From: a virus
Taxonomy: Duplodnaviria > Caudoviricetes
DNA: 63,709 nucleotides
Reading direction: 5' to 3' (one strand)
IMG/VR virus record: IMGVR_UViG_3300048850_000155
Location: 1-63,709 of that record
Shown: positions 1 through 63,709 of the stretch, piece after piece
How the letters are laid out: every line of letters starts with the position of its first letter
Numbering within the stretch: position 1 is the first letter of the stretch
Made by a program: the position numbers and the translations under genes
The notes under the pieces: model-generated
Seen by the model: only the letters and a program-made list of their open reading frames with translations
The model's database searches: none
What the model was told of the DNA's origin: nothing

Positions 1-220
1 TCACTCCTTCCCTGTAAGAGCCGCACGGCCGGCGTCGGTCGGTCGCCCCCACATGGCGCCCAGTGAATAGGCCGCATCCGTGTAGGCCATCGCCAGCCCC
101 TTGCGGTCGAGAGATATCAGGGCCTCCTGCCGCTCTGGATCGCTGACGTGCACGAGACGCGGAGAACGCGCCTGTAATGATTGCAAAACGCTCAGTTCAA
201 TTGCGTCTGTGCTATCCTTC

Positions 221-472
221 ATGGCTATGCCTCGCCTCTGGTTTGATGACGTGCTGATATGGATCGTCGGCTCTACGGAGCTCACGGTGAATTCCGTGCA
301 GCAAGCCGCAAGGGTGCTTTACGAGGAATGGCCGGCCGCTTGGATGGGTACCGATCTGCACAAAGCCGCCATGCTGGCGTGCATTGATGCGCATGACGGG
401 CACGGGACCGCTGAGGATGCCCGTGACGCCTTCGCCGCTGCGGCTCGGGAAGCGGGGATGCTGGAGGAGTGA
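221..472 (+). CDS. DUF982-family protein
   Basis: VNSVQQAARVLYEEWP...HKAAMLACIDA...AEDARDAFAAAAREAGML matches the Rhizobiales DUF982 pattern; ATG at 221. Confidence 0.7.
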   Translation: MAMPRLWFDDVLIWIVGSTELTVNSVQQAARVLYEEWPAAWMGTDLHKAAMLACIDAHDGHGTAEDARDAFAAAAREAGMLEE

Positions 473-474
473 GG

Positions 475-783
475 TCATTCGCCGGACGCCGCTTTTCGGG
501 CATGGATGGCAGCGGCGCGGCGGAAATCCCTTGCCGTGAGCGCGCCGGACAAGCAGACCTCCTGCTTCAGCAGCAATTGCTGGTCGTCGGCTGCAGTTTG
601 CACCTCGTAGAAATTGGCAGCGCGCGCAAACGGCTCCATCGCCTTCTCAAGCTCCTCGATCCGGTCGGCGGCCTGCCCGGCGGCAGAGGCGAGCATCTCG
701 ATAAGCGGATCCGTTGGTCCGCCTTCAGGCATCATCTGCCCGAACTCTCTGAGCTCTTTCACCAGCGTCTTGCTATTCGGCAT
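475..783 (-). CDS. Phage hypothetical protein
   Basis: ATG with GGAGG upstream; QAADRIEELEKAL-type coiled coil common in phage early genes. Confidence 0.55.
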   Translation of the reverse strand: MPNSKTLVKELREFGQMMPEGGPTDPLIEMLASAAGQAADRIEELEKAMEPFARAANFYEVQTAADDQQLLLKQEVCLSGALTARDFRRAAAIHARKAASGE

Positions 784-1018
784 GTTGGCCTCCGGAGCCA
801 TAGAGCTTGACCACGACGCGCTGCACCCGCCAGCCGCGGCGGCGGGCGCGGCGCCAGCATTGGGCTTCCGTCTCCTCTTCCCGGCGCCACGCATTAATGA
901 TGGGCTGCATGGCCTCACGGCGTTTCGCGCTGACAGAACGGATATTGATAAAGGGGCGTGGGAGGCCGTCTAGGCAGACGGCGGCCCATCCATATTCGGG
1001 CTCAATCCGGTCAGCCAT
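773..1018 (-). CDS. Phage hypothetical protein
   Basis: GGAGG RBS; overlaps neighbours in leftward operon. Confidence 0.5.
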   Translation of the reverse strand: MADRIEPEYGWAAVCLDGLPRPFINIRSVSAKRREAMQPIINAWRREEETEAQCWRRARRRGWRVQRVVVKLYGSGGQHAE

Positions 1019-1334
1019 GTTGGCCTCCGCGGGCGCGCGGCTGGTCGACCTTGCAGCGCATCCAAAGGTTCTTGAGAGCGCTGTAGGATGCGGCGTCTAG
1101 AGCAATGGTCTCGGCCCAGCTACCGTTTCGATCGACCAGCACGTCTGCAAAATGGTTCTCGATATGGCCGCCAACCTCTACCCGTCCGGCCAGCGCCGCC
1201 CGGCGAAGCACCGTGTCAACGCCATCGCGCCCTTGATCGAAGTAAACAGCTTCGCAGCGGATCAGGTCTTCGCGACCGTGCCTATAAAGACGAAGGCCGG
1301 TGGCCTCTGCTGGCAATGTGCCCTTGTAGCTCAT
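1011..1334 (-). CDS. Phage hypothetical protein
   Basis: GGAGG RBS, ATGA coupling with upstream gene. Confidence 0.55.
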   Translation of the reverse strand: MSYKGTLPAEATGLRLYRHGREDLIRCEAVYFDQGRDGVDTVLRRAALAGRVEVGGHIENHFADVLVDRNGSWAETIALDAASYSALKNLWMRCKVDQPRARGGQHG

Positions 1335-2053
1335 GACTGGCCTCCGCGGGCGCGGATGGCGGCTTCGGCATGCTGCACCAATCGCTCTTTTGACGAGAAA
1401 GGAGCCTCCGCGATCTCCGCCAGCGCCTTCTCAGCGGCTTCGGCGCGGTCCGCATATGCCTGGATATCGGTTGCGTACTTATCGAGGAGCGGCGTGTAGT
1501 TCGGGTCTGTGCGACGAAGCTCGGCTTCTGCCGCGTCCGCGCGGGCCTTCTCTGCCGCGCGCTGTTGCTCGGCGAAGGCCGCATAATCAGGGGCGCTGTG
1601 AGCCGCCACCCTCGGGGACATGCCGGCCTCTATTAGCCAACGCGTAGCCCGCTCGACGAGATCGGCCGCCGGCTCGGGCTGCGGGGCGGGAGGGGCGGCG
1701 GCGATGTAACCGTGTTCCGTGCCATACCGGACAGCCGCCAGGACGTGCAGAATAGCTTCTCGAGCCTCACGCTGGTCGCACGAGAGGCACGTGACCGGGC
1801 AAAGGCCGTCCGCGCTATCGGCGCAGTCCCGGCAACGTCCGCCATAGTTCAGCACGTACTGAACGACGGCCTCGTCGTCGTTTGCCACCGCGACCGCATC
1901 CGTCTTATCGGCTGGCAGGGCGGCGAGATAGGCTGATATGACGGCCACCAGCTCATCCTCGATCCTGGGGCGGTAGGTCTCAAGATACGCGGCTTTCGCA
2001 GCCTCAAGCCCCCGCTCATCGAGCGCCGGCTTCCCCTCGGGTGTGTGCGTCAT
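1331..2053 (-). CDS. Phage hypothetical protein with Cys-rich (possible Zn-binding) segment
   Basis: CRDC...CPVTCLSC; translationally coupled. Confidence 0.55.
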   Translation of the reverse strand: MTHTPEGKPALDERGLEAAKAAYLETYRPRIEDELVAVISAYLAALPADKTDAVAVANDDEAVVQYVLNYGGRCRDCADSADGLCPVTCLSCDQREAREAILHVLAAVRYGTEHGYIAAAPPAPQPEPAADLVERATRWLIEAGMSPRVAAHSAPDYAAFAEQQRAAEKARADAAEAELRRTDPNYTPLLDKYATDIQAYADRAEAAEKALAEIAEAPFSSKERLVQHAEAAIRARGGQS

Positions 2054-2250
2054 GGGCTCGGCTCCTTCTGGGCAGACTTCTTCTTCAGCTTCTCCAGCTG
2101 CTCAACGAGCTGGTCGCATGCTTTTTGCAGCGCTCTTTCCTCGGCAGGCTCAAGACCGCCTTCGCAGGCTCCCGCGTCCATCCAGCCGTCGATGTTGAGC
2201 CACAAGAGGCGAGCCTCTTCTTGGTCGAGCTTGATCGTGATTGTTGCCAT
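2050..2250 (-). CDS. Phage hypothetical protein
   Basis: Coupled ORF in leftward operon. Confidence 0.5.
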   Translation of the reverse strand: MATITIKLDQEEARLLWLNIDGWMDAGACEGGLEPAEERALQKACDQLVEQLEKLKKKSAQKEPSP

Positions 2251-2253
2251 CCC

Positions 2254-2823
2254 CTAGCCCTCCGGTTGCGTGTTGCGGATGGCGCCGAGCGCGTTCTGTA
2301 AGGCGGCAACGCAGGCCCGATTGGTCCGCCCGTCAACGTCGGGATTGGCGTAAATGTTGATCATTTCGTTGATACGCCCCTCGCACCGCTCCCGTTCCTG
2401 AGCCCTGGCGGTGGCGAGAGCGGCGAGGATTTGATCGCGGTAGTAGCGCTGCCGCGGGTTGCGGTGCTTGTCGGCCGTATAGCCACGCCGATCTAGGTCC
2501 GCCGGATGCAGGCTCCAGAAGTGTTCCGCGAGCCGATCGGCCGTCTCATCATCCCCCGCCCCAGCGGCAAGCCCGCGCTCGGCCAGGGTGAGGAGGGCAG
2601 GCAGCGCGTTACGCACTTTTGCGATCAGAGCAGCCTCCGCCCTATTGAACCCGCCCGTGGGGGCACCGATGCGCGCGGGCAGTGCCCCGGCCGCGAGCAC
2701 CCACCATCCGTGGGGCTCGACCGGTTGTGTCGCGTACCAAGGGGCGGACACGGCCTCGGCATCGAGCCGCCGCAGCTCCGCAAGCTCATCCGCCCCTATG
2801 GGCGCATGGGGTTCATTCGGCAT
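2254..2823 (-). CDS. Phage hypothetical protein (ead/Ea22-like N-terminus)
   Basis: ELAELRRLDAEAVSAPW...AALIAKVRNALPALL pattern. Confidence 0.5.
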   Translation of the reverse strand: MPNEPHAPIGADELAELRRLDAEAVSAPWYATQPVEPHGWWVLAAGALPARIGAPTGGFNRAEAALIAKVRNALPALLTLAERGLAAGAGDDETADRLAEHFWSLHPADLDRRGYTADKHRNPRQRYYRDQILAALATARAQERERCEGRINEMINIYANPDVDGRTNRACVAALQNALGAIRNTQPEG

Positions 2824-3118
2824 TGGAATTGTCCTTGTAGGGGCTGGCGCGCAGCGCTGCGTGATAGAACTTCACACGGTCAGTTTCGTGTTGTGCTGCA
2901 GCGTGCTGTTCGAGCGTGAGCCATTTCGGTGTGACAACCGCCTCACCCTCCATCAGCGCCAGTGCGGCGGCGTCGGTGAGGTGGAGGGCTTTCAGGATGG
3001 CGTCTGCCTGTCGGTACACAAGCTGATCGCAGGTGTCGGCGAGCAGAGTCGCCAGCCTCTCCCGTGCTGTCTCACGCATCGGCCTTCTCCGCGAGACGAA
3101 GGGTGGCGCGGGAAACAT
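2813..3118 (-). CDS. Phage hypothetical protein
   Basis: ORF in leftward operon; start uncertain. Confidence 0.4.
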   Translation of the reverse strand: MFPAPPFVSRRRPMRETARERLATLLADTCDQLVYRQADAILKALHLTDAAALALMEGEAVVTPKWLTLEQHAAAQHETDRVKFYHAALRASPYKDNSNAE

Positions 3119-3131
3119 CGTCGAATGCCCT

Positions 3132-3374
3132 CTAATCTGCCTTAATGACCTCGCTCAGCTCTTCGTCATAGACGCGCATGATATCGTCGGAAGACTTGCG
3201 AAGTCCGTACTCAAGACTTCCAAGCAGGTCCGCCATCGCATCATTCCCAGTTAGCCCGAATGCCTGTGACAGCTTGTCGAGCTGCTCAGCGCGGGCACGA
3301 ATGCCTGCACAATGATTTCGTAGGGCTGTAAGGAACCTGGGGGACGCGCTCATGCCACCCTCCGCCGATCGCAT
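3132..3374 (-). CDS. Phage hypothetical protein
   Basis: ORF in leftward operon; start uncertain. Confidence 0.4.
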   Translation of the reverse strand: MRSAEGGMSASPRFLTALRNHCAGIRARAEQLDKLSQAFGLTGNDAMADLLGSLEYGLRKSSDDIMRVYDEELSEVIKAD

Positions 3375-3547
3375 TCCGCATCGGCCCGCGCAATTGCCGC
3401 CACGCTCGCCTCATACAGCCGGGGAGCGAGCTCTTCCGCGTGGACGAGCTCGCCACCGACCTCGTATTTGCGCTCGAGCCACAGGCGGAGAACGCGCACG
3501 AGCTCGTCTTGCGCGGTGGGCCGCGCGCATAATCTTAAGTTTTGCAT
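3350..3547 (-). CDS. Phage hypothetical protein
   Basis: GAGGG RBS before ATG. Confidence 0.4.
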   Translation of the reverse strand: MQNLRLCARPTAQDELVRVLRLWLERKYEVGGELVHAEELAPRLYEASVAAIARADAECDRRRVA

Positions 3548-3583
3548 TGGAGTCGTTCCCTCAAGCGCGCCTCGGCGCGCGGG

Positions 3584-3721
3584 TCAAACGTCCCAGTGGA
3601 TGTCTGCAGGCCGGCCGCGGACGTGCCACCAATCGATGACCGCGCGCACCGCAACCGCCGCCGCTCCCCCGGCGAAAAAGGCCAGCCCCATTAGGGCCAG
3701 CGCGCCTTGCTCAGTGGCCAT
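3584..3721 (-). CDS. Small single-TM protein (MATEQGALALMGLAFFAGG...)
   Basis: Read by hand; hydrophobic segment; fills the operon gap. Confidence 0.35.
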   Translation of the reverse strand: MATEQGALALMGLAFFAGGAAAVAVRAVIDWWHVRGRPADIHWDV

Positions 3722-4277
3722 GTCCGAATCTCCGCACGAAGCGGGCCGCGAGGATCGCGGCGTCGATGTCGTCGATGCGCTGCTCGGCAGGAACGCGCCG
3801 CGCGGTAGGATCCCGGCGACGCTCGTGTGGAACGCGATTGGCCTCGCATAATCTTAAGTGCTGCAGGCGCCCGATGATGTCGCCGTCGGCGAGATTGACA
3901 CGTGCGCCATTAAGCAACAGCGCCAGCTGCGGCGGGCTGTCGATGAAGTCGCGCGCCGACATCTTGCGTAGGCTAGCCCTCGCCATGCGTTCTTGCGCGG
4001 TAGGTCGGCGGTGCTTTACGCGGCCGAGCGCATACAGAACGCTTGTGTGATCGATGCAAAACACATTGCCGATCTGGGTCGATGACATGTGGTGCTCTTC
4101 GCGCAGCCTCCGGATGGCGGCCCATCGCGCCTTGACGACGGTCGAAACCTTCGTCGGGGCATACAACAGATGCGAAGGCACGCCGTATTGCTCGGCCACC
4201 TCCCGGATAAGATTGCGTGTAACGTCCGCAGGCATGGGCGCCACGCGGCTCGCGCCGGCGCCGGTATTCCCAATCAC
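3711..4277 (-). CDS. DnaA C-terminal-like HTH protein
   Basis: LIREVAEQYGV...VVKARWAAI...SSTQIGNVFCIDHTSVLYAL resembles DnaA domain IV; GTG at 4277 follows AGGAGG. Confidence 0.7.
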   Translation of the reverse strand: MIGNTGAGASRVAPMPADVTRNLIREVAEQYGVPSHLLYAPTKVSTVVKARWAAIRRLREEHHMSSTQIGNVFCIDHTSVLYALGRVKHRRPTAQERMARASLRKMSARDFIDSPPQLALLLNGARVNLADGDIIGRLQHLRLCEANRVPHERRRDPTARRVPAEQRIDDIDAAILAARFVRRFGHGH

Positions 4278-4393
4278 CTCGTGACCTCCTGCCATTCTTC
4301 TGTCGGTGACCGCGCAGGGCAGTGGTCTTCTGGGCTGGCTGGTGGTTGTGGTCTGCATGTCCATCGCTTTGTCCTCATTGCTGCGATGGACGT

Positions 4394-4443
4394 AATTTAA
4401 CAAGCAAGGACTTGTAAGTCAACAAGCGTCTCTGTCTCCTTGT
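4394..4443 (-). promoter_or_regulatory. PL-like leftward promoter with operator half-sites
   Basis: Minus strand TTGACT-17-TAAATT; ACAAG-N6-CTTGT at 4400-4415 and ACAAG...CTTGT at 4422-4443. Confidence 0.55.
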
Positions 4444-5159
4444 TAAGTTAGGCCGGGCACAACGATTTTGTGGAGCGCAAGCACGTCCTTCGCGCTGAAC
4501 TCAACCGGCGAATCGGGGTTGAACTGGTGCAAAACAAGTAGGTCACCATCCCAGCCTTTGAATTGCTTTACGTACCCATGTGGCTCGGCGTCATCCCGCG
4601 CCTGCACCTGGGCCACAACAAAGTCACCTGGCGAGGGCGGTTTGTGCGGGTGCACGTAGACGCGCTCGCCCGGATAATACCGCGGAACCATGGATGTGCC
4701 GTCGACATAGAGCGCATAGGCACCCTCGACGCTCTCGAGCCACGGCGGGCAGGCGACGCGTTCGATTACGTCCCCCATGATGATGTAGCCCCGCCCAGGT
4801 GCAGCGCCGGCCGCATGCCCAAGCACCGGTATGGTTTTGTTTCCGTGATCCTGATGCGCAAGCCCGACCATACGCCCAACATTCGCGCGAGGCAGGCGCG
4901 ACGACGAATCAGACGCAAGACTGAGGTGACCGTAGGCCGGCCGCGGCCTTGTCCTTGCCTCGTTAATTAGGGCCTCCATCTCATTCTCAGGGATCTCGAG
5001 CGCGGCAGCGATCCGGCGCCAGCTCGACGTCGGCGTTTTGGTGCGCCCCGATTCGATGAGCCCTATGGCTTGCTGACTGATTCCGACGGCATCCGCCAAC
5101 TGTGCCTGGGTCCAGCCCTTCGCTTCTCGCGCTTGACGGACCGTGTCTGCGATCGACAT
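4443..5159 (-). CDS. cI: CI-like phage repressor (XRE HTH + S24 autopeptidase)
   Basis: WTQAQLADAVGISQQAIGLIESG HTH; VDGTSMVP (Ser) and YVKQF (Lys) S24 motifs. Confidence 0.92.
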   Translation of the reverse strand: MSIADTVRQAREAKGWTQAQLADAVGISQQAIGLIESGRTKTPTSSWRRIAAALEIPENEMEALINEARTRPRPAYGHLSLASDSSSRLPRANVGRMVGLAHQDHGNKTIPVLGHAAGAAPGRGYIIMGDVIERVACPPWLESVEGAYALYVDGTSMVPRYYPGERVYVHPHKPPSPGDFVVAQVQARDDAEPHGYVKQFKGWDGDLLVLHQFNPDSPVEFSAKDVLALHKIVVPGLT

Positions 5160-5171
5160 TTTTTAGCCCTC

Positions 5172-5271
5172 ACAACGACTTGTCGCACCTGCGTACAACT
5201 GCTGGAGCACATTCTCAAGCAAGAACGTTGACAAGTCTATGGCTCCTTGTGTAGCTTGTATTGCGACTTGT
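5172..5271 (+). promoter_or_regulatory. PR-like promoter and operator cluster
   Basis: TTGACA at 5228-5233, TAGCTT at 5252; repeated ACAAG/CTTGT half-sites as at PL. Confidence 0.55.
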
Positions 5272-5695
5272 GCAGGAGCCATTCCACCCATGAGACCTAC
5301 GCAGAGCAGATCGACGTTCGACTTCCGCACAAAGAAGTCGCAAGCGCCTAACAAGTTCCACACCCCTTCCGACCAACATCGCGACCACGCGACGGTCGAC
5401 CCAGACTTTGACCGCTATGGCGGACCGGTGTCGCTCGTTCCCGACATCGGACGCGCGGTGAGGGCGCGTCGCTCCCAGTTTTTCTGACCCCGTCGAGCAT
5501 GCTCCGGGGCAGGCACACATCCCCCGAACGACCGCTGCAGCGCAGCCAACAACAATAAGCAAGCACATAGCCGAAACCGAACCGTGAGGCCGAACATGGC
5601 CACTTGGAATCTAGGCGTTCAGCCCGGCCGCATTGGCCGGTGGTTTTTGAGCAGGCACCCCGCAACTGTATCCCAGATAGAAAAGGTAGGCCCGA

Positions 5696-6720
5696 TGAGC
5701 AGAGCTACTATGCATATCAATCGCAGCGGCGTTGTGTATGCCGACAGCCCCTTGTTCGCCGACAACACGAATTCAAAGCGCGCAATTGCCGAAAACGTCG
5801 GCTCCCACCCGTCTCAATGCGATGCGCTACGCCTCAGCGGAAATCTGGATGAGTTTCGCTTTTGGTTCTCTGGAATGATGAGCAGTGCTCGGGATTTACC
5901 GCCGGACGAGTTAACGTCGAAGGTGGCCCTGATCACGCCGGAGATCGCGGGATTTTTGCTGACGAGCTTCAACAAGTCTAACCGCACGCTCAAACCGACC
6001 AAGATCAAACGGTTTATTGCTCTGATGAAAGCGGACCGGTGGCGCGTGACGCACCAGGGCATATCGTTTTCGCGGAGCGCAATGCTCAACAACGGCCAGA
6101 ACCGCCTTACGGCTATCGCGCAATCAGGTGTTCCGGTGAAGCTATATCTCACGTTCGGTGAGGAGCGCTCTACCTTCTCGGTTATTGATGCCGACATGAC
6201 CGTGCGAGGTGGCGCCGATACTGCGCATGTGCTTGGCTATAAGAACACTGCCAATCTGGCTGCAGCGGCGCGTCTGCTGAAAAATATCGAAGCTGGCTCG
6301 TTTGCGGCGGCGATTACAGTCGGGAACGACGAGATAAAAGATCTGGTCGACTCTCACCCTGGCCTTGAGGAAGCCACCACCCCAGGCCAGCGCATCGGAA
6401 CCAGGCTACGCGTAGCTCCAAGCGCCATGACGATTGCCTCGTACGTCATTGGGCGAGATGCAAAAGATCTGAGGCGCTTCGAGGTCTTCGTTGATCGCCT
6501 TTGCGACGGCGACGGCCTTCGGAAGTTCGACCCAATCTTCATCCTCCGGGAAATGATCAAGGACAAGAGCATCGACGCCGGCGTGCGGAACAGCGCGTCA
6601 CGATCCATCACCCATGCCGCCTCAACCATCAAGACCTGGAACCTATGGGTCCGAGGCAAGAGGGCAAAGCAGGCTGACATTAAATGGGAAGTCGGCGACG
6701 CTTTCCCGTCGGTGGAGTGA
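5696..6720 (+). CDS. ParB/DGQHR-like domain protein
   Basis: NRTLK...MKADRWRVTHQGISF...LNNGQNRLTAIAQSG; start uncertain. Confidence 0.55.
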
Positions 6721-6721
6721 G

Positions 6722-7678
6722 ATGATGCAGCCGTCCGTGACCCATGAGGTTCGCCCACTGCCTGTCGACGAAATCGTGGTCGCGGACGGTCGCAGACCGA
6801 TAAACGAAGGATCGCTCATCGCCTTGGGGGAGTCGGTGAAGCGCATCGGCTTACAGATCCCCATTACCGCACGGCGGGACGATGTATATCGCGATCCAGA
6901 AACCGGCGAAGTCGGGCGCGCATACATCCTTATCGCGGGCAGGCACCGGCTAGAATTGTTCCGACGTCTGGGGGAAAAGTACATCCCTGGCGTCCTCCGG
7001 GTCTGCGATGAGACTGAAGCGGAGCTTTGGGAGATCGCCGAGAACCTTCATCGGGCCGATCTAACCAAGCTTGAGCGGGATGTGCAAATCGCGCGGTGGA
7101 TTGATCTGACAGAGGGTCTACTGCGGCGCGCGCGCGAGGATGGCATTTCGGCGCAATATGCGCCGAAATTAAAACCGGTGGTCGGCAATAAGGGAGCCGG
7201 TCGCCCCGAGTCGGGCATCAACGCCGCATCTCGCGAACTCGGTATCGAGCGTACCGATGCCCAGCGAGCCATCAAGATCGCCAGCTTACCAGATGAGGCC
7301 AAGGCACTAGCACGCGAGACCGGCCTTGATGGTCACCGTGGCGCCCTCCTTGAGGCATCCAAAGAGGCAGATGACGCCGCCAAAACTGCCAAAATGCGTG
7401 AGATCGCGGAACGCGAGGAGCGCAAGCGGCAAGAGCGCGCCGTGAGGCGCGCGGAGCAGAAGACCGGCTCGAGTCACCCCCCCACGGCTGGCGATCCCCA
7501 TGTTCCGCCAATCGCAAGCCGCGAGACCTCGCCATCGGGGGCGGGGGACCCATCTGAAGACACGCGTCTGATCGCCGCCGCAAACGCCGCCCTACGTGCC
7601 CTGCGCACACCATCACAATGGGCTGACGTAGCCAGTATGAACGCCGAAGAATGGCGAGCGGCTTACCGATCGCTTTAG
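6722..7678 (+). CDS. ParB N-terminal domain protein
   Basis: GLQIPITAR...ILIAGRHRL; EIAENLHRADL; central HTH. Confidence 0.8.
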   Translation: MMQPSVTHEVRPLPVDEIVVADGRRPINEGSLIALGESVKRIGLQIPITARRDDVYRDPETGEVGRAYILIAGRHRLELFRRLGEKYIPGVLRVCDETEAELWEIAENLHRADLTKLERDVQIARWIDLTEGLLRRAREDGISAQYAPKLKPVVGNKGAGRPESGINAASRELGIERTDAQRAIKIASLPDEAKALARETGLDGHRGALLEASKEADDAAKTAKMREIAEREERKRQERAVRRAEQKTGSSHPPTAGDPHVPPIASRETSPSGAGDPSEDTRLIAAANAALRALRTPSQWADVASMNAEEWRAAYRSL

Positions 7679-7849
7679 CCGATCCCCGCCCTACGCACGC
7701 AACAAACCAAACGTCCAGCTCCCGCTACGGCACGCCACGCGTGCCGTAGGCCCCATCGCCGAGGACTGCACGCCAGTCTTCCGCCGTGGGGCACCCCACG
7801 ATGCCGCAGCGGTTTCGCCGGCACCTGCCACATGACCGAAAGCAAAGTC

Positions 7850-8086
7850 ATGGCAGACAAGTTTGAAGTCGATGATTACGTACGCGCCAATATTGAAGGG
7901 CGCGTGATCGAAACGAGGCAGAACGAGCGCGGAGAACAGGTCGTCGTCGAATACATCGACAATGACGGCATTATTCGCAAGCGCGCGCTCTGGATCACAG
8001 AGATCGAGCCGGCTGACGAGGACGACGACGGCCCCGAACCGGATGAGATCGACGGTAACGTCATCCCGTTCAGAGCCGCCGCATGA
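7850..8086 (+). CDS. Small SH3/KOW-like hypothetical protein
   Basis: KFEVDDYVR...GRVIE; ends VIPFRAAA. Confidence 0.5.
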   Translation: MADKFEVDDYVRANIEGRVIETRQNERGEQVVVEYIDNDGIIRKRALWITEIEPADEDDDGPEPDEIDGNVIPFRAAA

Positions 8087-8292
8087 TTGGCGATATATTC
8101 GATTTCCGGCTGGGTGAATACGTCCGCATCATGTGCACTTCGGTGGCGTGGCAGGTCGTTGGCCAGACCCGGAATCTCTACTCGGAAAATCATTACACCC
8201 TTCGGCGCATCGAACCGACGACCGGCGATATCATCCAGACATATTCGCCGGAAAGCGTTCTCGTGCCTGTCGATGTGGCGAGGATCAATTGA
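8083..8292 (+). CDS. Small SH3/KOW-like hypothetical protein
   Basis: DFRLGEYVRI; coupled. Confidence 0.45.
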   Translation: MIGDIFDFRLGEYVRIMCTSVAWQVVGQTRNLYSENHYTLRRIEPTTGDIIQTYSPESVLVPVDVARIN

Positions 8293-9245
8293 TGGCGAGA
8301 TTTTCGGTAGGCGACGAGGTTCGGACGGCTGGCGGCGACAGAGTCCTCCTCGTTCGCAAGCTGACCGGCAGCGGTGGCTATAAACTGCGTGACAGCGTCA
8401 CCCGCAAGAAGGTGGCGTTCGAGTGGTACGACGAAGAGCTCGAGCCGGCGGTGCGGGAGGCGCCCGTCGACGAGCCGGTTTGGAAGCGTGCGAACGTCGG
8501 CGATTGGGTGCGGATTCGTGAGGCATGGGCGTACGGCGGCCCAGGTGAATACCAAGTCGTCGAGGTGGATGACGGAGACGATAGGATCAGGCTGCGTGTT
8601 TTGGCCGATCGTGGGCCGAGTTGGGTAGCCAACAGCCGCGTCAAGGCCATCGTCGCACCGCCCGCGCAACCGCCCACCTTCCGCGTCGGCGACCGGGTCC
8701 GGTTTACCGACAAGGTGAATCCTACGTGGTGGTTCAGCACAGGTCAGACGGGGACCATTGTCGAGGTCGACTACAACGATAACCTCAAGTACGGCGTGCA
8801 TGTCGACCAAGGCCCATACGATCACCCCGCGTGGGTAAGCGAAGAGCATATCGAGATCAAAAGCGAGCACGGTCACAACTTCCACATTGGCGACCGTGTC
8901 GAATATGCCCGCCGCGATACGCACGGATTCCGCTACCTACCGGCCATCCACTACCGCGACACCGGTATGGTCGTGTCTATGGACGGCCCCCTCGTCGCGG
9001 TGCGCCTTGACCGCAACGGATTTCGCGTCACGACCGCGGCAACGGACTGGAGGCCTGAGGACATTTCCGATCCGCCATCCCGCACCTTCAAGCCGGGCGA
9101 CTGGGTGCGAGATGCGCACGACGGGCAGGTCGGCGTCGTCTTCCACGACAGCGGCGAGCCAGAAGATGAATCCCCATACCGCGTCGGCCATCCCGACAGC
9201 GGCGAATACTTTGACTACAGCGCCGCCGACCTTCTCCCGAACTGA
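8292..9245 (+). CDS. Protein with five tandem KOW/SH3-like repeats
   Basis: FSVGDEVR, ANVGDWVR, FRVGDRVR, FHIGDRVE, FKPGDWVR. Confidence 0.65.
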   Translation: MARFSVGDEVRTAGGDRVLLVRKLTGSGGYKLRDSVTRKKVAFEWYDEELEPAVREAPVDEPVWKRANVGDWVRIREAWAYGGPGEYQVVEVDDGDDRIRLRVLADRGPSWVANSRVKAIVAPPAQPPTFRVGDRVRFTDKVNPTWWFSTGQTGTIVEVDYNDNLKYGVHVDQGPYDHPAWVSEEHIEIKSEHGHNFHIGDRVEYARRDTHGFRYLPAIHYRDTGMVVSMDGPLVAVRLDRNGFRVTTAATDWRPEDISDPPSRTFKPGDWVRDAHDGQVGVVFHDSGEPEDESPYRVGHPDSGEYFDYSAADLLPN

Positions 9246-9254
9246 GGTCCACTC

Positions 9255-9500
9255 ATGCAAAACGTGATTTCTGCCGATCGCGCCATCGACGAAGCGGACG
9301 GGAATATTCCGAGAGCTGGCGCCCGCCTCGGTGCCGTCGCGCGCTGGAACGAGCGCCGCGCCAATGCAATCGACAACTCATCGGCGAGCCGTCGGCGCCG
9401 CGGGTTGCCTGACATGGAAAGGCTTCGCCGCCAAGCCGAGGCCTTACACGCGGTTGCTGCCGAGCTCGCGGCCCCGCAAGAGATGAGGATGGCGGCGTGA
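9255..9500 (+). CDS. Phage hypothetical protein
   Basis: GAGG RBS; coupled. Confidence 0.5.
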   Translation: MQNVISADRAIDEADGNIPRAGARLGAVARWNERRANAIDNSSASRRRRGLPDMERLRRQAEALHAVAAELAAPQEMRMAA

Positions 9501-9904
9501 TGGCCTACAACTTGGAAGAAGCCACCAGGTACCTCGAAACCGGCGGGCTCGGCGAAGTTTACGGCCTCGCTGACATGTCGCGCCAGCTCGGCCAGGACAG
9601 GGTTCAGATCGACACCGATATGGCGGTGGCCCTATGTCGGCTCGCCGGCAAGGCGCTAGAAGGGCGGGGCAGCGGCGCACCCGCTGAAGTCGACGGCGTC
9701 ATAAAAAGAGGCACGCTGCTACTCATCGGTGGCGACACGCGCTGCCCCTATATCGCCGGCGAGATCTATGGCGACCGAAAGGGACGCTTCGTCGACGGTG
9801 AGCGGATCAAGACGAGCACGATCACCGCAATTCCCGACGGCGTTTACCGGACGCGTTACTCGACGTATCGGGTCGAGTTCGCAGAAAAGAAGGAGGCAGC
9901 GTGA
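9497..9904 (+). CDS. Phage hypothetical protein
   Basis: GEIYGDRKGRFVDGERIKTS...TRYSTY, a recurrent phage domain pattern. Confidence 0.55.
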   Translation: MMAYNLEEATRYLETGGLGEVYGLADMSRQLGQDRVQIDTDMAVALCRLAGKALEGRGSGAPAEVDGVIKRGTLLLIGGDTRCPYIAGEIYGDRKGRFVDGERIKTSTITAIPDGVYRTRYSTYRVEFAEKKEAA

Positions 9905-10116
9905 TGTGTGCAGCCCCTACATCTCCGATTTCGCGAGACGCACTCGCGCGCGGTCTCAATCTTTGGATGGACCGCTATATCACCGACCCTCAGGAGTTTG
10001 AGGCGCAGTTTCGGACGATCCAGCGGCATTTGGCTGAGCAGTCGGAAGGTATCGAACCGACCTACGGCGAAGTCGGCGCTGATTATTTGGTCCAGATACT
10101 GGCAGAGCCCGCGTGA
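9901..10116 (+). CDS. Phage hypothetical protein
   Basis: AAGGAGG RBS; coupled. Confidence 0.5.
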   Translation: MMCAAPTSPISRDALARGLNLWMDRYITDPQEFEAQFRTIQRHLAEQSEGIEPTYGEVGADYLVQILAEPA

Positions 10117-10208
10117 CCCTCCCCATCAAAATCATCCTTTGGCTCGGCGCGGCCTGGCTGGCGCTGCAGACCGCCACCACGGCCGGGCAGATGTTCGGAG
10201 TGCTGTGA

Positions 10209-11030
10209 ATGGCGATTTCACTCGCAAATCTCAAGAGCACCAAATCAAACCGGCCGCCGATCCTCGTGCTGTACGGCGTGGACGGTGTCGGCAAGACCAG
10301 CCTGGCGGCCGAGTTCCCGGACCCGATCTACATCCAGACGCCGGGCGAGCGCCCACCGTCTGATGTCGACCTGCCGTCGTTTGGCGTCATCGAGTCCTTC
10401 AACGACATGCTCGACGCCATCGGTTCGTTGCTGACCGAGGATCACGGCTACCGGACGTTCATCATCGACAGCCTCGACGGGCTCGAGCCGTTCGTTCAGC
10501 GGGCGACCGCACAGCGGATCGGCGCCGACTCCATCGACTCCAACGAGAAGGGCTCGCCGGCATCCTACGGCCGGGGCTATTCGGAAGCCGACACCGAGTG
10601 GAACGAGTACCTGTCCGGGCTGGAGGAACTGACGCGGCAGGGCATCGCCGTCGTGCAGCTCGCGCACCCGGACATCACCCGGTTCGACTCGCCGATCAGC
10701 GACCCGTACAGCCGGTACAGCCTCAAGCTTCACAAGCGCGCCAACGCCCTCGTGCGTGAGAAGTCCGACATCGTCGCCTTCATGAATTACCGGGTGACGC
10801 TCAAGAGCGTCGAGGCCGGCTTCAACAAGAAGGTGACGCATGGTGAATCCGGCGGAGACCGCCAGGTTCACCTCGAAGAACGGGCCGGGTACGTGGCCAA
10901 GAACCGCTACAACGCGCCCGCAACGCTCCCGTACAAGAAAGGACAAGGCTACTCCGAACTCTCAAAATACTTCCCTGCACCGACTGGCATTGTAGCGCAT
11001 GACGCCGATGCCCGGGCAGACGCTGCGTAG
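10209..11030 (+). CDS. AAA_24/Sak4-like recombination ATPase
   Basis: YGVDGVGKTS Walker A, FIIDSLD Walker B, AKNRY. Confidence 0.85.
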   Translation: MAISLANLKSTKSNRPPILVLYGVDGVGKTSLAAEFPDPIYIQTPGERPPSDVDLPSFGVIESFNDMLDAIGSLLTEDHGYRTFIIDSLDGLEPFVQRATAQRIGADSIDSNEKGSPASYGRGYSEADTEWNEYLSGLEELTRQGIAVVQLAHPDITRFDSPISDPYSRYSLKLHKRANALVREKSDIVAFMNYRVTLKSVEAGFNKKVTHGESGGDRQVHLEERAGYVAKNRYNAPATLPYKKGQGYSELSKYFPAPTGIVAHDADARADAA

Positions 11031-11047
11031 AAAAGGAAGCCTACTGA

Positions 11048-11554
11048 ATGGCCTCTTTAGGTGGAAGCTACAATCCGGATGCGGAACCGTCGTCGGGCTC
11101 GTTTGAGCCGCTCCCGGCAGACGACTACACCCTCGAAATCGTCGAATCCGATTACACCGCCAATGCCAAGGGCAACGGCATGGTGCTCAAGCTGACGACG
11201 CAGGTCGTCGGCGGTGAGTATGACGGCCGCAAGCTGTTCATCAACCTGAACCTCGAGCACGAGAACGAGAAGGCGCAGGACATCGCGCAGCGCGAGTTCG
11301 CCGCCCTCCGTCGTGCCGTCGGCGTGCTCAACCCTGGCGACAGTGAGGAACTGCACTTTAAGGCATTCCAGGCCAAGGTCGGCGTCGAGAAGCGCAAGGA
11401 CAACGGCGAGCTCACCAACCGCGTGAAGCAGTACTACTTCGACGGCGACGCGCCGGCGCCTGCCGCGGCACCCGCCAACGACAACCGGCCCGCTGTTCAG
11501 GAACAGCGCGCCACTGGCACGGCGAATAAGCGGCCCTGGCCGACGAGGAAGTGA
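11048..11554 (+). CDS. DUF669 family (putative ssDNA-binding) protein
   Basis: FEPLPADDY...LKLTTQVVGGEYDGRKLF; follows the Sak4-like gene. Confidence 0.8.
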   Translation: MASLGGSYNPDAEPSSGSFEPLPADDYTLEIVESDYTANAKGNGMVLKLTTQVVGGEYDGRKLFINLNLEHENEKAQDIAQREFAALRRAVGVLNPGDSEELHFKAFQAKVGVEKRKDNGELTNRVKQYYFDGDAPAPAAAPANDNRPAVQEQRATGTANKRPWPTRK

Positions 11555-11715
11555 TGGCAGCGCCGCAGATCGTATGGATCGCCCTGATTGCCATGGCGTT
11601 GGGCCTGAATTTCGCCATGCACGGCAAGCCGCGTGAGCCGCACCACTTTGGATATGCCGCTGTAGCGGCGGCCATCCAGGGCGGGATCCTCTACTGGGGC
11701 GGCTTCTTCTCCTGA
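11554..11715 (+). CDS. Small two-TM membrane protein
   Basis: MAAPQIVWIALIAMALG...LYWGGFFS, read by hand. Confidence 0.5.
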   Translation: MAAPQIVWIALIAMALGLNFAMHGKPREPHHFGYAAVAAAIQGGILYWGGFFS

Positions 11716-11761
11716 CTTCAAGGGGCGGCGTTCGCGCCGCCCTCCACCACAAGGAAATCCG

Positions 11762-12847
11762 ATGCGCTTATCCATTCAGCGCGCTGAGCTCGCGCGCCTG
11801 CTGTCGGCTGTCGACCGTGTGGTCGAAGCACGAACCACCATCCCGATCCTCTCGAACGTGCTCCTGACGGCCACAGACGGCCGCCTCGAGGCGAGGGGCA
11901 CCAACCTGGATATCGAAGCCACCGCCTCGGGCGAAGCCGTTGTCGAGGTCCCTGGCGCCATCACGCTGCCTGCGAAGACGCTCAAGGAGATCGCAGGCAA
12001 GCTGCCCAAGGATGCAGTCGTCACTATCGCAGCAGAAGCAGGAGCGGCGACGATCAAGTCCAGTCGGTCGCGCTTCAAGCTCGCGACGCTGCCGGTTGAG
12101 GATTATCCAGACCTCGCCAACGGCAAGTTCGACGTCACGTTCCCTCTGACGGTTGCGCAGGTCAAGACGCTGTTCGGGCGCACGGCCTACGCCATGAGCA
12201 CCGAGTCGACCCGCTACTACCTCAATGGCGTCTATCTGCACGAAGTGGACGGCAACCTGACGGCTGTCGCGACGGACGGCCACCAGTTGGCACGCGCTTC
12301 TGTGCCCGCGCCGCTGCGTAGCATCCCGTCAGCAATCATCCCGACACAGATGGTGGCGGAAATTCAGCGACAGGTCGTTGACATCGAGGTGTCGCTGTCC
12401 TCGTCGAAAATCCGCATTGCCGCGGGCGATACGGTCATCACGTCCAAGCTGATCGACGGGACGTTCCCCGACTATCAGCGCGTCATCCCGACTGGCAATG
12501 ACAAGCGCGCCGTGCTCGACAAGGCAGAGTTCGGCGCCTCAGTCGAACGCGTCGCGACCGTCGCCTCGGATCGAAGCCGCGCCGTGAAGCTTTCCTTGGC
12601 CAGTGGCGCCGCCGTGCTTAGCGTCCGCGGCAGCGAGGGTGGGACCGCGGAGGACGAGCTCGCAATCGAATACGACAGCGAGCCCGTCGAGATCGGCTTC
12701 AACGGCACGTTCATCGGGAACACGTTGCGCGTGCTCGATGCCGAGACGGTCGAGGTGGCGATCGGTGACCCCAGCGCGCCCGCGCTGTTCTCCGGCCTGG
12801 GCGACGCATCGAGCCTCCACGTCATCATGCCCATGAGGGTGTCGTGA
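11762..12847 (+). CDS. dnaN: DNA polymerase III beta sliding clamp (phage copy)
   Basis: TTIPILSNVLL, TRYYLNGV, VATDGH, SKLIDGTFPDYQRVIP, VIMPMR. Confidence 0.95.
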   Translation: MRLSIQRAELARLLSAVDRVVEARTTIPILSNVLLTATDGRLEARGTNLDIEATASGEAVVEVPGAITLPAKTLKEIAGKLPKDAVVTIAAEAGAATIKSSRSRFKLATLPVEDYPDLANGKFDVTFPLTVAQVKTLFGRTAYAMSTESTRYYLNGVYLHEVDGNLTAVATDGHQLARASVPAPLRSIPSAIIPTQMVAEIQRQVVDIEVSLSSSKIRIAAGDTVITSKLIDGTFPDYQRVIPTGNDKRAVLDKAEFGASVERVATVASDRSRAVKLSLASGAAVLSVRGSEGGTAEDELAIEYDSEPVEIGFNGTFIGNTLRVLDAETVEVAIGDPSAPALFSGLGDASSLHVIMPMRVS

Positions 12848-13068
12848 TGTGGGCCGATGACGACATCGAAGAGCTCGAAGACGCCCTCAGTGACTTGGAG
12901 GACCGGCTGTCCCTCGTCGCAGATGGCCTTGCAGAGATCCGGCGCGGTCACTTCGATCACGGCGCGACGCTCATTGAGGCTGCGCTCTCATCCAGAACGC
13001 CAGACCCGCACCTCGAGCGCAAGAAATACGCCGAAGCCATGGCCGCCAAGGAGGCGTCACATGCCTGA
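12844..13068 (+). CDS. Phage hypothetical protein
   Basis: Coupled ORF. Confidence 0.45.
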   Translation: MMWADDDIEELEDALSDLEDRLSLVADGLAEIRRGHFDHGATLIEAALSSRTPDPHLERKKYAEAMAAKEASHA

Positions 13069-13567
13069 CCTGCTATTCGAAGTCACGCTGCTCGAAAAAG
13101 AGCTGCAAGATCTTCTCGCCGCCTATCCTGAGCTCGCCGAGGACGAGCAGCTTCGCGCCGACACGATCGAGGGTGAGACCGGAGCACAGGCCGTCCTCTC
13201 GCGCATCATGAGCCAGGCGCTCGACGCCGAGGCAATGGCCGCCGCGGTGCGGGTGCGGATCAACGCGCTGGAGTCGCGTCAGGCGGCCTCACAGCGGCGC
13301 AGGGAGGCCATGCGCAAGTTCGCGCAGCGTCTCATGCTCGCGGGCGGCCTCAAGTCTCTGCGGCTTCCGGAGGCCACCCTGTCGCTATCGAAGGGGCGCG
13401 ACAGCATCGACATCACGGACGAGGCCGCGCTGCCGAGCTGGGCGTGGGCCGTCGACGTGGTGCGCAAGCCATCCAAGACCGCGATCAAGGAAGCGATCGA
13501 CGCCGGCGTCGCCGTTCCGGGCGCGCAGGTGAAGACCGGCGAGCAAACACTGATGGTGCGGACGTGA
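13061..13567 (+). CDS. Siphovirus Gp157-family protein
   Basis: DTIEGET...KPSKTAIKEAIDAGVAVPGA. Confidence 0.85.
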   Translation: MPDLLFEVTLLEKELQDLLAAYPELAEDEQLRADTIEGETGAQAVLSRIMSQALDAEAMAAAVRVRINALESRQAASQRRREAMRKFAQRLMLAGGLKSLRLPEATLSLSKGRDSIDITDEAALPSWAWAVDVVRKPSKTAIKEAIDAGVAVPGAQVKTGEQTLMVRT

Positions 13568-13720
13568 CCCTTCAGGAACAAACAGAAGCGCTCGTTGCGC
13601 TCAACGTTTTCCCCACCGTCCCGACCGGCATCGACGGCCGGAAGGTTCTCCGCTGCCCCCGTCTCGACGAGACGGCCGAGGAATGGGGCGAAGAGTGTTT
13701 TGAGATTGCCGAGGGCGAAT

Positions 13721-13933
13721 ATGGCCACGATCAAAATTGAATGGCTGACCGATGATGCCGACTGCGAAACGTGCGGGACATCGTGGGCCGAAGGAGCGCG
13801 CGTCTTCGTCGATGGCTCTATTGCCGTCGATTTAGAGCCGACCGCGTATTGCTGCGGTGGAGCGCACTACGACGAACGCGAGGTCTTCACGCGCATTCTG
13901 GAGCACCTTGGCCACACCGTGGAGCACGCCTAG
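13721..13933 (+). CDS. Hypothetical protein with CxxC motif
   Basis: DCETCG...CC. Confidence 0.5.
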   Translation: MATIKIEWLTDDADCETCGTSWAEGARVFVDGSIAVDLEPTAYCCGGAHYDEREVFTRILEHLGHTVEHA

Positions 13934-13936
13934 CCA

Positions 13937-14926
13937 ATGCCGCCCCTCCCGCAACTCGCGACGATCGCGCCGACGATCGCGGCCATCTACAAGCATTACG
14001 AGCAACGTGAGCAGTGGGAGGGCCGCACCCTTTCGATCTCTACCCTGGCGGATTCCTGCGAGCGCAAGCTCTGGTACGACTTCCACTGGGTGTCGCCGCC
14101 GGAACAACTCACCGGCCAGAAGCTCCGCCTTTTCGCGACGGGCAACATCGAGGAGGACCGGTTCATTGAGGAGCTTCGCGCCATCGGGTGCGAGGTTCAG
14201 GACCGCGACCCGGCCACGGGGCGGCAGATCACAGTGACCGCCGTCGGCGGTCACGTGAAGGGCAAGCTCGACGCGGAAGTCTTGGGCCTGCCGGAGGCGC
14301 CTAAGACGATCCACGTGGCCGAGATGAAGAGCCACAACGACAAGTCGTTCCGCAAGCTGCTCAAAGATGGAGTCGCGAAGGCGAAGCCAGAGCATTTCGG
14401 GCAGTTTCAGATGTACATGCATCTGCGACATCGTGATCGAGCGATCTATCTCGCGGTCAACAAGAACACCGACGAGCTCTACGCCGAGCGCGTGCACTAC
14501 GACGCTGAGTATTGCCTCCGGCTGATCGCCAAGGCGGAGCGCATCGTACGCGCGGCCGAGCCGTTGCGCCGGCTGCATGACGACCCGGACTCCAAGTCCG
14601 CATTCGTCTGCGGCTGGTGCAAGCACAAGCCGCACTGCCACGAAAAGGCATGGCCGCGCGTGAGTTGCCGCACGTGCCTGTATTCGACGCCAGAAATTGT
14701 CGGCGAACGCGGCGTCTGGACTTGCGGCCGGTGGGACAAACCGCTGACGCACGAAGAGCAGCAAGCCGGGTGCCCCGCGCACCTGTTCATCCCGGCGCTG
14801 GTTCCCGGCGAGCAAATAGACGCCTCGGAAGCCGATGAATGGGTCGAGTACCGGCTCGCTGACGGCAGCTTGTGGCGGGATGGGGCGGCGAACGACGACA
14901 CGGAGGTCAACCGTGCTGCAGCTTAG
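13937..14926 (+). CDS. PD-(D/E)XK (Cas4/RecB-like) phage exonuclease
   Basis: CERKLWY, GKLD, EMKS, QFQMYM, CGWC...C. Confidence 0.85.
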   Translation: MPPLPQLATIAPTIAAIYKHYEQREQWEGRTLSISTLADSCERKLWYDFHWVSPPEQLTGQKLRLFATGNIEEDRFIEELRAIGCEVQDRDPATGRQITVTAVGGHVKGKLDAEVLGLPEAPKTIHVAEMKSHNDKSFRKLLKDGVAKAKPEHFGQFQMYMHLRHRDRAIYLAVNKNTDELYAERVHYDAEYCLRLIAKAERIVRAAEPLRRLHDDPDSKSAFVCGWCKHKPHCHEKAWPRVSCRTCLYSTPEIVGERGVWTCGRWDKPLTHEEQQAGCPAHLFIPALVPGEQIDASEADEWVEYRLADGSLWRDGAANDDTEVNRAAA

Positions 14927-14944
14927 ACCGACGAAGGGCGCGTA

Positions 14945-16603
14945 ATGGCACTGCGATACTACCAGCGCGAGGCGGTTGATTCCGTCTTTGAATACTGGCG
15001 CGAGGATCCTGGGCATCCGCTGGTTGTGGCGGCCACCGGAACCGGCAAGTCGATCATGCAGGCCACACTCACCACCGAGCTGCTCGATGGTTGGCCAGAC
15101 ATGCGCATCATGAACACGACGCATGTCGTGGAACTGGTGGAGGGTAATTATCTCGAACTGATCGGCCTGAACCAGTTCGCGCCCGCCGGAATATGGGCCT
15201 CATCGCTTGGGCGGAGGCAGCGCAGCGCACAGGTTCTGTTCTCGCAGCTGCAGACCGTGCACGACAAAGCCGACCAAATCGGCCATGTCGACGTGCTGCA
15301 AATCGACGAGGCGCATCTCGTGCCGTTTAGGCAGTCCACGATGTACCGCAGACTCATCGATGGGCTACTGCGCATCAACTCTGACATGAAGGTATCGGGG
15401 TTTACAGCCACCGATTACCGGCTGGACGGAGGACGGCTCACCGAGGGCGATGGGCGGCTGTTCGACAAGGTAGTCTATAACTACGGCATTCGGCTTGGCA
15501 TCGACGACGGGTACCTTACCCCAATCACGAGCAAGCCAGTCGGTACCCACTATGACCTGTCTGGCGTCCGACGGTCGATGGGGGAGTACAAGGCAAGCGA
15601 CTACCGGGCCGCTGTTGATACAGATGCCCTCAATGCCCGCATCGTCGAAGAGGTTTTGGATGTTGAGGGGCGCCGAAAAAAGGCTCTGATCTTCTGTCGT
15701 GGGGTTGAGCATTCAGCGCGCATGGCAGAAGCGTTTCGCCGCGCCGGCCGTGCTGTCGAGGTGGTGCATGGCGGGACAGAGTCCGGCGAACGTCGCAGGT
15801 TGATCCAGCGCCTGAAAGACGGCGACCTATGGGGGCTTGCGAACGACAACATATTGTCGACTGGCACGAACATTGTGGGAGTCGATTTGATCGTCGATTG
15901 CTATCGCACAATGTCGGCCGGGCGATACGTTCAGCGCGTCGGGCGCGGCACCCGCGTTATCTGGCCGCCGGGGTTTTACCCGGAGGCCGTCGACGCTTCC
16001 GCCCGTCGGGCAGCCATTGCCTCGTGGGTTAAGCCGAATTGTCGATACATGGACTTCGCCGGCAACATCGACGAGCACGGGCCGGTTGATATGGTCAGCC
16101 CAAAGAAGCCGGGCAACGGGCAGGGCGAGGCTCCCATCAAGGTTTGCCCAAACTGCCATGAGCTGTTGCACGCATCGGCTCGCGTATGCACGTGCTGCGG
16201 CCACGAATTCGAGTTTGACCAAACGCCTAAGGTCGCAGTGAAGCCAAGTTATTCACCGATCATCTCCACCGAATACGAGAATACATGGCTCCCCGTGACC
16301 GGCCGCCGCTTTGCCTATCACGATAAGCCCGGCGGCACGGACAGCGTGTGCGTCCACTTCGGCTGCGGGTTCGTCACGCACAGAATGTGGGTCTGCCCGG
16401 AGCACAAAGGCTACGCCAAGCAAAAGGCCGACCGCTTCTGGATGCAGCACGGCGGGACGGCGCCGGCGCCGAAGAGCGTGCAGGAGTGGCTCGACCGGGC
16501 CGGAGAGCTACGGCCGACCGCAGAAATCAGCGTCCGGCCGAACGGCCGGTATTTCGAAGTTGTCGGCGTGAGGGATGGCGAAGAGATGAAGGAGGCAGCG
16601 TGA
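14945..16603 (+). CDS. SF2 DEAH helicase (RadD/YejH-like) with Zn ribbon
   Basis: LRYYQ, ATGTGKS, DEAH, TAT, QRVGRGTR, CPNC...CTCC. Confidence 0.92.
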   Translation: MALRYYQREAVDSVFEYWREDPGHPLVVAATGTGKSIMQATLTTELLDGWPDMRIMNTTHVVELVEGNYLELIGLNQFAPAGIWASSLGRRQRSAQVLFSQLQTVHDKADQIGHVDVLQIDEAHLVPFRQSTMYRRLIDGLLRINSDMKVSGFTATDYRLDGGRLTEGDGRLFDKVVYNYGIRLGIDDGYLTPITSKPVGTHYDLSGVRRSMGEYKASDYRAAVDTDALNARIVEEVLDVEGRRKKALIFCRGVEHSARMAEAFRRAGRAVEVVHGGTESGERRRLIQRLKDGDLWGLANDNILSTGTNIVGVDLIVDCYRTMSAGRYVQRVGRGTRVIWPPGFYPEAVDASARRAAIASWVKPNCRYMDFAGNIDEHGPVDMVSPKKPGNGQGEAPIKVCPNCHELLHASARVCTCCGHEFEFDQTPKVAVKPSYSPIISTEYENTWLPVTGRRFAYHDKPGGTDSVCVHFGCGFVTHRMWVCPEHKGYAKQKADRFWMQHGGTAPAPKSVQEWLDRAGELRPTAEISVRPNGRYFEVVGVRDGEEMKEAA

Positions 16604-17967
16604 TGGTGGATTGGATGCGAGATGCTGAGCATGGTCTCTGGGGTGAGGCTGCGCCGGCGAAACGAGAGATGGTCGCGTCAAGAGTTTTTGTTGTGATGGG
16701 TAATGACTATCCAGACGCCGTGTTCACGACAGAACATGAGGCCAATAGACATTGCGAAATGACATCGCAATCCTTCCTCGACGGCCGAGTCACACTCCAC
16801 GGTGGCGATAGCCGCGATATACTGAAGAAGCTGCCGGACGCGAGCATCGACTCCGTCGTCACGGACCCGCCCTATGCGCTGGTCTCGATCGGCAAGCGCT
16901 TCGGCAAGGCGGGCTCGGCGCCAGCGCAGCATGGCAAAGATGGGCTTTATGCCCGCGCCTCGGCCGGCTTCATGGGGCAGCAATGGGACACCGGCGAGAC
17001 GGCCTTTGCCGAGGAGTTCTGGGCCGAGGTGCTGCGCGTGCTGAAGCCCGGCGGCCATGTCGTCGCGTTCAGCGGCACGCGCACCTATCACCGCATGGCC
17101 TGCGCGATCGAAGATGCCGGTTTCGAGATCCGCGATCAGCTGGCGTGGACATACGGCTCGGGGTTTCCGAAGTCGCATTCAATGCGCCAAATCGGGCGCC
17201 CTGAGCTTGGCACAGCGCTCAAGCCAGCATGGGAGCCCATCTGTCTCGCCCGCAAACCCTTGATCGGCACGGTCGCGGAAAATGTTCTGCATCACGGCAC
17301 CGGGGCGCTGAATATCGATGGGTGTCGGGTAGGGACGGAAGGCGGGACACGCAAGGAGGCGAGCGCCGACAAGAGCACGACCGACAGCGTCGGAGGCTAC
17401 CTCAACGCGAAGGCGGGCGCACCTATAGACGCCGGCCGCTGGCCCGCCAATATTGTCCACGACGGCAGCGACGAGGTGGTGGCGTGCTTCCCGGAGACGA
17501 GCAGCGGAACGTTCGCTGCCTCACATGCCGATTCCGGCAAGTCTGCCGGGATTCTCGGAGCGATGTCGGGGCGCAATCGCGACCGTGACTTCATCGGCTC
17601 GTCCGGCTCCGCCGCTCGCTATTTCTACAGCGCCAAGGCAGACGCCAACGACCGACTCGGCTCAAAACATCCGACCGTCAAGCCCGTCGACCTGATGCAG
17701 TGGCTTGTCCGCCTCATCACACCCAAGGGCGGACTCGTGCTCGATCCCTTCGCCGGCACCGGCACAACGGGTGAAGCCGCCTGGCGCGAGGGCATGCGCG
17801 CCGTGCTCATCGAGCGCGAGGCGCAGTATCAGGCCGATATCGCCAAGCGCATGGAGCTTGCCGTTGCCGGCACGGCAACGCGCAAGGGGGCCATCGCTAA
17901 GGCAAAGCCGCCAGGCGCACCGCTGCCGCTGTTCGCCAACGACAACGAAATCGCAAAGGCGGCCTGA
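16603..17967 (+). CDS. DNA amino-methyltransferase (beta class, DPPY)
   Basis: VVTDPPY, HPTVKP, LDPFAGTGTT; core may start at ATG 16759. Confidence 0.9.
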   Translation: MVDWMRDAEHGLWGEAAPAKREMVASRVFVVMGNDYPDAVFTTEHEANRHCEMTSQSFLDGRVTLHGGDSRDILKKLPDASIDSVVTDPPYALVSIGKRFGKAGSAPAQHGKDGLYARASAGFMGQQWDTGETAFAEEFWAEVLRVLKPGGHVVAFSGTRTYHRMACAIEDAGFEIRDQLAWTYGSGFPKSHSMRQIGRPELGTALKPAWEPICLARKPLIGTVAENVLHHGTGALNIDGCRVGTEGGTRKEASADKSTTDSVGGYLNAKAGAPIDAGRWPANIVHDGSDEVVACFPETSSGTFAASHADSGKSAGILGAMSGRNRDRDFIGSSGSAARYFYSAKADANDRLGSKHPTVKPVDLMQWLVRLITPKGGLVLDPFAGTGTTGEAAWREGMRAVLIEREAQYQADIAKRMELAVAGTATRKGAIAKAKPPGAPLPLFANDNEIAKAA

Positions 17968-18770
17968 TGGCAAAACTGACCAAAGCGCAGGCGAAGGCAC
18001 ACGCCCAAGCCGTAGAGCTGCTCGCCAAAGACACGCTAACCGAGGATGACAAGGAATTCGTGCTCCGAAATTGGAACGAGGGAGCGAACCATGTGAATGG
18101 CGAGGCCGGCGCTTTCTTTACGCCATTCGACATGGCTTTCGACTTCGCCATTGACGCCGGCGGCGGGCGCATCATTGACCTTTGCGCCGGCATCGGAATG
18201 CTGTCTTTCGCCGTATGGTGCAGGTCACGTTGGAACGAGCGGCGGGCGCGCATCACGTGCATCGAGCGCAACGCCGATTACGTTGCTGTTGGCAAAAAGA
18301 TCCTGCCAGAGGCGACCTGGATCCATGCAGACGCGCTTGATGTCCTGGATCTGGATTTGGGGCACTTCGATTCCGCCATCAGCAATCCGCCCTTCAGCAA
18401 CATTAAGCGGTCGCGGAACGCGCCACGCTATACGGGTCGCGATTTCGAATTCCATGTCATCGACATCGCGGCGCACCTTGCAGACTATGGAGCATTCATC
18501 GTTCCGCAGATGTCAGCTGGTTTCAACTATTCTGGGCGAAAAGTTTACGAGCGGCACGGGGAGGGAAGGGCAGTTCAGTTTCAGAAACTAACTGGGCTCC
18601 ACTTTGATACTGGATGCGGGGTCGACACGGCCTATTACATGGACCAGTGGAAAGGCGTGTCGCCGTTGTGTGAAATCGTCTGTGTTGATTTCGCCGAGGG
18701 GCGCGCGGCCGCCATACCGAAGCCCGCCAACGACAACGTTCCTGACCTTCCACTCTTCAGGGCAGCATGA
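17967..18770 (+). CDS. DNA N6-adenine methyltransferase (gamma-like, NPPF)
   Basis: GAFFTP, IDLCAGIG, ISNPPF. Confidence 0.85.
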   Translation: MAKLTKAQAKAHAQAVELLAKDTLTEDDKEFVLRNWNEGANHVNGEAGAFFTPFDMAFDFAIDAGGGRIIDLCAGIGMLSFAVWCRSRWNERRARITCIERNADYVAVGKKILPEATWIHADALDVLDLDLGHFDSAISNPPFSNIKRSRNAPRYTGRDFEFHVIDIAAHLADYGAFIVPQMSAGFNYSGRKVYERHGEGRAVQFQKLTGLHFDTGCGVDTAYYMDQWKGVSPLCEIVCVDFAEGRAAAIPKPANDNVPDLPLFRAA

Positions 18771-19075
18771 ACATCCGCGAGCCATTGCCTAACCGTAGGC
18801 AGCACGAAGTGATCGAATTCACGCATGACTTCCACCAGTACACCGCCGGCGTCGGGCGCTATCCCGATGGCCGGCTGGCGGAAGTCTTCTTGGACTCCGG
18901 CAAGACGGGGACGGGCATGCAGATCAACGCACGCGATGGAGCTATCGCGATCAGTCTCGGGCTTCAGTGGGGCGCGCCGGTGGACGCCATACGGGAGGCG
19001 CTGTCGAGGCGCGCCGACGGTGCGGCCGAGGGGCCACTGGGGGCACTGTTGGATTTGCTGGGGGAGGGGGAGTGA
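18767..19075 (+). CDS. TSCPD-like domain protein (resembles class II RNR C-terminus)
   Basis: REPLPNRR...GRYPDGRLAEVFL...AIAISLGLQWG. Confidence 0.7.
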   Translation: MNIREPLPNRRQHEVIEFTHDFHQYTAGVGRYPDGRLAEVFLDSGKTGTGMQINARDGAIAISLGLQWGAPVDAIREALSRRADGAAEGPLGALLDLLGEGE

Positions 19076-19413
19076 TGGCAGGCGCCCCTCCTATGGAAGA
19101 ACCTGCCGACTGCGTCGTCTGCCACCGCCGCGCCATCGGCCTCGGCATCGGCTCGCCGCAGTCGCCGCGATGGCTTTGCACGGAGTGCGCGTTGATCGCT
19201 GAAGACATCCGCGCCGCTCGCCGCCTGGATCCATTTGAGGTGGCGGCGCTCAATGACGCCTGCGCTGAGGGCGGGGGCTACTTGGACGACCTGGACCGCA
19301 CGGACCTGGTTACGCTCAGCGAGCACGAGTTCCGCGAATTCTGCCGGCGCGTGGTCCTGGGATTTGGTGCCTCCATCAGGAAGCAAATTCGTGAGCACAG
19401 AGCTCCATTTTGA
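19075..19413 (+). CDS. Cys-rich phage hypothetical protein (DUF6511-like)
   Basis: CVVC...CTEC; GGYLDDLDRTDL...APF. Confidence 0.55.
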   Translation: MAGAPPMEEPADCVVCHRRAIGLGIGSPQSPRWLCTECALIAEDIRAARRLDPFEVAALNDACAEGGGYLDDLDRTDLVTLSEHEFREFCRRVVLGFGASIRKQIREHRAPF

Positions 19414-19816
19414 ACACCGGATTGGCAAGCAGCACGTCCGCTGAAATATCCAGGCTGCCCGCCAATGCCCGCGCCTCGCCGACGGCGATGGGTCTCTGCT
19501 CGATCTCAAGCTGAAGAATAGTTGCCTTATCCAAGCCGGACGCAACCGCGAGATCCGAGATCGTCATCTGGCGGTAAGACCGCATCGCCTTCAACGGCGA
19601 TGACCCTGCCCAGATCGCATCGAGAACCTCGTCCGGTGTCCCTCGCGCGGCCTGTGCGCCTTCAAATTTGAAGAGAGTGTCATGCATCCTAGCCTCCCCA
19701 GCTTGCGCCCGGCCAGTGGCCAAAACCCGCAATCCAACATCGCCGGAAATCACGGCTATGCAGGTGCGGTACAGCACATGCTGTGTCCGGAGATCCCTTC
19801 TTGGTCCGGCGACCAT
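19376..19816 (-). CDS. XRE HTH protein, HigA-antitoxin-like
   Basis: PDEVLDAIWAGSSPLKAMRSYRQMTISDLAVASG...LAGSLDI; start uncertain. Confidence 0.6.
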   Translation of the reverse strand: MVAGPRRDLRTQHVLYRTCIAVISGDVGLRVLATGRAQAGEARMHDTLFKFEGAQAARGTPDEVLDAIWAGSSPLKAMRSYRQMTISDLAVASGLDKATILQLEIEQRPIAVGEARALAGSLDISADVLLANPVFKMELCAHEFAS

Positions 19817-19911
19817 CTACTCCTGGTAGCGATTGCACCCCAGTCGTCGATGAGGGCGAAGATCATCCGTCAGGCATCTGAGCTTGGGGACGAGCAGCGG
19901 GGGAGGGCGGA

Positions 19912-20898
19912 GTGAGCGTGCAGATTATCACCGGCGACTGCCGCGACGTTCTCCGCGCGCTGCCCGACGAGAGCGTGCATTGCGTGGTTACGAGCCCGCC
20001 GTATTTCGGCCTGCGTGATTACGGTGTCGCCGGTCAGATCGGCCTTGAGCCGACGCCGGACGAATTCGTGGCTGAGATGGTTGGCGTATTCCGTGACGTG
20101 CGGCGGGTCCTGAGGGATGACGGCACGCTGTGGCTGAACCTGGGCGACAGTTATGCAAGCGATCCCCGGAAGGGACGCGTGACTGCGACGCAGTCGGGGA
20201 AGGCGGCCTATCTTGCGGGACAGGCGAACCAGTGCCGCTTTATTGGCGGCAGCCTAAAGCCCAAGGACTTGATCGGCATTCCGTGGCGCGTCGCCTTCGC
20301 CCTGCAGGCGGACGGCTGGTATCTGCGCAGCGACATCGTTTGGCACAAGCCGAACCCGATGCCGGAGAGCGTCACCGACCGACCCACGAGCGCACATGAG
20401 CATGTCTTCCTGCTCGCGAAGTCTGAGCGGTATTTCTACGATGCCGAGGCGGTGCGTGAGAGGGCGGTGTCCGACGACGATAAGAAGTGGACCGACGGCG
20501 GTTCAGAAAAGCAACGTGGGCACGGTAGGCGGCACGCTGGCTTCAACGGGCGATACGCTGAGCGCATCGCTATCGATGGCGCTCCGACGCACCGCAACCT
20601 CCGCAACGTCTGGACGATCGCAACAAGACCGTTTCCCGAAGCCCATTTCGCAACCTTTCCCCCTGACCTAGCGGAGCGCTGCATCGAGGCTGGCTGTCCA
20701 GCCGGCGGCACCATACTTGATCCATTCGGCGGCGCCGGCACCACCGGCCTCGTCGCCGACCGCCTCGGCCGCAACGCCATTCTGATCGAGCTCAATCCCG
20801 AATATGCGGATATGGCCCGGCGCCGGATCAAGGGCGACGCGCCGCTGTTCGCTCAAGTTTCCGCGAACGACAACTACGCAGCCAAGGCAGCCGCATGA
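19912..20898 (+). CDS. DNA methyltransferase (beta class, SPPY; likely N4-C)
   Basis: VTSPPY, HFATFP, LDPFGGAGTT. Confidence 0.92.
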   Translation: MSVQIITGDCRDVLRALPDESVHCVVTSPPYFGLRDYGVAGQIGLEPTPDEFVAEMVGVFRDVRRVLRDDGTLWLNLGDSYASDPRKGRVTATQSGKAAYLAGQANQCRFIGGSLKPKDLIGIPWRVAFALQADGWYLRSDIVWHKPNPMPESVTDRPTSAHEHVFLLAKSERYFYDAEAVRERAVSDDDKKWTDGGSEKQRGHGRRHAGFNGRYAERIAIDGAPTHRNLRNVWTIATRPFPEAHFATFPPDLAERCIEAGCPAGGTILDPFGGAGTTGLVADRLGRNAILIELNPEYADMARRRIKGDAPLFAQVSANDNYAAKAAA

Positions 20899-23210
20899 CC
20901 CCCCTCGTCTCCACCCCCGCCCAGCCTTCCCCCTACAACCTCGTCGGCTCGACGCTCGTCGACCAAGGCTTTTCGGCCATACCCTGCCGGCCCGGATCCA
21001 AGCGCCCGGGCTCGTACAGCTTCGGGCAGTGGTATGGCCGGAATGACTGGCAGCAATACTGCAACCGCGCCCCGACCGACTTTGAAACTCGGGCGTGGGA
21101 GAAGTGGCCAGACGCCGGCGTGTGCGTTGCGCTCGGCTTTGCAGGCGTCGTCGCCGTCGACGTCGACACGGATGACCCGGCGCTTTGCGCGGCACTCGCG
21201 GCCGTCATCCCCGAATCCCCGATCATGAAGCGCGGCCAGAAGGGCTTTACGGCCTTCTACCGCGGCGGCCCGGAAATCAAGGCGGCGGCCTTCAACGTCA
21301 ACAACGAACGCGTCGTCGATCTCCTGGCGCACGGCAAGCAGACCGTCGTGCCGCCCACGGTCCACCCCGACACCGGTCAGCCGTACCAGTGGATCGGCGA
21401 CGCGCTCGAGACGGTGTCGCCCGACGCGCTGCCCGAACTGCCCCCAGACATCGCCGAGCGCATTGCGGAGGCGCTCGAGCCGTTCGGATATGCCCCGACA
21501 CAAACCCCTCGCGCCCAGGGCGACGGCTACGGCCACAGCATCTGGCGTGACCTGAACGCACGCGCCCTCCAGGACCTCGACGCCTGGGTGCCCGCGCTCG
21601 ACCTGCCCAAGCTCAAGCGCACGTCGCGCGGCTATGTCGCCGTGCCGTTCTGGCGTCCGTCCAATCGCGGTCGCCCGACGCACCAGCGCAACCCGAACCT
21701 CAAGATCACCACGTCGGGCATCAAAGACTTCCACGACGGCGATCGCGGCTATACGCCTCTCGATCTCGTCATGGCGGCTCTCGGCTGCGGCCTGGACTTC
21801 GCCGACCAGTGGCTGCGTGAGCGGCTCGGGTTTCAGGAGCCGGACCTCTACGGCCTGGAGCCCTGGTTTCCCAAAACGGCGCCACTGCCCGACGCGCCAC
21901 AACCTGCCACACCGGCCCCCGTCGCCGCGCCTCGTGGGACCGTCAATCCGTTCACGGCAGCCTCGGCTGGCGGGCTGCTGCACGTCATCCACGATTGGGT
22001 GATTGCCAATGGTCGCCGCCCGGTGCCGGAGTTCGCGACCATGGCCGCTGTGACGTTCCTGGCGGGGCTGTATGGCCGTCGCTGCGTCGGGCCTACCGGC
22101 GCCGGCCTCAACGTCTACTTCGTTGGGCTGGGCTCCTCTGCCCACGGAAAGGGCCTCCCGCTGAAGGCGCTCAAGACGCTCGCCGTCGACTGCGGTTTGC
22201 AGCGCATGGTCATTGCCGGCGACTTCACCGCAGACTCGGCGATCGAGCGGGCGCTTCGCCGCGACCCGTCGCTCGTCGTGGCCTGGGATGAGTTCGGGCT
22301 CGTGCTCCAAGGCGTGAACGGCCGCAACGCGTCCTCCTGGACGCGCACGGTTCGCCGCGCGCTCCTGGAGGTCTACAGCCTGTCAACGGACATGTGGTCG
22401 GGCAAGCAGTATGCAGACCCCAAGCGAGACGACCCGGAGCCGGTCTATTGCCCCACGCTGTCCATCCTGGGCATGACCACGCCGAGCACGTTCTACGACG
22501 GCCTGGCCGACGGCAACCTGTCAGACGGTTTCCTCAACCGCATGACGGTGATCCACGCCACCGAGACGCCGGAGCGCCGCAGGGCACCGCCGGTGATGGT
22601 GACACCGCCCTCGCTGCAGGCGGCAATTAAGGCCGCCGCCAATCAGCAGTTCGGCACCGGCAACCTTGGTGGCGCGCGCATGGCCAATGCTCGTCCACCC
22701 ATGCACGTCGTGCCATGGGAGAGCCCAGCAGTCGAGGCGCGCTGGCTCGAGATCGAGGATTGGCAGATAGCCGAGATCGAAGAGCGCGGCGGCGTCGAGG
22801 GCATCATCGGGCGAACGGCCGAGCAGACGATCAAGCTCGCCACGATCCGGGCACTGTCACGCGACGGCGTCACCGCCAAAGTCACGCAGGACGATATCGA
22901 ATGGGGCTATGCCATCGTGCAGCGCTCGCTCGACTGCCTCGACCGCGGTGTGCGTGACCACATGGCGTCGTCAGACTTCGAGTCGCTCTGCAAGGCCATC
23001 CTGGCGGCCCTGCACAAGAGCAAGGACGGCAGCATGCCCATGTCGCACCTTCTGCGCGTCAAGGGCATCTCCAAGGCCGAGGACCGGCATGTCAACGCCG
23101 CCGTCGACCGGCTCGTGCGGGTGGGTGAGGTCATGCGCACCAGGGGCACGCGCGGGGGCGCCGGCGGGCTCCGTCTAACCAACGCAATGGAGGCCGCTGA
23201 GGCTGCTTGA
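20895..23210 (+). CDS. Bifunctional primase-polymerase fused to DUF3987-like helicase
   Basis: VAVDVD, VVPPTVHPDTGQPYQW; GSSAHGK, WDEFG, GFLNR. Confidence 0.88.
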   Translation: MTPLVSTPAQPSPYNLVGSTLVDQGFSAIPCRPGSKRPGSYSFGQWYGRNDWQQYCNRAPTDFETRAWEKWPDAGVCVALGFAGVVAVDVDTDDPALCAALAAVIPESPIMKRGQKGFTAFYRGGPEIKAAAFNVNNERVVDLLAHGKQTVVPPTVHPDTGQPYQWIGDALETVSPDALPELPPDIAERIAEALEPFGYAPTQTPRAQGDGYGHSIWRDLNARALQDLDAWVPALDLPKLKRTSRGYVAVPFWRPSNRGRPTHQRNPNLKITTSGIKDFHDGDRGYTPLDLVMAALGCGLDFADQWLRERLGFQEPDLYGLEPWFPKTAPLPDAPQPATPAPVAAPRGTVNPFTAASAGGLLHVIHDWVIANGRRPVPEFATMAAVTFLAGLYGRRCVGPTGAGLNVYFVGLGSSAHGKGLPLKALKTLAVDCGLQRMVIAGDFTADSAIERALRRDPSLVVAWDEFGLVLQGVNGRNASSWTRTVRRALLEVYSLSTDMWSGKQYADPKRDDPEPVYCPTLSILGMTTPSTFYDGLADGNLSDGFLNRMTVIHATETPERRRAPPVMVTPPSLQAAIKAAANQQFGTGNLGGARMANARPPMHVVPWESPAVEARWLEIEDWQIAEIEERGGVEGIIGRTAEQTIKLATIRALSRDGVTAKVTQDDIEWGYAIVQRSLDCLDRGVRDHMASSDFESLCKAILAALHKSKDGSMPMSHLLRVKGISKAEDRHVNAAVDRLVRVGEVMRTRGTRGGAGGLRLTNAMEAAEAA

Positions 23211-23214
23211 AAGA

Positions 23215-23410
23215 TGCTTGCAAAACGGCCTGGAAATTTCTGCAAGTTGCAATCACGTGGTTGTAAGATTGTAAAAAATCAGACCCCTTTTACAACCGCT
23301 GAACCCTTATCTGATATAGTGTTCATATATATTAATTGTAAATATAGGGGGGTAACACATCTACCCTAAAAAGAGGGTCTAATTTCTGGAGGAGTGTATA
23401 ATTACAAGAT
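23215..23410. other. Putative replication origin
   Basis: AT-rich gap after primase-helicase with repeated TTGCAA/TTGTAA/TTACAA. Confidence 0.5.
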
Positions 23411-23412
23411 CA

Positions 23413-23808
23413 GTGAAAAGGGATGCGCGCCGCATCCCGGAATGGAAGCTCCAGCACGCAGCGGTGCGGGCTCTCTTCCAAGCCAAGAAGGCGGGCATGC
23501 CCATCCGATGGGCGGCCAGCATGAACGCCGGACGGCGCGGCCCACGTGACCGAGCCATAGCCCAAGCCACCGGGCTGGCACCCGGCGAGCCCGATCTAAA
23601 CATCTACCTGCCCGGGGCTCGCCTCCTGCAAATCGAATACAAAACCACGGACGGGGCGCTATCCGACGAGCAGATCGAGTCGCACGCCGAGATCCTTGAG
23701 CTCGGTTTTGCCCCGGTCGTCGTGCTCGCGCCGGCCAACGAAGACGAAGCCGCGGCGATGACGTTGGCCCTTGTCCACCAGCGCCTCGCCACCACCACGG
23801 ATGCCTGA
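23413..23808 (+). CDS. VRR-NUC-type nuclease
   Basis: EWKLQ...GEPDL...IEYKT..G.LS.EQ. Confidence 0.8.
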   Translation: MKRDARRIPEWKLQHAAVRALFQAKKAGMPIRWAASMNAGRRGPRDRAIAQATGLAPGEPDLNIYLPGARLLQIEYKTTDGALSDEQIESHAEILELGFAPVVVLAPANEDEAAAMTLALVHQRLATTTDA

Positions 23809-23861
23809 CCGCCGTAGCCTTGCGCCGGCGCCGAGCACCTCCTCCGATTTTCGGAGTTTCT

Positions 23862-24818
23862 ATGACTGACCTTTCCGCTACCACCACCCTCCCCACCAAC
23901 CAGCCCCTCGCTCTCCTGGCCGCTCTCACCGCCGCAAAAGACATCGCCGCGATCGAGCGCGACGCCGGGCAGATCTTCCACGACCTCGGCAAGCTCGCCT
24001 TTAACGGCAAGGTTCCCGGCAAGAGCGTCTGGTATTCCATGCGCAATCCGAACGGCACGTGGTCTCAGGTTCGCTGCCAACAGCGTGAGGCGAAGGTCCG
24101 CTACGAGGCCGCTGCCGAGGCGATCCGGACCGACGAGCGTAGGCGCGTTGTTGTGCAGGCTCTCGTGGCGCGTGAGCCGCGATTCAACCCGGCCAGCCGG
24201 CATTCCCTTGCCGCTGGGCTGGAAGACCTCACGCGCCATTTCTGGGGCGCCAAGGCGATCTCCACCACGAGGCGTAATGGCGTCACGCTGGCGGCCGTCC
24301 CGAGCATCGACAACGGTCCGACGCCGGAGCGGATGCGGCAGGCGGCGAACGACAACGATCCGCGCGCTGGTGGCGTGTTCCGCAGTCCCTTCCATCGAAT
24401 GTTCGAGCGCGGCCAACTCGACAAGGACGAGGCGATCAACGAGCTGCTCTATTCGGCTGGCGTGCGGTTCTACCAGGATTGGTACTACAGCGGCTTGGCC
24501 GGCGGCCTCGGCTCGTTCGACTACTCCAAGCCGATCGTCGACAGCAGCGGCGGTGAATCCAGCCACATGCCGCGGACGATGCGTGAGGCTGCGCGGAGGC
24601 AGGCATGGCGGGCAGCGGTTGCTCTGCTCGCCCCGATCGAGCTGCGCATGATCGAGGCCGTAGTATTGGGGGAAAAGACGGTCGAAGAAGTTTGCGTCAA
24701 AATCACTGGGACAGGGCGCGTGTCGAATGCCCGCAGAGAAGCCAAATCAATCTTGGTTCAGGCTCTTACAAACCTCGTGAAGCTCTACGGCCTCGCCGGG
24801 TTTAAACAAGTGGCCTAG
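23862..24818 (+). CDS. Putative late-gene regulator (Q-like/DUF6456-like)
   Basis: Last early gene before late leader; LYSAGVRFYQDW; C-terminal sigma4-like helical domain. Confidence 0.55.
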   Translation: MTDLSATTTLPTNQPLALLAALTAAKDIAAIERDAGQIFHDLGKLAFNGKVPGKSVWYSMRNPNGTWSQVRCQQREAKVRYEAAAEAIRTDERRRVVVQALVAREPRFNPASRHSLAAGLEDLTRHFWGAKAISTTRRNGVTLAAVPSIDNGPTPERMRQAANDNDPRAGGVFRSPFHRMFERGQLDKDEAINELLYSAGVRFYQDWYYSGLAGGLGSFDYSKPIVDSSGGESSHMPRTMREAARRQAWRAAVALLAPIELRMIEAVVLGEKTVEEVCVKITGTGRVSNARREAKSILVQALTNLVKLYGLAGFKQVA

Positions 24819-24821
24819 CTG

Positions 24822-24868
24822 CGGGACGCGACGCGGGACGTCACGGGACGCCTACTGTGCTATATATC
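24822..24868 (+). promoter_or_regulatory. Putative late promoter with three CGGGACG direct repeats
   Basis: CGGGACG at 24822, 24834, 24844, then TGCTATAT. Confidence 0.45.
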
Positions 24869-25120
24869 GACTATCAGCCAATAGAGCGTCCGGAGTGAGC
24901 CGGACACCAGAGCCGCCCCACCGGGATCGCGTTAAGCCCCGGGCAACGGGGCGGCTCATTTAGTTTGACGATGAGGGCGGAACGGGCGCCCGCCATACCT
25001 CGGGGGAGGTAAAGTAGCGCAACCACCGGTCGCCGTCGGCGACGCGACGCGTGAAGAGATGCGGGAGTGGTGCGACCGAGCCGCACCCTGAAAACTGCCA
25101 CCCGCCGTCGTCTTTTTGTT

Positions 25121-25223
25121 TCAGGATGCCCGGGCGCGGCAACGTGTTCCGATCAGACGGGATAAGCCAGTATGCCCGTCAACTATGCTCGCCTGACTAC
25201 TGGATTGAGGCGAGCCATCCTGA
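25121..25223 (+). ncRNA. Structured RNA: closed multi-helix junction with kissing loops
   Basis: TCAGGATG/CATCCTGA closing stem; loop CCAGTA (25167) complementary to loop TACTGG (25198). Confidence 0.5.
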
Positions 25224-25229
25224 TTAAGT

Positions 25230-25486
25230 TCGGTGCGGCGCAGTTGGGCACCACGCGGCGGATTAGATGTGCCATGTGGATAACCAAAGGTTCACCGTAT
25301 GGGGACCGGCCCACCGGCCCGCACCGATTATTTCATCACGGCTAGGGCCTCCCCAGGGCTCCGGCTCTGGGGGATACGAGATCGGTGCGGCGGCGTGGAA
25401 GTCGCAGACACGCAGCGTAATACGGAAAGTAGCGCAGGTAGGTCAGACCTGTTCGCCGGAGTAGCCCCCGGCCCGCACCGACACCA
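25230..25486 (+). ncRNA. Two tandem related tRNA-like structured elements
   Basis: Both start TCGGTGCGGCG and end CCGGCCCGCACCGA; second followed by CACCA. Confidence 0.45.
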
Positions 25487-25628
25487 GAGCATTGCCGACC
25501 GCCCACCACCCACACACCCCATCGCCGCAAGGCGGTTGCGACCGGGTTGAGCCGCTTCGGCGTGCTCCCCGGTCGCGTTTCATTGGAGCCTCGCATGTCC
25601 CTCATCGAACGGATCATTCAGCGATTGC

Positions 25629-25949
25629 GTGACGCGTGCCGCCCGTCATGGGTGCCGTGCATTGGATGACAGGCGCCCATGGCGTCGTCTCTACAAGACC
25701 GCACGATGGCTCGCGTTACGCATCGCGCACCTATCCGAGTTCCCGCTGTGCTGCATGTGTCTCGATCGTGAGATCGTGACTGCAGCCGAAGTCGTCGACC
25801 ACGTGGTGCCACATCGGGGCGACGAGGATCTGTTCTTTGATCCCCGAAACCTGCAGTCCCTCTGCAAGCACTGCCATGACAGCACGAAGCAACGCATCGA
25901 GCTGGGCCAGGTGGTCGTGACCTTCGGGCCTGACGGGTGGCCGAGTTGA
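25629..25949 (+). CDS. HNH endonuclease (terminase-associated)
   Basis: PLCCMC...VVDHVVPH...NLQSLCKHCHD. Confidence 0.9.
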   Translation: MTRAARHGCRALDDRRPWRRLYKTARWLALRIAHLSEFPLCCMCLDREIVTAAEVVDHVVPHRGDEDLFFDPRNLQSLCKHCHDSTKQRIELGQVVVTFGPDGWPS

Positions 25950-26206
25950 GAAAAAAGACGAAGAATTCGCCGAAAACCGCTGTTTTATCTCACATTTTCG
26001 CTTGACGTAATCGGCGCTTCGTGGTAAAATCGGGAGCGCCTGCCCCTGGCCGACAATCCCGACGAAATGTGCCATTTTGGAACGTGTTGCATTTTTGCAA
26101 CTAGTGGGGAGGGGTGTGGCAAAAGTCACACACCTTCCGATCGCCGGACCGCCGTCCCCCGAGAACGCACGCATCTGCAATTCAAAATATGACCCCAGGG
26201 TGAGCC

Positions 26207-26602
26207 ATGCCGAGGCCAAGGACGCCCTCGGCCAAGGCGAAAACCGCGGGCCGAGACAAGATCAATCCAGGACGCATGAAGGGGCGGGTTGAGCCCAAGG
26301 CTGGTGGCCCGCTCGGGCCTCCGCCGGCCTGGATTAAAGACACCGAGATGTGCAAGGCGCGTTCGGCGTGGAACCTGTTCGCCAAGGACATCCCGTGGCT
26401 GAACGAGTCGCACCGATTTTTGGTCGGCATGGCGGCGAGTATTCAGGGGCGGCTGATGGCCGGCCAGGACGTCGGCGTACAGGCAATGAACCTGCTCCGC
26501 CAGTGCCTCGGGCAGATGGGCGCGACGCCTGCTGACGCTTCAAAGGTTTCGCATCCGGACGATGGCGACAAAGACCCAGACGACGAGCTCTTCAACCGGT
26601 GA
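26207..26602 (+). CDS. terS: Terminase small subunit
   Basis: MPRPRTP...GPPPAW...LGQMGATPA; position before terL. Confidence 0.75.
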   Translation: MPRPRTPSAKAKTAGRDKINPGRMKGRVEPKAGGPLGPPPAWIKDTEMCKARSAWNLFAKDIPWLNESHRFLVGMAASIQGRLMAGQDVGVQAMNLLRQCLGQMGATPADASKVSHPDDGDKDPDDELFNR

Positions 26603-28448
26603 GGCGCTCATGAGGGTGAGCGCCTACGCGCAGGACGTGCTCGACGGCAAGATCGTTGCCGGGCCGCACGTCCGCAATGCGTGCCGGCGGCACTTTGACG
26701 ACTTGGCCACCGGCCACGGGCGCGGCCTGCGCTTCGACGAGGCCGCCGCCGCCCACGTCATGCGGTTCTTTGAGCGTGGGCTGAAGCTTTCCGAGGGCCA
26801 GTTCGAGGGGCAGCTGTTCAAGCTGCACCCCAGCCAAGCCTTTAAGCTCGGCTCGCTGTTCGGTTGGATGCGCGCCGACGGCACGCGCCGGTTTCGCCGA
26901 GCCTACATCGAAGAGGGTAAGGGCAACGGCAAGTCGCCGTTCGCCGGCGGGATAGGGTTGTACAGCCTTATGGCCGATGGCGAGCCGGGCGCGCAGGTTT
27001 ATGCTGCCGCGGCCAAGAAAGAGCAGGCAGCTATCCTGTTTCAGGACGCTGTCAAGATGGTCCGGCGCTCGCCGGCGCTTTCAAAGCGTCTTCAATTCAG
27101 CGGCGGACTCGGGCGCGAATTCAATATCGCGCACCATACGTCGCAGTCGTTCTTCCGACCAATCTCGAAGGATGCCGGCAAGACCGGATCCGGCCCGCGC
27201 CCTCATTTCGCGCTCTGCGACGAGGTGCATGAGCACCCCGACCGCTCGATCATGGAGATGCTCGAGCGCGGCTTCAAATTCCGCCGGCAGCCGTTGCTGC
27301 TGATGATCACGAACAGCGGCTCGGATCGCAATTCGGTCTGCTGGGAAGAGCATCAGCACGCCGTCCGTGTGGCGGCGGGCACGCGAGAATTAGACGACGA
27401 CTTCACCTACGTGGGCGAGGTCATCGACGACACGACCTTCTCGTATGTCTGTTCGCTCGACAAGGACGACGACCCGATCGAGGACCCGTCGTGCTGGCCA
27501 AAGGCGAACCCGCTGCTCGGCACGATCCTCACCGAAGAGTACCTCGCGGGCGTTGTCGCTCAGGCGAGGGACATCCCGGGCCGGCTGAACGGCATCCTGC
27601 GACTGCACTTCTGCGTCTGGACAGACGCGGATGAGGCCTGGATGTCGCGCGCGACGATCGAGTCCGTCATGGACGAGTTCGACCCGGAGGTTGAACACGT
27701 TGGCAAGAAGGTTTTCCTTAGCGCCGACCTGTCGGCAACGAAGGACCTGACGGCGGCGGCTGCAGTTGTGCAGACCGGGTTCAAAACCATGGAGCGTGAG
27801 GACGGCACGACGGTCGATCTGCCGACCTTCGACGCATGGGTCGAGGCCTGGACGCCAGCGGACACTCTGGCCGAGCGCGTAAAGGCGGACAACGCTCCAT
27901 ACGACGTGTGGGTGCGGGATGGCTGGTTGCATGCGCCCCCCGGCAAGCGAATCCGCTACGACTTCGTGGCTGCACGCATCGCAGAGTTGGATCAGATCTT
28001 CGACATCCAGGCGCTCGCCTACGACCGCTACGCCTATGAGAAGTTTCGCGAGGAATGCGAGGCCATAGGCCTGACGATCAGCCATGTGGCCCACCCACAG
28101 GGCGGCAAGGTCAGAGCGAGGCCGGAACCGGAGAAGGTCGAGGCCGCGAAGGCGGCCGGGCTTCCTCCGCCGCAGGGGCTATGGATGCCAGGCTCGATTA
28201 CCGAGCTCGAAAATCTGATCATAGACGGCCGTATCAGGATGCGGCGAAGCCCGGTCCTGATGACCGCGCTCATGGGCGCAACCTTCGACCACGATCCGCA
28301 AGACAACCGCTGGTTTGTGAAAGCAAAGGCGACGACCCGCATCGACGCGGCCGTGGCGCTCGCGATGGCGATCGGCGCAGCGACCGATGCCGCAGTGCCG
28401 GCTCCTAACCTCGACGACTTCATCAACAACATGGTCATGGTGATCTAA
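26562..28448 (+). CDS. terL: Terminase large subunit
   Basis: GKGNGKS, CDEVH, ADLS..KDLT, YDRY, RIDAAVA. Confidence 0.95.
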   Translation: MATKTQTTSSSTGEALMRVSAYAQDVLDGKIVAGPHVRNACRRHFDDLATGHGRGLRFDEAAAAHVMRFFERGLKLSEGQFEGQLFKLHPSQAFKLGSLFGWMRADGTRRFRRAYIEEGKGNGKSPFAGGIGLYSLMADGEPGAQVYAAAAKKEQAAILFQDAVKMVRRSPALSKRLQFSGGLGREFNIAHHTSQSFFRPISKDAGKTGSGPRPHFALCDEVHEHPDRSIMEMLERGFKFRRQPLLLMITNSGSDRNSVCWEEHQHAVRVAAGTRELDDDFTYVGEVIDDTTFSYVCSLDKDDDPIEDPSCWPKANPLLGTILTEEYLAGVVAQARDIPGRLNGILRLHFCVWTDADEAWMSRATIESVMDEFDPEVEHVGKKVFLSADLSATKDLTAAAAVVQTGFKTMEREDGTTVDLPTFDAWVEAWTPADTLAERVKADNAPYDVWVRDGWLHAPPGKRIRYDFVAARIAELDQIFDIQALAYDRYAYEKFREECEAIGLTISHVAHPQGGKVRARPEPEKVEAAKAAGLPPPQGLWMPGSITELENLIIDGRIRMRRSPVLMTALMGATFDHDPQDNRWFVKAKATTRIDAAVALAMAIGAATDAAVPAPNLDDFINNMVMVI

Positions 28449-29668
28449 TGGGCTTCTTCGATCGGTGGGTCGGCAAGCCCATAAAGCTGACCGACGGCGA
28501 GTTCTGGCGCGGGTTCTTCGGGCTCGGAACGACGTCTGGTGAGACTGTCGACTATGAGAAGGCGTTGGCTCTCGACGCCGTCTGGGCGTGCACGAACCTT
28601 TTGTCGAAGACGGTGAGCACCCTCCCGTGCATCGTTTACGACAAGGGCGGATCCGAGCCGGCAACCGATAATCCGCTCTACGAGCTTCTGCACGACCTTC
28701 CGAACCTCGACGACACTGCGGTCGAGTTCTGGTCGATGGCGGCAATGTCGCTCTGCCTGGACGGCAACTTCTTCGCCGAGAAGAAGACGAACAGCGGCCG
28801 GATCACGGCCCTCATTCCGCTGCACCCTCTCTGCGTTGACGTTGGGCGCAACAGCCGAAACGAACGCGTCTACACGGTGAAGGAGGACGGCAAGGAGCGC
28901 ACTGTAGGCGAGTCCGGCATGTTCCATGTCCGCGGCCAGCGCCTTCCGGGTTGCGACCGCGGCATGTCGCCCATTGGCGTCGTCCGGAACACCCTCGGGA
29001 ATGCGCTCGCCGGCGAGAAAATGGCCGGCAAGATGTTCGCCAATGGCTTCCAGGTGTCTGGTCTGCTGACGTCCGATCAGGTGCTCAAGCCGGAACAGCG
29101 CGCACAGCTCAGCGACATGCTGAAGCAGTATTCGGGGTCGCAGCTGGCGGGCAAGGTGGCTGTGCTCGAGGCTGGCCTCAAGTATCAGCAGCTGACCATC
29201 AACCCACAAGATGCGCAAATGCTAGAGACGCGAAAGTTCAGCGTCGAGCAGATCTGCCGCATTTTCGGTGTCCCGCCCATCATGATCGGGCACGCCGCGG
29301 AAGGCGTCACGACCTGGGGCTCAGGCGTCGAGCAGATTATCCTGCAGTTCACGAAGACAGGGTTGCGGCCGATGCTGAAGAACATCGAGGCCGCCATCTA
29401 TCGCGATCTGCTGGACGAAAAAACGCGCAAAGAGGTCAAGGTCGAGTTCAATCTCGAAGGCCTATTGCGTGGCGATAGTGCTGCACGTGCCTCGTTCTAC
29501 AGCACGATGGTACAGAACGGCATCTACAGCCGGAATTATGCGCGCAAGCTCGAAAACCTACCGCCGGCAGCCGGCGGAGATGAGCTCACGGCACAGACGA
29601 ACCTCGCGCCGATCGGCATGCTTGGCGCGGCTCTCGCGCCGCAGCCGGCGCAACCCATGGCCGCTTAG
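28448..29668 (+). CDS. HK97-family portal protein
   Basis: AVWAC, GMSPI, ICRIFGVPP, LLRGD. Confidence 0.95.
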   Translation: MGFFDRWVGKPIKLTDGEFWRGFFGLGTTSGETVDYEKALALDAVWACTNLLSKTVSTLPCIVYDKGGSEPATDNPLYELLHDLPNLDDTAVEFWSMAAMSLCLDGNFFAEKKTNSGRITALIPLHPLCVDVGRNSRNERVYTVKEDGKERTVGESGMFHVRGQRLPGCDRGMSPIGVVRNTLGNALAGEKMAGKMFANGFQVSGLLTSDQVLKPEQRAQLSDMLKQYSGSQLAGKVAVLEAGLKYQQLTINPQDAQMLETRKFSVEQICRIFGVPPIMIGHAAEGVTTWGSGVEQIILQFTKTGLRPMLKNIEAAIYRDLLDEKTRKEVKVEFNLEGLLRGDSAARASFYSTMVQNGIYSRNYARKLENLPPAAGGDELTAQTNLAPIGMLGAALAPQPAQPMAA

Positions 29669-29676
29669 GACACCCG

Positions 29677-30792
29677 ATGAAATATAGCCATATTCTTTCG
29701 GCGTTCGCGGCCGAGCCGTGGGCGATTGCGCCCGAAAAGCTCGAAGTGATCACCGACTTCCTCCTGTTCAAGGCGGACGGCGGCCATTACAGCGCCGAAG
29801 AGCTTGCGGCGCGCATCACGAAGAAGCGCGAGGCAGAGATCGCCCGCCAGGACGGCAATGTTGCCGTGATCCCCGTCTACGGCGTGCTGGCACAGCGCGT
29901 CGATATGATGTCGGAGATCAGCGGCGGCACGTCGTACCTGTCGCTGACCGGCGCGCTTCATGCCGCTGTGGCCAACGATGATGTCAAGGCGGTGGTTCTC
30001 GATATCGACAGCCCCGGTGGCGCCGTCCCCGGCACGGACGAACTGGCGACCGAGATCCGCCGGCTCCGCGGCGGCGACAAGCCGATCGTAGCGCAGGTGA
30101 ACAGCCTCGCCGCGAGCGCGGCCTATTGGCTCGCCAGCGCGGCCGACGAGATCGTGGTCACGCCTTCCGGGCGCGCCGGGTCAATCGGCGTCTATACGGC
30201 CCATGATGACGTATCGCAGTTCCTAGAGCAGCATGGCGTCAAGCGCACGTACATCTCGGCCGGCAAGTACAAGGTCGAGGGCAACGAGACCGAGCCGCTG
30301 GGCGAGGACGCCCGGTCGTTCATCCAGGAGCGGGTCGACTACTCCTATAAGCGGTTCGTGGCTGCCGTTGCCGAGGGGCGCGGTGTCTCCAAGAGCCGCG
30401 TCGAGGACAGCTACGGCCAGGGCAGGGTGTTCTTCGCGGAAGAGCTTCTGGACCGTGGCATGGCGGATAAGATCGCCACCCTCGACGAGACGCTAGGCCG
30501 GTTCGGTGCGAGTGCGGAACCGGACGCCGTCAGGCGCGTGAAGGCGGCAAATGCCTCTCGTGCCGAGGCCGCTGAGACTTTGGCTGCCAAGTTTCGCGCT
30601 GGCGAGCCCATTACAAAACGCGAGTTCGAGAACGGCCTCAAGGGTCTTGTTGGCTGTACGAACTCGGAGGCAGAGCGGGCCGCCCGGCTCTACCTCAAGA
30701 CTGATCAGGGGGAGCCTGATGTCGTGGCGGACGAAGCTGCTTTGGCAGCAATGGATCGGCTCTTGGCCGACGCAAGATCTTTCTCAATCTAA
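29677..30792 (+). CDS. S49-family head maturation protease
   Basis: IDSPGG, AASAAYWLAS, GSIGV, SAGKYK. Confidence 0.92.
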   Translation: MKYSHILSAFAAEPWAIAPEKLEVITDFLLFKADGGHYSAEELAARITKKREAEIARQDGNVAVIPVYGVLAQRVDMMSEISGGTSYLSLTGALHAAVANDDVKAVVLDIDSPGGAVPGTDELATEIRRLRGGDKPIVAQVNSLAASAAYWLASAADEIVVTPSGRAGSIGVYTAHDDVSQFLEQHGVKRTYISAGKYKVEGNETEPLGEDARSFIQERVDYSYKRFVAAVAEGRGVSKSRVEDSYGQGRVFFAEELLDRGMADKIATLDETLGRFGASAEPDAVRRVKAANASRAEAAETLAAKFRAGEPITKREFENGLKGLVGCTNSEAERAARLYLKTDQGEPDVVADEAALAAMDRLLADARSFSI

Positions 30793-30806
30793 GGGTTTCC
30801 CCACAC

Positions 30807-32030
30807 ATGGCAGATAATCAGGCGCTCGCCGACAAGATCGGCGAGCTCGGCACTTCGCTCGCGTCCATCAAAGAGCAGGTGCAGAATATCGGCGCTGATT
30901 TCACCGAGAAGCTGAAGGCTTCCGGCGAGGTCTCCACCGAGCTCAAGGAAAAGACCGATAAGGCGCTCGCCGAGCTCGGCGACGTGACCACCAGGCTCTC
31001 CGGCCTGGAAAAGCGTGCCGCCCGCGAAAAGGAAATGGTCGAGAGCGGTCCCAAGTCGCTCGGTGAGCTCGTGCTCGAAAGCGCCGAGTTCAAGGCGGCA
31101 AAGCTCGACGGTGGTTCGCGGGGCTCCGTGCGCGTGAAGGTGAGCCGCGGCGAGTTGGCCGACATCACCTCGGCGAACACCACGGTCGGCACCGGACGGT
31201 CGCAGGGCACCTCGCTCGTTCCCGCGCAGCGGATTCCGGGCATCGTCGCCCCGCCCAACCGGGCCATGACGATCCGCGATCTACTCGCTCCTGGCCAGAC
31301 CGACTCCAGCAACGTGGAGTACGTCAAGGAGACCGGCTTCACCAATAACGCGGCGCCGGTCGCTGAAGGTGCGTTGAAGCCGAAGTCGGACATCACGTTC
31401 GACCTTGTGAGTGCGCCTGTCCGCACGATCGCGCACATCTTCAAGGCGAGCCGCCAGATCCTTGACGACGCAGCCGGCCTGCGCTCCTACATCGACGCAC
31501 GCGCTCGATACGGGCTGCAGTTCAAAGAGGAAGTGCAGCTGCTCACTGGCGATGGCGCCGGCCAGAACCTGCACGGGCTTGTTCCGCAGGCGACGGCGTT
31601 TGCCCCGGCCTTTACTCCGACGGGCGAAACCGGCATCGATCGTCTTCGGCTCGCGGTTCTTCAGGTCGTTCTGGCCGAATACCCGGCGTCTGCCTTCGTG
31701 CTGAACCCGATCGACTGGACGAAGATCGAGCTCACCAAGGACCTGGGCAACAACTACATCATCGGCAATCCGCAGAATGGCATCTCGCCGACGCTGTGGA
31801 ACCTTCCGGTCGTGCAGACGCAGGCGATGGCCGTGGGCGAGTTCCTCACCGGCGCGTTCAACATGGCTGCGCAGATCTACGATCGCCTGGAGATCGAGGT
31901 CCTGCTTTCGAGCGAGAACGTGGACGACTTCGAGAAGAACATGTTCACGATCCGCGCTGAAGAGCGGCTGGCCCTGGCTGTGTATCGGCCGGAGGCGTTT
32001 GTCACCGGCGACGTCGAGGCCGCTGGCTAA
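30807..32030 (+). CDS. HK97-fold major capsid protein
   Basis: VAEGALKPKS, FEKNMFTIRAEERLALAVYRPEAF. Confidence 0.95.
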   Translation: MADNQALADKIGELGTSLASIKEQVQNIGADFTEKLKASGEVSTELKEKTDKALAELGDVTTRLSGLEKRAAREKEMVESGPKSLGELVLESAEFKAAKLDGGSRGSVRVKVSRGELADITSANTTVGTGRSQGTSLVPAQRIPGIVAPPNRAMTIRDLLAPGQTDSSNVEYVKETGFTNNAAPVAEGALKPKSDITFDLVSAPVRTIAHIFKASRQILDDAAGLRSYIDARARYGLQFKEEVQLLTGDGAGQNLHGLVPQATAFAPAFTPTGETGIDRLRLAVLQVVLAEYPASAFVLNPIDWTKIELTKDLGNNYIIGNPQNGISPTLWNLPVVQTQAMAVGEFLTGAFNMAAQIYDRLEIEVLLSSENVDDFEKNMFTIRAEERLALAVYRPEAFVTGDVEAAG

Positions 32031-32079
32031 CTGAGACGGGGCGGCTTAGACGCCGCCCCACTCCCATCAGGGAAGCCAG

Positions 32080-32313
32080 ATGACCAATCTTCTCACCGTG
32101 AAGCCTGTCCGCACATTCTTTGACGGAGAGGTCCTGCGCACGAAGCGCAGCCAGCCGTACGGCGCTGAGCGCAGCAAGGCGCTTCAGCTCATCGCCCAGG
32201 GGTTGGTCGTTCGACACGACGAGGTCGTTGCGTCGGAGCCAACGCCCGATGCTTCACCGACACCAGCGCGGAAGCGCGGAAAAGGCACGCATAATGATCA
32301 GCACGAAGCTTAG
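32080..32313 (+). CDS. Small head-associated hypothetical protein
   Basis: Position after capsid; ALQLIAQGLV. Confidence 0.5.
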   Translation: MTNLLTVKPVRTFFDGEVLRTKRSQPYGAERSKALQLIAQGLVVRHDEVVASEPTPDASPTPARKRGKGTHNDQHEA

Positions 32314-32641
32314 GAAACGCCGTGTGGCGAGCTACATCGGCGCTGATGTCGTCGTGCTTCCTGCCGCCCCCGCCAACACGGTCGCTCCGACGATCACGGG
32401 ATCCGCCCAGGTCGGGCAAGTCCTGACGGCCGCAGACGGAACGTGGACGGGGTCGCCCGCTCCGACTCTTACGCGACAGTGGAAAGCGGATGGGGTTGCC
32501 ATTCCCGGGGCTACGATCTTGACTTACAGCCCGGTCGAGGCGGACGTGGGCAAGGTCATCACAGTGACGGTGACGGCAACAAACAGCACCGGTACAGCCA
32601 GCGCGACCAGCGCCGCAACAACTGCGGTAGTGGCGGCATAA
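32294..32641 (+). CDS. Ig-like virion decoration protein
   Basis: PANTVAPTITGSAQVGQVLT...QW...ITVTVTATN. Confidence 0.75.
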   Translation: MISTKLRKRRVASYIGADVVVLPAAPANTVAPTITGSAQVGQVLTAADGTWTGSPAPTLTRQWKADGVAIPGATILTYSPVEADVGKVITVTVTATNSTGTASATSAATTAVVAA

Positions 32642-32644
32642 GGC

Positions 32645-33001
32645 ATGGTCGACACTCTGATCACGCTCGATGACGTCAAGAGGCACCTAAGGGTCGACTA
32701 CGCGGACGACGACGTGCTGATCGCCGGGTACTTGGCCGCCGCTGAGGACGTGATCGGCAATTATCTCGATCGCAAACTCTATGCCGAGGGCGCGACAGTG
32801 CCGGACGACGATCCCGATGGGATTGTGCTGCCCTCGGCAGTGCGCTCGGCCATCTACCTGCTCACCGGTCACCTGTTTGAAAACAGGGAATCCGTCGTGA
32901 TCGGCAAGACGGCCATAGACCTGCCCATGGCGGTGCGCTTCCTGCTTGCGCCTTATCGTGTTTGGCGTCTCATGCCGTGCGATGCCGTGGGGTCTGCGTA
33001 A
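32645..33001 (+). CDS. Head-tail connector (gp6-like)
   Basis: TLDDVKRHLRVD..DDD, LLTGHLFENRE. Confidence 0.92.
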   Translation: MVDTLITLDDVKRHLRVDYADDDVLIAGYLAAAEDVIGNYLDRKLYAEGATVPDDDPDGIVLPSAVRSAIYLLTGHLFENRESVVIGKTAIDLPMAVRFLLAPYRVWRLMPCDAVGSA

Positions 33002-33303
33002 TGCCCTGGGTCCGCTTTACGGCGAACTTCGACTGGTCACCAACGCGGCAAGTCGACATTGCCTACAAGGCCGGCACGGTCGCTCTGGTCACCCGCCGCT
33101 GCGCAATAACGGCGCTTGCCGCGGATAAGGCCGAGCGCGTTGAGAAGCCGACGGAGGATGACAAGGAACCACAGCTATGTCAGCAGGTGAGCTGCGCGAG
33201 CTCGTCGCTTTCGAGCGGCGAGAGGAAATCGATGACGGCTACGGCAACGTCGATGGCGCCTGGGTGGAGCAGTTTCGCACGGCCGCCCGCATCCAGCCGC
33301 TGA
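33001..33303 (+). CDS. Phage hypothetical protein
   Basis: MPWVRFTANFDW; 3' part overlaps next gene. Confidence 0.45.
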   Translation: MPWVRFTANFDWSPTRQVDIAYKAGTVALVTRRCAITALAADKAERVEKPTEDDKEPQLCQQVSCASSSLSSGERKSMTATATSMAPGWSSFARPPASSR

Positions 33304-33515
33304 AGGGCGGCGAGGCGGTGCAGGCGGCCCGCCTTGCGGGCACGCAGCCGGTGGTTATCCGTGTGCGGTATTGTACTGCGGCGCGCTCGGTGGTGCCCGC
33401 TTGGCGCGCCCGCGACGCCCGGTCCGGCACGATCTACAACTTGCGCTCAGCAGCCAACATGGATGAGCATCGGCGCTATATCGACTTCCTCGCCGACGCC
33501 GGGGTGGCGACCTGA
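33177..33515 (+). CDS. Head closure/head-tail adaptor
   Basis: MSAGELRE...DDGYG...IQPLKGGE. Confidence 0.88.
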   Translation: MSAGELRELVAFERREEIDDGYGNVDGAWVEQFRTAARIQPLKGGEAVQAARLAGTQPVVIRVRYCTAARSVVPAWRARDARSGTIYNLRSAANMDEHRRYIDFLADAGVAT

Positions 33516-34021
33516 TGGCTACGAAGATGCAGGGACGCGAGGCGCTGGTCCGGAAGTTAAAAGCTCTGTCGCCGGCAACGAGGTCCGCCATCAAGCAGGC
33601 CATCGCGCAGGGCGCTGACGAACTCGTCGCCCTCCAGAAGAGATTGGCACCCGTCAGCGCAAGCGGGAGCCACGGCAACGCCCCCGGCGCGTTGCGCGAC
33701 AGCATCGTGCAGACCTGGGGCGGTCAGGCAGGGCCAAAATATGCCTCCCTTCGCGGCGGCTCGCCGGTGGAAGGCGACCCCGATCTTAGTGTCCTCATCA
33801 CGGCGGGCAACAGCGCAGTGCGCTACGCCCACCTGGTAGAGTTCGGTACAGCGCCACACACGAACGGCGGCAAGTTCGCAGGCACGCAGAACCCCGGCAC
33901 GTCGGCTCACCCCTTCTTTTATTCCCCCTATCGCGCCCTGAAGCGCCGCATCAAATCGCGCATTACGCGCGCGACAACGAAGGCCGCGAAGGCCGTTGCA
34001 GCGGGAGGCGGGGGCACATGA
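33515..34021 (+). CDS. HK97 gp10-family neck protein
   Basis: GALRDSI, YAHLVEFGT, AHPFF. Confidence 0.88.
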   Translation: MATKMQGREALVRKLKALSPATRSAIKQAIAQGADELVALQKRLAPVSASGSHGNAPGALRDSIVQTWGGQAGPKYASLRGGSPVEGDPDLSVLITAGNSAVRYAHLVEFGTAPHTNGGKFAGTQNPGTSAHPFFYSPYRALKRRIKSRITRATTKAAKAVAAGGGGT

Positions 34022-34425
34022 GCGAACCGAGCTTAGCGCTCCAGGGCGCCGCCGTTGCGGCGCTGAAGGCCAATGCGGCGGTCGCCGCACTGATCGGCGC
34101 GAAGGTCTACGACCGGGTTCCGGAGCAGTTGCAGGCACCCTACGCCAACGTCGCGGACTTCCAAACAATCCAAGACGATGCCGCGTGCATCGACGGCACT
34201 GAGATCTATTTCAGCGTGCACTGCTGGTCGACGGCTGTCGGACGGGTTGAGGCAGCGAAGATCGCTGGCGCTGTGCAGCGCTGCCTGCACGGTGCGGAAC
34301 CGGAGCTCGCCGACGGATATGCGCTCGTGCTGCTCGAGCACCGCGACACGCGATACCTGGATGACCCTGACGGCCTAACCACGCACGCTGTGGTGACGTT
34401 CAGGGCGCTCGTCGACGCACAGTAG
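34018..34425 (+). CDS. DUF3168 tail terminator
   Basis: LQGAAVAAL, VYDRVP, DPDGLTTHAVV. Confidence 0.88.
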   Translation: MSEPSLALQGAAVAALKANAAVAALIGAKVYDRVPEQLQAPYANVADFQTIQDDAACIDGTEIYFSVHCWSTAVGRVEAAKIAGAVQRCLHGAEPELADGYALVLLEHRDTRYLDDPDGLTTHAVVTFRALVDAQ

Positions 34426-34488
34426 CGCAAAACTTCCTTCCCGCATTTCCGGCCGCCATGAGCGGCCTTTTTCGTTTGGAGGCCACCA

Positions 34489-34941
34489 GTGGCAAAACCC
34501 ACCACCCTTAGCGCGGCGAAGCTGCTCATTATGCTCGGCGACGGCGCGAGCCCGACCGAAGTGTTCGCCGCTCCCTGCGGCCTGACGACCAAGGGCATCA
34601 ACTTTTCGGCCGCGTCGAACGATATCACCGTCCCGGACTGCGACGATCCCGACGCCGCGTCCTGGTCTGAACGCGTGATCAGCGCTCTGTCCGGCACGGT
34701 GTCCGGCTCCGGCGTTTTGGCCATGGAATCCCTGGAGACCTGGCGCGATTATTTCTTCGGCGGCGTCAGCAAGAATGCCCGCGTGAAGATCGATACCACG
34801 CTGGCGAACAACGGCGGCTATTTCGAGGGTGCGTTCATTCTCACGACGTTCAATATCACCGGTGAGATCGGCAACAAGATCCAGGTCGAGATTGAGCTTC
34901 AGAACGACGGCCCCGTGACTTGGGTTGCCGCCAGCGCATGA
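34489..34941 (+). CDS. Tail tube protein
   Basis: APCGLT, VPDCDDPD, SGSGV. Confidence 0.85.
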   Translation: MAKPTTLSAAKLLIMLGDGASPTEVFAAPCGLTTKGINFSAASNDITVPDCDDPDAASWSERVISALSGTVSGSGVLAMESLETWRDYFFGGVSKNARVKIDTTLANNGGYFEGAFILTTFNITGEIGNKIQVEIELQNDGPVTWVAASA

Positions 34942-35339
34942 GCTCAGATGGCTCGATCACGTTTCCATGGGCTGATGGCGAGTACCGATTCCGGCTCGCC
35001 ATCGGCCAGTTGAGGGAACTCCAGGATAAGAGCAACGCCGGCCCGGCGGAGCTCGTTCAGCGCCTGACGGTTGGAACATGGCGCGTTGACGACATCCGAG
35101 AGACGCTTCGGCTGGGATTGATCGGCGGGGGCATGAAGCCGACCGAAGCTCTCGTCCTCGTTAAGCGCTATGTCGACGATCGCCCCTGGCTCGAGAACGT
35201 CCACCCCGCCCACGCGGTGCTTATGGCCGCGCTGGTCGGGGACCCGAACGAACCGGTGGGAAAAGACGAGGCGGCAGCGACCGAACCGGAGACGGACGGC
35301 TCCCCGTTGCCGCTCTCTATGGATCAGGAGCCGTCTTAG
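34938..35339 (+). CDS. Tail assembly chaperone (GTA gp10-like, gpG)
   Basis: FRLAIGQLRELQ, IRETLRLGLIGGG. Confidence 0.85.
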   Translation: MSSDGSITFPWADGEYRFRLAIGQLRELQDKSNAGPAELVQRLTVGTWRVDDIRETLRLGLIGGGMKPTEALVLVKRYVDDRPWLENVHPAHAVLMAALVGDPNEPVGKDEAAATEPETDGSPLPLSMDQEPS

Positions 35340-35500
35340 GTTGGACACCGCGGCAGGTCGACGACACGTCGCTCTGGGAATTCGCGGCTGCCATCGACGG
35401 GTGGAACGCGGCCAACGGCGCCGAGACGGCTGTCGAGCCGATGAGCGCTGAAGAGTTCGACGATCTTGTCGAGAAATATGCGTGGGTGGCGGCGGCTTAG
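35258..35500 (+). CDS. -1 frameshift extension of tail chaperone (gpGT), slippery site GGGAAAA
   Basis: G GGA AAA in frame at 35258-35264; -1 frame reads ...LGWTPRQVDDTSLWEF...EEFDDL to TAG 35500. Confidence 0.8.
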   Translation, partial: GKRRGGSDRTGDGRLPVAALYGSGAVLGWTPRQVDDTSLWEFAAAIDGWNAANGAETAVEPMSAEEFDDLVEKYAWVAAA

Positions 35501-35515
35501 TGCCGCCGGCGCCAG

Positions 35516-35833
35516 CTAAAGAGAGCAATATGCGATCTGTTGGTCGCCGCTGAATGGCGAGTAGATCCTGATCTGCCAACCTTGATCAAAGGCAATCCCT
35601 TGCCCCCTGACCATCTGCGCTACTCCTTGGCAGATCTTACGAGCTTCCGTCGAAGTGGTGTCAATCGAAACGTCGACCGAACTGGCCCAGCCAGAGACTT
35701 CGCATTTCTTACTGAGCATGCCGGTGGAGTCGAAGACCGAGCATAGCTTGAATGCGCTGTCGACTGAGGTTGCTTGCGCCGCCGCGGGTGAGATCAAGAC
35801 CATCCCGGCAACCGCCGCTATTGCCAATTTCAT
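35516..35833 (-). CDS. Secreted moron protein (signal peptide, 4 Cys)
   Basis: MKLAIAAVAGMVLISPAAA; antisense insertion before tape measure. Confidence 0.65.
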   Translation of the reverse strand: MKLAIAAVAGMVLISPAAAQATSVDSAFKLCSVFDSTGMLSKKCEVSGWASSVDVSIDTTSTEARKICQGVAQMVRGQGIAFDQGWQIRIYSPFSGDQQIAYCSL

Positions 35834-35868
35834 CGCTGCCCCCCGATAATTAGGTTCAAGGTTCATCC

Positions 35869-38745
35869 ATGGCCACCGATCTCGAAACACTCGTTGTCTC
35901 GCTCGAGGCCAGGGTCAAGGGTTACGAGTCCGCGCTCAGGAAAGCAACTGGTGTCGCGGACCAGCGTGCGCGAGAAATCGAGCGCAGGTTCGACGCAGCC
36001 AGCACTCGAATCTCGTCTTCATTCGAGGGCATTGGGAGTGCTGCGAGCCGGGGGCTGGCCGCAATAGGCGTTGGCCTTGGCGCGCGCGAGATTCAAACCC
36101 TGGCCGATACCTTCACGCGGGCGAACAACGTCCTCAAGGTGTCCGGCGTTTCCGCGGCGGATCTCGGCACGATCTTCGAGAGCCTGTACCAAACGGCGCA
36201 GAAGTACGGCACCTCGCTCGAGCCGGTTGTCACGCTTTACGGCCGTGGATCGCAGGCCGCCAAGGAGCTCGGCGCAAGCCAGCAAGACCTGCTGAAATTC
36301 ACCGAGGGCGTCAGCGCTGCTCTCAAGGTCCAGGGTGTCAGCTCCGCAGCGGCCTCCGGCGCGCTGTTGCAGTTGTCGCAGCTGCTTGGCAGCGGCACGG
36401 TCCATGCCGAGGAATTCAACTCGGTCAACGAGAGCGCCCGGCCGATCCTTCAGGCTGTCGCTAACAATCTGGATGCTGCCGGCGGCTCCGTCGCAAAGCT
36501 CAAGACGCTTGTCAATGAGGGCGCGGTTTCGTCGCGCGACTTCTTTCAGGCGTTCCAGAAAGGAATTCCTGATCTAATTACGCAGGCCTCCCAGGCCGCG
36601 ACGACGATCTCGCAGGCGTTCACCCAGGTCGAGAATGCGCTGACCAAGTACATCGGTCAGTCGGACTCGTCTCTTGGGGCCACGCAGCGGATCGCGCAGG
36701 CGCTCGGCGCGCTGGCGCAGAACTTCGACACCGTCGCCAATGCGGTCATCATCCTGGCTGTTGCTTTCGGCTCGCGACTCGCCGTTAGCTCCGTGGCGGC
36801 GGCGGCGGCCTCGTCCGGCCTGTCGGCCGCCATAATGCGTCAGGTGGCTGCGTTCCGCATTGCCGCCGCCATTTCTGGGAGCTACGGCACGGCGTTGTCG
36901 GCGATGGCGTCACGCGCCACCGTAGCGGCTACCGCCATGGGCGTTCTGCGCGGCGGTCTCGCGCTGGTCGGCGGCCCTGTCGGCGCCGTCATCACGGGAC
37001 TGTCGCTGGCGTTCCTCTACGTCGGTCAGCGCACGCAAGAGGCGACCGAATATTCGAAGCTCTATGCCGCGGCCCTCGATGACATCAAGGGCAAGGCGAA
37101 AGAGGCCGGCGATGCATCAAAGGACGCTGCTACCCAGTTCGTTGAGACCCAGCGCGAGAGCCTGACGCGTACGATCAATGAAGCTACGCGCCAGCTTCAG
37201 GATGCAAGAAGCGAGCTAACTAATGCCCTTGCCGGGCAGGTAACGCCAGACTTTCTGGCAGGTTTCGTCGGCGCCGGCCGCGAGGTCAATGACCAGTGGA
37301 AGGACATCCTACAGAAGTTCAAGGAGGGCAAGCTCTCCGCAGCGGAGGTTAGAGAGGAATTGGCCGGCATGGCCAATTCCGGTCTACCGAACCTAATCCC
37401 GCAGTTCGACGACCTGATCAATCGCGCTGCCGCTGCCGCTAAGGTCGTTTCTGATCTCAAGAGCCGGCTGGATAGTTTGGGCAATGGGCCGGCCCTCTCC
37501 GAGTCGATATCGCCGGTTGCCAATAATCCCCAGGTCAAGCAGCTGGGCGCTCAGTTTTTCTCGCAGGGCGTGATCGAGGATTCGCAGAAGTCGACGGAGC
37601 AAAAGCAACTTGAGGCGCGCACGCAGACACTGCTCAATGATGCAAAGAAAAAGGGCATCGATCTCAGCGAGCAGCAAGCGCAACAAACGGCCAAGCAGGC
37701 GATAGCCAACGAAAACGCGGTTAAGACGTCCGAGAAGGCTGCGCGATCGAGTTCCGGCTCGGGGACATCGCGCAAGTCTCCGGACGATCGCTTCGACCGC
37801 TCTCTCGACGGAACTCGCGAGCAGATTGCGCAGCTTGAGGCGGAGCGAGCAGGCCTGTCGCAGACCACCGAGGCGCGTGAGAAGGCGGCTGAGACGGTCA
37901 AGCTCTACGCCGACGCCAAGCGCGCCGGGTTGGCAGTCGATAAGGAAGGCATCCCGGTCGACGCGACGGTGCGGCAGCGGGTGGACGAACTCTCGACCGC
38001 CTACGGGCGCGCCGCGCAGGCCTTGGATGACGCCCGTCAAAAGCAACAGCAGTTTGGTGAGCTGCAGCAGTTCATCGGCGACAACCTGTCCTCGTTCTTC
38101 TCCGACATCGTGACCGGCTCGGCCACGGTCGAGGACTCGCTCAAGCGGATCGTGTCGGCTCTCGGCGATGCGGCGCTACAGGCCGCGCTCTTAGGCCAGG
38201 GGCCGCTTGCGGGGCTGTTCGGGACGTCGGGCACGGGCGGCAAAACCGGCGGCCTGATAGGGGCGCTAAGCGGGCTGTTTGGCGGATCAGGCGGGGGAGG
38301 CGCTTCGATCGCCGGCGGCTCTGGCGGTCTTTACGCGTTCGGCGGCTATACCGGACCCGGCGGCAAGTTCCAGCCGGCGGGTGTCGTCCATAAGGGCGAA
38401 TACGTCTTCGACGCCGCGGCGACGCGGCGCCTCGGCATCGGCAACCTGGAAGCGCTGCGCCGTGGCTATGCCAATGGCGGCTATGTCGGGGCGATGGGAA
38501 TTCCAAAAATGCCGACGATCCCGAGCGCTGCGGCACGTCAGGGCGGTAGTGGCGGTTTGAATGTCGTCGTGAACAACCACTCCGACTCGCAAGTCACCAC
38601 GCGCGAGAGCAAAGGGCCGGGCGGCACCAAGCAGCTCGAGGTGATGGTCGAGCAGGTGATACAGAAAAGCCTGTCCCGGAACGGACCCGTGGCGCGGCAG
38701 CTGCAGGGGACCTATGGCTTGAACAGGATGGGAGGGCGGCGCTGA
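35869..38745 (+). CDS. Tape measure protein
   Basis: 958-aa Ala-rich; LLQLSQLLGSG..AEEFNSV; AFGGYTGPGG..PAGVVHKGEYV. Confidence 0.95.
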   Translation: MATDLETLVVSLEARVKGYESALRKATGVADQRAREIERRFDAASTRISSSFEGIGSAASRGLAAIGVGLGAREIQTLADTFTRANNVLKVSGVSAADLGTIFESLYQTAQKYGTSLEPVVTLYGRGSQAAKELGASQQDLLKFTEGVSAALKVQGVSSAAASGALLQLSQLLGSGTVHAEEFNSVNESARPILQAVANNLDAAGGSVAKLKTLVNEGAVSSRDFFQAFQKGIPDLITQASQAATTISQAFTQVENALTKYIGQSDSSLGATQRIAQALGALAQNFDTVANAVIILAVAFGSRLAVSSVAAAAASSGLSAAIMRQVAAFRIAAAISGSYGTALSAMASRATVAATAMGVLRGGLALVGGPVGAVITGLSLAFLYVGQRTQEATEYSKLYAAALDDIKGKAKEAGDASKDAATQFVETQRESLTRTINEATRQLQDARSELTNALAGQVTPDFLAGFVGAGREVNDQWKDILQKFKEGKLSAAEVREELAGMANSGLPNLIPQFDDLINRAAAAAKVVSDLKSRLDSLGNGPALSESISPVANNPQVKQLGAQFFSQGVIEDSQKSTEQKQLEARTQTLLNDAKKKGIDLSEQQAQQTAKQAIANENAVKTSEKAARSSSGSGTSRKSPDDRFDRSLDGTREQIAQLEAERAGLSQTTEAREKAAETVKLYADAKRAGLAVDKEGIPVDATVRQRVDELSTAYGRAAQALDDARQKQQQFGELQQFIGDNLSSFFSDIVTGSATVEDSLKRIVSALGDAALQAALLGQGPLAGLFGTSGTGGKTGGLIGALSGLFGGSGGGGASIAGGSGGLYAFGGYTGPGGKFQPAGVVHKGEYVFDAAATRRLGIGNLEALRRGYANGGYVGAMGIPKMPTIPSAAARQGGSGGLNVVVNNHSDSQVTTRESKGPGGTKQLEVMVEQVIQKSLSRNGPVARQLQGTYGLNRMGGRR

Positions 38746-39119
38746 TGGCAATCCCCGCCTGGCCGGCGAGCGTGCCGAGCAAGCCACAGCTGTCCTCGTG
38801 GTCGATCGACCAGCTCGCTCGGCCGTTGCTCGAAACGGACATGGACGGCGGCAATGTTCGGGCACGGCGCAAGTTCGTCGATGTCATCGCGCAGATGCCC
38901 TATGCCGTCCTGATGACGGTCGCCGAATACGCGACATTCAAGTCGTTTCTCCTGACCGATCTCGGCCAAGGCGCGGCTGAATTCACGATGCCTGTCTATA
39001 CGGGCACGGGCTGCGAGTCGAAGACGGTGCGCATCATTGGCGGCGCGAATGCCGTCAAGGTGCAGCTGGTCGGCTCCCGGCGCCTGGTCTCTTTCAGCCT
39101 CGATGTCAGGGATCTCTGA
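38745..39119 (+). CDS. Distal tail protein-like
   Basis: WPASVP...TDMDGG..RARR. Confidence 0.7.
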   Translation: MAIPAWPASVPSKPQLSSWSIDQLARPLLETDMDGGNVRARRKFVDVIAQMPYAVLMTVAEYATFKSFLLTDLGQGAAEFTMPVYTGTGCESKTVRIIGGANAVKVQLVGSRRLVSFSLDVRDL

Positions 39120-39658
39120 TGGCCGACTTCTGGACACCCGAATACGCGATCAACATGGCGTCGGACGATAAGACGGACGTTGCCATGGAGACGCTCGAAC
39201 TGCACCATCCGGCCTTTGTCGAGGACGGGCAGCAGATCGCCGTCCGCGCCGTCAACCAGCTCAAGGATAAGGTGCTGACGCTCGACCTCGGCGCGCCGCT
39301 GCAGCCTGGCCAAGCCGTCACCTTCACGGCCATTCCTTTCCTCTTCGACTTCCCGAGCTTCGAAGAGGGGCGCGCGCCGGAGGCGACGGTTACCGTCGAC
39401 AATATCGGCCGCGAAATCGACAAATACCTGGACGCGGCCGAGACGATGTATACCGAGCTCGTCTGCATCTATCGCGTCTACATGTCGTCCGACCCGACAA
39501 CGGTGGCGTTCGGCCCGTTCCGCTTCGTCATGCGCGAGGTGGACACGAAGGGTGCAAGCGTGTCCGGCAGCGTCACCGTTGCGAACGCCCAGAACCTCAA
39601 ATTCCTGCGCCGGCTCTACACGTCGGATCAATTCCCCTCGCTCTTGGCGGTGTCGTGA
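39119..39658 (+). CDS. DUF1833-like tail tip protein
   Basis: ETLELHHPAF...YTSDQFPSL. Confidence 0.75.
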   Translation: MADFWTPEYAINMASDDKTDVAMETLELHHPAFVEDGQQIAVRAVNQLKDKVLTLDLGAPLQPGQAVTFTAIPFLFDFPSFEEGRAPEATVTVDNIGREIDKYLDAAETMYTELVCIYRVYMSSDPTTVAFGPFRFVMREVDTKGASVSGSVTVANAQNLKFLRRLYTSDQFPSLLAVS

Positions 39659-39825
39659 TGATGAAATGGCTGAAAACTGTGTTCCAGCGCAGACCTGAGC
39701 CTGCGCCCTTCCTCCCGCCGGCCCCCGAGACCGGATCGGGCGTGAAGCCGATCATTCGATCGGCAGACGGGCTAATGGTCGTGGATTTCGAAGCGCGCAA
39801 GATCACCGTTCGCTACCCCCGATGA
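39658..39825 (+). CDS. Small hypothetical protein
   Basis: Read by hand; coupled on both sides. Confidence 0.35.
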   Translation: MMKWLKTVFQRRPEPAPFLPPAPETGSGVKPIIRSADGLMVVDFEARKITVRYPR

Positions 39826-40238
39826 CCGACCGTCTTGCGCGCCTCGCCGCGCTGCTCGGCCGCCCCTATGTCGTCGGGGCGAACGGGCCTGACGCTTTCG
39901 ACTGCTACGGGCTCGCCCGCTACGTGCTGGGCGAGGTCTATGGCGAGGCTCTGCCGGATATCGAACGCAGTAGCAACGAGCCACGGGCCACGGCGCGCGC
40001 CATACTGGCGCATCCTGATCGGGCGCTATGGACCCGGATCGAGCAGCCGATCGACGGCGCGCTCGTGCTGATGGGCAATGTCGACGGCCGGGATATCCAT
40101 CTCGGCGTGGCCGTGGCCGACGGGCGGCAAATGCTCGTGCTCCACACCGACGAGCCGGCGGGCGTCATGGCCGACGACATGATGGGCCTCGCAGTACGGG
40201 GCTTCAACAACATCAAGTTTTTCGGGAGGCGGGCGTGA
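39822..40238 (+). CDS. NlpC/P60 tail assembly protein
   Basis: GPDAFDCYGL...HLGV...LH. Confidence 0.88.
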   Translation: MTDRLARLAALLGRPYVVGANGPDAFDCYGLARYVLGEVYGEALPDIERSSNEPRATARAILAHPDRALWTRIEQPIDGALVLMGNVDGRDIHLGVAVADGRQMLVLHTDEPAGVMADDMMGLAVRGFNNIKFFGRRA

Positions 40239-40483
40239 GCGACATGGCCGTCAGAGGCAACTGCATTCTGGCAGTAGTCGCGCACCTTCTGCTCGGCTGC
40301 CGGATGCGCGTGATGCGCAATCGCAGCGGTTTGTGGCACCTGTATTGGGTCGATAATTCCGGCCAAGCGTGGGAGCTCTACGCAAAGGGCGCCTCCCGAA
40401 GGACATACATACAAAACGCTTGGTATCGGGGGCACATCAAGCGGTGCCCTGCTCTAGATGAGCCACACCATGGCGCGCTTTAG
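40235..40483 (+). CDS. Hypothetical protein
   Basis: GGGAGG RBS and GTGA coupling. Confidence 0.35.
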   Translation: MSDMAVRGNCILAVVAHLLLGCRMRVMRNRSGLWHLYWVDNSGQAWELYAKGASRRTYIQNAWYRGHIKRCPALDEPHHGAL

Positions 40484-40526
40484 CTCCAGGTTTTTCGGCG
40501 CACCGTCGCGCGTCTAAGGGTTTCTC

Positions 40527-43500
40527 ATGCCTCTTGTTCGTCATCAACTCGCCGACCCGGCGGGAATGCCCTTGCTCGTCGTGGCCGAAGCCGAGCGGCG
40601 GCAGCGCGAGACGATCGCGGGCTTCGTCAAGCGGCAAGGATGGACCTTCTACACGCTGCCGACCGTCTGCCTCGTCAATGGCACGCCGGTGCCGGTCGCC
40701 GAATGGGAGCATCGCAGGCTCCGCAAGCGCGACGAGGTGGTGTTTCTGTCGAGGCCGCTTGGCGGCGCGATGGGCGGCGGCAAAGGCTCGAGCGCCAAGT
40801 CGATCGGCGCGGTAATAGGCCTGATCGCGCTGACGGCGCTCGCTCCCTGGGCAGCGGGCCTGGTCTTCGGGGCGGGGACGGTGGCCGCGGGTATCGGTGC
40901 GGCGCTGCTCGTCGCCGGCGGCTCCATGCTGCTGACGCGGTTCTTGACGCCGAAGGCGGGCGGACAGTCGGAGAAGAAGGACGACCTCTATTCGATCTCC
41001 GGGGGCAGCAATCAAGCGCGGCCGTTGCAGCCTATCCCGGTCGGCTATGGCCGAAGGCTCGCGGCTCCGGATCTCGCCGCGCCGTCCTACAGCGAATATC
41101 AGGGCGACGACCAATATCTCTATCAGCTCTTCGCGATCGGCTGCGGCAAGTACGACCTCGAGGAAATCCGCATCGACGACACGCCGCTGTGGACCAAGGC
41201 CGGCGGGCTCAATCCGTCCTTCCCGAATGTGCAGCTGCAATATTGCAATCCCGGCGATCAGGTCACCCTCTTCCCCGTGAACGTCGTCACCGCGTCGGAA
41301 GTCTCCGGCCAGGAGGTGAAGCCGCAGAACGCCTGGATCGGCGGCTTTGTCGCCAATGCCGCGGGGACGCTGGCGCGCGAGCTCATCATCGATCTCGTCT
41401 GGCCGGGCGGCAATTTCGACACTTATCAGAACAAGCTTTATCCCGTGGGGACACAGGTCGAGGCGCAGGCGGCACTCGTTGACGACGCCGGTGCGCAGAT
41501 CGGCGATTGGTTCGGGATCCTCAACAAGACTTACAACCTCGCCAAGAACAGCCAGATCCGCGTGACCGAGCGCGTCGGCGTGCCGCCCGGCCGCTACATG
41601 GTCCGGCTGAGGACGACGACACCGGTCTGGCAGGGTGATCCGAACCCCTATAACGGCGGCAAGTCGACCGTTACGAATGCCTTCAACTGGTCGGCCCTGC
41701 GCGCCTCGATCGACGGGCCGCAGAGCTTCCCCGGCGTCACGACGCTGGCGATCAAGATGAAGGCGGATGCCGTTCTTTCCGGCCTCTCCAGCCGCAAGAT
41801 CGGCACCATCCAGACCCGCATTATTCCAGTGTGGACGGGGACCGCATGGGCCGAGCAGGCGACGCGGAATCCCGTCTGGGCGGCGCTCGACATCTGGTCG
41901 AACAGCGACTATTCGGCGGGGCTCAACCTCGCCAATGTCGACCTGCAGACGTTCACGACCTACGCCACCTATTTCGACGCGATCGGCCACACCTTCGACC
42001 ACGTCTTCACCGACCCCGTTTCGGTTTATGAGGCGCTCGAGACGGCGTTGCGGCCGGGCCGCGCCAATCCGGCCTTCATCGGCGACCGCATGACGATGGT
42101 GCGGGATGAGCCCCGCGCCCTGCCGCGCATGCTCTTTACCGATTGGGAGATCGTCCGCGGGTCGCTCACCATCAACCGCCGACTGCTCGACGAGGAATTC
42201 GCCGACGGCGTCGTGGTGCAATATCTCGACGAGCGCGTCTGGCGGCTCGCCGATGCGCCCTCGGCGCCCGGCCTCGTCAAGCCGGCGTCGGTGCAGGTGG
42301 ACGGCATCACCAAGCGCGAGCAGGCTGTCGGCGTCGCCCGCTATCTCGCGGCCGTGAACAACTACCGCCGACGGACGGTGACCTTTCAGTGCGAACTGGA
42401 GGGCCGCATGCTCAAGCGCGGCGATATGATCGCCGTGCAATCCGAGCTGCCGCAGACATGGGGCCAGTCCGGTCGCGTCACCGCCTATGCCGCGGCGATG
42501 AAGACGCTGACGCTCGACCCGGCGCCGCAATGGGCTGGCAGCGGCAACCACTACGTCGAGATCCGCCGCAAGGATGGTCTGCCCTTCGGGCCGGTGCGCG
42601 TGACGCGCGGCGTCGACGATGGCCATGCCGCCTTTGTCGGGGCCGATCTCGCGGCTGTCGAGGGTGCGCAGGGCATCACCATTGCCGACGTCCTAGCGCG
42701 CACGCCCACCATGGAGCTGCCGAGCTTCGTCTTCTCGGTCGGCCAGCCGCAGACCTTCCGCGGGCTCGTCACGAAGGGCACGCCGAATGGCGACCTGATG
42801 GAGATCGAGGCCGTCATCGACGACCCGCGCGTTTATGACATCGACGAGGGCGACGTGCCGCCGCTGCCGAGCGTGCCGACCTTCCTCAACCCGGGGCTGC
42901 CCGTCGTCACGACCCTTTCGGCCCAAATGCGGCAGGAGGGCACCAACTGCATGCTCAATGTCGGCTGGGAACCACCGGCCGGTGCTGCCACCTATGCTGC
43001 GCAGATCTCCTATGATGCCGGCGAGACCTGGCAGGCCGTGTTCCAGGGCAGCGAGACATTCTTCAAGGTCTTGGTCAGCCCGTCGAACCTGAAGGTCAGG
43101 GTGCAGCCGCGCACGGTCAATGGCCTGCCAGGGCCATGGAGTGTGGTCGATGTGCTCGCTCCCGAGATCGAGATCAGCAACAGCTTCGTGCGTATCAAGC
43201 TCGACGAGAATGACCTTCGCTCCGACATCGAGAAGTTCATCACGTTCAATCCGCTGATCCAGGATGTGGCGGATCTCACCGGCGAGGCGCATGTCATCGC
43301 CGACGCGGCCGACGGCAAGGCGCGGGCGGCCATCACGCAGATCGCCGAGGTGAAGGTGACCTCCGACAAGGCGCTCGCCATCTTCGGCTTCGATGTCGTC
43401 GCCGAATATGACAACGAGGGCATCACTGTCGGCGAGCGCCTTACGGCCGCGGCGGACGCCTATGGTAATCTCGTCGGCTCCTACAAGGTGACGCTGACCT

Positions 43501-43847
43501 CTGCCGGCTACCTGTCGGGCTTTGAATCGATCACCGCGACCGGCGCGCCGGGGCAGGTGGTCAACGAATTCCGCATCTCGACGAACAAGTTCCTCGTCGG
43601 GCCGCCGGCGGCTGTCGGCACGCAGCCTGAATATTTCTTCTCGGTCGCCTTCCGCAACGGCGCGCAACGGGTGTCCTTGCGCGGCGATCTCGTCGCCGAC
43701 GGCACCGTGTCGGCCAATGCCATCCAGACGGACAGCCTGTCGGCCATTTCGGCGAATATCGGCGACGTGACGGCGGGCGTTCTGCGCGGTCCCAACAACA
43801 AGATGCGGATCGAGCTGGGCAACGAAAGGATCCTCATCAGTGACTAA
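40527..43847 (+). CDS. Tail tip/host-specificity protein (gpI-gpJ-like)
   Basis: NQARPLQPIPVGYG, TRNPVWA, FN3-like region, LSAISANIG. Confidence 0.9.
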   Translation: MPLVRHQLADPAGMPLLVVAEAERRQRETIAGFVKRQGWTFYTLPTVCLVNGTPVPVAEWEHRRLRKRDEVVFLSRPLGGAMGGGKGSSAKSIGAVIGLIALTALAPWAAGLVFGAGTVAAGIGAALLVAGGSMLLTRFLTPKAGGQSEKKDDLYSISGGSNQARPLQPIPVGYGRRLAAPDLAAPSYSEYQGDDQYLYQLFAIGCGKYDLEEIRIDDTPLWTKAGGLNPSFPNVQLQYCNPGDQVTLFPVNVVTASEVSGQEVKPQNAWIGGFVANAAGTLARELIIDLVWPGGNFDTYQNKLYPVGTQVEAQAALVDDAGAQIGDWFGILNKTYNLAKNSQIRVTERVGVPPGRYMVRLRTTTPVWQGDPNPYNGGKSTVTNAFNWSALRASIDGPQSFPGVTTLAIKMKADAVLSGLSSRKIGTIQTRIIPVWTGTAWAEQATRNPVWAALDIWSNSDYSAGLNLANVDLQTFTTYATYFDAIGHTFDHVFTDPVSVYEALETALRPGRANPAFIGDRMTMVRDEPRALPRMLFTDWEIVRGSLTINRRLLDEEFADGVVVQYLDERVWRLADAPSAPGLVKPASVQVDGITKREQAVGVARYLAAVNNYRRRTVTFQCELEGRMLKRGDMIAVQSELPQTWGQSGRVTAYAAAMKTLTLDPAPQWAGSGNHYVEIRRKDGLPFGPVRVTRGVDDGHAAFVGADLAAVEGAQGITIADVLARTPTMELPSFVFSVGQPQTFRGLVTKGTPNGDLMEIEAVIDDPRVYDIDEGDVPPLPSVPTFLNPGLPVVTTLSAQMRQEGTNCMLNVGWEPPAGAATYAAQISYDAGETWQAVFQGSETFFKVLVSPSNLKVRVQPRTVNGLPGPWSVVDVLAPEIEISNSFVRIKLDENDLRSDIEKFITFNPLIQDVADLTGEAHVIADAADGKARAAITQIAEVKVTSDKALAIFGFDVVAEYDNEGITVGERLTAAADAYGNLVGSYKVTLTSAGYLSGFESITATGAPGQVVNEFRISTNKFLVGPPAAVGTQPEYFFSVAFRNGAQRVSLRGDLVADGTVSANAIQTDSLSAISANIGDVTAGVLRGPNNKMRIELGNERILISD

Positions 43848-44286
43848 TCGGGTGGTGCTTGGCCGGCATCCGGCCGGGGCGATGGGCCTTTTCGTCTCCA
43901 AGCCCGGCGTCGACGTTCTGGCCGTGGGGCCGGCCGATCGGGGCAACCTGTCCTTCTCCACGGAATGGGGGCAGGTGGCCACCATCATTGCGCAGGGCAT
44001 CGTCTCGCCGGGCGCCGTCGTCACCATGCCGCCTGGCACCGACTATTGGCCGGCGGTGTGGTGGTCGCCGGTCTCCGGCAATGTCGTCCAGCCAGGCGCC
44101 TGGTGGTACGCCGAGAACGCGAGCGGCTCGACCCAGCGGCTTTGGGGGACGATCTATCAGCTCGTCTATCTTGGCGGCAATCCCTGCCAGCTTCGCTGGG
44201 ACGACACGGCGCCGGCCAATCCCGACATCACCCGCGCCGGCTATTTCGACATCAAATATGTCGCCTTCGGCCTGCGGGTGAACTGA
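43840..44286 (+). CDS. Minor tail protein
   Basis: RVVLG...GLFVSKPGVDV; follows tip gene. Confidence 0.6.
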   Translation: MTNRVVLGRHPAGAMGLFVSKPGVDVLAVGPADRGNLSFSTEWGQVATIIAQGIVSPGAVVTMPPGTDYWPAVWWSPVSGNVVQPGAWWYAENASGSTQRLWGTIYQLVYLGGNPCQLRWDDTAPANPDITRAGYFDIKYVAFGLRVN

Positions 44287-44693
44287 TGGCCACGCGCGTG
44301 ATCATCCAGCCCGGCTATCTGGCGATCAGCCGGCCGGGCTTCGACGCCGGCTCGGGTCGGCCGCCCGATATGCTGCTGATGGCCGGCATGCGCTTCGGCC
44401 AGATCATCGAAACCGGCGAGTTCGGCCTGTCCTATACGACGGTTGCGCCGTTCTATTATTACGGCTCAGGGAATTTCAGTCGTGTCTATCCCTATACGCC
44501 GCTGGTCTTCACGAAGATCCGCGCGGCCGACGGTGGCTACTACGACCATTACACTTGGTTTGACGAGACCACCTATAAGATCGCCTTGACCGTTACACCG
44601 AGCGGCATCTCGGCTCACGGGGACATGCTCCAGCCGCCGGCACAATACCGGCCGGCGAGCATCCTCTATGTCGTCTATCGGGGGCCGTCCTGA
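44286..44693 (+). CDS. Minor tail protein
   Basis: RVII...LAISRPGFDA, similar N-terminus to preceding gene. Confidence 0.6.
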   Translation: MATRVIIQPGYLAISRPGFDAGSGRPPDMLLMAGMRFGQIIETGEFGLSYTTVAPFYYYGSGNFSRVYPYTPLVFTKIRAADGGYYDHYTWFDETTYKIALTVTPSGISAHGDMLQPPAQYRPASILYVVYRGPS

Positions 44694-45082
44694 TGGCGCT
44701 CTCAGTTTTCTTCAACGCGGCGGACAAGTTCCGCGTCGTTGCCGACACCGTGAATGTCGGGGACGATCTCGACCCGCGCGTGCTGTTCTCGCCGGATTGG
44801 CAGGGCGCCCTCGTCGAGTATCACGAATATGGCGTTGGCGGCGATTCAAGCAATGTCTGGGTGCCCTTCTCGATGAGCTTCGCCCGCCCGCCAATCGTCA
44901 TCTCCGGCTTTCTGGCAAGCGGGCAATTCTATTCGCCCTATAGCAAGATGTATTACACGATCAACACCGGCGAGACGGCGGCACTGCAACAAGTCTTCGT
45001 CCACGTCCTCACCAATGGACTGACCTTCTCGGTAGCCGGCTATGGCGGCGGCACCTTCAAAGCTTACGTGATGGGGAATTGA
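44693..45082 (+). CDS. Minor tail protein
   Basis: Coupled; beta-rich; VPFSMSFARPP. Confidence 0.55.
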   Translation: MALSVFFNAADKFRVVADTVNVGDDLDPRVLFSPDWQGALVEYHEYGVGGDSSNVWVPFSMSFARPPIVISGFLASGQFYSPYSKMYYTINTGETAALQQVFVHVLTNGLTFSVAGYGGGTFKAYVMGN

Positions 45083-45481
45083 ATGGATATTCTGATCGCG
45101 GGCGACGCGACGGGGCGCATCGTCCATGTCGCCAATGCGGACGACGCCACGGCGCTGCAGGCGGATTATGAGAAGCGCGGCGAGCCCTGTGTCGTGCTCA
45201 GCACCGATTCCCGCCGCTTCTATCTGAAGGATGGCCAGCTCGTGCGGCGCCCCGAAAGCCCGGCGGTGCTGTCGGCGGCCGAGGTGCCGGCCGGCAGCGG
45301 CGTGACACTCACGGGCGCGCCAGCGGGCGCTGCGATCACGATAACCGGCCCTGTGCAGGCGAGCATCGAGAGCGATGGCGAGCCCGTCGCGCTCACCTTT
45401 CCGCTCGCCGGGCTCTACACGATTGTCGTGAGCCATTGGCCCGATCGCGATGCCAATTTCGTTCTAGAGGTGACGCCATGA
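45083..45481 (+). CDS. Tail-associated hypothetical protein
   Basis: FYLKDGQLVRRP; operon position. Confidence 0.55.
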   Translation: MDILIAGDATGRIVHVANADDATALQADYEKRGEPCVVLSTDSRRFYLKDGQLVRRPESPAVLSAAEVPAGSGVTLTGAPAGAAITITGPVQASIESDGEPVALTFPLAGLYTIVVSHWPDRDANFVLEVTP

Positions 45482-45825
45482 GAACCGTCGTCATCGCGCC
45501 CGATCTTGCCGCCTTCAAGGCATCGGCCGAGGCCGCCATCGACCGCGCCTATGCAGCCGCCCGGCCGGAAAGCCTGGCCAGTGAAGACGCCGTGACCCTC
45601 GCGCAGGCCCAGCGCGTGCTCGACGGACAGGAGCCGTTGCCGGAGTTCGCAGACGAGGCGAAGGCGCGCCGCCTCAAGCCGGCCGATCTCGCTGCGCAGG
45701 TGCGCGACCAGGCGCAAGGCGTCTACCAGCGCAAGCTGAAGCGCGTGCAGGCGAAGCTCGCCGTGCGCGCGGCCCAGGACATTGCCGCGGTCAAAGCGGC
45801 GCTCGATCGTGAGGGGATCGTCTGA
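45478..45825 (+). CDS. Tail-associated hypothetical protein (chaperone-like)
   Basis: Helical; KRVQAKLAVRAA. Confidence 0.55.
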   Translation: MRTVVIAPDLAAFKASAEAAIDRAYAAARPESLASEDAVTLAQAQRVLDGQEPLPEFADEAKARRLKPADLAAQVRDQAQGVYQRKLKRVQAKLAVRAAQDIAAVKAALDREGIV

Positions 45826-45827
45826 AC

Positions 45828-47303
45828 ATGCCGTCCGAACAGCTCGTCTATCCCTATCTCACCGGCACCGCGATTCCTGGCTCCGGCTTCAACACGACCT
45901 GCAGCGTCACGAATGGCTCTGTCACGGTGACGGGTCAGTTTTCGATCTGGGAAACGGCCCTCGACAGGGGCGACGTGCTCTTCGTCGGTTCGACCATGGG
46001 GCTCGTGCAGGAGGTCGTCTCCGACACCGAACTGACGCTCGCCACGCCCTGGGCCGGTGAGACTGCGGCGACGGCGCCCTATGCCGCCTATCGGAACAAC
46101 TCCTATGTCGACCCGCGGAACTACGGCCGCCGGCTGGCGGAATATTTGACGAAGCTGCGCGCCATTCCCGACGACATCGACGCCTTTCTCACAGAGCTTG
46201 AAGCTATTCGAGATGAGATCGCCGCCGACGCGGCGCAGGTCGCGGCGGACAAGGCCGCTGCAGCGGCCTCAGCGTCGGCGGCAGCGGGGTCGGAAACCGC
46301 GTCCGCAGGCTCGGCGACTACGGCCGGAACGGCCGCCACCACGGCGACCGGCGCGCTCGCCGACTTCCGCAACATCTATTATGGCGATCTGCCCGCCGAC
46401 CCGGCGACGCGGCCGGATGGCACGCCTTCCGAGGATGGCGACTTCTACTACAACACCACGACCGGCGGCCTACGGCTGCGCAAGGGCGGCCTTTGGGTCA
46501 ATGCTGTCATCGACGCTAACGGGGCTCTGGTTGCGGCTAACAACCTGTCGGATCTCACCGATAAGGCGGTGGCGCGCGGCAATCTCGGCTTGCCGGACTC
46601 CGGCCAGCTGGCTGGCTTTCGGAACCTGCTGATCAACGCTACAGGGCAGGTCAACCAGCGCGGATACCTCAGCGGCGCAGCTACGACGGCGCCCAACCGG
46701 TACACGCTCGATCGTTGGCGCGTTGTTGCCAGTGGGCAAAACGTTAGCTGGAGCACGGCCAATGGGGTACGCACCTTCACCGTTCCGGCCGGCGGTTGGG
46801 AACAAGTGATTGAGGGCGCCAATATCCTCGACGGCACCTACACGCTGTCTTGGACCGGAACGGCCACCGCGACCGTCAATGGTGCGGCGGTGCCAAATGG
46901 TGGTCAGGTTACCCTGACGGGGGGCGCTGACACGACGGTTCGCTTCTCATCTGGAACACTTTCTCTCCCACAGCTCGAGCCTGGAGGGACGGTGACCCCA
47001 TTTGAGATGCGGCCGATAGCGGCTGAGATTGCGCTCTGCACTCGATACTTTCAAACGGTCGCAGCCAGCGCGCGCTTCCCGGCACCCTATGCGAACGCAG
47101 TATTTGGCGTTTCGTTGAATTGGTCGCGTATGAGAGCGGCGCCTAGCGTATCTCTTATGACCGCCCCGGCCACATCAATTGTCTCTGACTACCAAGTGTC
47201 AAACGTTACACCCTTTGGTGGCCGGTTTTTTGTAACATCATCCAATGCTGGCGATTGTTCTGCAGCTGGCGCCATCTACTTCTTGGACTCGGAGCTCCCA
47301 TGA
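45828..47303 (+). CDS. Tail fibre / receptor-binding protein
   Basis: Ala/Ser/Thr stalk, NNLSDL, RNLLINA..VNQRG, DRW, ALCTRYF. Confidence 0.8.
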   Translation: MPSEQLVYPYLTGTAIPGSGFNTTCSVTNGSVTVTGQFSIWETALDRGDVLFVGSTMGLVQEVVSDTELTLATPWAGETAATAPYAAYRNNSYVDPRNYGRRLAEYLTKLRAIPDDIDAFLTELEAIRDEIAADAAQVAADKAAAAASASAAAGSETASAGSATTAGTAATTATGALADFRNIYYGDLPADPATRPDGTPSEDGDFYYNTTTGGLRLRKGGLWVNAVIDANGALVAANNLSDLTDKAVARGNLGLPDSGQLAGFRNLLINATGQVNQRGYLSGAATTAPNRYTLDRWRVVASGQNVSWSTANGVRTFTVPAGGWEQVIEGANILDGTYTLSWTGTATATVNGAAVPNGGQVTLTGGADTTVRFSSGTLSLPQLEPGGTVTPFEMRPIAAEIALCTRYFQTVAASARFPAPYANAVFGVSLNWSRMRAAPSVSLMTAPATSIVSDYQVSNVTPFGGRFFVTSSNAGDCSAAGAIYFLDSELP

Positions 47304-47752
47304 TCATCGAGAGCGCACGTTATACGGATATGAACGAAATTCGGGCGTTCATGCAGGGGGAGGATAGGCTAATTCCCAGCGACCCGGCTAACCGCGACCG
47401 CCAGTTCCTGGCGGAATGGGAAGCGGAAGGAAACGCCATCGCCCCCTATGTTCCTCCACTGCCCCCCGTTCCCGACATCAGCGATCGGCAGTTCTTTCAG
47501 CAGATGGCGATCGAGGGCACAATCATGCGGGATGAAGCCCTCGCGGCCGTCAAGACCGGGTCTATCCCCACGAGCCTGCAGACGATCGTTGACGGCATTC
47601 AAGATCAGGCGCAGCGCTTTACGGCCGAGATGCTGCTTTCCGGCGCAACGACATTCCAGCGCTCTCACCCGCTGACAGACGCCATCGGGCAAGCTACCGG
47701 ACGGGCGCCAGAGCAGATCGATGATTTCTTTCGGTCGGCAGCCCAGCTCTAA
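47300..47752 (+). CDS. Tail fibre assembly/chaperone protein
   Basis: IPSDPANRD, ISDRQF, QIDDFFRSAAQL. Confidence 0.7.
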   Translation: MIIESARYTDMNEIRAFMQGEDRLIPSDPANRDRQFLAEWEAEGNAIAPYVPPLPPVPDISDRQFFQQMAIEGTIMRDEALAAVKTGSIPTSLQTIVDGIQDQAQRFTAEMLLSGATTFQRSHPLTDAIGQATGRAPEQIDDFFRSAAQL

Positions 47753-47791
47753 CGCGTATCGTCTCATGATGGAGCGCTCATGCGCGCTCCA

Positions 47792-48559
47792 TCATGCGTT
47801 CTTTGCTGCGGAGATCATAACCGCCGCTAAAATTTCACGGATACGCGCCCGATGATCGGTTGCGAACGGAGGTAAAATTCCGTTCTTCTCGAAAGTGACC
47901 ATCACCCAAGCATTACGCACCTCGCACGTGATGGCTGCGTACGGCGAAAACATCTCAGTTGCGTCAAAAGAGGTCGCCTTATTCCAAATCGCGAACCGAC
48001 CGTCCCGACTGTTGAAGTTCCATTGATGGAAACCGGCATAGCCTTCCGTCTCGGCTTCATTGACGGCGTGATGCAACACGACCCGACCGAACGGTTTCGC
48101 AACAAGAAACATCTGCTGGATGCCGCACACCGGATCAAACGAATGATCGAGCGCGTTGCGGCAATGAACAACGTCGAAACTGTCAATGTCGTAGTAAGCC
48201 GTGAGGTCCTCGGCGAAGGCCTGTGCCGTCGTCACAGGCCAGTCTATCCCATGACGTTGCGCCATCTCAGCATAAAACGGAGCGAGCGGATCGCATGCGG
48301 TAATTGTGGCGCGGCCGCCTTCATAGACGGCCCCGATCGTGGACATGGGGCCGGCGCCAACGTCCAGAATCCTCCACTCCTCCACAGGCCTTGATGGCTC
48401 CAACCCGGGCGTAAGCGGTGCGTCAGGATTGAGCCGGCGCTTAAAGCCTTCTGGCCATTCTGCGCCTTGGGTGGCATACCACCGCCCCCAAAACTCGAGC
48501 TCGTACGCGATCCCGTTCTGCCATGCCGCGATTTGACCGGCGAGCGCTTCATGATCCAT
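47792..48559 (-). CDS. Class I SAM-dependent methyltransferase (non-DNA, moron)
   Basis: ILDVGAGP, FDVVHCRNALDH; GGAGG RBS before ATG 48559. Confidence 0.85.
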   Translation of the reverse strand: MDHEALAGQIAAWQNGIAYELEFWGRWYATQGAEWPEGFKRRLNPDAPLTPGLEPSRPVEEWRILDVGAGPMSTIGAVYEGGRATITACDPLAPFYAEMAQRHGIDWPVTTAQAFAEDLTAYYDIDSFDVVHCRNALDHSFDPVCGIQQMFLVAKPFGRVVLHHAVNEAETEGYAGFHQWNFNSRDGRFAIWNKATSFDATEMFSPYAAITCEVRNAWVMVTFEKNGILPPFATDHRARIREILAAVMISAAKNA

Positions 48560-48599
48560 ATGGCTACCTCCCTTTCCCATCAGTACCGTCCGCGCTTGG

Positions 48600-48816
48600 G
48601 GTATACGTTCCACGCTGGTCATTGAAGAGATCAGCCGACACTCCAGAGGAGTGGTCGGAGCTGTTGGCCTGGGCGAGTGCAGGGAATTCGATCCAGCCGT
48701 GCCAACCTCCTCCCGAGCAGAGTGAAAAGCCCAGCCTTCTTTCTGAGATCGTGGACCAGCTAAGGCAAGACCCCGCCGCGAAGACGGAACTCGTCGCAGC
48801 ACTTGGCCTGTCTTAG
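48600..48816 (+). pseudogene. Probable remnant of a tail fibre assembly gene
   Basis: ELLAWASAGNSIQPCQPP resembles FLAEWEAEGNAIAPYVPP in 47300-47752; no clear start. Confidence 0.4.
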
Positions 48817-49508
48817 CGCGGCCGCTCCGCAACAGCGACATAGTTTTTGGGATGACCCGACATCGTGTGCCGGTGCCGGGTGTCCGCTTCATGCAGGCGC
48901 GCAGCCAACCACCTCGCCACTGGCTTAAACCCAACGAAGAACACGGAAAGAGTAATCCCTAGCTTGCCACCGCCAAGGTCGCGCGGATGCGTCGGTAGAG
49001 CCCTTGTCATCAAACCGAGCTGGTAGGCCAGGGTGCCAAGATAACCCTCTAGCCACCGCAGATCCGTCAAGGCGAAGCCGGCGTCACTGAACAAGCTGCG
49101 GATGCCAAACTGGGTGTATCGGTAAAAGTCGTACGGCTGCCCGTGCTCCTCATAATATAGCGGCGCCGAGAATAACAACCGTCCGCCGGGCTTAAGAACT
49201 CTGAATAGCTCATTCAGCGCTTCTGCCGGCCTCGGTAGATGCTCCATTACTTGAGAGAACAAGACCGCGTCGTATCTACAGTCTTCAACCGGAATGGCGC
49301 CTAGATCGCACACATAATCCGTGTCACCGTACTCATTGGCCATCAGCTCGAAATCGGCAGACTCATAATTATGCGATGAGAACAAATGTCGGTAGGGCTG
49401 ACTGCCTGATCCGGCATCGAGCACCAAACTTCCATTTGGGACCGATTGAGCAAAGGCGCTGATCTCACGTTCGAGCCACACGCGCGATGAGTTGATCGGG
49501 CCCAGCAT
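48813..49508 (-). CDS. Class I SAM-dependent methyltransferase (Methyltransf_11-like, moron)
   Basis: VLDAGSGSQPY, QVMEH, RVLKPGG, HGQPYDFYRYT. Confidence 0.88.
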   Translation of the reverse strand: MLGPINSSRVWLEREISAFAQSVPNGSLVLDAGSGSQPYRHLFSSHNYESADFELMANEYGDTDYVCDLGAIPVEDCRYDAVLFSQVMEHLPRPAEALNELFRVLKPGGRLLFSAPLYYEEHGQPYDFYRYTQFGIRSLFSDAGFALTDLRWLEGYLGTLAYQLGLMTRALPTHPRDLGGGKLGITLSVFFVGFKPVARWLAARLHEADTRHRHTMSGHPKNYVAVAERPR

Positions 49509-49574
49509 TATTCCCCCAGTCACCCACTATCACGGGTCTCCGACCCTAACGGCTTCTGTCACGGCAGTCACCTC

Positions 49575-49599
49575 AGCCGCCCCTCCGGGCGGCTTTTTT
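49575..49599 (+). terminator. Rho-independent terminator
   Basis: AGCCGCCC-TCC-GGGCGGCT-TTTTT. Confidence 0.7.
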
Positions 49600-49909
49600 C
49601 ATGGAGACATCGTCGGGGGCAACCGCTTAGGCGCAGCGATCTGCCCAGCGGTGTTATGGTGCCGCTCCCGGATCAGTGGTTCTCGGGGGAAGCCGAGCCG
49701 GCCGATCCGGGAGCGCAGAGCGTTCCCCAGACCGCCCCGCAAGCAGAATTCTCCCGCTTAAGCTTGCCGTCAAATCACAAAAGTTAACGCGAGTGGCCCC
49801 GGCGGTGCCGATCCTGGGGGGCAAGATTTTGGCACGGCCGGGGCCGGCCCCGAGGGGGCGGGGCGGGCGAAGGTTGGCGCGCCCTGGATGAATGTCAACT
49901 GAACAGTCC

Positions 49910-49940
49910 AGCCGCCGCACCGGGCGGCTTTTTTCATTTT
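49910..49940 (+). terminator. Rho-independent terminator
   Basis: AGCCGCC...GGCGGCT-TTTTT. Confidence 0.6.
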
Positions 49941-49951
49941 GGAGACCCGCA

Positions 49952-50188
49952 TTGAAACTCGTGCCCAACTGGCAGCGAGTGCTTCGGCATGCCTGGAGTG
50001 TTCGCCTACTGATCCTCGCCGGCGTCTTATCCGGCGCTGAGGTCGCGCTGCCGCTGCTTGGCGGCGTCCTCCCCATCCCCACCGGCGTGTTCGCCATGCT
50101 GTCCGCTGCGGCGGCCGGCGGTGCCTTCGTGGCCCGCCTCGTCGCGCAGAAAAGCGTGTCTGGAGATCCCGATGAAAACGCGGAGTAA
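49952..50188 (+). CDS. Holin-like membrane protein
   Basis: KLVPNWQRVLRHAWSVR...ARLVAQ; 2 TM; precedes endolysin. Confidence 0.7.
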   Translation: MKLVPNWQRVLRHAWSVRLLILAGVLSGAEVALPLLGGVLPIPTGVFAMLSAAAAGGAFVARLVAQKSVSGDPDENAE

Positions 50189-50690
50189 GCGCGCCGCCGC
50201 GGCGCTCGCCTCCGGGCTCGGCCTCGTCGCGCTGACGGTGACCTACCTGACCGAGCCGTGGGAGGGGACGAAGAACCTTGCCTACTACGACCGGCTTGGC
50301 AAGGTCTGGACGGTCTGCACGGGTGAGACGAAAGACGTCAAGCAGGGCGACCATTACAGCGACAACGAGTGCCGGGCGATGCTCTACCGCCGACTCGAAA
50401 TCGACTTTCACCGTCCGCTGCAGCGCTGCATCGCAAGCTTCGACGTTATGCCGATCAGCGTGCAGGCCGCAATGCTCGACCTCAGCTACAACGTCGGTGT
50501 CGGCACCGTCTGCAACTCGACGGCCGCGAAGCGCGCCAAGGCGAAGGACTGGCGCGGCACCTGCGAGGCCATGACGTGGTTCAACCGCGCGAGCGGCAAA
50601 GTCATCCAGGGTCTGAAAAACCGACGCGAGAATGGCGATGCTCACCGGATCGGTGAGCAGGAGCTTTGCCTGGAGGGAATTCCGGGATGA
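50172..50690 (+). CDS. Endolysin, GH24 lysozyme (SAR-type N-terminus)
   Basis: WEG...YYD...WTVCTG E-D-T triad, YNVG, GLKNRR. Confidence 0.92.
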   Translation: MKTRSKRAAAALASGLGLVALTVTYLTEPWEGTKNLAYYDRLGKVWTVCTGETKDVKQGDHYSDNECRAMLYRRLEIDFHRPLQRCIASFDVMPISVQAAMLDLSYNVGVGTVCNSTAAKRAKAKDWRGTCEAMTWFNRASGKVIQGLKNRRENGDAHRIGEQELCLEGIPG

Positions 50691-51079
50691 TCGACAAGCT
50701 CCTGGGGGCCTTCTGGCCCTACGTAATCGCCGCCTTCGCGGTTCTCGTCATTGGCGCCATAGCCTATGGCGCCTGGCAGCATCACGCGGGCTATGTCGCA
50801 GGTAAGGTGGAGGTAACCGCCGCCGTCGCGAAGGCGACCAACGACGAACGTGAGCGCCAGTCCGAGGCGAATGCCAGAGCCCAAGCCGAGGCTCGAGAGC
50901 GGGAGCAACAGCTCGCCGCCGAACGCGATCGCCTCCAATCCATCATCGAGGATAATGCCCGTGAGGCAGATCAAGACCCTCTTCGCGATTCTTGCGGTAT
51001 CGGCCCCGATGGGAGCCTGCGCCTCAACAAGCTTCGTCGCAACTCGCCCCTCGCTATCTCCCCCACCGCCCAACCTTGA
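50687..51079 (+). CDS. Inner-membrane spanin (Rz-like)
   Basis: N-terminal TM plus coiled coil. Confidence 0.7.
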   Translation: MIDKLLGAFWPYVIAAFAVLVIGAIAYGAWQHHAGYVAGKVEVTAAVAKATNDERERQSEANARAQAEAREREQQLAAERDRLQSIIEDNAREADQDPLRDSCGIGPDGSLRLNKLRRNSPLAISPTAQP

Positions 51080-51254
51080 GGTGCCATGCGCCGATCCTGC
51101 GAACCTGCCCAACGGCAGGCTCTCGCAGCGGGACGTGGAGCGCTTTTGGAGCAAGGACCGGGTGAACCTCATCCAATGCGGTGACCGCCATGCGGCGCTG
51201 CGCGATTTCTACAAAGGGCGCGACGCAGCCCTACGCGAGAAGCCAGCCAAATGA
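50955..51254 (+). CDS. Outer-membrane spanin lipoprotein (Rz1-like)
   Basis: Overlaps Rz; lipobox MGAC; Pro-rich; two more Cys. Confidence 0.7.
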   Translation: MPVRQIKTLFAILAVSAPMGACASTSFVATRPSLSPPPPNLEVPCADPANLPNGRLSQRDVERFWSKDRVNLIQCGDRHAALRDFYKGRDAALREKPAK

Positions 51255-51550
51255 CCGGAGTAGACCTGTCCGCCTGGCAGGAGATCGGCATCGTCGTTGC
51301 GATCGTCGTCGGGATAATCGGCGCGCTCGCCGCCGCATTTAGGCACCTGCAAAGCCAGATCGGCGAGGTGCGCAAAGACTCCTCCGATACCCGACAGCGC
51401 GTCGACGAGTTCCGCGTCGAGGTGGCCAAGAATTACGTCACCAATAGCGCCATTCGCGAGTTCGAAGAGCGCATGGTCGCCGCTATCGATCGTCTAGCCG
51501 ACCGGCTCGACAGGCTGTTCGAGCGCACTTCCCCCCGCACCAGATCATAG
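51251..51550 (+). CDS. TM + coiled-coil phage protein
   Basis: EFRVEVAKNYVT...RLDRL. Confidence 0.6.
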   Translation: MTGVDLSAWQEIGIVVAIVVGIIGALAAAFRHLQSQIGEVRKDSSDTRQRVDEFRVEVAKNYVTNSAIREFEERMVAAIDRLADRLDRLFERTSPRTRS

Positions 51551-51628
51551 ACCGGAGGCATTCATGCCTGTCCGCATTAACGCGTTCGCGAGGAGCGCCG
51601 CCTGCATGCTTATGGCTCGGGAGGCTTG

Positions 51629-52873
51629 ATGCTACCGACAGTGACGGAAGAGCAGGCGAGGGCGGCTGTCGAAGCCCTCTCAACGCACGGTACGCAGGTT
51701 GCCGCGGCGGCGGCCCTTGGGCTGTCCCGCTCGGCGACGCAGAACCGTCTCAGGCGCGCGGCCGAGATGGGGCTGATGGGCACCAAGCCGGTGCTGCCGG
51801 GGTTTGCCATCAAGAGCATCGCCAGCAGGACCGACGATGGCGCGTGGGTCAAACAGACCAAGGCGCCAGGCGAAGTTTTCGAAGTCCCCGAAGGCTTCGC
51901 TCACAAACGGATATCGAATCTGTCCGACGGCCAGGGGCGCACGATCGCCCGCTGGGACATTGTCGAGCAGGATAAAGCCTCAAGCCTCGCCGCAATGCGC
52001 GCCGCGGTGGATGCGTTCAAGGAGGAGATCCCGCGCGCCGAGCCCGTCCCGGCGCCGCAACAGCGCAGATCGGACCTACTCAACCAGTTCACCGTCACGG
52101 ACCTGCACTTCGGGATGCTGTCCTGGCGGGAGGAGACCGGCGCCGACTATGACCTGCGCATCGCCGAGCAACTGCTGCTCGACTGGTTCGCCGCGGCGAT
52201 CGACATGGCCCCGCCAGCTGCAACGGCGATCCTGGCGCAGCTAGGCGACCTCCTACACCACGACAGCCATGAGAGCGTCACGCCGGCCCATCGGAACGTG
52301 CTCGATGCCGACAGCCGGCTGCAAAAGATCATTCGCGTCGTGATCCGGACGCTCAGGCGGGTCATCGCCATGCTACTCGCGAAGCACGAGCGCGTGCACA
52401 TCATCATGGCTGACGCGAACCACGACCCGGCGTCTGAGGCGTGGCTGCGTGAGATGTTCGCTGCCTTCTATGAGGACGAGCCGCGGGTGACCGTGGATAG
52501 CTCGGCCAGCACCTACTACGTCTATGAGCACGGCGACGTGTCGCTGTTCTATCATCACGGGCACCGCCGCAAGATCGGCAACGTGGACACGGTGTTCGCG
52601 GGCAAGTTCCGCGAGATCTACGGGCGCACCAAATACAGCTTCGCCCATCTCGGCCACCTGCATTCCGACGAGATCAAGCCCACGAACATTATGAAGATCG
52701 AGCGGCACGAAACGCTCGCCGCGCCTGACGCGTTCGCCGCAAACGGCGGGTGGCTATCCGGCCGGTCCGCCAAGGTCATCACTTATCACAAGCGGTTCGG
52801 CGAGGTGTCGCGGTGGGTGCTCTCACCGGAGATGGTCGCCGGGTGGTCGGATGACGGAAGGGTCGCAGCATGA
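51629..52873 (+). CDS. HTH-fused calcineurin-like metallophosphoesterase
   Basis: N-terminal HTH; DLH, GD, ANHD, HHGH, GHLH. Confidence 0.8.
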   Translation: MLPTVTEEQARAAVEALSTHGTQVAAAAALGLSRSATQNRLRRAAEMGLMGTKPVLPGFAIKSIASRTDDGAWVKQTKAPGEVFEVPEGFAHKRISNLSDGQGRTIARWDIVEQDKASSLAAMRAAVDAFKEEIPRAEPVPAPQQRRSDLLNQFTVTDLHFGMLSWREETGADYDLRIAEQLLLDWFAAAIDMAPPAATAILAQLGDLLHHDSHESVTPAHRNVLDADSRLQKIIRVVIRTLRRVIAMLLAKHERVHIIMADANHDPASEAWLREMFAAFYEDEPRVTVDSSASTYYVYEHGDVSLFYHHGHRRKIGNVDTVFAGKFREIYGRTKYSFAHLGHLHSDEIKPTNIMKIERHETLAAPDAFAANGGWLSGRSAKVITYHKRFGEVSRWVLSPEMVAGWSDDGRVAA

Positions 52874-53223
52874 GCCGCCAGCCAAACGAGGGGGGCATGC
52901 GCTTAGTGATCATCGAAAGCCCATACGCGGGCGACGTCGAAGCCAATGTCGAGTATGCCCGCCGAGCCGTGCGTGACAGCCTAGCACGCGGCGAGGCGCC
53001 GATAGCGTCCCATCTCCTCTACACACAGCCGGGCGTGCTCGATGACGACGTGCCGGTGGAACGGCAGTGGGGCATCGATGCCGGCCTCGCTTGGCGCAGC
53101 GTCGCCGAGGCGAGTGTTGTTTACACGGATCGAGGCATCAGCCGAGGAATGGAATACGGGATTGCTGCCGCGCAAGCGGCCGGCATTCCCGTGGAGTATC
53201 GCACAATAGCGGGGCACGCATGA
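52870..53223 (+). CDS. Nucleoside 2-deoxyribosyltransferase-like fold protein
   Basis: VIIESPYAG, PIASHLLY, GISRGMEYGI. Confidence 0.6.
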   Translation: MSRQPNEGGMRLVIIESPYAGDVEANVEYARRAVRDSLARGEAPIASHLLYTQPGVLDDDVPVERQWGIDAGLAWRSVAEASVVYTDRGISRGMEYGIAAAQAAGIPVEYRTIAGHA

Positions 53224-53783
53224 CAGCCCCGCAGATCATCGGCCTCATGGGCTATGCCGGAGCCGGTAAGAGCGCCGTGGCGCGGATCCTTTGCGATGAG
53301 CACGGCTTTGTATCGCCCCACATCGGCCGGCCACTGAAGCGCATGCTCGCCGCGCTGCTCGAGGAGATAGGGTACGACGCGGCGACGATCGCCCGCTACA
53401 TCGACGGCGACCTGAAACGCTCTGTCATCCCGGAGCTCGGTGTCACGTCCACCGAGGCGCAGCAGACGCTCGGCCTGGAGTGGGGCAGGGACTGCATCCG
53501 GCCGGATCTTTGGCTGTCCCTCTGGCTCGCCAAGGCTGACCGCATCGCAACGGCCGGTGGTCGGGTTGTGCAGGAGAGCGTGCGCTTTGCCAATGAGGCC
53601 GAAGCACTGCGCGCCCGCGGCGCCATCATCGTCGAGGTGCAACGCCCTGGCGTCGGTCCGCACTCGGATCATGCATCCGAAAGACTTCCGGCCGAGCCGG
53701 AAGTGATCATAAGTAATGACGGAGACCTGTTAGACCTTAGTGGCAGAGTTAGAGATGCGCTGAAAATACATGAGGTAGCATAG
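53220..53783 (+). CDS. Deoxynucleotide monophosphate kinase
   Basis: IIGLMGYAGAGKS, QTLGLEWGR, VRFANE, HASE. Confidence 0.85.
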   Translation: MTAPQIIGLMGYAGAGKSAVARILCDEHGFVSPHIGRPLKRMLAALLEEIGYDAATIARYIDGDLKRSVIPELGVTSTEAQQTLGLEWGRDCIRPDLWLSLWLAKADRIATAGGRVVQESVRFANEAEALRARGAIIVEVQRPGVGPHSDHASERLPAEPEVIISNDGDLLDLSGRVRDALKIHEVA

Positions 53784-54307
53784 TAAGTGCAGCTTAACCG
53801 CAACAACAGAAAACAGTTAAGTTAACGCTCGCCACCCCGTTACCGTTCCAGCCCTGCGACAAAATGTTACTACAGTCCCGTAAATACCTATTGCACTACC
53901 GCACGATCGGCGCATAAAACGATCCGTTCGCGTGAAAAGGACGCGGATCGGGATTGGAAGCCCGACCGATGCAGGACGGCGCTCCCCCATGGGGTGGGCG
54001 CCGCGGGAGACGCGTGAGAGCGCGTCTGCCGGTGTCCTGCACATCGGTCTTCCAACCTGCGGTGGCCTGCCCCACCAGGGCGGGCGGTGTGGGGCGGGAG
54101 CGCTTTTCAAAATGGATTCGATAATTTTCGACGGGGCGGTTGTGCCGGCCCCGGCGCACGACCTAGTGCGCCTCGTCAGAGACATCTGCGACTGCATGTT
54201 CATCATCGGCCATGACGGCGCACGGGTTCACGCCGAGCTCGCCATGACGTTCGATCTCCATGACCGGCTGAGCGCATGGTGGGAAGACGTCTGCGAGCCA
54301 TAGGCGC

Positions 54308-54322
54308 GTTCTTTCTTTGTTC
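54308..54322 (+). promoter_or_regulatory. Alphaproteobacterial LexA box
   Basis: GTTC-TTTCTTT-GTTC. Confidence 0.75.
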
Positions 54323-54374
54323 CAAATTGGTCTCGTGAGCAGTATGATGCCGGGCCGTGGGGCAGGAGGTGACC

Positions 54375-54626
54375 ATGGCCCGGATTACCTATTTCGTCGT
54401 GCAGCCGTTCGAAAAGAATGACGAGGGCGAGATCTTCTCCGTCGAACCGCGTGAAGCACGGGATGGCGGCCACGCGCGTCGACTAGGCGTGCAGCTCGCG
54501 GCCACTCACGGTGGCGTCGTAGCCTTCAGCCGAACGGGTGACCCCTCACTGGGCGACTGGGAGGATGCCGAGGTTATTGCGAGCTTTGGCATCGTGCCGG
54601 ACGACCTATCGATGCTGAGTGGTTGA
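54375..54626 (+). CDS. Small hypothetical protein, likely SOS-induced
   Basis: TYFVVQPF...GVVAFSRTGDP..G; AGGAGG RBS; LexA box upstream. Confidence 0.75.
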   Translation: MARITYFVVQPFEKNDEGEIFSVEPREARDGGHARRLGVQLAATHGGVVAFSRTGDPSLGDWEDAEVIASFGIVPDDLSMLSG

Positions 54627-54912
54627 GCGCTTTCTCGCTGCCGCCACACGCACGGTACGCGCATCGTCGCCGAAGCGCTTGGCGACGTTCCCGCCCGTGA
54701 AGGTGCCGACCCAGTATAGGTTATTGCCCCAAGGACGGGGGGAGAGGCGCATTGTTGCGTTCCATTAACGACACCGACCCGATGCTATAAGCGCGATCAC
54801 GACGCAGCCACATCGGGATCACCAGGGACCACCCGGCAACGTGCGGTGGGCTCCCAGCCGTAAACGCGGGCAGGAGGACGTAGGGGGGTTCGCGCGGGCA
54901 GTGCCGCGCCTT

Positions 54913-55281
54913 CTATATCGCACCTTCAATCGCCGTCAGCAGTTGCCATTCAGAGAAGGGTTTAGCGAGAAACCGTGATCCTGGCGGCTGAGCCATCTCG
55001 CTTTCAAGCCAGCGGCCCGACGTCAGCACGATAGCTAAATCAGGGCGGTTCTGCCGTGCTCGCCAGGACAGGGAAACTCCGTCCATCCCGGTCAGCTCTA
55101 TGTCGGTTAGCAGCACGTCTATTTTCCGGTCTCCGGAGAACACCCGCAATGCGTCTTCAGCGGAGTGGGCAGTCAGCACGTCATAGCCTGCGTCTTGAAG
55201 GATGCCCTCCAGCGCCATGCACACGATAACCTGATCTTCAACGAGAACCGCCAACGGGCGGGTGTCCTGATGCGGCACCAT
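54913..55281 (-). CDS. Single-domain response regulator (receiver)
   Basis: VLVED, LLTD, MDG, TSG, FLAKPF. Confidence 0.9.
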   Translation of the reverse strand: MVPHQDTRPLAVLVEDQVIVCMALEGILQDAGYDVLTAHSAEDALRVFSGDRKIDVLLTDIELTGMDGVSLSWRARQNRPDLAIVLTSGRWLESEMAQPPGSRFLAKPFSEWQLLTAIEGAI

Positions 55282-55494
55282 GAAATCACCCTTAGCAAAC
55301 CATCAAAAAACGTCTAAGCGCAATCAGCCAAAAAGATCTCGTTTGGCGCCTGCCGTCAAGCAGCATCTGCGTGCCGTGAGGGGGCGACAGTAAGTTGGCG
55401 TCGGCCGGTCTCGGGTAGCGCAATTGGCGTAGCATTTAGCGCAAACCGGCGGTACACTCCGGTCCATCGGCCGAAACCTCGGGGGGAGGGCGGT

Positions 55495-56226
55495 ATGGTC
55501 GGACCTTTGCTGCGCGACACATTTGACACAATTAATTCCATAGAAAAGGCGCGGACTTCTGAACAAGTTTCGCTGCTATTAATAGATTTAGTCCGGCCGT
55601 ATGGTGCAGAATCCCTGTTGTGCGGCGTCATGCCGAACATGGGTGTTTCGCAATATCAGGAACTAAGGTCCCACGTTCTTATGGAGAGGTGGCCACGGGA
55701 GTGGGCCGAGCGATACTTTCGCTTGAACTACTTGGCGGATGATCCGGCCATTGCGGGAGTCAAATTGTCCAGCGGGCCGTTCATGTGGTCGGCACTCAGG
55801 GAGCGATACGCCGACAACCCCAAGTCCAACCGCGTGATGAACGAAGCGTCGGAGTTTGGGCTTGCCGCGGGGTTTACGGTGCCGCTCCAGACGCTGGACG
55901 ATCAGAAGATCGGTCTCTCATTCGCTGGGCCCCGCATCGAGATGTCGCCGAGAGAGCAGGCGGCCTTCAACCTCCTTGGAACCTATGCGGTCGGGCGAGT
56001 TCTTGCTCTCCAGGCCGGCCAACAGCCACCGGTCAAACTAACGCCGCGTGAGCGAGAGGTGCTGCACTGGGCAGCCGAAGGGAAAACCGAATGGGAAATA
56101 GGCGCCATTCTCGGTATCTCCGAACATGGGGCCGAAGCGCATATCAGAAAACTGCATCGAAAGTTGGGGGCAACCAGCCGGGCGCAATTGGTCTCTCAGG
56201 CCATCCGTTGCGGCTTAATCCAATAG
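55495..56226 (+). CDS. luxR: LuxR-family AHL receptor/regulator
   Basis: W..RY...Y...DP...PFMW autoinducer domain; LTPREREVLHWAAEGKT HTH. Confidence 0.93.
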   Translation: MVGPLLRDTFDTINSIEKARTSEQVSLLLIDLVRPYGAESLLCGVMPNMGVSQYQELRSHVLMERWPREWAERYFRLNYLADDPAIAGVKLSSGPFMWSALRERYADNPKSNRVMNEASEFGLAAGFTVPLQTLDDQKIGLSFAGPRIEMSPREQAAFNLLGTYAVGRVLALQAGQQPPVKLTPREREVLHWAAEGKTEWEIGAILGISEHGAEAHIRKLHRKLGATSRAQLVSQAIRCGLIQ

Positions 56227-56271
56227 ATTCTAGCGCCGCCGGCGCTAGGAGTGCAGCGTCGGCGGAGCCTC

Positions 56272-56475
56272 TTAGCGTAGTTTTTTGGCGCGCTCGGGGT
56301 CTTCCCATCCCAGCGCAGCCCCGATCCGTTTAGCGCTTTCAATGACCTCCTCAAGGCCCTCGATGCGCGTCACGCGGCTCCCGATCTCTGCCTCCACGTC
56401 AAGGCTCAGGGCCCATAGTCGGAGAACCAACAGATACTCTCGGAACGTCAACGCCCCCTCCACTGGTTGGTCCAT
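56272..56475 (-). CDS. Small hypothetical protein immediately downstream of luxI
   Basis: Starts 10 nt after luxI stop on the same strand. Confidence 0.4.
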   Translation of the reverse strand: MDQPVEGALTFREYLLVLRLWALSLDVEAEIGSRVTRIEGLEEVIESAKRIGAALGWEDPERAKKLR

Positions 56476-56484
56476 CGAGGCGGC

Positions 56485-57117
56485 TCAACTTGCCAGCTGG
56501 TACCGGGCTTCGTTGGAGTCGGACAGTACACTGCCGAAACGGCCGCTGGTCTCGTGCAGGCGAGACAGCGTTCTTTGGTCGAAAGTGGCGGCCACGGCGA
56601 TGACTTCATCGCGGCCCATTGTCTGCGGAAACCCGAGAGGTTGGACGCGGAAATGGAGCTGGACAAGCCGGAGCAACCACAGTGGGTTCATTTGGATCAG
56701 GATCGTATCGACGCCTGTCCCAAGACCCCACTCCACGATTCCCGTGAGGAGAGCAGATGCAATCGGGCTGAGATGGCGGCCTCTCTCACGGTGGGCCGGG
56801 TCGACGCAGTAGCGGGTCCACTCCCAGATGTTGGGCCCTCTAGGACGTTCCACTTCACACAGATGGGGTAGCACGTGCGAGAGAAGATGCGGCCTAAGCG
56901 TCGAGAGCATCCGCTGGTAGCCTAAAACCCGACCTTCCTGAACATAGAGCATATGCACCGCATGCTCGTCATCAAACTGATCAATTTCTCGACCATCTTC
57001 CCGACGGAGATCGTCCCATCCCATGTTTTCAACAAAGACGTTGTGTCGCAGGCGGAAAGCCTGGTCCAACTCTGAACGTAAACTCTGCGTTTCATGTCCT
57101 TTTAATATTTTGATCAT
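56485..57117 (-). CDS. luxI: LuxI-family acyl-homoserine lactone synthase
   Basis: FRLRHNVF...GW...EIDQFD...R...WEWTR. Confidence 0.93.
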   Translation of the reverse strand: MIKILKGHETQSLRSELDQAFRLRHNVFVENMGWDDLRREDGREIDQFDDEHAVHMLYVQEGRVLGYQRMLSTLRPHLLSHVLPHLCEVERPRGPNIWEWTRYCVDPAHRERGRHLSPIASALLTGIVEWGLGTGVDTILIQMNPLWLLRLVQLHFRVQPLGFPQTMGRDEVIAVAATFDQRTLSRLHETSGRFGSVLSDSNEARYQLAS

Positions 57118-57182
57118 CGAACTGCCCCTACGCCCAAGAATGTAGCGTGGGTATAGTAAAGTGTTAACCATACTAATCAGAA

Positions 57183-57202
57183 AGGTACGCGATCGCGTAC
57201 TT
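57183..57202. promoter_or_regulatory. lux-box-like palindrome upstream of luxI
   Basis: Perfect 16-bp palindrome GTACGCGATCGCGTAC at 57185-57200. Confidence 0.65.
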
Positions 57203-57333
57203 GTCACCCCTTTGGGCAGGCGAGGACGGAGCTAATATCCTACATAAGCTTCACATGAAGCGGCCAAATTCCTGTTGACTCCGGGCGCCAAGTCAGATTT
57301 TTGTCCCCTCGGGGTTAGGGGGAATTTTTTACA

Positions 57334-57777
57334 ATGCTGAAAGTTTTGGCGGCTGTTGCCGCGGCAAGCCTGCTTGCTGCGTGTGGGACAATTACGCGCG
57401 GGACGACCGAGCAGGTTACAATTAACTCAAACCCGCCAGGTGCAGAGGCTCGCACCTCATTGGGGCAAGTCTGTACGGCGACGCCTTGCACCTACGCGAT
57501 CCCGCGCAAGTCAGACTTCATCGTCAGCTACTCCATGCCTGGCTATCAAGATCTGCAGGTGCCGGTCGCAACGCGGATAGCGGGCGGCGGCGCGGCGTCA
57601 TTTGCCGGGAATATCCTCGTTGGTGGCGTGATCGGCATGGGCGTCGACGCAGCAACGGGATCATCATTCGAGCACTATCCCAATCCGGTTATGGGTGAGC
57701 TCCACCCCATTGAGACGAGACCCGTGGCAAAGCGGCGCCATAAGAGGAAAGTGGCGTCGGCTCCGGTAGGTTCGTAG
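57334..57777 (+). CDS. Lipoprotein with PEGA-like domain
   Basis: LAAC lipobox; INSNPPGA; GNILVGGVIGMGVDAATG. Confidence 0.8.
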   Translation: MLKVLAAVAAASLLAACGTITRGTTEQVTINSNPPGAEARTSLGQVCTATPCTYAIPRKSDFIVSYSMPGYQDLQVPVATRIAGGGAASFAGNILVGGVIGMGVDAATGSSFEHYPNPVMGELHPIETRPVAKRRHKRKVASAPVGS

Positions 57778-57910
57778 GTTAAGAGGCCTCGCTTTCCTAG
57801 CGGGAGAGCCTTCTCAATTCCGCGGTGTCGGGCGTCGCTGCTTGGACCCTTCTCGGGCAGCGCGAAGAAGTACAACGCGATATTTGTCAGGAATGAGGAG
57901 GGAGGGAAAG

Positions 57911-59782
57911 TTGACGACAAGCATAGAAGGACAGGCTTGGTCCCTTAAGGTTGACATCACATTACTGGGGGGATCCGCGGCTGACTGCGTTATCGAGATT
58001 CGGCCCGGTATCACCACGCTGGTTGGGCCGAATGGAAGCGGAAAGACCCGTGCCCTACGTTCGATTAAGACTGCACTGGAAAGCCGCATCGGATCCTTGG
58101 GGCGCAAGACCCATTTCCTCGCAGCTGGACGCAGCAGTCCATTCGAAGTTTATCGGGCCGCAGTCAACGCTCCGAACATGCGTCAATCAGAAGACGCGGC
58201 CGTTGGTCACATCAACTATCGGAAACAATGGTGGCAGATTGAAAGTGTCACCGGCGGGCTACTGGTACTCGACAGCCGCGCGGACCTACGCCTCAAAATA
58301 GAGGCACGTCTCCAACAGCTGTTCGACCGGAGTGTGCACCTCTCCTGGTCGCAAGAAGGGCTACAGGTCCGAATCTCGCCGACGTCCGGGGGCGCTCCCT
58401 ACGCTGCCAATCACGAAGCCAGCGGTATCCTTCAGCTCGTGGCGCTACTCGCTGCCATTCACAACGACGACATTGGCGCCTTGCTGATCGACGAGCCCGA
58501 GATCTCGTTGCATCCGCAGCACCAAGCATTCGTTCTGGAGGAGATGGAAAAGGTTGCAGGTAACCCGACGGAGCCTGGGCGAAAGCTCATCGTGATTGCT
58601 ACCCATTCAGCATCAATCCTGCCGCTGCGGAGGATAGACGAACTACCGACTATTGTTTTCTTCAACTCCGTGCGTCAGGCGCCGGCACAAGTTCCCAGCG
58701 ACGCCGACATCCTCCAGCGAGTCAAGCTGGCAGCGTTGGTGGCCCGGCTCAGCACTACTCACCGCCTCGCCATGTTCGCCGAGCGCGTGCTGCTGGTCGA
58801 GGGACCGAGCGATGAAATCATCGCGACGCAGCTTGCTCGTCGCTTAGACCTTCGGCTGCTTGCTCGCAACGCACAGATCCTGCCGATCACAGGTAAGGGT
58901 GAATTTGGGGAAACCGCGAAATTGTTGCGCCTGATGAACAAGCAGGTTGCGGTGCTCGCTGATCTCGATGCGCTGGCCGATGACAATAGCCTCGTCGGGC
59001 AATTCAGCGAAATGCCGGAAGCTGCGGCAGTTGCCGAACAACTCGGAAGGACGAAACTCATCGATCTTGACGGTGATCTGCGCACGGCTTTGAACAGGTT
59101 CATGACCAAACACGAAGCGGAAGTTGAGGCGGCCGCCGCAGGTTATCCCGTTTGGTCGAGCAAAGAATCCAGCCCATTGTCCAAGCTTCGCGTGACGCTA
59201 GCGCGCGTGCTTACCGATCCGGCGAGCTTTGGCGTTGCGGCGTCCAGCGATGCGACCAGCTTATGCACCCGATATAAAGCGCTGTTGAATGCCCTCGCTA
59301 AAATCGGATGCTTCTTTTTGAGCCGCGGCGCGATTGAGAATTATTACCAAACCACTGCGGGAGATCGCGGTAAGCCGGGCGCTGCAGCGGATGAAGCAGC
59401 CGGGTTCGATCATAGAGCACCCGGGGAGCTGAAACAGAGTTACGCGGACGTTCTCAATGCACTCTCGTATACCGCGCCGAACCAGCGTGTCGATGAGGAT
59501 TTGCTGCTGCGCCCTAAGCTAGGCGCAGTTTTGACAGCGGCATTCCTCAGCATGAGCCCAGGCAGCACGGACGACCAACTAAACAGCGTCGCCAAGTCTA
59601 CGATCGGCGCGGATGCCGAAGTCTTTAACTTATCCAATCGGTCGTCGGAAGAGGACCTGCGCATCGAAGTCGAGATGGCTTCGCCGTTATTCCCGCGCGC
59701 CACATTCCCCTTCGAGGTTGGCCGGGATGACAATCTGAATAGCGTCATTCCAACCAAACTGCCCGGCATTGGCAAAACATAG
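57911..59782 (+). CDS. OLD-like ATP-dependent nuclease (ABC ATPase + TOPRIM)
   Basis: GPNGSGKT, IDEPEISLHP, ATHS, LVEGPSD, DLD. Confidence 0.85.
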   Translation: MTTSIEGQAWSLKVDITLLGGSAADCVIEIRPGITTLVGPNGSGKTRALRSIKTALESRIGSLGRKTHFLAAGRSSPFEVYRAAVNAPNMRQSEDAAVGHINYRKQWWQIESVTGGLLVLDSRADLRLKIEARLQQLFDRSVHLSWSQEGLQVRISPTSGGAPYAANHEASGILQLVALLAAIHNDDIGALLIDEPEISLHPQHQAFVLEEMEKVAGNPTEPGRKLIVIATHSASILPLRRIDELPTIVFFNSVRQAPAQVPSDADILQRVKLAALVARLSTTHRLAMFAERVLLVEGPSDEIIATQLARRLDLRLLARNAQILPITGKGEFGETAKLLRLMNKQVAVLADLDALADDNSLVGQFSEMPEAAAVAEQLGRTKLIDLDGDLRTALNRFMTKHEAEVEAAAAGYPVWSSKESSPLSKLRVTLARVLTDPASFGVAASSDATSLCTRYKALLNALAKIGCFFLSRGAIENYYQTTAGDRGKPGAAADEAAGFDHRAPGELKQSYADVLNALSYTAPNQRVDEDLLLRPKLGAVLTAAFLSMSPGSTDDQLNSVAKSTIGADAEVFNLSNRSSEEDLRIEVEMASPLFPRATFPFEVGRDDNLNSVIPTKLPGIGKT

Positions 59783-60025
59783 GCGCTACCGGGGCAATTG
59801 GCATTCGGGGACGAAGCGACGGTCTCAGGAAATAGCTCGTTCGAACTGTGGAGCCAACTGCGCCGTAGATAATTAAGTCGCGTCAGTTGGAGTCCCACCC
59901 ATGCCGCGCGGCGGGCGCCTTTTCTTTTTCGCACGCCAGGCCGCAAGATGGTCCAGCCCAATATTATCCCTGATGCCCCGGAACGTCTTTCATTCGTTGT
60001 CGTTCTATGGCCAGGGAGAGCGGCC

Positions 60026-60430
60026 ATGACCGACAATAGCAATGACACCTGGCAGCCTAATCCGCCTGAGTGGTCTGAAGCCGAGCGCGCATTCATTCCG
60101 CGATCGACCAATCTGCACGGCGGCGGCTTGAGCATTGTAAAATACCCGGTACCGAGCCAGCCTGTCGACGAGGAAGACGGAGTCCTCATCACTGATGGAG
60201 ATCGCGCCGCGGTCTATGTGCCATACGGCCATTTCCCTCCAAAGCTGGACGATCGAAAGCTGCAGATTGCCGACGGCTACACAGAAGCTGGTTGGTTCGG
60301 CGAAGCGAATATCGTGTGGCTCACAGACGGCGACCAAAGGGCACCGTACGTACCCTACCGTGTCCTCCGAGCATCGATGCGCACTCTGCCCCTGGGTCAC
60401 GACGACCTCCGCCCCTGGCACAATCGTTAG
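60026..60430 (+). CDS. Hypothetical protein with internal duplication
   Basis: ITDGDRAAVYVPY / LTDGDQRAPYVPY; GGGAG RBS. Confidence 0.55.
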   Translation: MTDNSNDTWQPNPPEWSEAERAFIPRSTNLHGGGLSIVKYPVPSQPVDEEDGVLITDGDRAAVYVPYGHFPPKLDDRKLQIADGYTEAGWFGEANIVWLTDGDQRAPYVPYRVLRASMRTLPLGHDDLRPWHNR

Positions 60431-60449
60431 GCGGCGGCTTGACTCCATT

Positions 60450-60464
60450 GTTCTCATTTTGTTC
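60450..60464 (+). promoter_or_regulatory. Alphaproteobacterial LexA box
   Basis: GTTC-TCATTTT-GTTC. Confidence 0.75.
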
Positions 60465-60484
60465 ACTGATGGCCTGGGGGCGCC

Positions 60485-61186
60485 ATGGAGGTGAACATGT
60501 TTCTCAGCCTCAGCATTGAGGGCGCGCGGCCGGATGAAATTAAGCGCGGGCTGGCGGCTGCGCAAGCGGTCTTCGACGCCTCCGGCGTCACGGCGGTCAG
60601 GGTCGCGAATGCTCGCTTTGCCGTCGAGGGGTGGGATATCGGAGGCTTTGCCGAGGACGGCGTAGATGACGAAGACCTTGAGATCCACGGCCTCTGGGAT
60701 GACGCCAGTGATGCAGCACTGGCAGCGTGCTGCGCAGGATGGGAGCCCACCAGACGACCGGATTCCGCCATGCTGGAACTTGTCAAAACCCGCCGAACTG
60801 AGTTCGATTTGGAAGTGCCGGACGACCCTTCAGATCAGCTCAATGATGACACGATCCGCAAGGGCGTGATCTACGAACTGCATGACCTCACGAAGGGTGC
60901 CGACCGCCTGCGTGACGTTGGCACCATTCAGTACTTCGAAAGCTTTTTCGACTGGTTTCCGGAGGATGGCCCTTGGCAGGCGCCCTCATCCTTTACGAGC
61001 CAGGAATCCGAGGCTGTCGGCAACGTCCTCGCCGTGATGCGTGAGGCTGAAATCTCATCGCGTGAGATCTCGTCCGACGACGCGTTCATCCAGACGGGAT
61101 GGCCCGACCGCGTCAAGGCTGCCGCCGGCCCGGTGCTTGCGCTCTTGATGCAGCGCGGCCTGACCGGCGATCCCCCGCAGACATGA
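60485..61186 (+). CDS. Hypothetical protein, likely SOS-induced
   Basis: Acidic 233-aa ORF directly after the LexA box. Confidence 0.65.
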   Translation: MEVNMFLSLSIEGARPDEIKRGLAAAQAVFDASGVTAVRVANARFAVEGWDIGGFAEDGVDDEDLEIHGLWDDASDAALAACCAGWEPTRRPDSAMLELVKTRRTEFDLEVPDDPSDQLNDDTIRKGVIYELHDLTKGADRLRDVGTIQYFESFFDWFPEDGPWQAPSSFTSQESEAVGNVLAVMREAEISSREISSDDAFIQTGWPDRVKAAAGPVLALLMQRGLTGDPPQT

Positions 61187-61197
61187 ACGGTTTGTGC

Positions 61198-61947
61198 TCA
61201 AAAGAGGCTCAGCACCTGCGGGGGCTCGGCAGGCTCGCCACCATCCTGCTTCACACCCCGCGCCACGATCTGCAGGGCGCCATCCGGCAACGGCCGTTGG
61301 AGCGCCTTCGCCTCATCCCATGACGCCCGCATCCAGACCTCGCGCTCTTCCTCGGTCGTCAAAATGACGGGCATCGCCTTGGGATGAATCGGCGCCACAT
61401 CTGCATTCGGCTCGGTCGTGAGGAAACCGTAAAGATCGCATGTAACCTCGCCCTCTTTGACCTTCCGGACGCAGGTCCAATTGGTCCAGAGGCCGGCGAA
61501 GAAGGCGAGGGGGCGCCTCTCGTCGAGCGCGAACCAGATATCACCGCCGGCAGCGCTGTTGAACTCGCTGAATGACGTGAAGGGCACGAGGCAGCGGTTG
61601 CCCGGACCGAGCCAGCGCCGCCAATGTTGGCTGCTCACGTTGCGGATATTCGTTGTGCCTTTGTCGGGTTCCTTCTTGAGCAGTTCCTTGAAGTCGACGG
61701 TCTGCCCTTTGGCCTCGAGCTTCTGCGCTCGCCTTTGCGCCGCCTCCATCAGCGCCCTCTGAGACGAGGGCATGCCCCATCGCGCCGTCGTTAGTTCCCA
61801 GCCGTCTGGCCCGTTCCGCACGATCGGCGCGAGATAATCGGGATGGATGCCCGGGTACGATGGCAGGTTGCCGGTGCGGTCCACCATGGCGCGCGTCAGC
61901 TGCAGGATGCCCTGCTGGTTGCTCGTCATGCTGTAGAGGTTGCACAC
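61198..61947 (-). CDS. SOS response-associated peptidase (SRAP/YedK)
   Basis: MCNLY (Cys2), [22 protein letters not shown]. Confidence 0.92.
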
Positions 61948-61950
61948 GGG

Positions 61951-62271
61951 TCATCCTTTCCGTCCGGCGGTGCCTCGCCGCCACACCATCCAATGCGAGC
62001 CCCGGCCGCGCTCGCGCGGGTCGAACGGCTCACCGCCGAAATGCTCCATGAACAGCTTAGCGTGCTCGGCTTCGGCGAAACAGTAGACGTGGTACCACTC
62101 GTTGCGATACCGCACCTCATGCCCCCGCGGTGCGAGCGACAGCGGCGTGCAGAACTCGCGGATTTCAGTGAATCGGCTCCGCGCGGCCTCGCTCGCTAGC
62201 GCGACCTGATGCGGCCAGCGCCGATCCACCTCTGCTGGTGAGAGTTCGCCCTTGCGTCGTGACATGTTCAC
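61951..62271 (-). CDS. Hypothetical protein in SRAP operon
   Basis: IDRRWPHQV-like...YCFA...F...FGGEPFDP. Confidence 0.7.
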   Translation of the reverse strand: MNMSRRKGELSPAEVDRRWPHQVALASEAARSRFTEIREFCTPLSLAPRGHEVRYRNEWYHVYCFAEAEHAKLFMEHFGGEPFDPRERGRGSHWMVWRRGTAGRKG

Positions 62272-62543
62272 ACCGACGCCGCCGCATTGCGCCGATCTGT
62301 GTCGGCGCTAGGCGAGAAGATGACCCGCATGCGCGTCTCGCGGCAGTGCGGACACCAAAGCCGGGTCCCGAGGCGAACGAGCGGGAAGGATGGGCCCTTG
62401 GCCATGAGGAGCGTGTCCAGATCGAGCTCGGCCGAGTAGACGCACTCGCGCCGTCTCTTCATGCCGTCTCCCTTCTCGCTGGCGCACTTCACATGGATGC
62501 GCCACCCGAGCGACCACGCCTCACCCAATGTCTCGACCGCCAT
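62268..62543 (-). CDS. Zn-finger hypothetical protein in SRAP operon
   Basis: ETLGEA, C...C, LWCPHC. Confidence 0.7.
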   Translation of the reverse strand: MAVETLGEAWSLGWRIHVKCASEKGDGMKRRRECVYSAELDLDTLLMAKGPSFPLVRLGTRLWCPHCRETRMRVIFSPSADTDRRNAAASV

Positions 62544-62576
62544 GGCCAGCCTCGTTCACGTCTCCTATTCTACATA

Positions 62577-62591
62577 GAACAGAGCATGAAC
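62577..62591 (-). promoter_or_regulatory. Alphaproteobacterial LexA box
   Basis: GAAC-AGAGCAT-GAAC on + strand, upstream of the SRAP operon. Confidence 0.8.
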
Positions 62592-62632
62592 AGATCACAG
62601 GTCCGGGCGTGTGTCGAGTCGGCTCGCTGCGG

Positions 62633-63709
62633 TCAGGTCTTCTTGACGAGGGGCAGCCAACGCCAGTCGGCGTATTTGTCGCCGGTCTGGCGCAGATGGG
62701 TGTAACGCTGGAGGCTCCCCCACGACCGATGCCCAGATACGGCTGCCACGTGAGGAATGTTCCAGCCTATTTCGAACAGCCGAGACACCCCATCGTGACG
62801 CAGGTCATGGAAATGAAGGTCGTCGATATTGAGCAATTTGCAAGCTCGCGTGAATGCGGCGCCGATTGCGTCTGTCGAATAGGGAAATATCCGATCTGCC
62901 ACACGCGGCGTGGTCTGAACGATGCCGAGGGCCTCATCCGGGAGGTCGCACCAAACGTCGTTGCCAATCTTCTGTCCCGGGTTCTTCATGTCGCGGACCA
63001 GCACCCGCTTATGAGCCGCATTGAGATCTCTCCATCCAATGCGGGTGATCTCCTCCATGCGCCGGGTCGAGAAGATCGCAAAGGCAATGATCCGGTGCAT
63101 CGGCGCTGCGGTTGGCGTGCGCATCTGGCGCTCTGAGAAGTGCGTCATCAGCATCTCAAGTTCGTCGAGGGTAGGGCGCCTGTTCCGCTTCGCGCTCTTG
63201 GCAGTAATTTCCATCCGCCGAAGCACAGCCTGAGCGTCGCGCATTGCATCCCGATTGAGGCGGTACCCCCACGCGGGTTGGGCGACGGCGAACACGGCAG
63301 CCAGGTGCGAAAGGTAGTTTGCCACGGTTTGTGGCTTTCGGCTTTCTGCGAGGAGCTCCGCGAACGACACGATATCGGAGCTGCTGATGGCGCCGCAGTC
63401 CAGCTGGGCGATGTCGTACTCCTTAATCGATCGAAGCACTTGAGTTTTGGTTCTGCCGATCGCCCTGCGGGAGGTTTCTGTGTAGCGATCGATGGCATCG
63501 GCTAGGGTGACGTCCGGCCTCTTGGCGCGATCCAGTGCCCCCGGCGCGGCGAGTTCCGTCTCCCGTTTCCGTATCCACGCTTCCGCCGCCTGTTTCCGGT
63601 CAAAGGTTTGGGCCTCACGGTGAATGATGCTCCCGTTTTGCTTCTTGAGAATCTGGGCGGTATAACCCGTCGTGCCGTCCTTACGTCGGCGCGCAACGAT
63701 GGTTCCCAT
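62633..63709 (-). CDS. int: Tyrosine recombinase/integrase
   Basis: TRRMEEI (R), K, FHDLRH, SGHR...RY. Confidence 0.92.
   Translation of the reverse strand: MGTIVARRRKDGTTGYTAQILKKQNGSIIHREAQTFDRKQAAEAWIRKRETELAAPGALDRAKRPDVTLADAIDRYTETSRRAIGRTKTQVLRSIKEYDIAQLDCGAISSSDIVSFAELLAESRKPQTVANYLSHLAAVFAVAQPAWGYRLNRDAMRDAQAVLRRMEITAKSAKRNRRPTLDELEMLMTHFSERQMRTPTAAPMHRIIAFAIFSTRRMEEITRIGWRDLNAAHKRVLVRDMKNPGQKIGNDVWCDLPDEALGIVQTTPRVADRIFPYSTDAIGAAFTRACKLLNIDDLHFHDLRHDGVSRLFEIGWNIPHVAAVSGHRSWGSLQRYTHLRQTGDKYADWRWLPLVKKT

Follow-up and report, generated by a model that had tools for sequence, protein, structure and literature searches.

The replication module and its clamp

The window, that is the whole stretch of 63,709 nucleotides analysed, is a prophage of a Hyphomicrobiales (rhizobia-type) bacterium. 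Its replication module runs in the order AAA_24, DUF669, DnaN, Cas4-like nuclease, helicase, MT1, MT2, DUF6511, MT3 and prim-pol; the features considered here are collected in Table 1. The three methyltransferases (MTases) of the module fall in two unrelated fold classes, PF01555 and PF05175. The start of MT1 is uncertain: the database version (P0121) is 423 aa long and begins 31 codons later. In MT2, the residues N140-P141-P142-F143 are invariant in 70 sequences.

Table 1. Position of the clamp, methyltransferase and SRAP features in the window
Feature	Position	Strand	Basis
Beta sliding clamp DnaN, phage-encoded, 361 aa	11762..12847	+	All three DnaN Pfam domains (E 7e-34, 4.4e-25, 8e-24)
MT1, N6_N4 (beta-class) DNA methyltransferase, DPPY motif	16603..17967	+	PF01555 E 4.4e-29; PHROG 67 DNA methyltransferase
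MT1 tail motif APLPLF (x-L-P-L-F)	17917..17934	+	Codon table
MT1 SsrA-tag-like end ANDNEIAKAA	17935..17964	+	Likeness to host tmRNA tags
MT2, gamma-class (NPPF) methyltransferase	17967..18770	+	PF05175, 26.5 bits (cut-off 23); PHROG 3820 'DNA methyltransferase' E 8.4e-103
MT2 composite tail ANDN-VP-DLPLF-RAA	18726..18767	+	Clamp-type motif 18741-18758 nested in SsrA-like tag
MT3, N6_N4 (beta-class) DNA methyltransferase, SPPY motif	19912..20898	+	PF01555 E 2.9e-48; PHROG 67
MT3 motif GDAPLF	20833..20850	+	Codon table
MT3 SsrA-tag-like end ANDNYAAKAAA	20863..20895	+	Likeness to host tag ANDNYAEARLAA
OLD-type nuclease, SRAP neighbour	57842-59782
SRAP (abasic-site sensor family)	61198..61947	-	PF02586 E 8.1e-18; integrase-proximal accessory region
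SRAP terminal motif QVLSLF	61201-61218	-	Unique pattern match
Integrase, SRAP neighbour	62633-63709

The phage dnaN is full length, as the initial annotation had it. The protein matches PHROG 947 (processivity factor) with E 5.9e-89; beta clamps are its best solved relatives (E 1.2e-86), and it shares 45-47% identity with five DnaN proteins of host chromosomes. Across 35 phage clamps the residues lining the cleft (T171-D172-G173-H174-L176, P236-D237-R240-I242-P243 and M356-P357-R359) do not vary, and the five host clamps have them too; judged by these alignments, the cleft is under selection.

The window clamp stands alone at two other cleft positions that are otherwise nearly invariant: it has Q175 and F317, where 34 of the 35 phage clamps have R and Y, respectively. 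These two deviations count against a clamp-based reading.

Tail motifs of the methyltransferases

The enzymes end in ...PPGAPLPLFANDNEIAKAA (MT1), ...PKPANDNVPDLPLFRAA (MT2) and ...IKGDAPLFAQVSANDNYAAKAAA (MT3). Each carries a C-terminal PLF (APLPLF, PDLPLF and GDAPLF) next to an ANDN...AA element, just as first described. By itself the window is only suggestive, because [LM]F lies within 20 residues of the C-terminus in 10 of the 81 ORFs of a crude gene list; the three MTases and SRAP are among them, as is DnaN, where the motif sits in a folded part.

The families are decisive. The motif was scored as [LM]F within the last 40 aa, in 120 database homologues of each MTase and in control families drawn from 72 related loci of the same phages. 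It is conserved among the homologues: 113/120 for MT1, 101/120 for MT2, 91/120 for MT3. The controls give 0/28 (AAA_24), 0/27 (DUF669), 0/40 (helicase), 0/31 (DUF6511), 2/35 (DnaN), 1/33 (Cas4-like nuclease), 1/34 (VRR-NUC-like) and 1/5 (prim-pol). Because the larger controls yield 0-2 per 27-40 sequences, the frequency in the MTases is beyond chance, and on this comparison the tails carry a short linear motif that is conserved in the MTases and specific to them.

One way to understand such a motif is as a peptide that binds the beta clamp. The canonical form has been defined as Q-phi-x-[LM](x)[FL], with a Gln that matters for affinity (PMC11139829). The MT2 family, whose tail consensus is ANDN..Q[LA][DSN]LFG.AA-COOH, matches it closely: Qxx[LM]F occurs in 79/118 anchored homologues, and the canonical form in 57/120 database homologues and in 41 of the 57 distinct MT2 tails at related loci. 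By sequence, then, the MT2-family motif is a textbook clamp-binding peptide, Q[LA][DS]LF. The same pattern occurs in 3/120 MT3 homologues and in 0/120 MT1 homologues, and none of the three motifs of the window has the Gln. The original assignment of these motifs to the clamp-binding class is thus sustained at the level of the MT2 family and qualified for the window itself.

In this perspective, the [LM]F motif of each MTase would be a beta-clamp-binding peptide; through their tails the enzymes would stay attached to sliding clamps that remain on new DNA; and nascent phage DNA would be methylated during replication. In this phage lineage the motif would be joined to (MT1, MT3), or nested in (MT2), an element that mimics the SsrA tag of the host and probably makes free MTases short-lived; ANDN would be the SspB-binding end of this mimic and AA-COOH its ClpX-binding end. 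We judge this combination of clamp-docking tails and SsrA-tag mimic, serving phage methylation at replication, to have a little better than an even chance of being right. Clamp binding, degradation, the order of the two and an anti-restriction purpose are what we infer from the tails; that they form an ordered 'dock, then destroy' mechanism is speculation. If the proposal is true, methylation of phage DNA would be tied to replication and then switched off.

A second perspective supposes that [LM]F docks on some other partner, a protein of the phage replication module or a host hub. The variants D-A-G-P-L-F and D-A-[GP]-[LM]-F of MT1 and MT3 do not fit the canonical motif; the same phages carry hub-type xPF-COOH tails (helicase orthologues 33/40, DUF6511 31/31); and the prediction of a clamp complex, described below, is weak. 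We nevertheless consider it distinctly unlikely. The MT2 family is canonical, MT1 and MT2 of the window (x-L-P-L-F) match four of the five positions of QLxLF, and N-L-P-L-F, as ANDNLPLF, is frequent among MT1 relatives, the change from Gln to Asn being reported as mild (PMC11139829); no alternative partner has any support of its own.

Placement of the motif

The motif could instead be a structural strand or cap at the C-terminus, packing on the catalytic domain. MT3 offers the best case. In at least 75% of homologues its motif closely follows the last helix, exactly 13 residues past the anchor, and it belongs to an extended consensus, R-R-I-x-G-D-A-[GP]-[LM]-F-A-E-V, found in 87/116 anchored homologues; the AF2 model gives the region a pLDDT of 70-75, with a short strand at 315-318 and the conserved A-E-V after the motif; and the solved relative 2zie has PGF aligned where the motif stands. 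Because of the fixed place and the pLDDT, the MT3 motif may be partly structural. In MT1, where LF occurs somewhere in the tail in 119/120 homologues (consensus D-[AL]-[GL]-P-L-F-[GA]), it is likewise confined to 30-38 residues past the anchor.

As an account of all three tails, a structural role is nonetheless unlikely. The motif is common to two unrelated folds. Its distance from the end of the domain varies from 13 to 45 residues in MT2, where the tail is predicted to be disordered (residues 250-267 are coil in the structure model, pLDDT 53-54). MT3 relatives keep it despite insertions of 10-30 residues in the linker (AGPLFG, PDLFG, QARLF-COOH), up to 97 further residues can follow it in MT1 relatives, and 29 of the 116 anchored MT3 homologues do without it altogether.

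The initial annotation had suggested modelling the tail peptides in the clamp pockets, and this was done for the MT3 tail with the phage DnaN. Two copies of DnaN and MT3 residues 296-328 gave a complex score of 0.51, against 0.20 for the best control, which the tool grades as 'weak support' and places in a band where most predictions are wrong unless the pairing was already likely. The mark that this score passes is passed by 58/80 solved complexes and 2/110 mismatched pairs; passing scores of 0.60 or less come from only 7 of the 80 solved complexes and from both mismatches. At least 76% of contacts are shared between runs, and the partner pLDDT is 51 or more. As clamp-peptide complexes have been solved many times, the pass may reflect memorisation by the predictor.

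If the tails bind a clamp, which one? A link between phage dnaN and PLF-tailed MTases had been anticipated, and dnaN is present at 41/50 LF-tailed MT2 loci whose upstream flank covers 9 kb or more; the remaining 9/50 have the tail and no dnaN in the flank. More distant homologues without phage dnaN still have QLALL or QLDLF at the end. Because of these loci and homologues, the motif must be regarded as independent of the phage clamp. The clamp used by relatives that lack dnaN would then certainly be the host's, and where the phage has its own, probably that one also.

SsrA-like ends

The host tmRNA tags are ANDNYAEARLAA (3 genomes), ANDNKAQGYALAA and ANDNNAKEYALAA. The MT3 end, ANDNYAAKAAA, is identical to ANDNYAEARLAA in its first six residues, and both end in AA. 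On this likeness, the ANDN...AA next to the clamp motif closely reproduces the tmRNA tags of the host. In the SsrA system, ClpX and ClpA recognise a C-terminal ALAA, and SspB binds the tag (PMC3985003). The phage tails share its ANDN start and AA-COOH end; they differ in being encoded by the gene rather than added by tmRNA, and in ending KAA, RAA or AAA instead of LAA.

The elements are not confined to the MTases. ANDN is found in tails without an AA end and internally in other phage proteins; ND[ND] occurs in the last 30 aa of 37/40 helicase orthologues and 28/29 DUF669 proteins. AA endings are not MTase-specific, because 10 of the 21 genes of the crude list at 7.8-23.2 kb share them. The degron proposed at the outset keeps its likeness to the host tag; ANDN and AA are shared by many proteins of the module, and AA is confounded with overlapping start codons.

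This last point could be extended to the claim that the tail ends are by-products of ribosome-binding sites, ATGA overlaps and Ala-rich composition, with no role at the protein level. Of the MT2 genes that end in AA, 48/49 run into the start codon of the following gene (GCATGA), and the last codon is GCA in 45/49. The codons for K-E-A-A double as the ribosome-binding site (AAGGAGGC) of the following gene; the helicase and the gene at 9497-9904 both close on AAG GAG GCA GCG TGA TG, and in many MT1 relatives GCG GAG precedes the stop, giving the end ...AAE. This would explain the final two to four residues at most, and not LF, Gln or ANDN. Moreover, the penultimate Ala codon varies synonymously (GCA, GCC or GCG), any NNA codon would suit the overlap, and endings in AA or AAA are seen also in AAA_24 and the Cas4-like nuclease, which are separated from the following gene by 17-20 nt. 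We regard the by-product account as very improbable.

The converse possibility gives the whole tail to proteolysis: LF would be read by SspB, ClpA or ClpX, in the role of Tyr in host tags, and a clamp would play no part. Host tags do combine ANDN with LAA and with an aromatic residue that stands four to six positions before the end; the MT2 tail is about as long as they are, and AA endings are widespread across the module. The two parts of the tail come apart among homologues, however. MT2 homologues without ANDN and AA keep the ends QLDLFGRAA, QLSLFGDAA, EQLALL-COOH or EQLAFF-COOH. Host Y-family (Pol IV-type) polymerases have similar tails, GQLALL-COOH in Aquamicrobium soli and QLNLNF-COOH in Brucella pituitosa; the EQLALL of distant MT2 members resembles, and matches, such an end. 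Gln stands at -3 in 79/99 LF-bearing MT2 tails, and host tags need none. In MT1 and MT3, LF is family-wide and ANDN rare (33/120 and 6/116); ANDN, LF and AA occur all together in only 8/120 and 2/116, respectively. A tail devoted to proteolysis alone is thus decidedly improbable.

The SRAP protein

The SRAP protein ends in ...PPQVLSLF*, as reported, but its gene lies 40 kb beyond the span 11762-20898 in which the initial annotation had grouped it with the MTases. Nor is the motif conserved: of the 150 SRAP matches listed, 63 representatives have a recognisable C-terminus, and 3 of these 63 show the motif; in 19 Hyphomicrobiales genomes, 3 of 26 rows do. By these counts it is sporadic. HMCES has a PIP box. 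The prophage protein resembles the HMCES/SRAP proteins (YedK) in having a SRAP domain, a flexible tail and a clamp-type peptide at its end; it differs in that the bacterial motif is sporadic. The words clamp, PCNA and PIP are absent from the founding SRAP paper.

Relation to known systems

Clamp clients include Pol II (QLGLF), Pol IV (QLVLGL), Pol III alpha (QADMF), Hda and MutS/MutL (PMC11139829), and MuC of phage Mu depends on the host clamp via such a motif (PMC12867686; bioRxiv 10.1101/2025.01.04.631326). The MTase tails are like these in having a short motif in a terminal tail that is, for MT2, predicted to be disordered, in the fit of the MT2 family to Q-phi-x-[LM][FL], and in a C-terminal placement with letters nearly identical to those of host Y-family polymerases. 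They differ in that the candidate clients are DNA methyltransferases, the window motifs lack Gln, and the phage brings its own clamp. The literature search found no paper in which a DNA methyltransferase of a bacterium or phage is described as binding the clamp; the main text of the clamp review (PMC11139829) uses neither methyltransferase nor methylase.

The closest parallels are eukaryotic. A PIP box on the maintenance methyltransferase DNMT1 brings it to PCNA, and newly replicated DNA is methylated (PMC9690074). If the clamp reading is true, the phage enzymes would be a bacterial counterpart: here too a DNA methyltransferase bears a candidate clamp-docking peptide, although the clamp family, the motif and the enzymes differ, and the likely purpose would be protection of phage DNA, not epigenetic inheritance. 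PIP degrons, read by CRL4-Cdt2 (Cdt1, p21, Set8; PMC3973308), likewise place a docking peptide and a destruction signal in one short tail; as described there, their destruction requires DNA-loaded PCNA, whereas the phage signals, one like a clamp-binding motif and one like SsrA, are separate elements, each of a known type.

The module of the window recurs in a cultured relative, Rhizobium phage RHph_TM3_3_14B. One MTase of this phage ends in ...AANDNSPQLSLFGDAA, and a second carries QGDMF and ASLFAANDN...EAA.

The replication module and its relatives

The IMG/VR entry is a complete provirus record of 63,709 bases, placed in the Hyphomicrobiales by named homologues from Mesorhizobium, Nitratireductor, Aquamicrobium, Limoniibacter, Rhizobium and Brucella/Ochrobactrum. 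The replication module occupies 10.2-23.2 kb, with every gene on the + strand. Its three DNA methyltransferases (MTases), MT1, MT2 and MT3, all have the AdoMet fold by Pfam and a catalytic (D/S/N)PP(Y/F) motif, from which we presume their base specificity can be read. The gene for SRAP, a protein of the abasic-site sensor family (PF02586), lies at the accessory end of the prophage, flanked by an OLD-family nuclease and a tyrosine integrase.

Features of the window discussed in the text
Feature	Coordinates	Strand	Remarks
84-aa ORF	7832-8086	+	acidic tail
AAA_24 ATPase	10209-11030	+	
DUF669	11048-11554	+	
DnaN (beta clamp)	11762-12847	+	PF00712, PF02767, PF02768
Gp157-like	13073-13567	+	
Cas4-type nuclease	13937-14926	+	
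SF2 helicase	14945-16603	+	
MT1	16603-17967	+	PF01555, DPPY
MT2	17967-18770	+	PF05175, NPPF
DUF6511	19072-19413	+	
MT3	19912-20898	+	PF01555, SPPY
prim-pol/DUF3987	20895-23210	+	
131-aa ORF	26207-26602	+	directly upstream of large terminase
OLD-family nuclease	57842-59782	+	AAA_21/AAA_15 and OLD-like TOPRIM
SRAP	61198-61947	-	adjoins integrase and OLD-type nuclease; 40 kb from the MTases
Tyrosine integrase	62633-63709	-	

Neither tRNA nor tmRNA was found in the window, and a search for alpha-tmRNA there was likewise empty; because the virus's own genome is the 63.7-kb provirus record only, host features were taken from genomes that hold related prophages. Related loci were gathered with MT2 as query, which gave 72 (51 viral contigs and 21 genome contigs); DnaN, as query of viral sequences, gave 4 loci only.

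A tail motif belonging to the methyltransferases

The initial annotation read a PLF motif near the carboxyl terminus of each MTase and QVLSLF at the end of SRAP, and the translations confirm all of these letters: MT1 ends ...GAPLPLFANDNEIAKAA, MT2 ...PANDNVPDLPLFRAA and MT3 ...GDAPLFAQVSANDNYAAKAAA. Within the window alone the motif is suggestive only: a crude gene list of 81 ORFs contains 10 with [LM]F among their final 20 residues. The homologues are more informative. For each MTase the best 120 database relatives were taken from a much larger set, scoring in the MT1 and MT3 searches being limited to the 8000 candidates with most shared words; among these best 120, [LM]F is present in the last 40 residues of 113 (MT1), 101 (MT2) and 91 (MT3). 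The control families were orthologues of other module proteins in the 72 related loci, counted as distinct C-termini, and here the same feature is nearly absent: AAA_24 0/28, DUF669 0/27, DnaN 2/35, Cas4-like nuclease 1/33, helicase 0/40, DUF6511 0/31, VRR-NUC-like 1/34 and prim-pol 1/5. The motif thus belongs to the methyltransferases and is no effect of phage composition. Lack of conservation of PLF among homologues had been named as one result that would count against a clamp-binding role; the motif is kept in all three MTase families, while its flanks vary.

Dialects of the motif

Clients that bind the sliding clamp through a short clamp-binding motif (CBM) are textbook material. The canonical form is Q-phi-x-[LM][FL] or Q-phi-x-[LM]-x-[FL], in which, according to a 2024 clamp review (PMC11139829), the Gln is important yet not essential and a change of Gln to Asn is mild. 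The window's own motifs (PLPLF, DLPLF, DAPLF) keep positions 2, 4 and 5 and have Gln in none, and so fall outside this definition. Their families differ in how closely they approach it.

The MT2 family comes closest. Among the 118 of the best 120 relatives that could be anchored, [LM]F is found in 99 and Qxx[LM]F in 79, with the consensus ANDN-x(2-8)-Q-[LA]-[DSN]-L-F-G-x-A-A-COOH; canonical motifs, as in the tail ...NDNSPQLSLFGDAA, occur in 57 of the best 120 database relatives and in 41 of 57 MT2 sequences from the related loci. In the MT1 family (all of the best 120 anchored) LF is present in 119, with the consensus D-[AL]-[GL]-P-L-F-[GA]; a frequent form, ANDN-LPLF, reads N-L-P-L-F. The MT3 family (116 of the best 120 anchored) has R-R-I-x-G-D-A-[GP]-[LM]-F-A-E-V in 87, and its D-A-G-M-F is reminiscent of Q-A-D-M-F, an internal motif in Pol III alpha (PMC11139829). 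The canonical pattern is found in 0/120 of the best MT1 relatives and 3/120 of the best MT3 relatives.

Three observations argue for a clamp peptide in the MT2-type tail, beyond any share it has in a degradation tag. ANDN is missing from the more remote MT2 homologues (57-67% identity), and some lack AA as well; their ends nevertheless read QLDLFGRAA, QLSLFGDAA, EQLALL-COOH or EQLAFF-COOH. Y-family polymerases are textbook clamp clients, and those of the hosts end ...EGQLALL-COOH (Aquamicrobium soli) or ...QPQLNLNF-COOH (Brucella pituitosa), the same letters in the same place. Finally, in the MT2 family the tail floats at 13-45 residues past the last conserved strand, and a structure model of the MT2 tail shows coil with pLDDT 53-54.

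For MT3 a structural role for the motif has to be weighed: it may be an element of the fold. In three quarters or more of the homologues it stands exactly 13 residues past the anchor, the model gives its tail pLDDT 70-75 and a short strand (315-318), and the closest solved relative, 2zie, has P-G-F at the aligned place; yet relatives with inserted linkers keep LF further out (AGPLFG, PDLFG, VSLFAA, QARLF-COOH). Modelling of the peptides in the clamp pocket, proposed in the initial annotation, was run for the phage clamp with the MT3 tail. A complex prediction with two phage clamps, MT3 residues 296-328 and alignment inputs returned 'weak support', 0.51 versus 0.20 for the best control; contact agreement across runs was at least 76%, partner pLDDT at least 51, and the two clamp copies folded with pLDDT 91, the output giving no interface. 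Of 80 solved complexes 58 reach the mark for this score, as do 2 of 110 mismatches; at 0.60 or below just 7 of the solved complexes do so, together with both mismatches. Since clamp-peptide complexes occur many times in the PDB, the pass may also reflect memory; the prediction offers weak support, a small positive only. Overall, the case for a clamp-type peptide is strong in the MT2 family and moderate in MT1 and MT3.

The phage clamp and its hosts

The dnaN gene, noted at the outset as full-length, proves to be so: its three Pfam domains span residues 1-359, and the alignment to solved clamps covers 1-360 (E 1.2e-86). The protein is 45-47% identical to host chromosomal DnaN and 40-52% to other phage DnaNs. 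The stretches that we take to correspond to the peptide pocket of the E. coli clamp (R151-Y-Y-L154, T171-D-G-H-(R)-L176, P236-D-Y-x-R-V-I-P243, N314/Y317 and M356-P-M-R359) show little or no variation among 35 phage clamps, and five host clamps have the identical residues; as the cleft is thus shared, a tail peptide could fit either clamp. The window's DnaN itself deviates at two cleft positions, with Q175 and F317 where 34 of the 35 phage clamps have Arg and Tyr, respectively, as do all 5 host clamps.

Co-occurrence of phage dnaN with LF-tailed MTases, a check named in the initial annotation, is frequent without being general. Among MT2 loci with at least 9 kb of upstream flank, 50 are LF-tailed, and of these 41 have dnaN and 9 do not; the 6 that the pattern scored as tail-less have dnaN in 0/6, and 4 of the 6 really end QLA[LF][LF]. 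Because LF tails and QLA[LF][LF] ends both occur without dnaN, the motif is independent of the phage clamp; the clamp common to all these cases is that of the host.

SsrA-like ends

The tmRNA tags of five host genomes (ANDNYAEARLAA in three, ANDNKAQGYALAA and ANDNNAKEYALAA in the others) all begin ANDN, a stretch that is also present in the tail of each MTase. That of MT3, ANDNYAAKAAA, agrees with a host tag at the first six and last two residues; MT1 has ANDNEIAKAA, and in MT2 ANDN...RAA encloses the LF motif. ClpX and ClpA recognize ALAA at the carboxyl end of the tag, to which SspB binds as well; for the alphaproteobacteria this is given with a 'perhaps' (PMC3985003). An SsrA mimic is a good reading of these tails, but four points weaken it, and it is best called plausible but confounded.

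The individual parts of the tag are not confined to the MTases. ND[ND] lies in the last 30 residues of helicase (37/40), DUF669 (28/29) and VRR-NUC-like (16/34) orthologues, and the helicase and DUF669 families with such tails have no AA ending. (A)ANDN occurs in the window at 11477, 17938, 18729, 20866 and 24348, and recurs in flexible tails and linkers of many module proteins. At the DNA level, AAYGAYAAY has 7 copies on the + strand against a single one on the - strand, the + copies examined being in frame as NDN; with local codon bias, this count cannot separate selection on DNA from selection on protein. AA-COOH ends MT1, MT2 and MT3, preceded by K, R or A and not by the tag's L, and overlapping starts confound it; it also ends 10 of the 21 genes listed between 7.8 and 23.2 kb, and 25 of 29 AAA_24 orthologues.

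Translational coupling is a real confounder for these last residues: the letters may be dictated by the start of the next gene. of 49 AA-ending MT2 genes, 48 overlap the start codon that follows (GC-ATG-A) and 45 have GCA as last codon; K-E-A-A codons spell AAGGAGGC, a ribosome-binding site for the coupled gene; and several AA ends in the window combine ribosome-binding site and overlapping start (AAG GAG GCA GCG TGA TG). Coupling does not, however, explain LF, Gln or ANDN; the penultimate Ala of the AA-ending MT2 genes uses GCA, GCC and GCG alike, and AA or AAA also ends genes that lie 17-20 nt from their neighbour.

The three elements ANDN, LF and AA occur together in 65/118 MT2, 8/120 MT1 and 2/116 MT3 sequences among the best 120 relatives of each. 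As the full tag is lineage-specific, the clamp-type motif is the old, family-wide element, to which the SsrA-like part is an addition, mainly in dnaN-bearing phages. A search of ten small module ORFs for SspB-like or other adaptor families found none.

Two further ends belong beside these. The Cas4-type nuclease has an SsrA-like end, ...GAANDDTEVNRAAA, with a TAG stop, the next ATG 18 nt on and no overlap. In one host genome with a related prophage, alpha-tmRNA matches at a further place, though less strongly (70 bits); the tag predicted there, AGHQFPRERIEIRTDAGNLVPQHALP, is unusual, and this copy may be degenerate or belong to a mobile element.

The SRAP tail

QVLSLF is a real end of SRAP. 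It has Ser at CBM position 4, which sets it outside the canonical definition; it resembles the Q-x-x-S-L-F form that we take to be that of the delta subunit. The expected conservation is not seen. Among 150 SRAP representatives listed, 63 have a recognizable complete C-terminus; 3 of these end in Q-x(2,3)-[LM][FL] and another 6 have [LM][FL] close to the terminus, while one extra match, ...AQGSLF, lies outside the anchored set. In the Hyphomicrobiales (26 rows, 24 distinct, from 19 of 121 genomes) 3 of 26 end QGSLL, QASLF or QMSLL, and the motif is missing from both of the nearest relatives (80% and 76% identity). By either survey about one homologue in ten carries it, so that the clamp-type end of SRAP is a recurrent but sporadic addition; judged by conservation, as the initial annotation asked, the SRAP part is weak.

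Function and precedents

The initial annotation proposed that the MTases dock on a clamp and are then destroyed through the adjacent degron. This proposal is partly supported. The tail sequences, their conservation, their specificity to the MTases, the predicted disorder of the MT2 tail, the conserved clamp cleft and the likeness to host tags and to a host polymerase tail are established, and docking and destruction are inferred from them; the SRAP part is weak and the degron part plausible but confounded. In such a scheme the tails would hold the MTases on clamps behind the fork; nascent phage DNA would promptly receive three methylation specificities (those of DPPY, NPPF and SPPY enzymes); the SsrA-like ends would shorten the life of the free enzyme by way of SspB and ClpXP. 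MuC, a phage transcription factor, is reported to need the clamp through its motif (PMC12867686), and DNMT1-PCNA is described as a eukaryotic case of a clamp-tethered methyltransferase (PMC9690074). In the literature searched, no description of a clamp-binding bacterial or phage DNA methyltransferase was found, and the word 'methyltransferase' is absent from the main text of the clamp review (PMC11139829).

A bolder version takes its model from PIP degrons, described as combining docking peptide and destruction signal (PMC3973308). The tails might be a bacterial counterpart, in which a clamp peptide adjoins the SsrA mimic or lies within it and clamp occupancy gates the access of SspB/ClpXP; we think this rather unlikely. 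The MTases would then be active and stable only on clamps at replicating phage DNA and cleared when free, which would limit methylation of the host genome and confine activity to the replication window. More broadly, the replication module of this phage lineage might carry three peptides directed at host hubs: the clamp motif (MTases), an SSB-tip-like xPF-COOH (helicase and DUF6511) and ANDN as SspB site (many linkers).

If the tails do bind the clamp, DNA methyltransferases would form a new class of beta-clamp client, and replication-coupled methylation, hitherto a eukaryotic theme (DNMT1-PCNA), would gain a phage and bacterial version, one that would explain how the fast-replicating genomes of temperate phages are protected from restriction. 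Joined to an SsrA mimic, the clamp motif would be a compact, genetically encoded tie of enzyme lifetime to the replisome. A tractable cultured system is at hand: Rhizobium phage RHph_TM3_3_14B, whose host is R. etli, shares this module, dnaN included; one of its MTases ends ...AANDNSPQLSLFGDAA (a QLSLF tail) and a second has QGDMF and ASLFAANDN...EAA. For annotation there is a caution as well, that the short C-terminal tails of phage methyltransferases hold information.

Other tails in and around the module

The SSB tip (D-D-D-I-P-F-COOH) was considered as a model of the MT1 stretch D-D-x-G-P-L-F and rejected: the order is P-L-F, not [IL]-P-F, and the stretch is not carboxyl-terminal. Elsewhere in the module ends resembling this tip do occur. 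Helicase orthologues from related loci (L012, L025 and L036 among them) have an SSB-tip-like ...DDD[IV]PF-COOH; xPF-COOH is found in 33 of 40 distinct helicase tails, usually behind two ANDN repeats, and the window's own helicase is without xPF and ends ...EEMKEAA. DUF6511 ends ...REHRAPF, with xPF-COOH in 31/31 distinct orthologue tails, mostly EAPF. The 84-aa ORF, without match in Pfam and PHROG searches, has an acidic tail, ...DEDDDGPEPDEIDGNVIPFRAAA, that carries an SSB-tip-like IPF followed by RAAA. The 131-aa ORF next to the terminase likewise has an acidic end, ...DGDKDPDDELFNR, with LF near its terminus.

Follow-up and report, generated by a model that had tools for sequence, protein, structure and literature searches.

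Full-length ssrA-tag-like tails on DNA methyltransferases and other proteins of a temperate phage and its relatives

In Escherichia coli, the adaptor SspB binds the first part of the ssrA tag, and the first alanine of the real tag is supplied by the charged tmRNA. ClpX substrates of the C-motif 1 type include CtrA and MuA, while the Caulobacter beta-class N6-adenine methyltransferase CcrM is kept short-lived by the ATP-dependent protease Lon. In C-motif 1, ClpX reads the Ala-Ala-type C-terminal ends of natural substrates (PMC12723719). A DNA-encoded Caulobacter ssrA tag makes fusion proteins unstable, and deletion of sspB slows their loss (PMC9393093, PMC1233412). In mycobacteriophages with integration-dependent immunity, the repressor and the integrase each end in an ssrA-like tag, and the repressor loses its own when integration takes place inside its gene (PMC9262239). 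Among the cited sources, these shorter tags are the nearest precedent for the tails described below; they also bear on the preliminary description of this DNA, whose author knew of no characterisation of such tails as a system.

The window (the whole stretch of DNA that was analysed, 63,709 nucleotides) belongs to a temperate phage, probably of root-nodule-type bacteria, and tags for comparison were taken from stand-in Rhizobiales. Similar tails had been reported at the ends of a nuclease and three methyltransferases (MT1, MT2, and MT3); the ORF list and codon reading recover all four, in frame and at those ends. The relevant features are as follows.

11048..11554, + strand: SSB-like protein (phrog_6015, phrog_2300)
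11762..12847, + strand: phage-encoded beta sliding clamp, DnaN type (phrog_947; Pfam DNA_pol3_beta)
13937..14926, + strand: Cas4-domain exonuclease (phrog_1990, E 2.2e-99), ending in GAANDDTEVNRAAA
14885..14926, + strand: nuclease tail AANDDTEVNRAAA and stop, from alignment with the relative L171
14945..16603, + strand: helicase, ending in EEMKEAA (ORF/codons, Pfam)
16603..17967, + strand: MT1, DNA methyltransferase (N6_N4_Mtase; Pfam PF01555, E 4.4e-29), ending in PLPLFANDNEIAKAA; start probable
17935..17967, + strand: MT1 tail ANDNEIAKAA and stop, with PLPLF (17920-17934) directly before
17967..18770, + strand: MT2, DNA methyltransferase (phrog_3820, E 8.4e-103; weak Pfam MTS match, E 5.8e-6), ending in KPANDNVPDLPLFRAA
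18726..18770, + strand: MT2 tail ANDNVPDLPLFRAA and stop, from codons
19912..20898, + strand: MT3, DNA methyltransferase (N6_N4_Mtase; Pfam PF01555, E 2.9e-48), ending in DAPLFAQVSANDNYAAKAAA
20836..20850, + strand: MT3 DAPLF motif, from homologue tails
20863..20898, + strand: MT3 tail ANDNYAAKAAA and stop, from codons
20895..23210, + strand: primase (Prim-Pol + DUF3987), ending in MEAAEAA (ORF/codons, Pfam)

The motif (A/P/S)ANDN, followed by 4–8 residues and AA-stop, closes the three neighbouring methyltransferases, and the Cas4-type exonuclease, for which Pfam gave no match, ends in AANDD...AAA; by codon reading, each of the methyltransferases has ANDN and the nuclease has ANDD. All four tails terminate in AA or AAA before the stop, and their lengths are 10, 11, 12, and 14 residues, as compared with 12–13 for the real tags of the stand-in genomes (ARAGORN). 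The tail-bearing ORFs encode 267–454 residues. The four proteins had been called unrelated, which does not hold throughout: MT1 and MT3 both fall in Pfam N6_N4_Mtase, and CcrM (6PBD) is a PDB match of MT1 (E 6.1e-16) and among the PDB relatives of MT3. The probable start of MT1 at 16603 is inferred from a TGATG overlap with the helicase stop; the MT2 stop overlaps the start of the following gene, and the MT3 stop that of the primase, in each case as ATGA. The tail of MT3 is the nearest copy of a Rhizobiales tmRNA tag among the four (compare ANDNYAPVAVAA and ANDNYAPVAQAA, from ARAGORN). MT3 homologues, drawn from 160 loci, mostly stop a few residues past a PLF motif, which marks the MT3 tail as an add-on. 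In MT2, an LPLF motif (18747-18758) sits within the tag mimic, and the same tail sequence recurs in L171.

ARAGORN recovered the tags ANDNYAPVAVAA, ANDNYAPVAQAA, ANDNNARVAVAA, and ANDNNAKEYALAA at four of five stand-in host tmRNA loci; the proposed likeness to the alphaproteobacterial tag holds against these tags from four stand-in genomes, all of which open with ANDN, and the distance between ANDN and the C-terminus agrees as well. An sspB gene (PF04386; nearest solved structures 2NYS, 2QAS, and 2QAZ) adjoins ssrA in all three stand-in genomes searched, which represent candidate hosts. In the window, ARAGORN returned no genes and Rfam no families at gathering score, so that no tmRNA-like RNA appears to be encoded there. 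Three gene ends of the 63.7 kb window fit the tail DNA pattern, AACGACAAC-N(12-36)-GCNGCN-stop (read from codons). Across 28.8 Mb from five Rhizobiales/Paracoccus genomes, the pattern has six matches, every one a tmRNA tag frame, and the reversed-pattern control has four. Likewise, host proteins from crude gene calls, some 100,000 residues in all, contain no ANDN, as compared with 28 in 52,099 residues from related phages. In the genomes and proteins covered, the tail pattern is restricted to phages; in host-like genomes, only tmRNA genes carry it.

In the six-frame translation of the window, AND[ND] occurs nine times, four of these lying 10–14 residues ahead of a stop. The 9-mer AAYGAYAAY is found eight times against 1.59 expected, a count reached in none of 100 shuffles, and all seven copies inside called genes read as N-D-N from their coordinates. 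The 57,149 residues of the window and eight related loci contain 31 copies of ANDN (0.30 expected). Fourteen of the 31 copies lie 11–15 residues from the C-terminus, with eight at exactly 12, and 10 of these 14 precede an AA terminus, as compared with 40 of 248 genes overall. A sample of 47 phage tails was selected solely by NDN and a final alanine; the residue preceding NDN is nonetheless alanine in 34, and the one before that is alanine in 24 and proline in 14, so that unselected positions reproduce the (A)ANDN of the real tag. Tail length in this sample has its mode at 12 residues (15 tails, with nine each at 11 and 13), and 41 of the 47 terminate in AA. The mimicry is confirmed as real and far above chance. 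Tail codons vary synonymously (GCC/GCG/GCA, AAC/AAT, GAC/GAT) and the motif keeps its coding frame, which places the conservation at the protein rather than the DNA level; frame-independent DNA conservation, named in the preliminary description as the outcome that would speak against degrons, was looked for and not found.

The tails had been presented as peculiar to DNA-modifying enzymes of this replication module. They are present there, but the phenomenon is far wider, extending to many proteins of related phages and to the cultured Sinorhizobium phage NV1.1.1, in which annotated CDSs carry tails (e.g., the Dmt methyltransferase, ending in VAANDNQPVKEAA). Overall, tails occur on at least five methyltransferase families, plus portals and nucleases; carriers include N6_N4, C5, phrog_3820, and phrog_799 methyltransferases as well as helicases. 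The restriction to DNA-modifying enzymes cannot be kept, as the largest Pfam class in the 47 tailed proteins is portal (10), followed by N6_N4 methyltransferase (6) and C5 methyltransferase (4). This distribution on unrelated protein families points to repeated, independent origins of the tails, that is, to convergence. The nuclease tail of the window is present as described but is second-hand. In L171, a close relative, a C5-methyltransferase gene with the tail ANDNTEINRAAA lies between nuclease and helicase, and the nuclease itself ends in RDGTAEEREAA; the DNA of the window's nuclease tail matches the tail of that C5-methyltransferase gene nearly base for base, and this nuclease tail is thus the remnant of a methyltransferase gene next to it. 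Breakpoints of homology between the window and L171 coincide with tails, at 14892 and 17935, and from 17935 the window matches L171 again, there behind a different methyltransferase gene. Across the junction, the ANDN codons differ synonymously (GCC AAC vs. GCG AAT). A 312-aa protein of L171 is assigned to phrog_799, a DNA methyltransferase.

Short motifs of another kind also occur near these termini. Beta-clamp-binding motifs are short, follow a Q/x-L-x-L-F type consensus, and lie in disordered terminal regions, and the DAPLF of MT3 looks like such a motif; the leading Q of the consensus is absent from all copies in the window (PLPLF, DLPLF, DAPLF). Within 138 distinct MT3 homologue tails, 56 contain [LM]F, against 8.8 expected from shuffles, and some Firmicute homologues terminate in QTNLF or QQKLF. 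The phage-encoded clamp, in which the N-terminal, central, and C-terminal DNA_pol3_beta domains match at E 7e-34, 4.4e-25, and 8e-24, is a possible partner of these LF motifs. Further short C-terminal motifs (IPF, APF, LF) are found in related phages. The integrase of the window ends in LPLVKKT, without a tag. ANDN itself also occurs away from C-termini, namely in SSB tails, in helicase tails, at N-termini, and internally, with some copies 25–29 residues from termini reading IPF or KK. The SSB-like protein of the window has one such copy at 11474, within a C-terminal tail that stops 26 residues further on and not with AA; this tail is kept in relatives. ANDN may therefore have a partner or use that does not need a terminal AA.

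At a probability of roughly 0.55, we favor the reading in which the phage genes themselves encode mimics of the full-length ssrA tag, which would recruit SspB and ClpXP. Each would be an unstructured C-terminal extension of two parts, an (A/P)ANDN element imitating the opening of the alphaproteobacterial tag and a free Ala-Ala carboxy-terminus imitating the portion read by ClpX, separated by the distance found in real tags. Host SspB would dock on ANDN and tether the tailed protein to ClpXP, and ClpX would grip the AA-COOH end, leading to unfolding and degradation; the putative contact between ANDN and SspB-alpha is extrapolated from E. coli. Phage methyltransferases would thereby be kept scarce or short-lived, and in related phages other early proteins and unassembled portal subunits might be treated likewise; the purpose may be a timer, clean-up, or a decoy. 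Several features weigh on this reading. Most tail middles are hydrophilic (TKDTQ, HGKQE, SGSEAE), whereas real tags have a YAPVAV-type middle. Directly before AA, K, R, or E often takes the place of L or V, and recognition by ClpX may be weak as a result. The prominence of portals is awkward, a structural protein destined for destruction being hard to explain. Overall, the interpretation first offered for this region is partly supported, and the data suggest that these phages deliberately consign certain proteins of their own to the protein-degrading machinery of the host.

Tails of this kind could instead be by-products of nucleotide-level constraints at gene boundaries, with AA derived from the ribosome-binding sites or spacers of coupled downstream genes and GCC-AAC-GAC-AAC serving as short conserved linkers that promote exchange of methyltransferase cassettes. 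Many AA ends do combine AGG or GGAGG with GCNGC(A/G)TGA and overlapping starts (ATGA, GTGA, or TGATG), some (those in [KR]EAA) coincide with AAGGAGGCAGCGTGATG, a nearly ideal ribosome-binding cassette for the following gene, MT3 homologues from many phyla commonly have AA-stop with GCATGA, and the breakpoints with L171 fall exactly at tails. We nevertheless consider this origin very unlikely. Ala-Ala closes 10 of the 19 early-module genes of the window; at overlap-type gene ends it occurs in eight of 13 early genes but in none of 16 late genes, which are equally coupled, so that translational coupling or gene overlap does not explain the terminal AA. In NV1.1.1, AA ends are similarly found in 17 of 49 and six of 20 non-structural CDSs as compared with two of 30 structural ones, and 16 of 41 AA-ending tails (counted by eye) have no start codon overlapping the stop. 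Nor would such constraints account for synonymous differences within ANDN codons, even across the L171 junction, or for a 9-mer that is in frame every time within genes; moreover, the 12 bases of such a linker are too few for homologous exchange, and its position 30–45 bases upstream of the next start lies beyond any ribosome-binding site.

The remaining alternatives accept the motif as a protein signal. ANDN may be a short motif on which something besides SspB docks, for instance a protein of the phage replisome or of host DNA metabolism, with the tag likeness partly coincidental and no degradation through ANDN. Such docking would suit the copies whose position would be pointless for a C-terminal degron: two in helicase tails with SSB-like D(S/E)IPF ends, others in SSB-like tails with KPW.KK ends and at N-termini (MTIAANDN, MSKAVANDN). 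It would also suit phages that encode a clamp and an SSB-like protein and use the other short C-terminal motifs. However, it leaves unexplained the C-terminal spacing of ANDN with its excess of AA ends, the preceding residues that rebuild (A)ANDN, and the tmRNA tag as the sole host sequence matching the pattern, and we regard it as unlikely. Alternatively, SspB and ClpXP may recognise the tails, with the selected function being saturation of adaptor and protease, such that other phage proteins are stabilised or quality control linked to trans-translation is blunted. In the window, 10 of the 19 early genes have ANDN and/or AA ends, and in NV1.1.1 so do 25 of 99 CDSs; such numbers per genome, together with the tails on portal proteins, would fit a decoy. 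Copies of ANDN that lack a degradable end could also occupy SspB and yet escape destruction. Yet methyltransferase abundance is unlikely to suffice for titrating a protease, proteins made just for destruction are costly, and this proposal needs every step of the degradation reading plus one more; it is decidedly unlikely.

Set against described systems, the proposed tag mimics share with the alphaproteobacterial tmRNA tag of the SspB/ClpXP pathway the (A)ANDN opening, the Ala-Ala carboxy-terminus, and a length of 11–14 residues, and in candidate hosts ssrA and sspB are neighbours. They differ in being encoded in the gene's own frame, and so on every molecule, whereas the tmRNA tag is added by trans-translation to stalled products; their middles diverge and are mostly polar, and the window is without a tmRNA-like RNA. 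CcrM belongs to the same Pfam family as MT1 and MT3, both of which match its structure, but it is a host cell-cycle enzyme degraded by Lon and is not known to have a tag-like C-terminal signal. Natural C-motif 1 substrates of ClpX are not known to carry an adaptor-binding ANDN at tag-like spacing, whereas the phage tails have both elements. Engineered Caulobacter ssrA fusions have the same architecture as the natural phage genes; they were built in the laboratory with the host tag unaltered (PMC9393093, PMC1233412), whereas the phage tails occur naturally and diverge in the middle. The mycobacteriophage tags consist of just a C-terminal "-LAA or similar" on repressor and integrase, whereas the present tails comprise the whole tag, including its adaptor-binding start, and are carried by methyltransferases, portals, and nucleases (PMC9262239).

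The window (63,709 bases, 62.6% G+C over the whole virus record) encodes a large terminase that shares 60-70% identity with its counterparts in Rhizobium and Sinorhizobium phages. The gene at 62633-63709 is integrase-like, judging by its N-terminal sequence. Searches with ARAGORN and Rfam found no tRNA, tmRNA or Rfam family in it, and among catalogued phages it has no close DNA relative, matching them in short methyltransferase stretches only. Four products of its early/replication operon carry C-terminal tails resembling the tag that tmRNA (ssrA) adds to proteins.

Early/replication operon of the window, with tails
10209-11030, + strand, Sak4-like annealing protein
11048-11554, + strand, SSB-like protein
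11762-12847, + strand, DnaN-type sliding clamp, complete, three domains (Pfam DNA_pol3_beta N-terminal, central and C-terminal; phrog_947)
13937-14926, + strand, Cas4-domain exonuclease; tail GAANDDTEVNRAAA
14945-16603, + strand, helicase
16603-17967, + strand, MT1, N6_N4 methyltransferase; tail PLPLFANDNEIAKAA
17967-18770, + strand, MT2, phrog_3820 methyltransferase; tail KPANDNVPDLPLFRAA
19912-20898, + strand, MT3, N6_N4 methyltransferase; tail DAPLFAQVSANDNYAAKAAA
20895-23210, + strand, Prim-Pol primase

All four tails claimed in the preliminary description are present at these gene ends and in frame. Six-frame translation of the window contains nine copies of AND[ND], four of them 10-14 residues ahead of a stop. 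At the DNA level, AAYGAYAAY occurs eight times against 1.59 expected, a count reached in 0 of 100 shuffles, and each of the seven in-gene copies is read as N-D-N (by arithmetic on the coordinates of called genes). A methyltransferase target site or other frame-independent DNA motif was rejected on this basis. Codon usage is consistent with conservation of the protein: across 31 ANDN motifs from the window and its relatives, Ala is spelled GCC 16, GCG 13 and GCA 2 times, Asn AAC 51 and AAT 11 times, and Asp GAC 25 and GAT 6 times, so that the synonymous variation proposed earlier as a check is indeed found.

Five genomes carrying relatives of the phage's genes served as stand-ins for the host. 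All five encode an alpha-type tmRNA, for which ARAGORN read tags in four: ANDNYAPVAVAA (Microvirga), ANDNYAPVAQAA (Bradyrhizobium), ANDNNARVAVAA (a Rhizobiales isolate with a related prophage) and ANDNNAKEYALAA (Ferirhizobium). The expected likeness to a host ssrA tag is borne out in these stand-ins; the MT3 tail, ANDNYAAKAAA, shares its first six residues and its AA end with the Microvirga and Bradyrhizobium tags. Because the first Ala of a tagged protein is supplied by the charged tmRNA, a real tagged protein reads (A)ANDN, and it is this longer form that the phage tails reproduce. The adaptor gene sspB lies beside ssrA in all three of the Rhizobiales stand-in genomes searched, at a distance of at most about 600 bases (loci L301, L302 and L303, in genomes G004, G001 and G002, respectively). 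Ferirhizobium has two tandem tmRNA matches (L169/L170, G002:C3:5086-5852), whose tags, translated by eye, are ANDNNAKEYALAA and ANDNNAKGYALAA.

In the stand-in genomes, the tail pattern is confined to tmRNA. The DNA pattern AACGACAAC-N(12-36)-GCNGCN-stop has six matches in the five stand-in genomes (28.8 Mb), all six being tmRNA tag frames, with four matches for a reversed-pattern control in the same DNA; three gene ends, read from codons, fit it in the 63.7 kb window. ANDN itself is absent from approximately 100,000 host residues (crude gene calls on 400 kb of DNA), as against the window and its relatives, which have 28 copies in 52,099 residues. Capture of a tmRNA gene fragment was rejected, given the absence of any tmRNA or Rfam family in the window.

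Tails of this kind characterize the phage group. The window and eight related loci, obtained via primase and MT3, contain 31 copies of ANDN in 57,149 residues (248 gene calls after removal of duplicates, with MT1 uncounted, having been missed by the crude gene filter), where 0.30 would be expected. Of the 31 copies, 14 are 11-15 residues away from the C-terminus (exactly 12 in eight cases), and AA ends are found on 10 of these 14 genes versus 40 of the 248 overall. Carriers among close relatives are mostly methyltransferases of different families (N6_N4, C5, phrog_3820 and phrog_799); in the close relative L171, the C5 enzyme ends in ILPANDNTEINRAAA and the phrog_799 enzyme in VAANDNEIAKAA, and C5 carriers also appear in related loci L172 and L173. 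The cultured Sinorhizobium phage NV1.1.1 (OP484858.1, host S. meliloti) has tails on annotated coding sequences, including its Cas4-like nuclease homolog (GAANDNEPGVTNA), its 'Dmt' methyltransferase (VAANDNQPVKEAA), and three others (FAANDNTETVTKKAA, AVNDNAAPAQAGAA and QAANDNVPVEQKRVA). An 83-residue protein without a Pfam match (L174 13702-13953; L175 10815-11066) ends in AGLAANDNNPPVAMAVAA, which comes closer to a full genuine tag than any other tail observed in the relatives. A general feature of the MT3 family was rejected as an explanation, as just 2 of 160 homolog tails, from many phyla, contain ANDN; two more contain VNDN.

Run against viral contigs, the DNA pattern matched at least 119 stretches at no fewer than 80 loci, including at least about 25 tails ending long ORFs and at least about 10 probable true tmRNA genes. 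Gaps were in frame in 41 and out of frame in 27 of the matches listed, a comparison that offers no clean null because in-frame stops fall only at gene ends. Relatives and listed viral matches together gave 47 non-identical tail-bearing proteins, selected on NDN and a final A alone. Several features outside that selection recur among them: Ala directly precedes NDN in 34 of 47, the position ahead of that one holds Ala in 24 tails and Pro in 14, and tail length peaks at 12 (15 tails, with nine each at 11 and 13). These tails converge on unrelated protein families; Pfam assigned 10 portals (nine PF04860, one PF05136), six N6_N4 and four C5 methyltransferases, with the remaining matches to single helicases, nucleases, a lysozyme and others. 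When viral contigs were scanned for ANDENYA-type (gamma) tails, no such protein tail was found among the 80 loci listed, 74 of which are genuine ANDENYALAA tmRNA genes at prophage ends; true ssrA genes dominate that sample, which makes it uninformative. Bacterial genome contigs, scanned with a pattern designed to avoid alphaproteobacterial tmRNA genes, gave 12 in-frame cases among the matches listed, mostly tmRNA genes of other phyla, with one likely protein tail in an alphaproteobacterial MAG (TPANDNRQPETSDSRAA) and one probable chance match in Streptomyces; this shows only that randomly sampled bacterial DNA rarely contains such tails.

Homology with L171 (primase 98% identical) stops at 14892 and restarts at 17935, and both points are tail starts. 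The DNA of the window's nuclease tail matches the end of the L171 C5 methyltransferase gene (ANDNTEINRAAA, then TAG ACC), whereas the L171 nuclease ends in RDGTAEEREAA; a methyltransferase tail therefore moved in frame onto the nuclease by deletion or exchange, the clearest case of the kind. The ANDD spelling in the nuclease tail is one base from ANDN. At the junction, one phage reads GCC AAC GAC AAC and the other GCG AAT GAC AAC, with different methyltransferase genes ahead. The tails behave as portable modules. Our reading is that the junctions result from the motif being common to many cassettes and are not what the motif is for. This region exchanges its methyltransferase genes as cassettes (breaks at 14892/14893 and 17934/17935 relative to L171); L171 has its C5 and phrog_799 enzymes where the window has the fused nuclease tail and MT1, and lacks a counterpart of the window's MT3 region.

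Gene overlap could account for the AA end in part: at many AA ends the DNA reads AGG or GGAGG and then GCNGC(A/G)TGA, in overlap with the start of the next gene, and such ends are common on MT3 homologs in many phyla. As the whole story, this is argued against by their distribution. AA ends close 10 of 19 early genes in the window (7800-25000) but 1 of 26 late genes (25000-48000; the portal), although the modules may differ merely in history; with overlapping start codons, the counts are 8 of 13 early and 0 of 16 late. In NV1.1.1, AA ends occur on 17 of 49 genes in the early half and 6 of 20 other accessory genes versus 2 of 30 in the structural block. Further, 16 of 41 AA-ending tails (counted by eye) have no start codon overlapping the stop, and AA ends are fewer in host genes (18 of 292 and 1 of 40 calls) than in phages (39 of 224). 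Ending in Ala-Ala is a feature of the early module in general, and NV1.1.1 splits likewise.

Other short C-terminal motifs accompany these. An 84-residue acidic protein without a family match (7832-8086, +) ends in EIDGNVIPFRAAA, an SSB-C-terminus-like IPF followed by RAAA. The small, conserved phrog_19707 protein (18967-19413, +; a family without an assigned function) always ends in (R/S/E)APF, a further conserved C-terminal motif, with homologs in L171, L172, L173, L110 and OP484858.1 (21587-21973). Helicase homologs in relatives end with two NDN motifs and then an SSB-tail-like (D/E)x(I/V)(P/A)F, e.g. FRPANDNVPSASNDNRPAAEILEDSIPF (L082 4546-6258, L172 6567-8309, L173 5605-7254 and OP484858.1 16935-18677); the window helicase is without an NDN or IPF-type end and closes in KEAA.

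Published work reports that a DNA-encoded Caulobacter tag destabilizes fusion proteins, with sspB deletion slowing their loss (PMC9393093, PMC1233412), and that ssrA-type C-terminal degrons are read by ClpX (PMC12723719). From these we infer that host SspB would dock on ANDN and ClpXP would take the AA end of the tail. Residues before AA are polar (AKAA, FRAA, KEAA), which, by analogy with engineered tags, suggests weak direct recognition by ClpX and hence strong dependence on the adaptor. A complex prediction for SspB residues 1-125 (Ferirhizobium) with the last 40 residues of MT3, run without controls, scored 0.00 and was given no weight. Alternatively, ANDN may bind some partner or serve some role apart from degradation. 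Three observations keep this alternative alive: no Pfam class is larger than the portals among the 47 sampled proteins; ANDN is also found elsewhere than at C-termini (in tails of SSB-like proteins and helicases with other end motifs, at N-termini and internally); and tail middles are unlike those of real tags. If the tails are degrons, possible purposes include holding methyltransferases at low levels or making them short-lived, clearing early proteins that leak in lysogens, removing portal subunits left unassembled, and occupying the protease.

Each window methyltransferase also has an LF motif beside or inside its tail (17920-17934, 18747-18758 and 20836-20850), in layouts such as PLPLF-ANDN and ANDNVPD-LPLF-RAA, with ANDN-DLF in relatives. 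This conserved (P/D)-L-F motif lies downstream of the methyltransferase domain, and inside the tag mimic in MT2 and in related loci L082 and L110. Among 138 distinct MT3-homolog tails, 56 contain [LM]F versus 8.8 in shuffles, and some Firmicute homologs end in QTNLF or QQKLF, like clamp-binding motifs. The window's SOS-response-associated peptidase (SRAP; 61198-61947, -) ends in PPQVLSLF, a near-canonical clamp-binding pentapeptide at the extreme C-terminus. The phage also supplies a clamp of its own. A limited literature search found no paper dealing with clamp-binding motifs in methyltransferases of bacteria or phages. That a putative clamp motif and a tag mimic overlap raises the speculative idea that clamp binding could shield the enzyme from degradation. 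If clamp binding and SspB/ClpX engagement exclude each other on a tail of 15-25 residues, a methyltransferase on the clamp at the replication fork would be protected and a free copy destroyed; methylation would then be limited to phage DNA that has just been replicated, and enzyme leaking in lysogens would be cleared. In a broader version, with AA ends on about half of the early proteins, the entire early proteome of these temperate phages would be ClpXP-labile. We consider this clamp-gated stability, proposed from motif positions, improbable.

In Alphaproteobacteria, DNA methylation state is tied to cell-cycle control, and a phage methyltransferase lingering in a lysogen could harm its host, a possible rationale for the tails. 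They would also provide a ready natural set of graded degradation tags for genetic work in Rhizobium, Sinorhizobium and Caulobacter. Our literature search found no natural SspB-dependent substrates beyond tmRNA-tagged products in Alphaproteobacteria, and a search without supplementary files found no publication describing phage proteins with ANDN-type tails. Should the tails function as their sequences suggest, they would be such SspB-dependent substrates, phage-supplied and spanning at least five methyltransferase families plus portal proteins. The closest precedent is the ssrA-like tagging of mycobacteriophage repressors and integrases (PMC9262239), in which the C-terminal (-LAA-type) part of the tag alone is present. 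Use of the host's waste-disposal label as a built-in control on the phages' own proteins would, if true, exceed those short -LAA-type tags.
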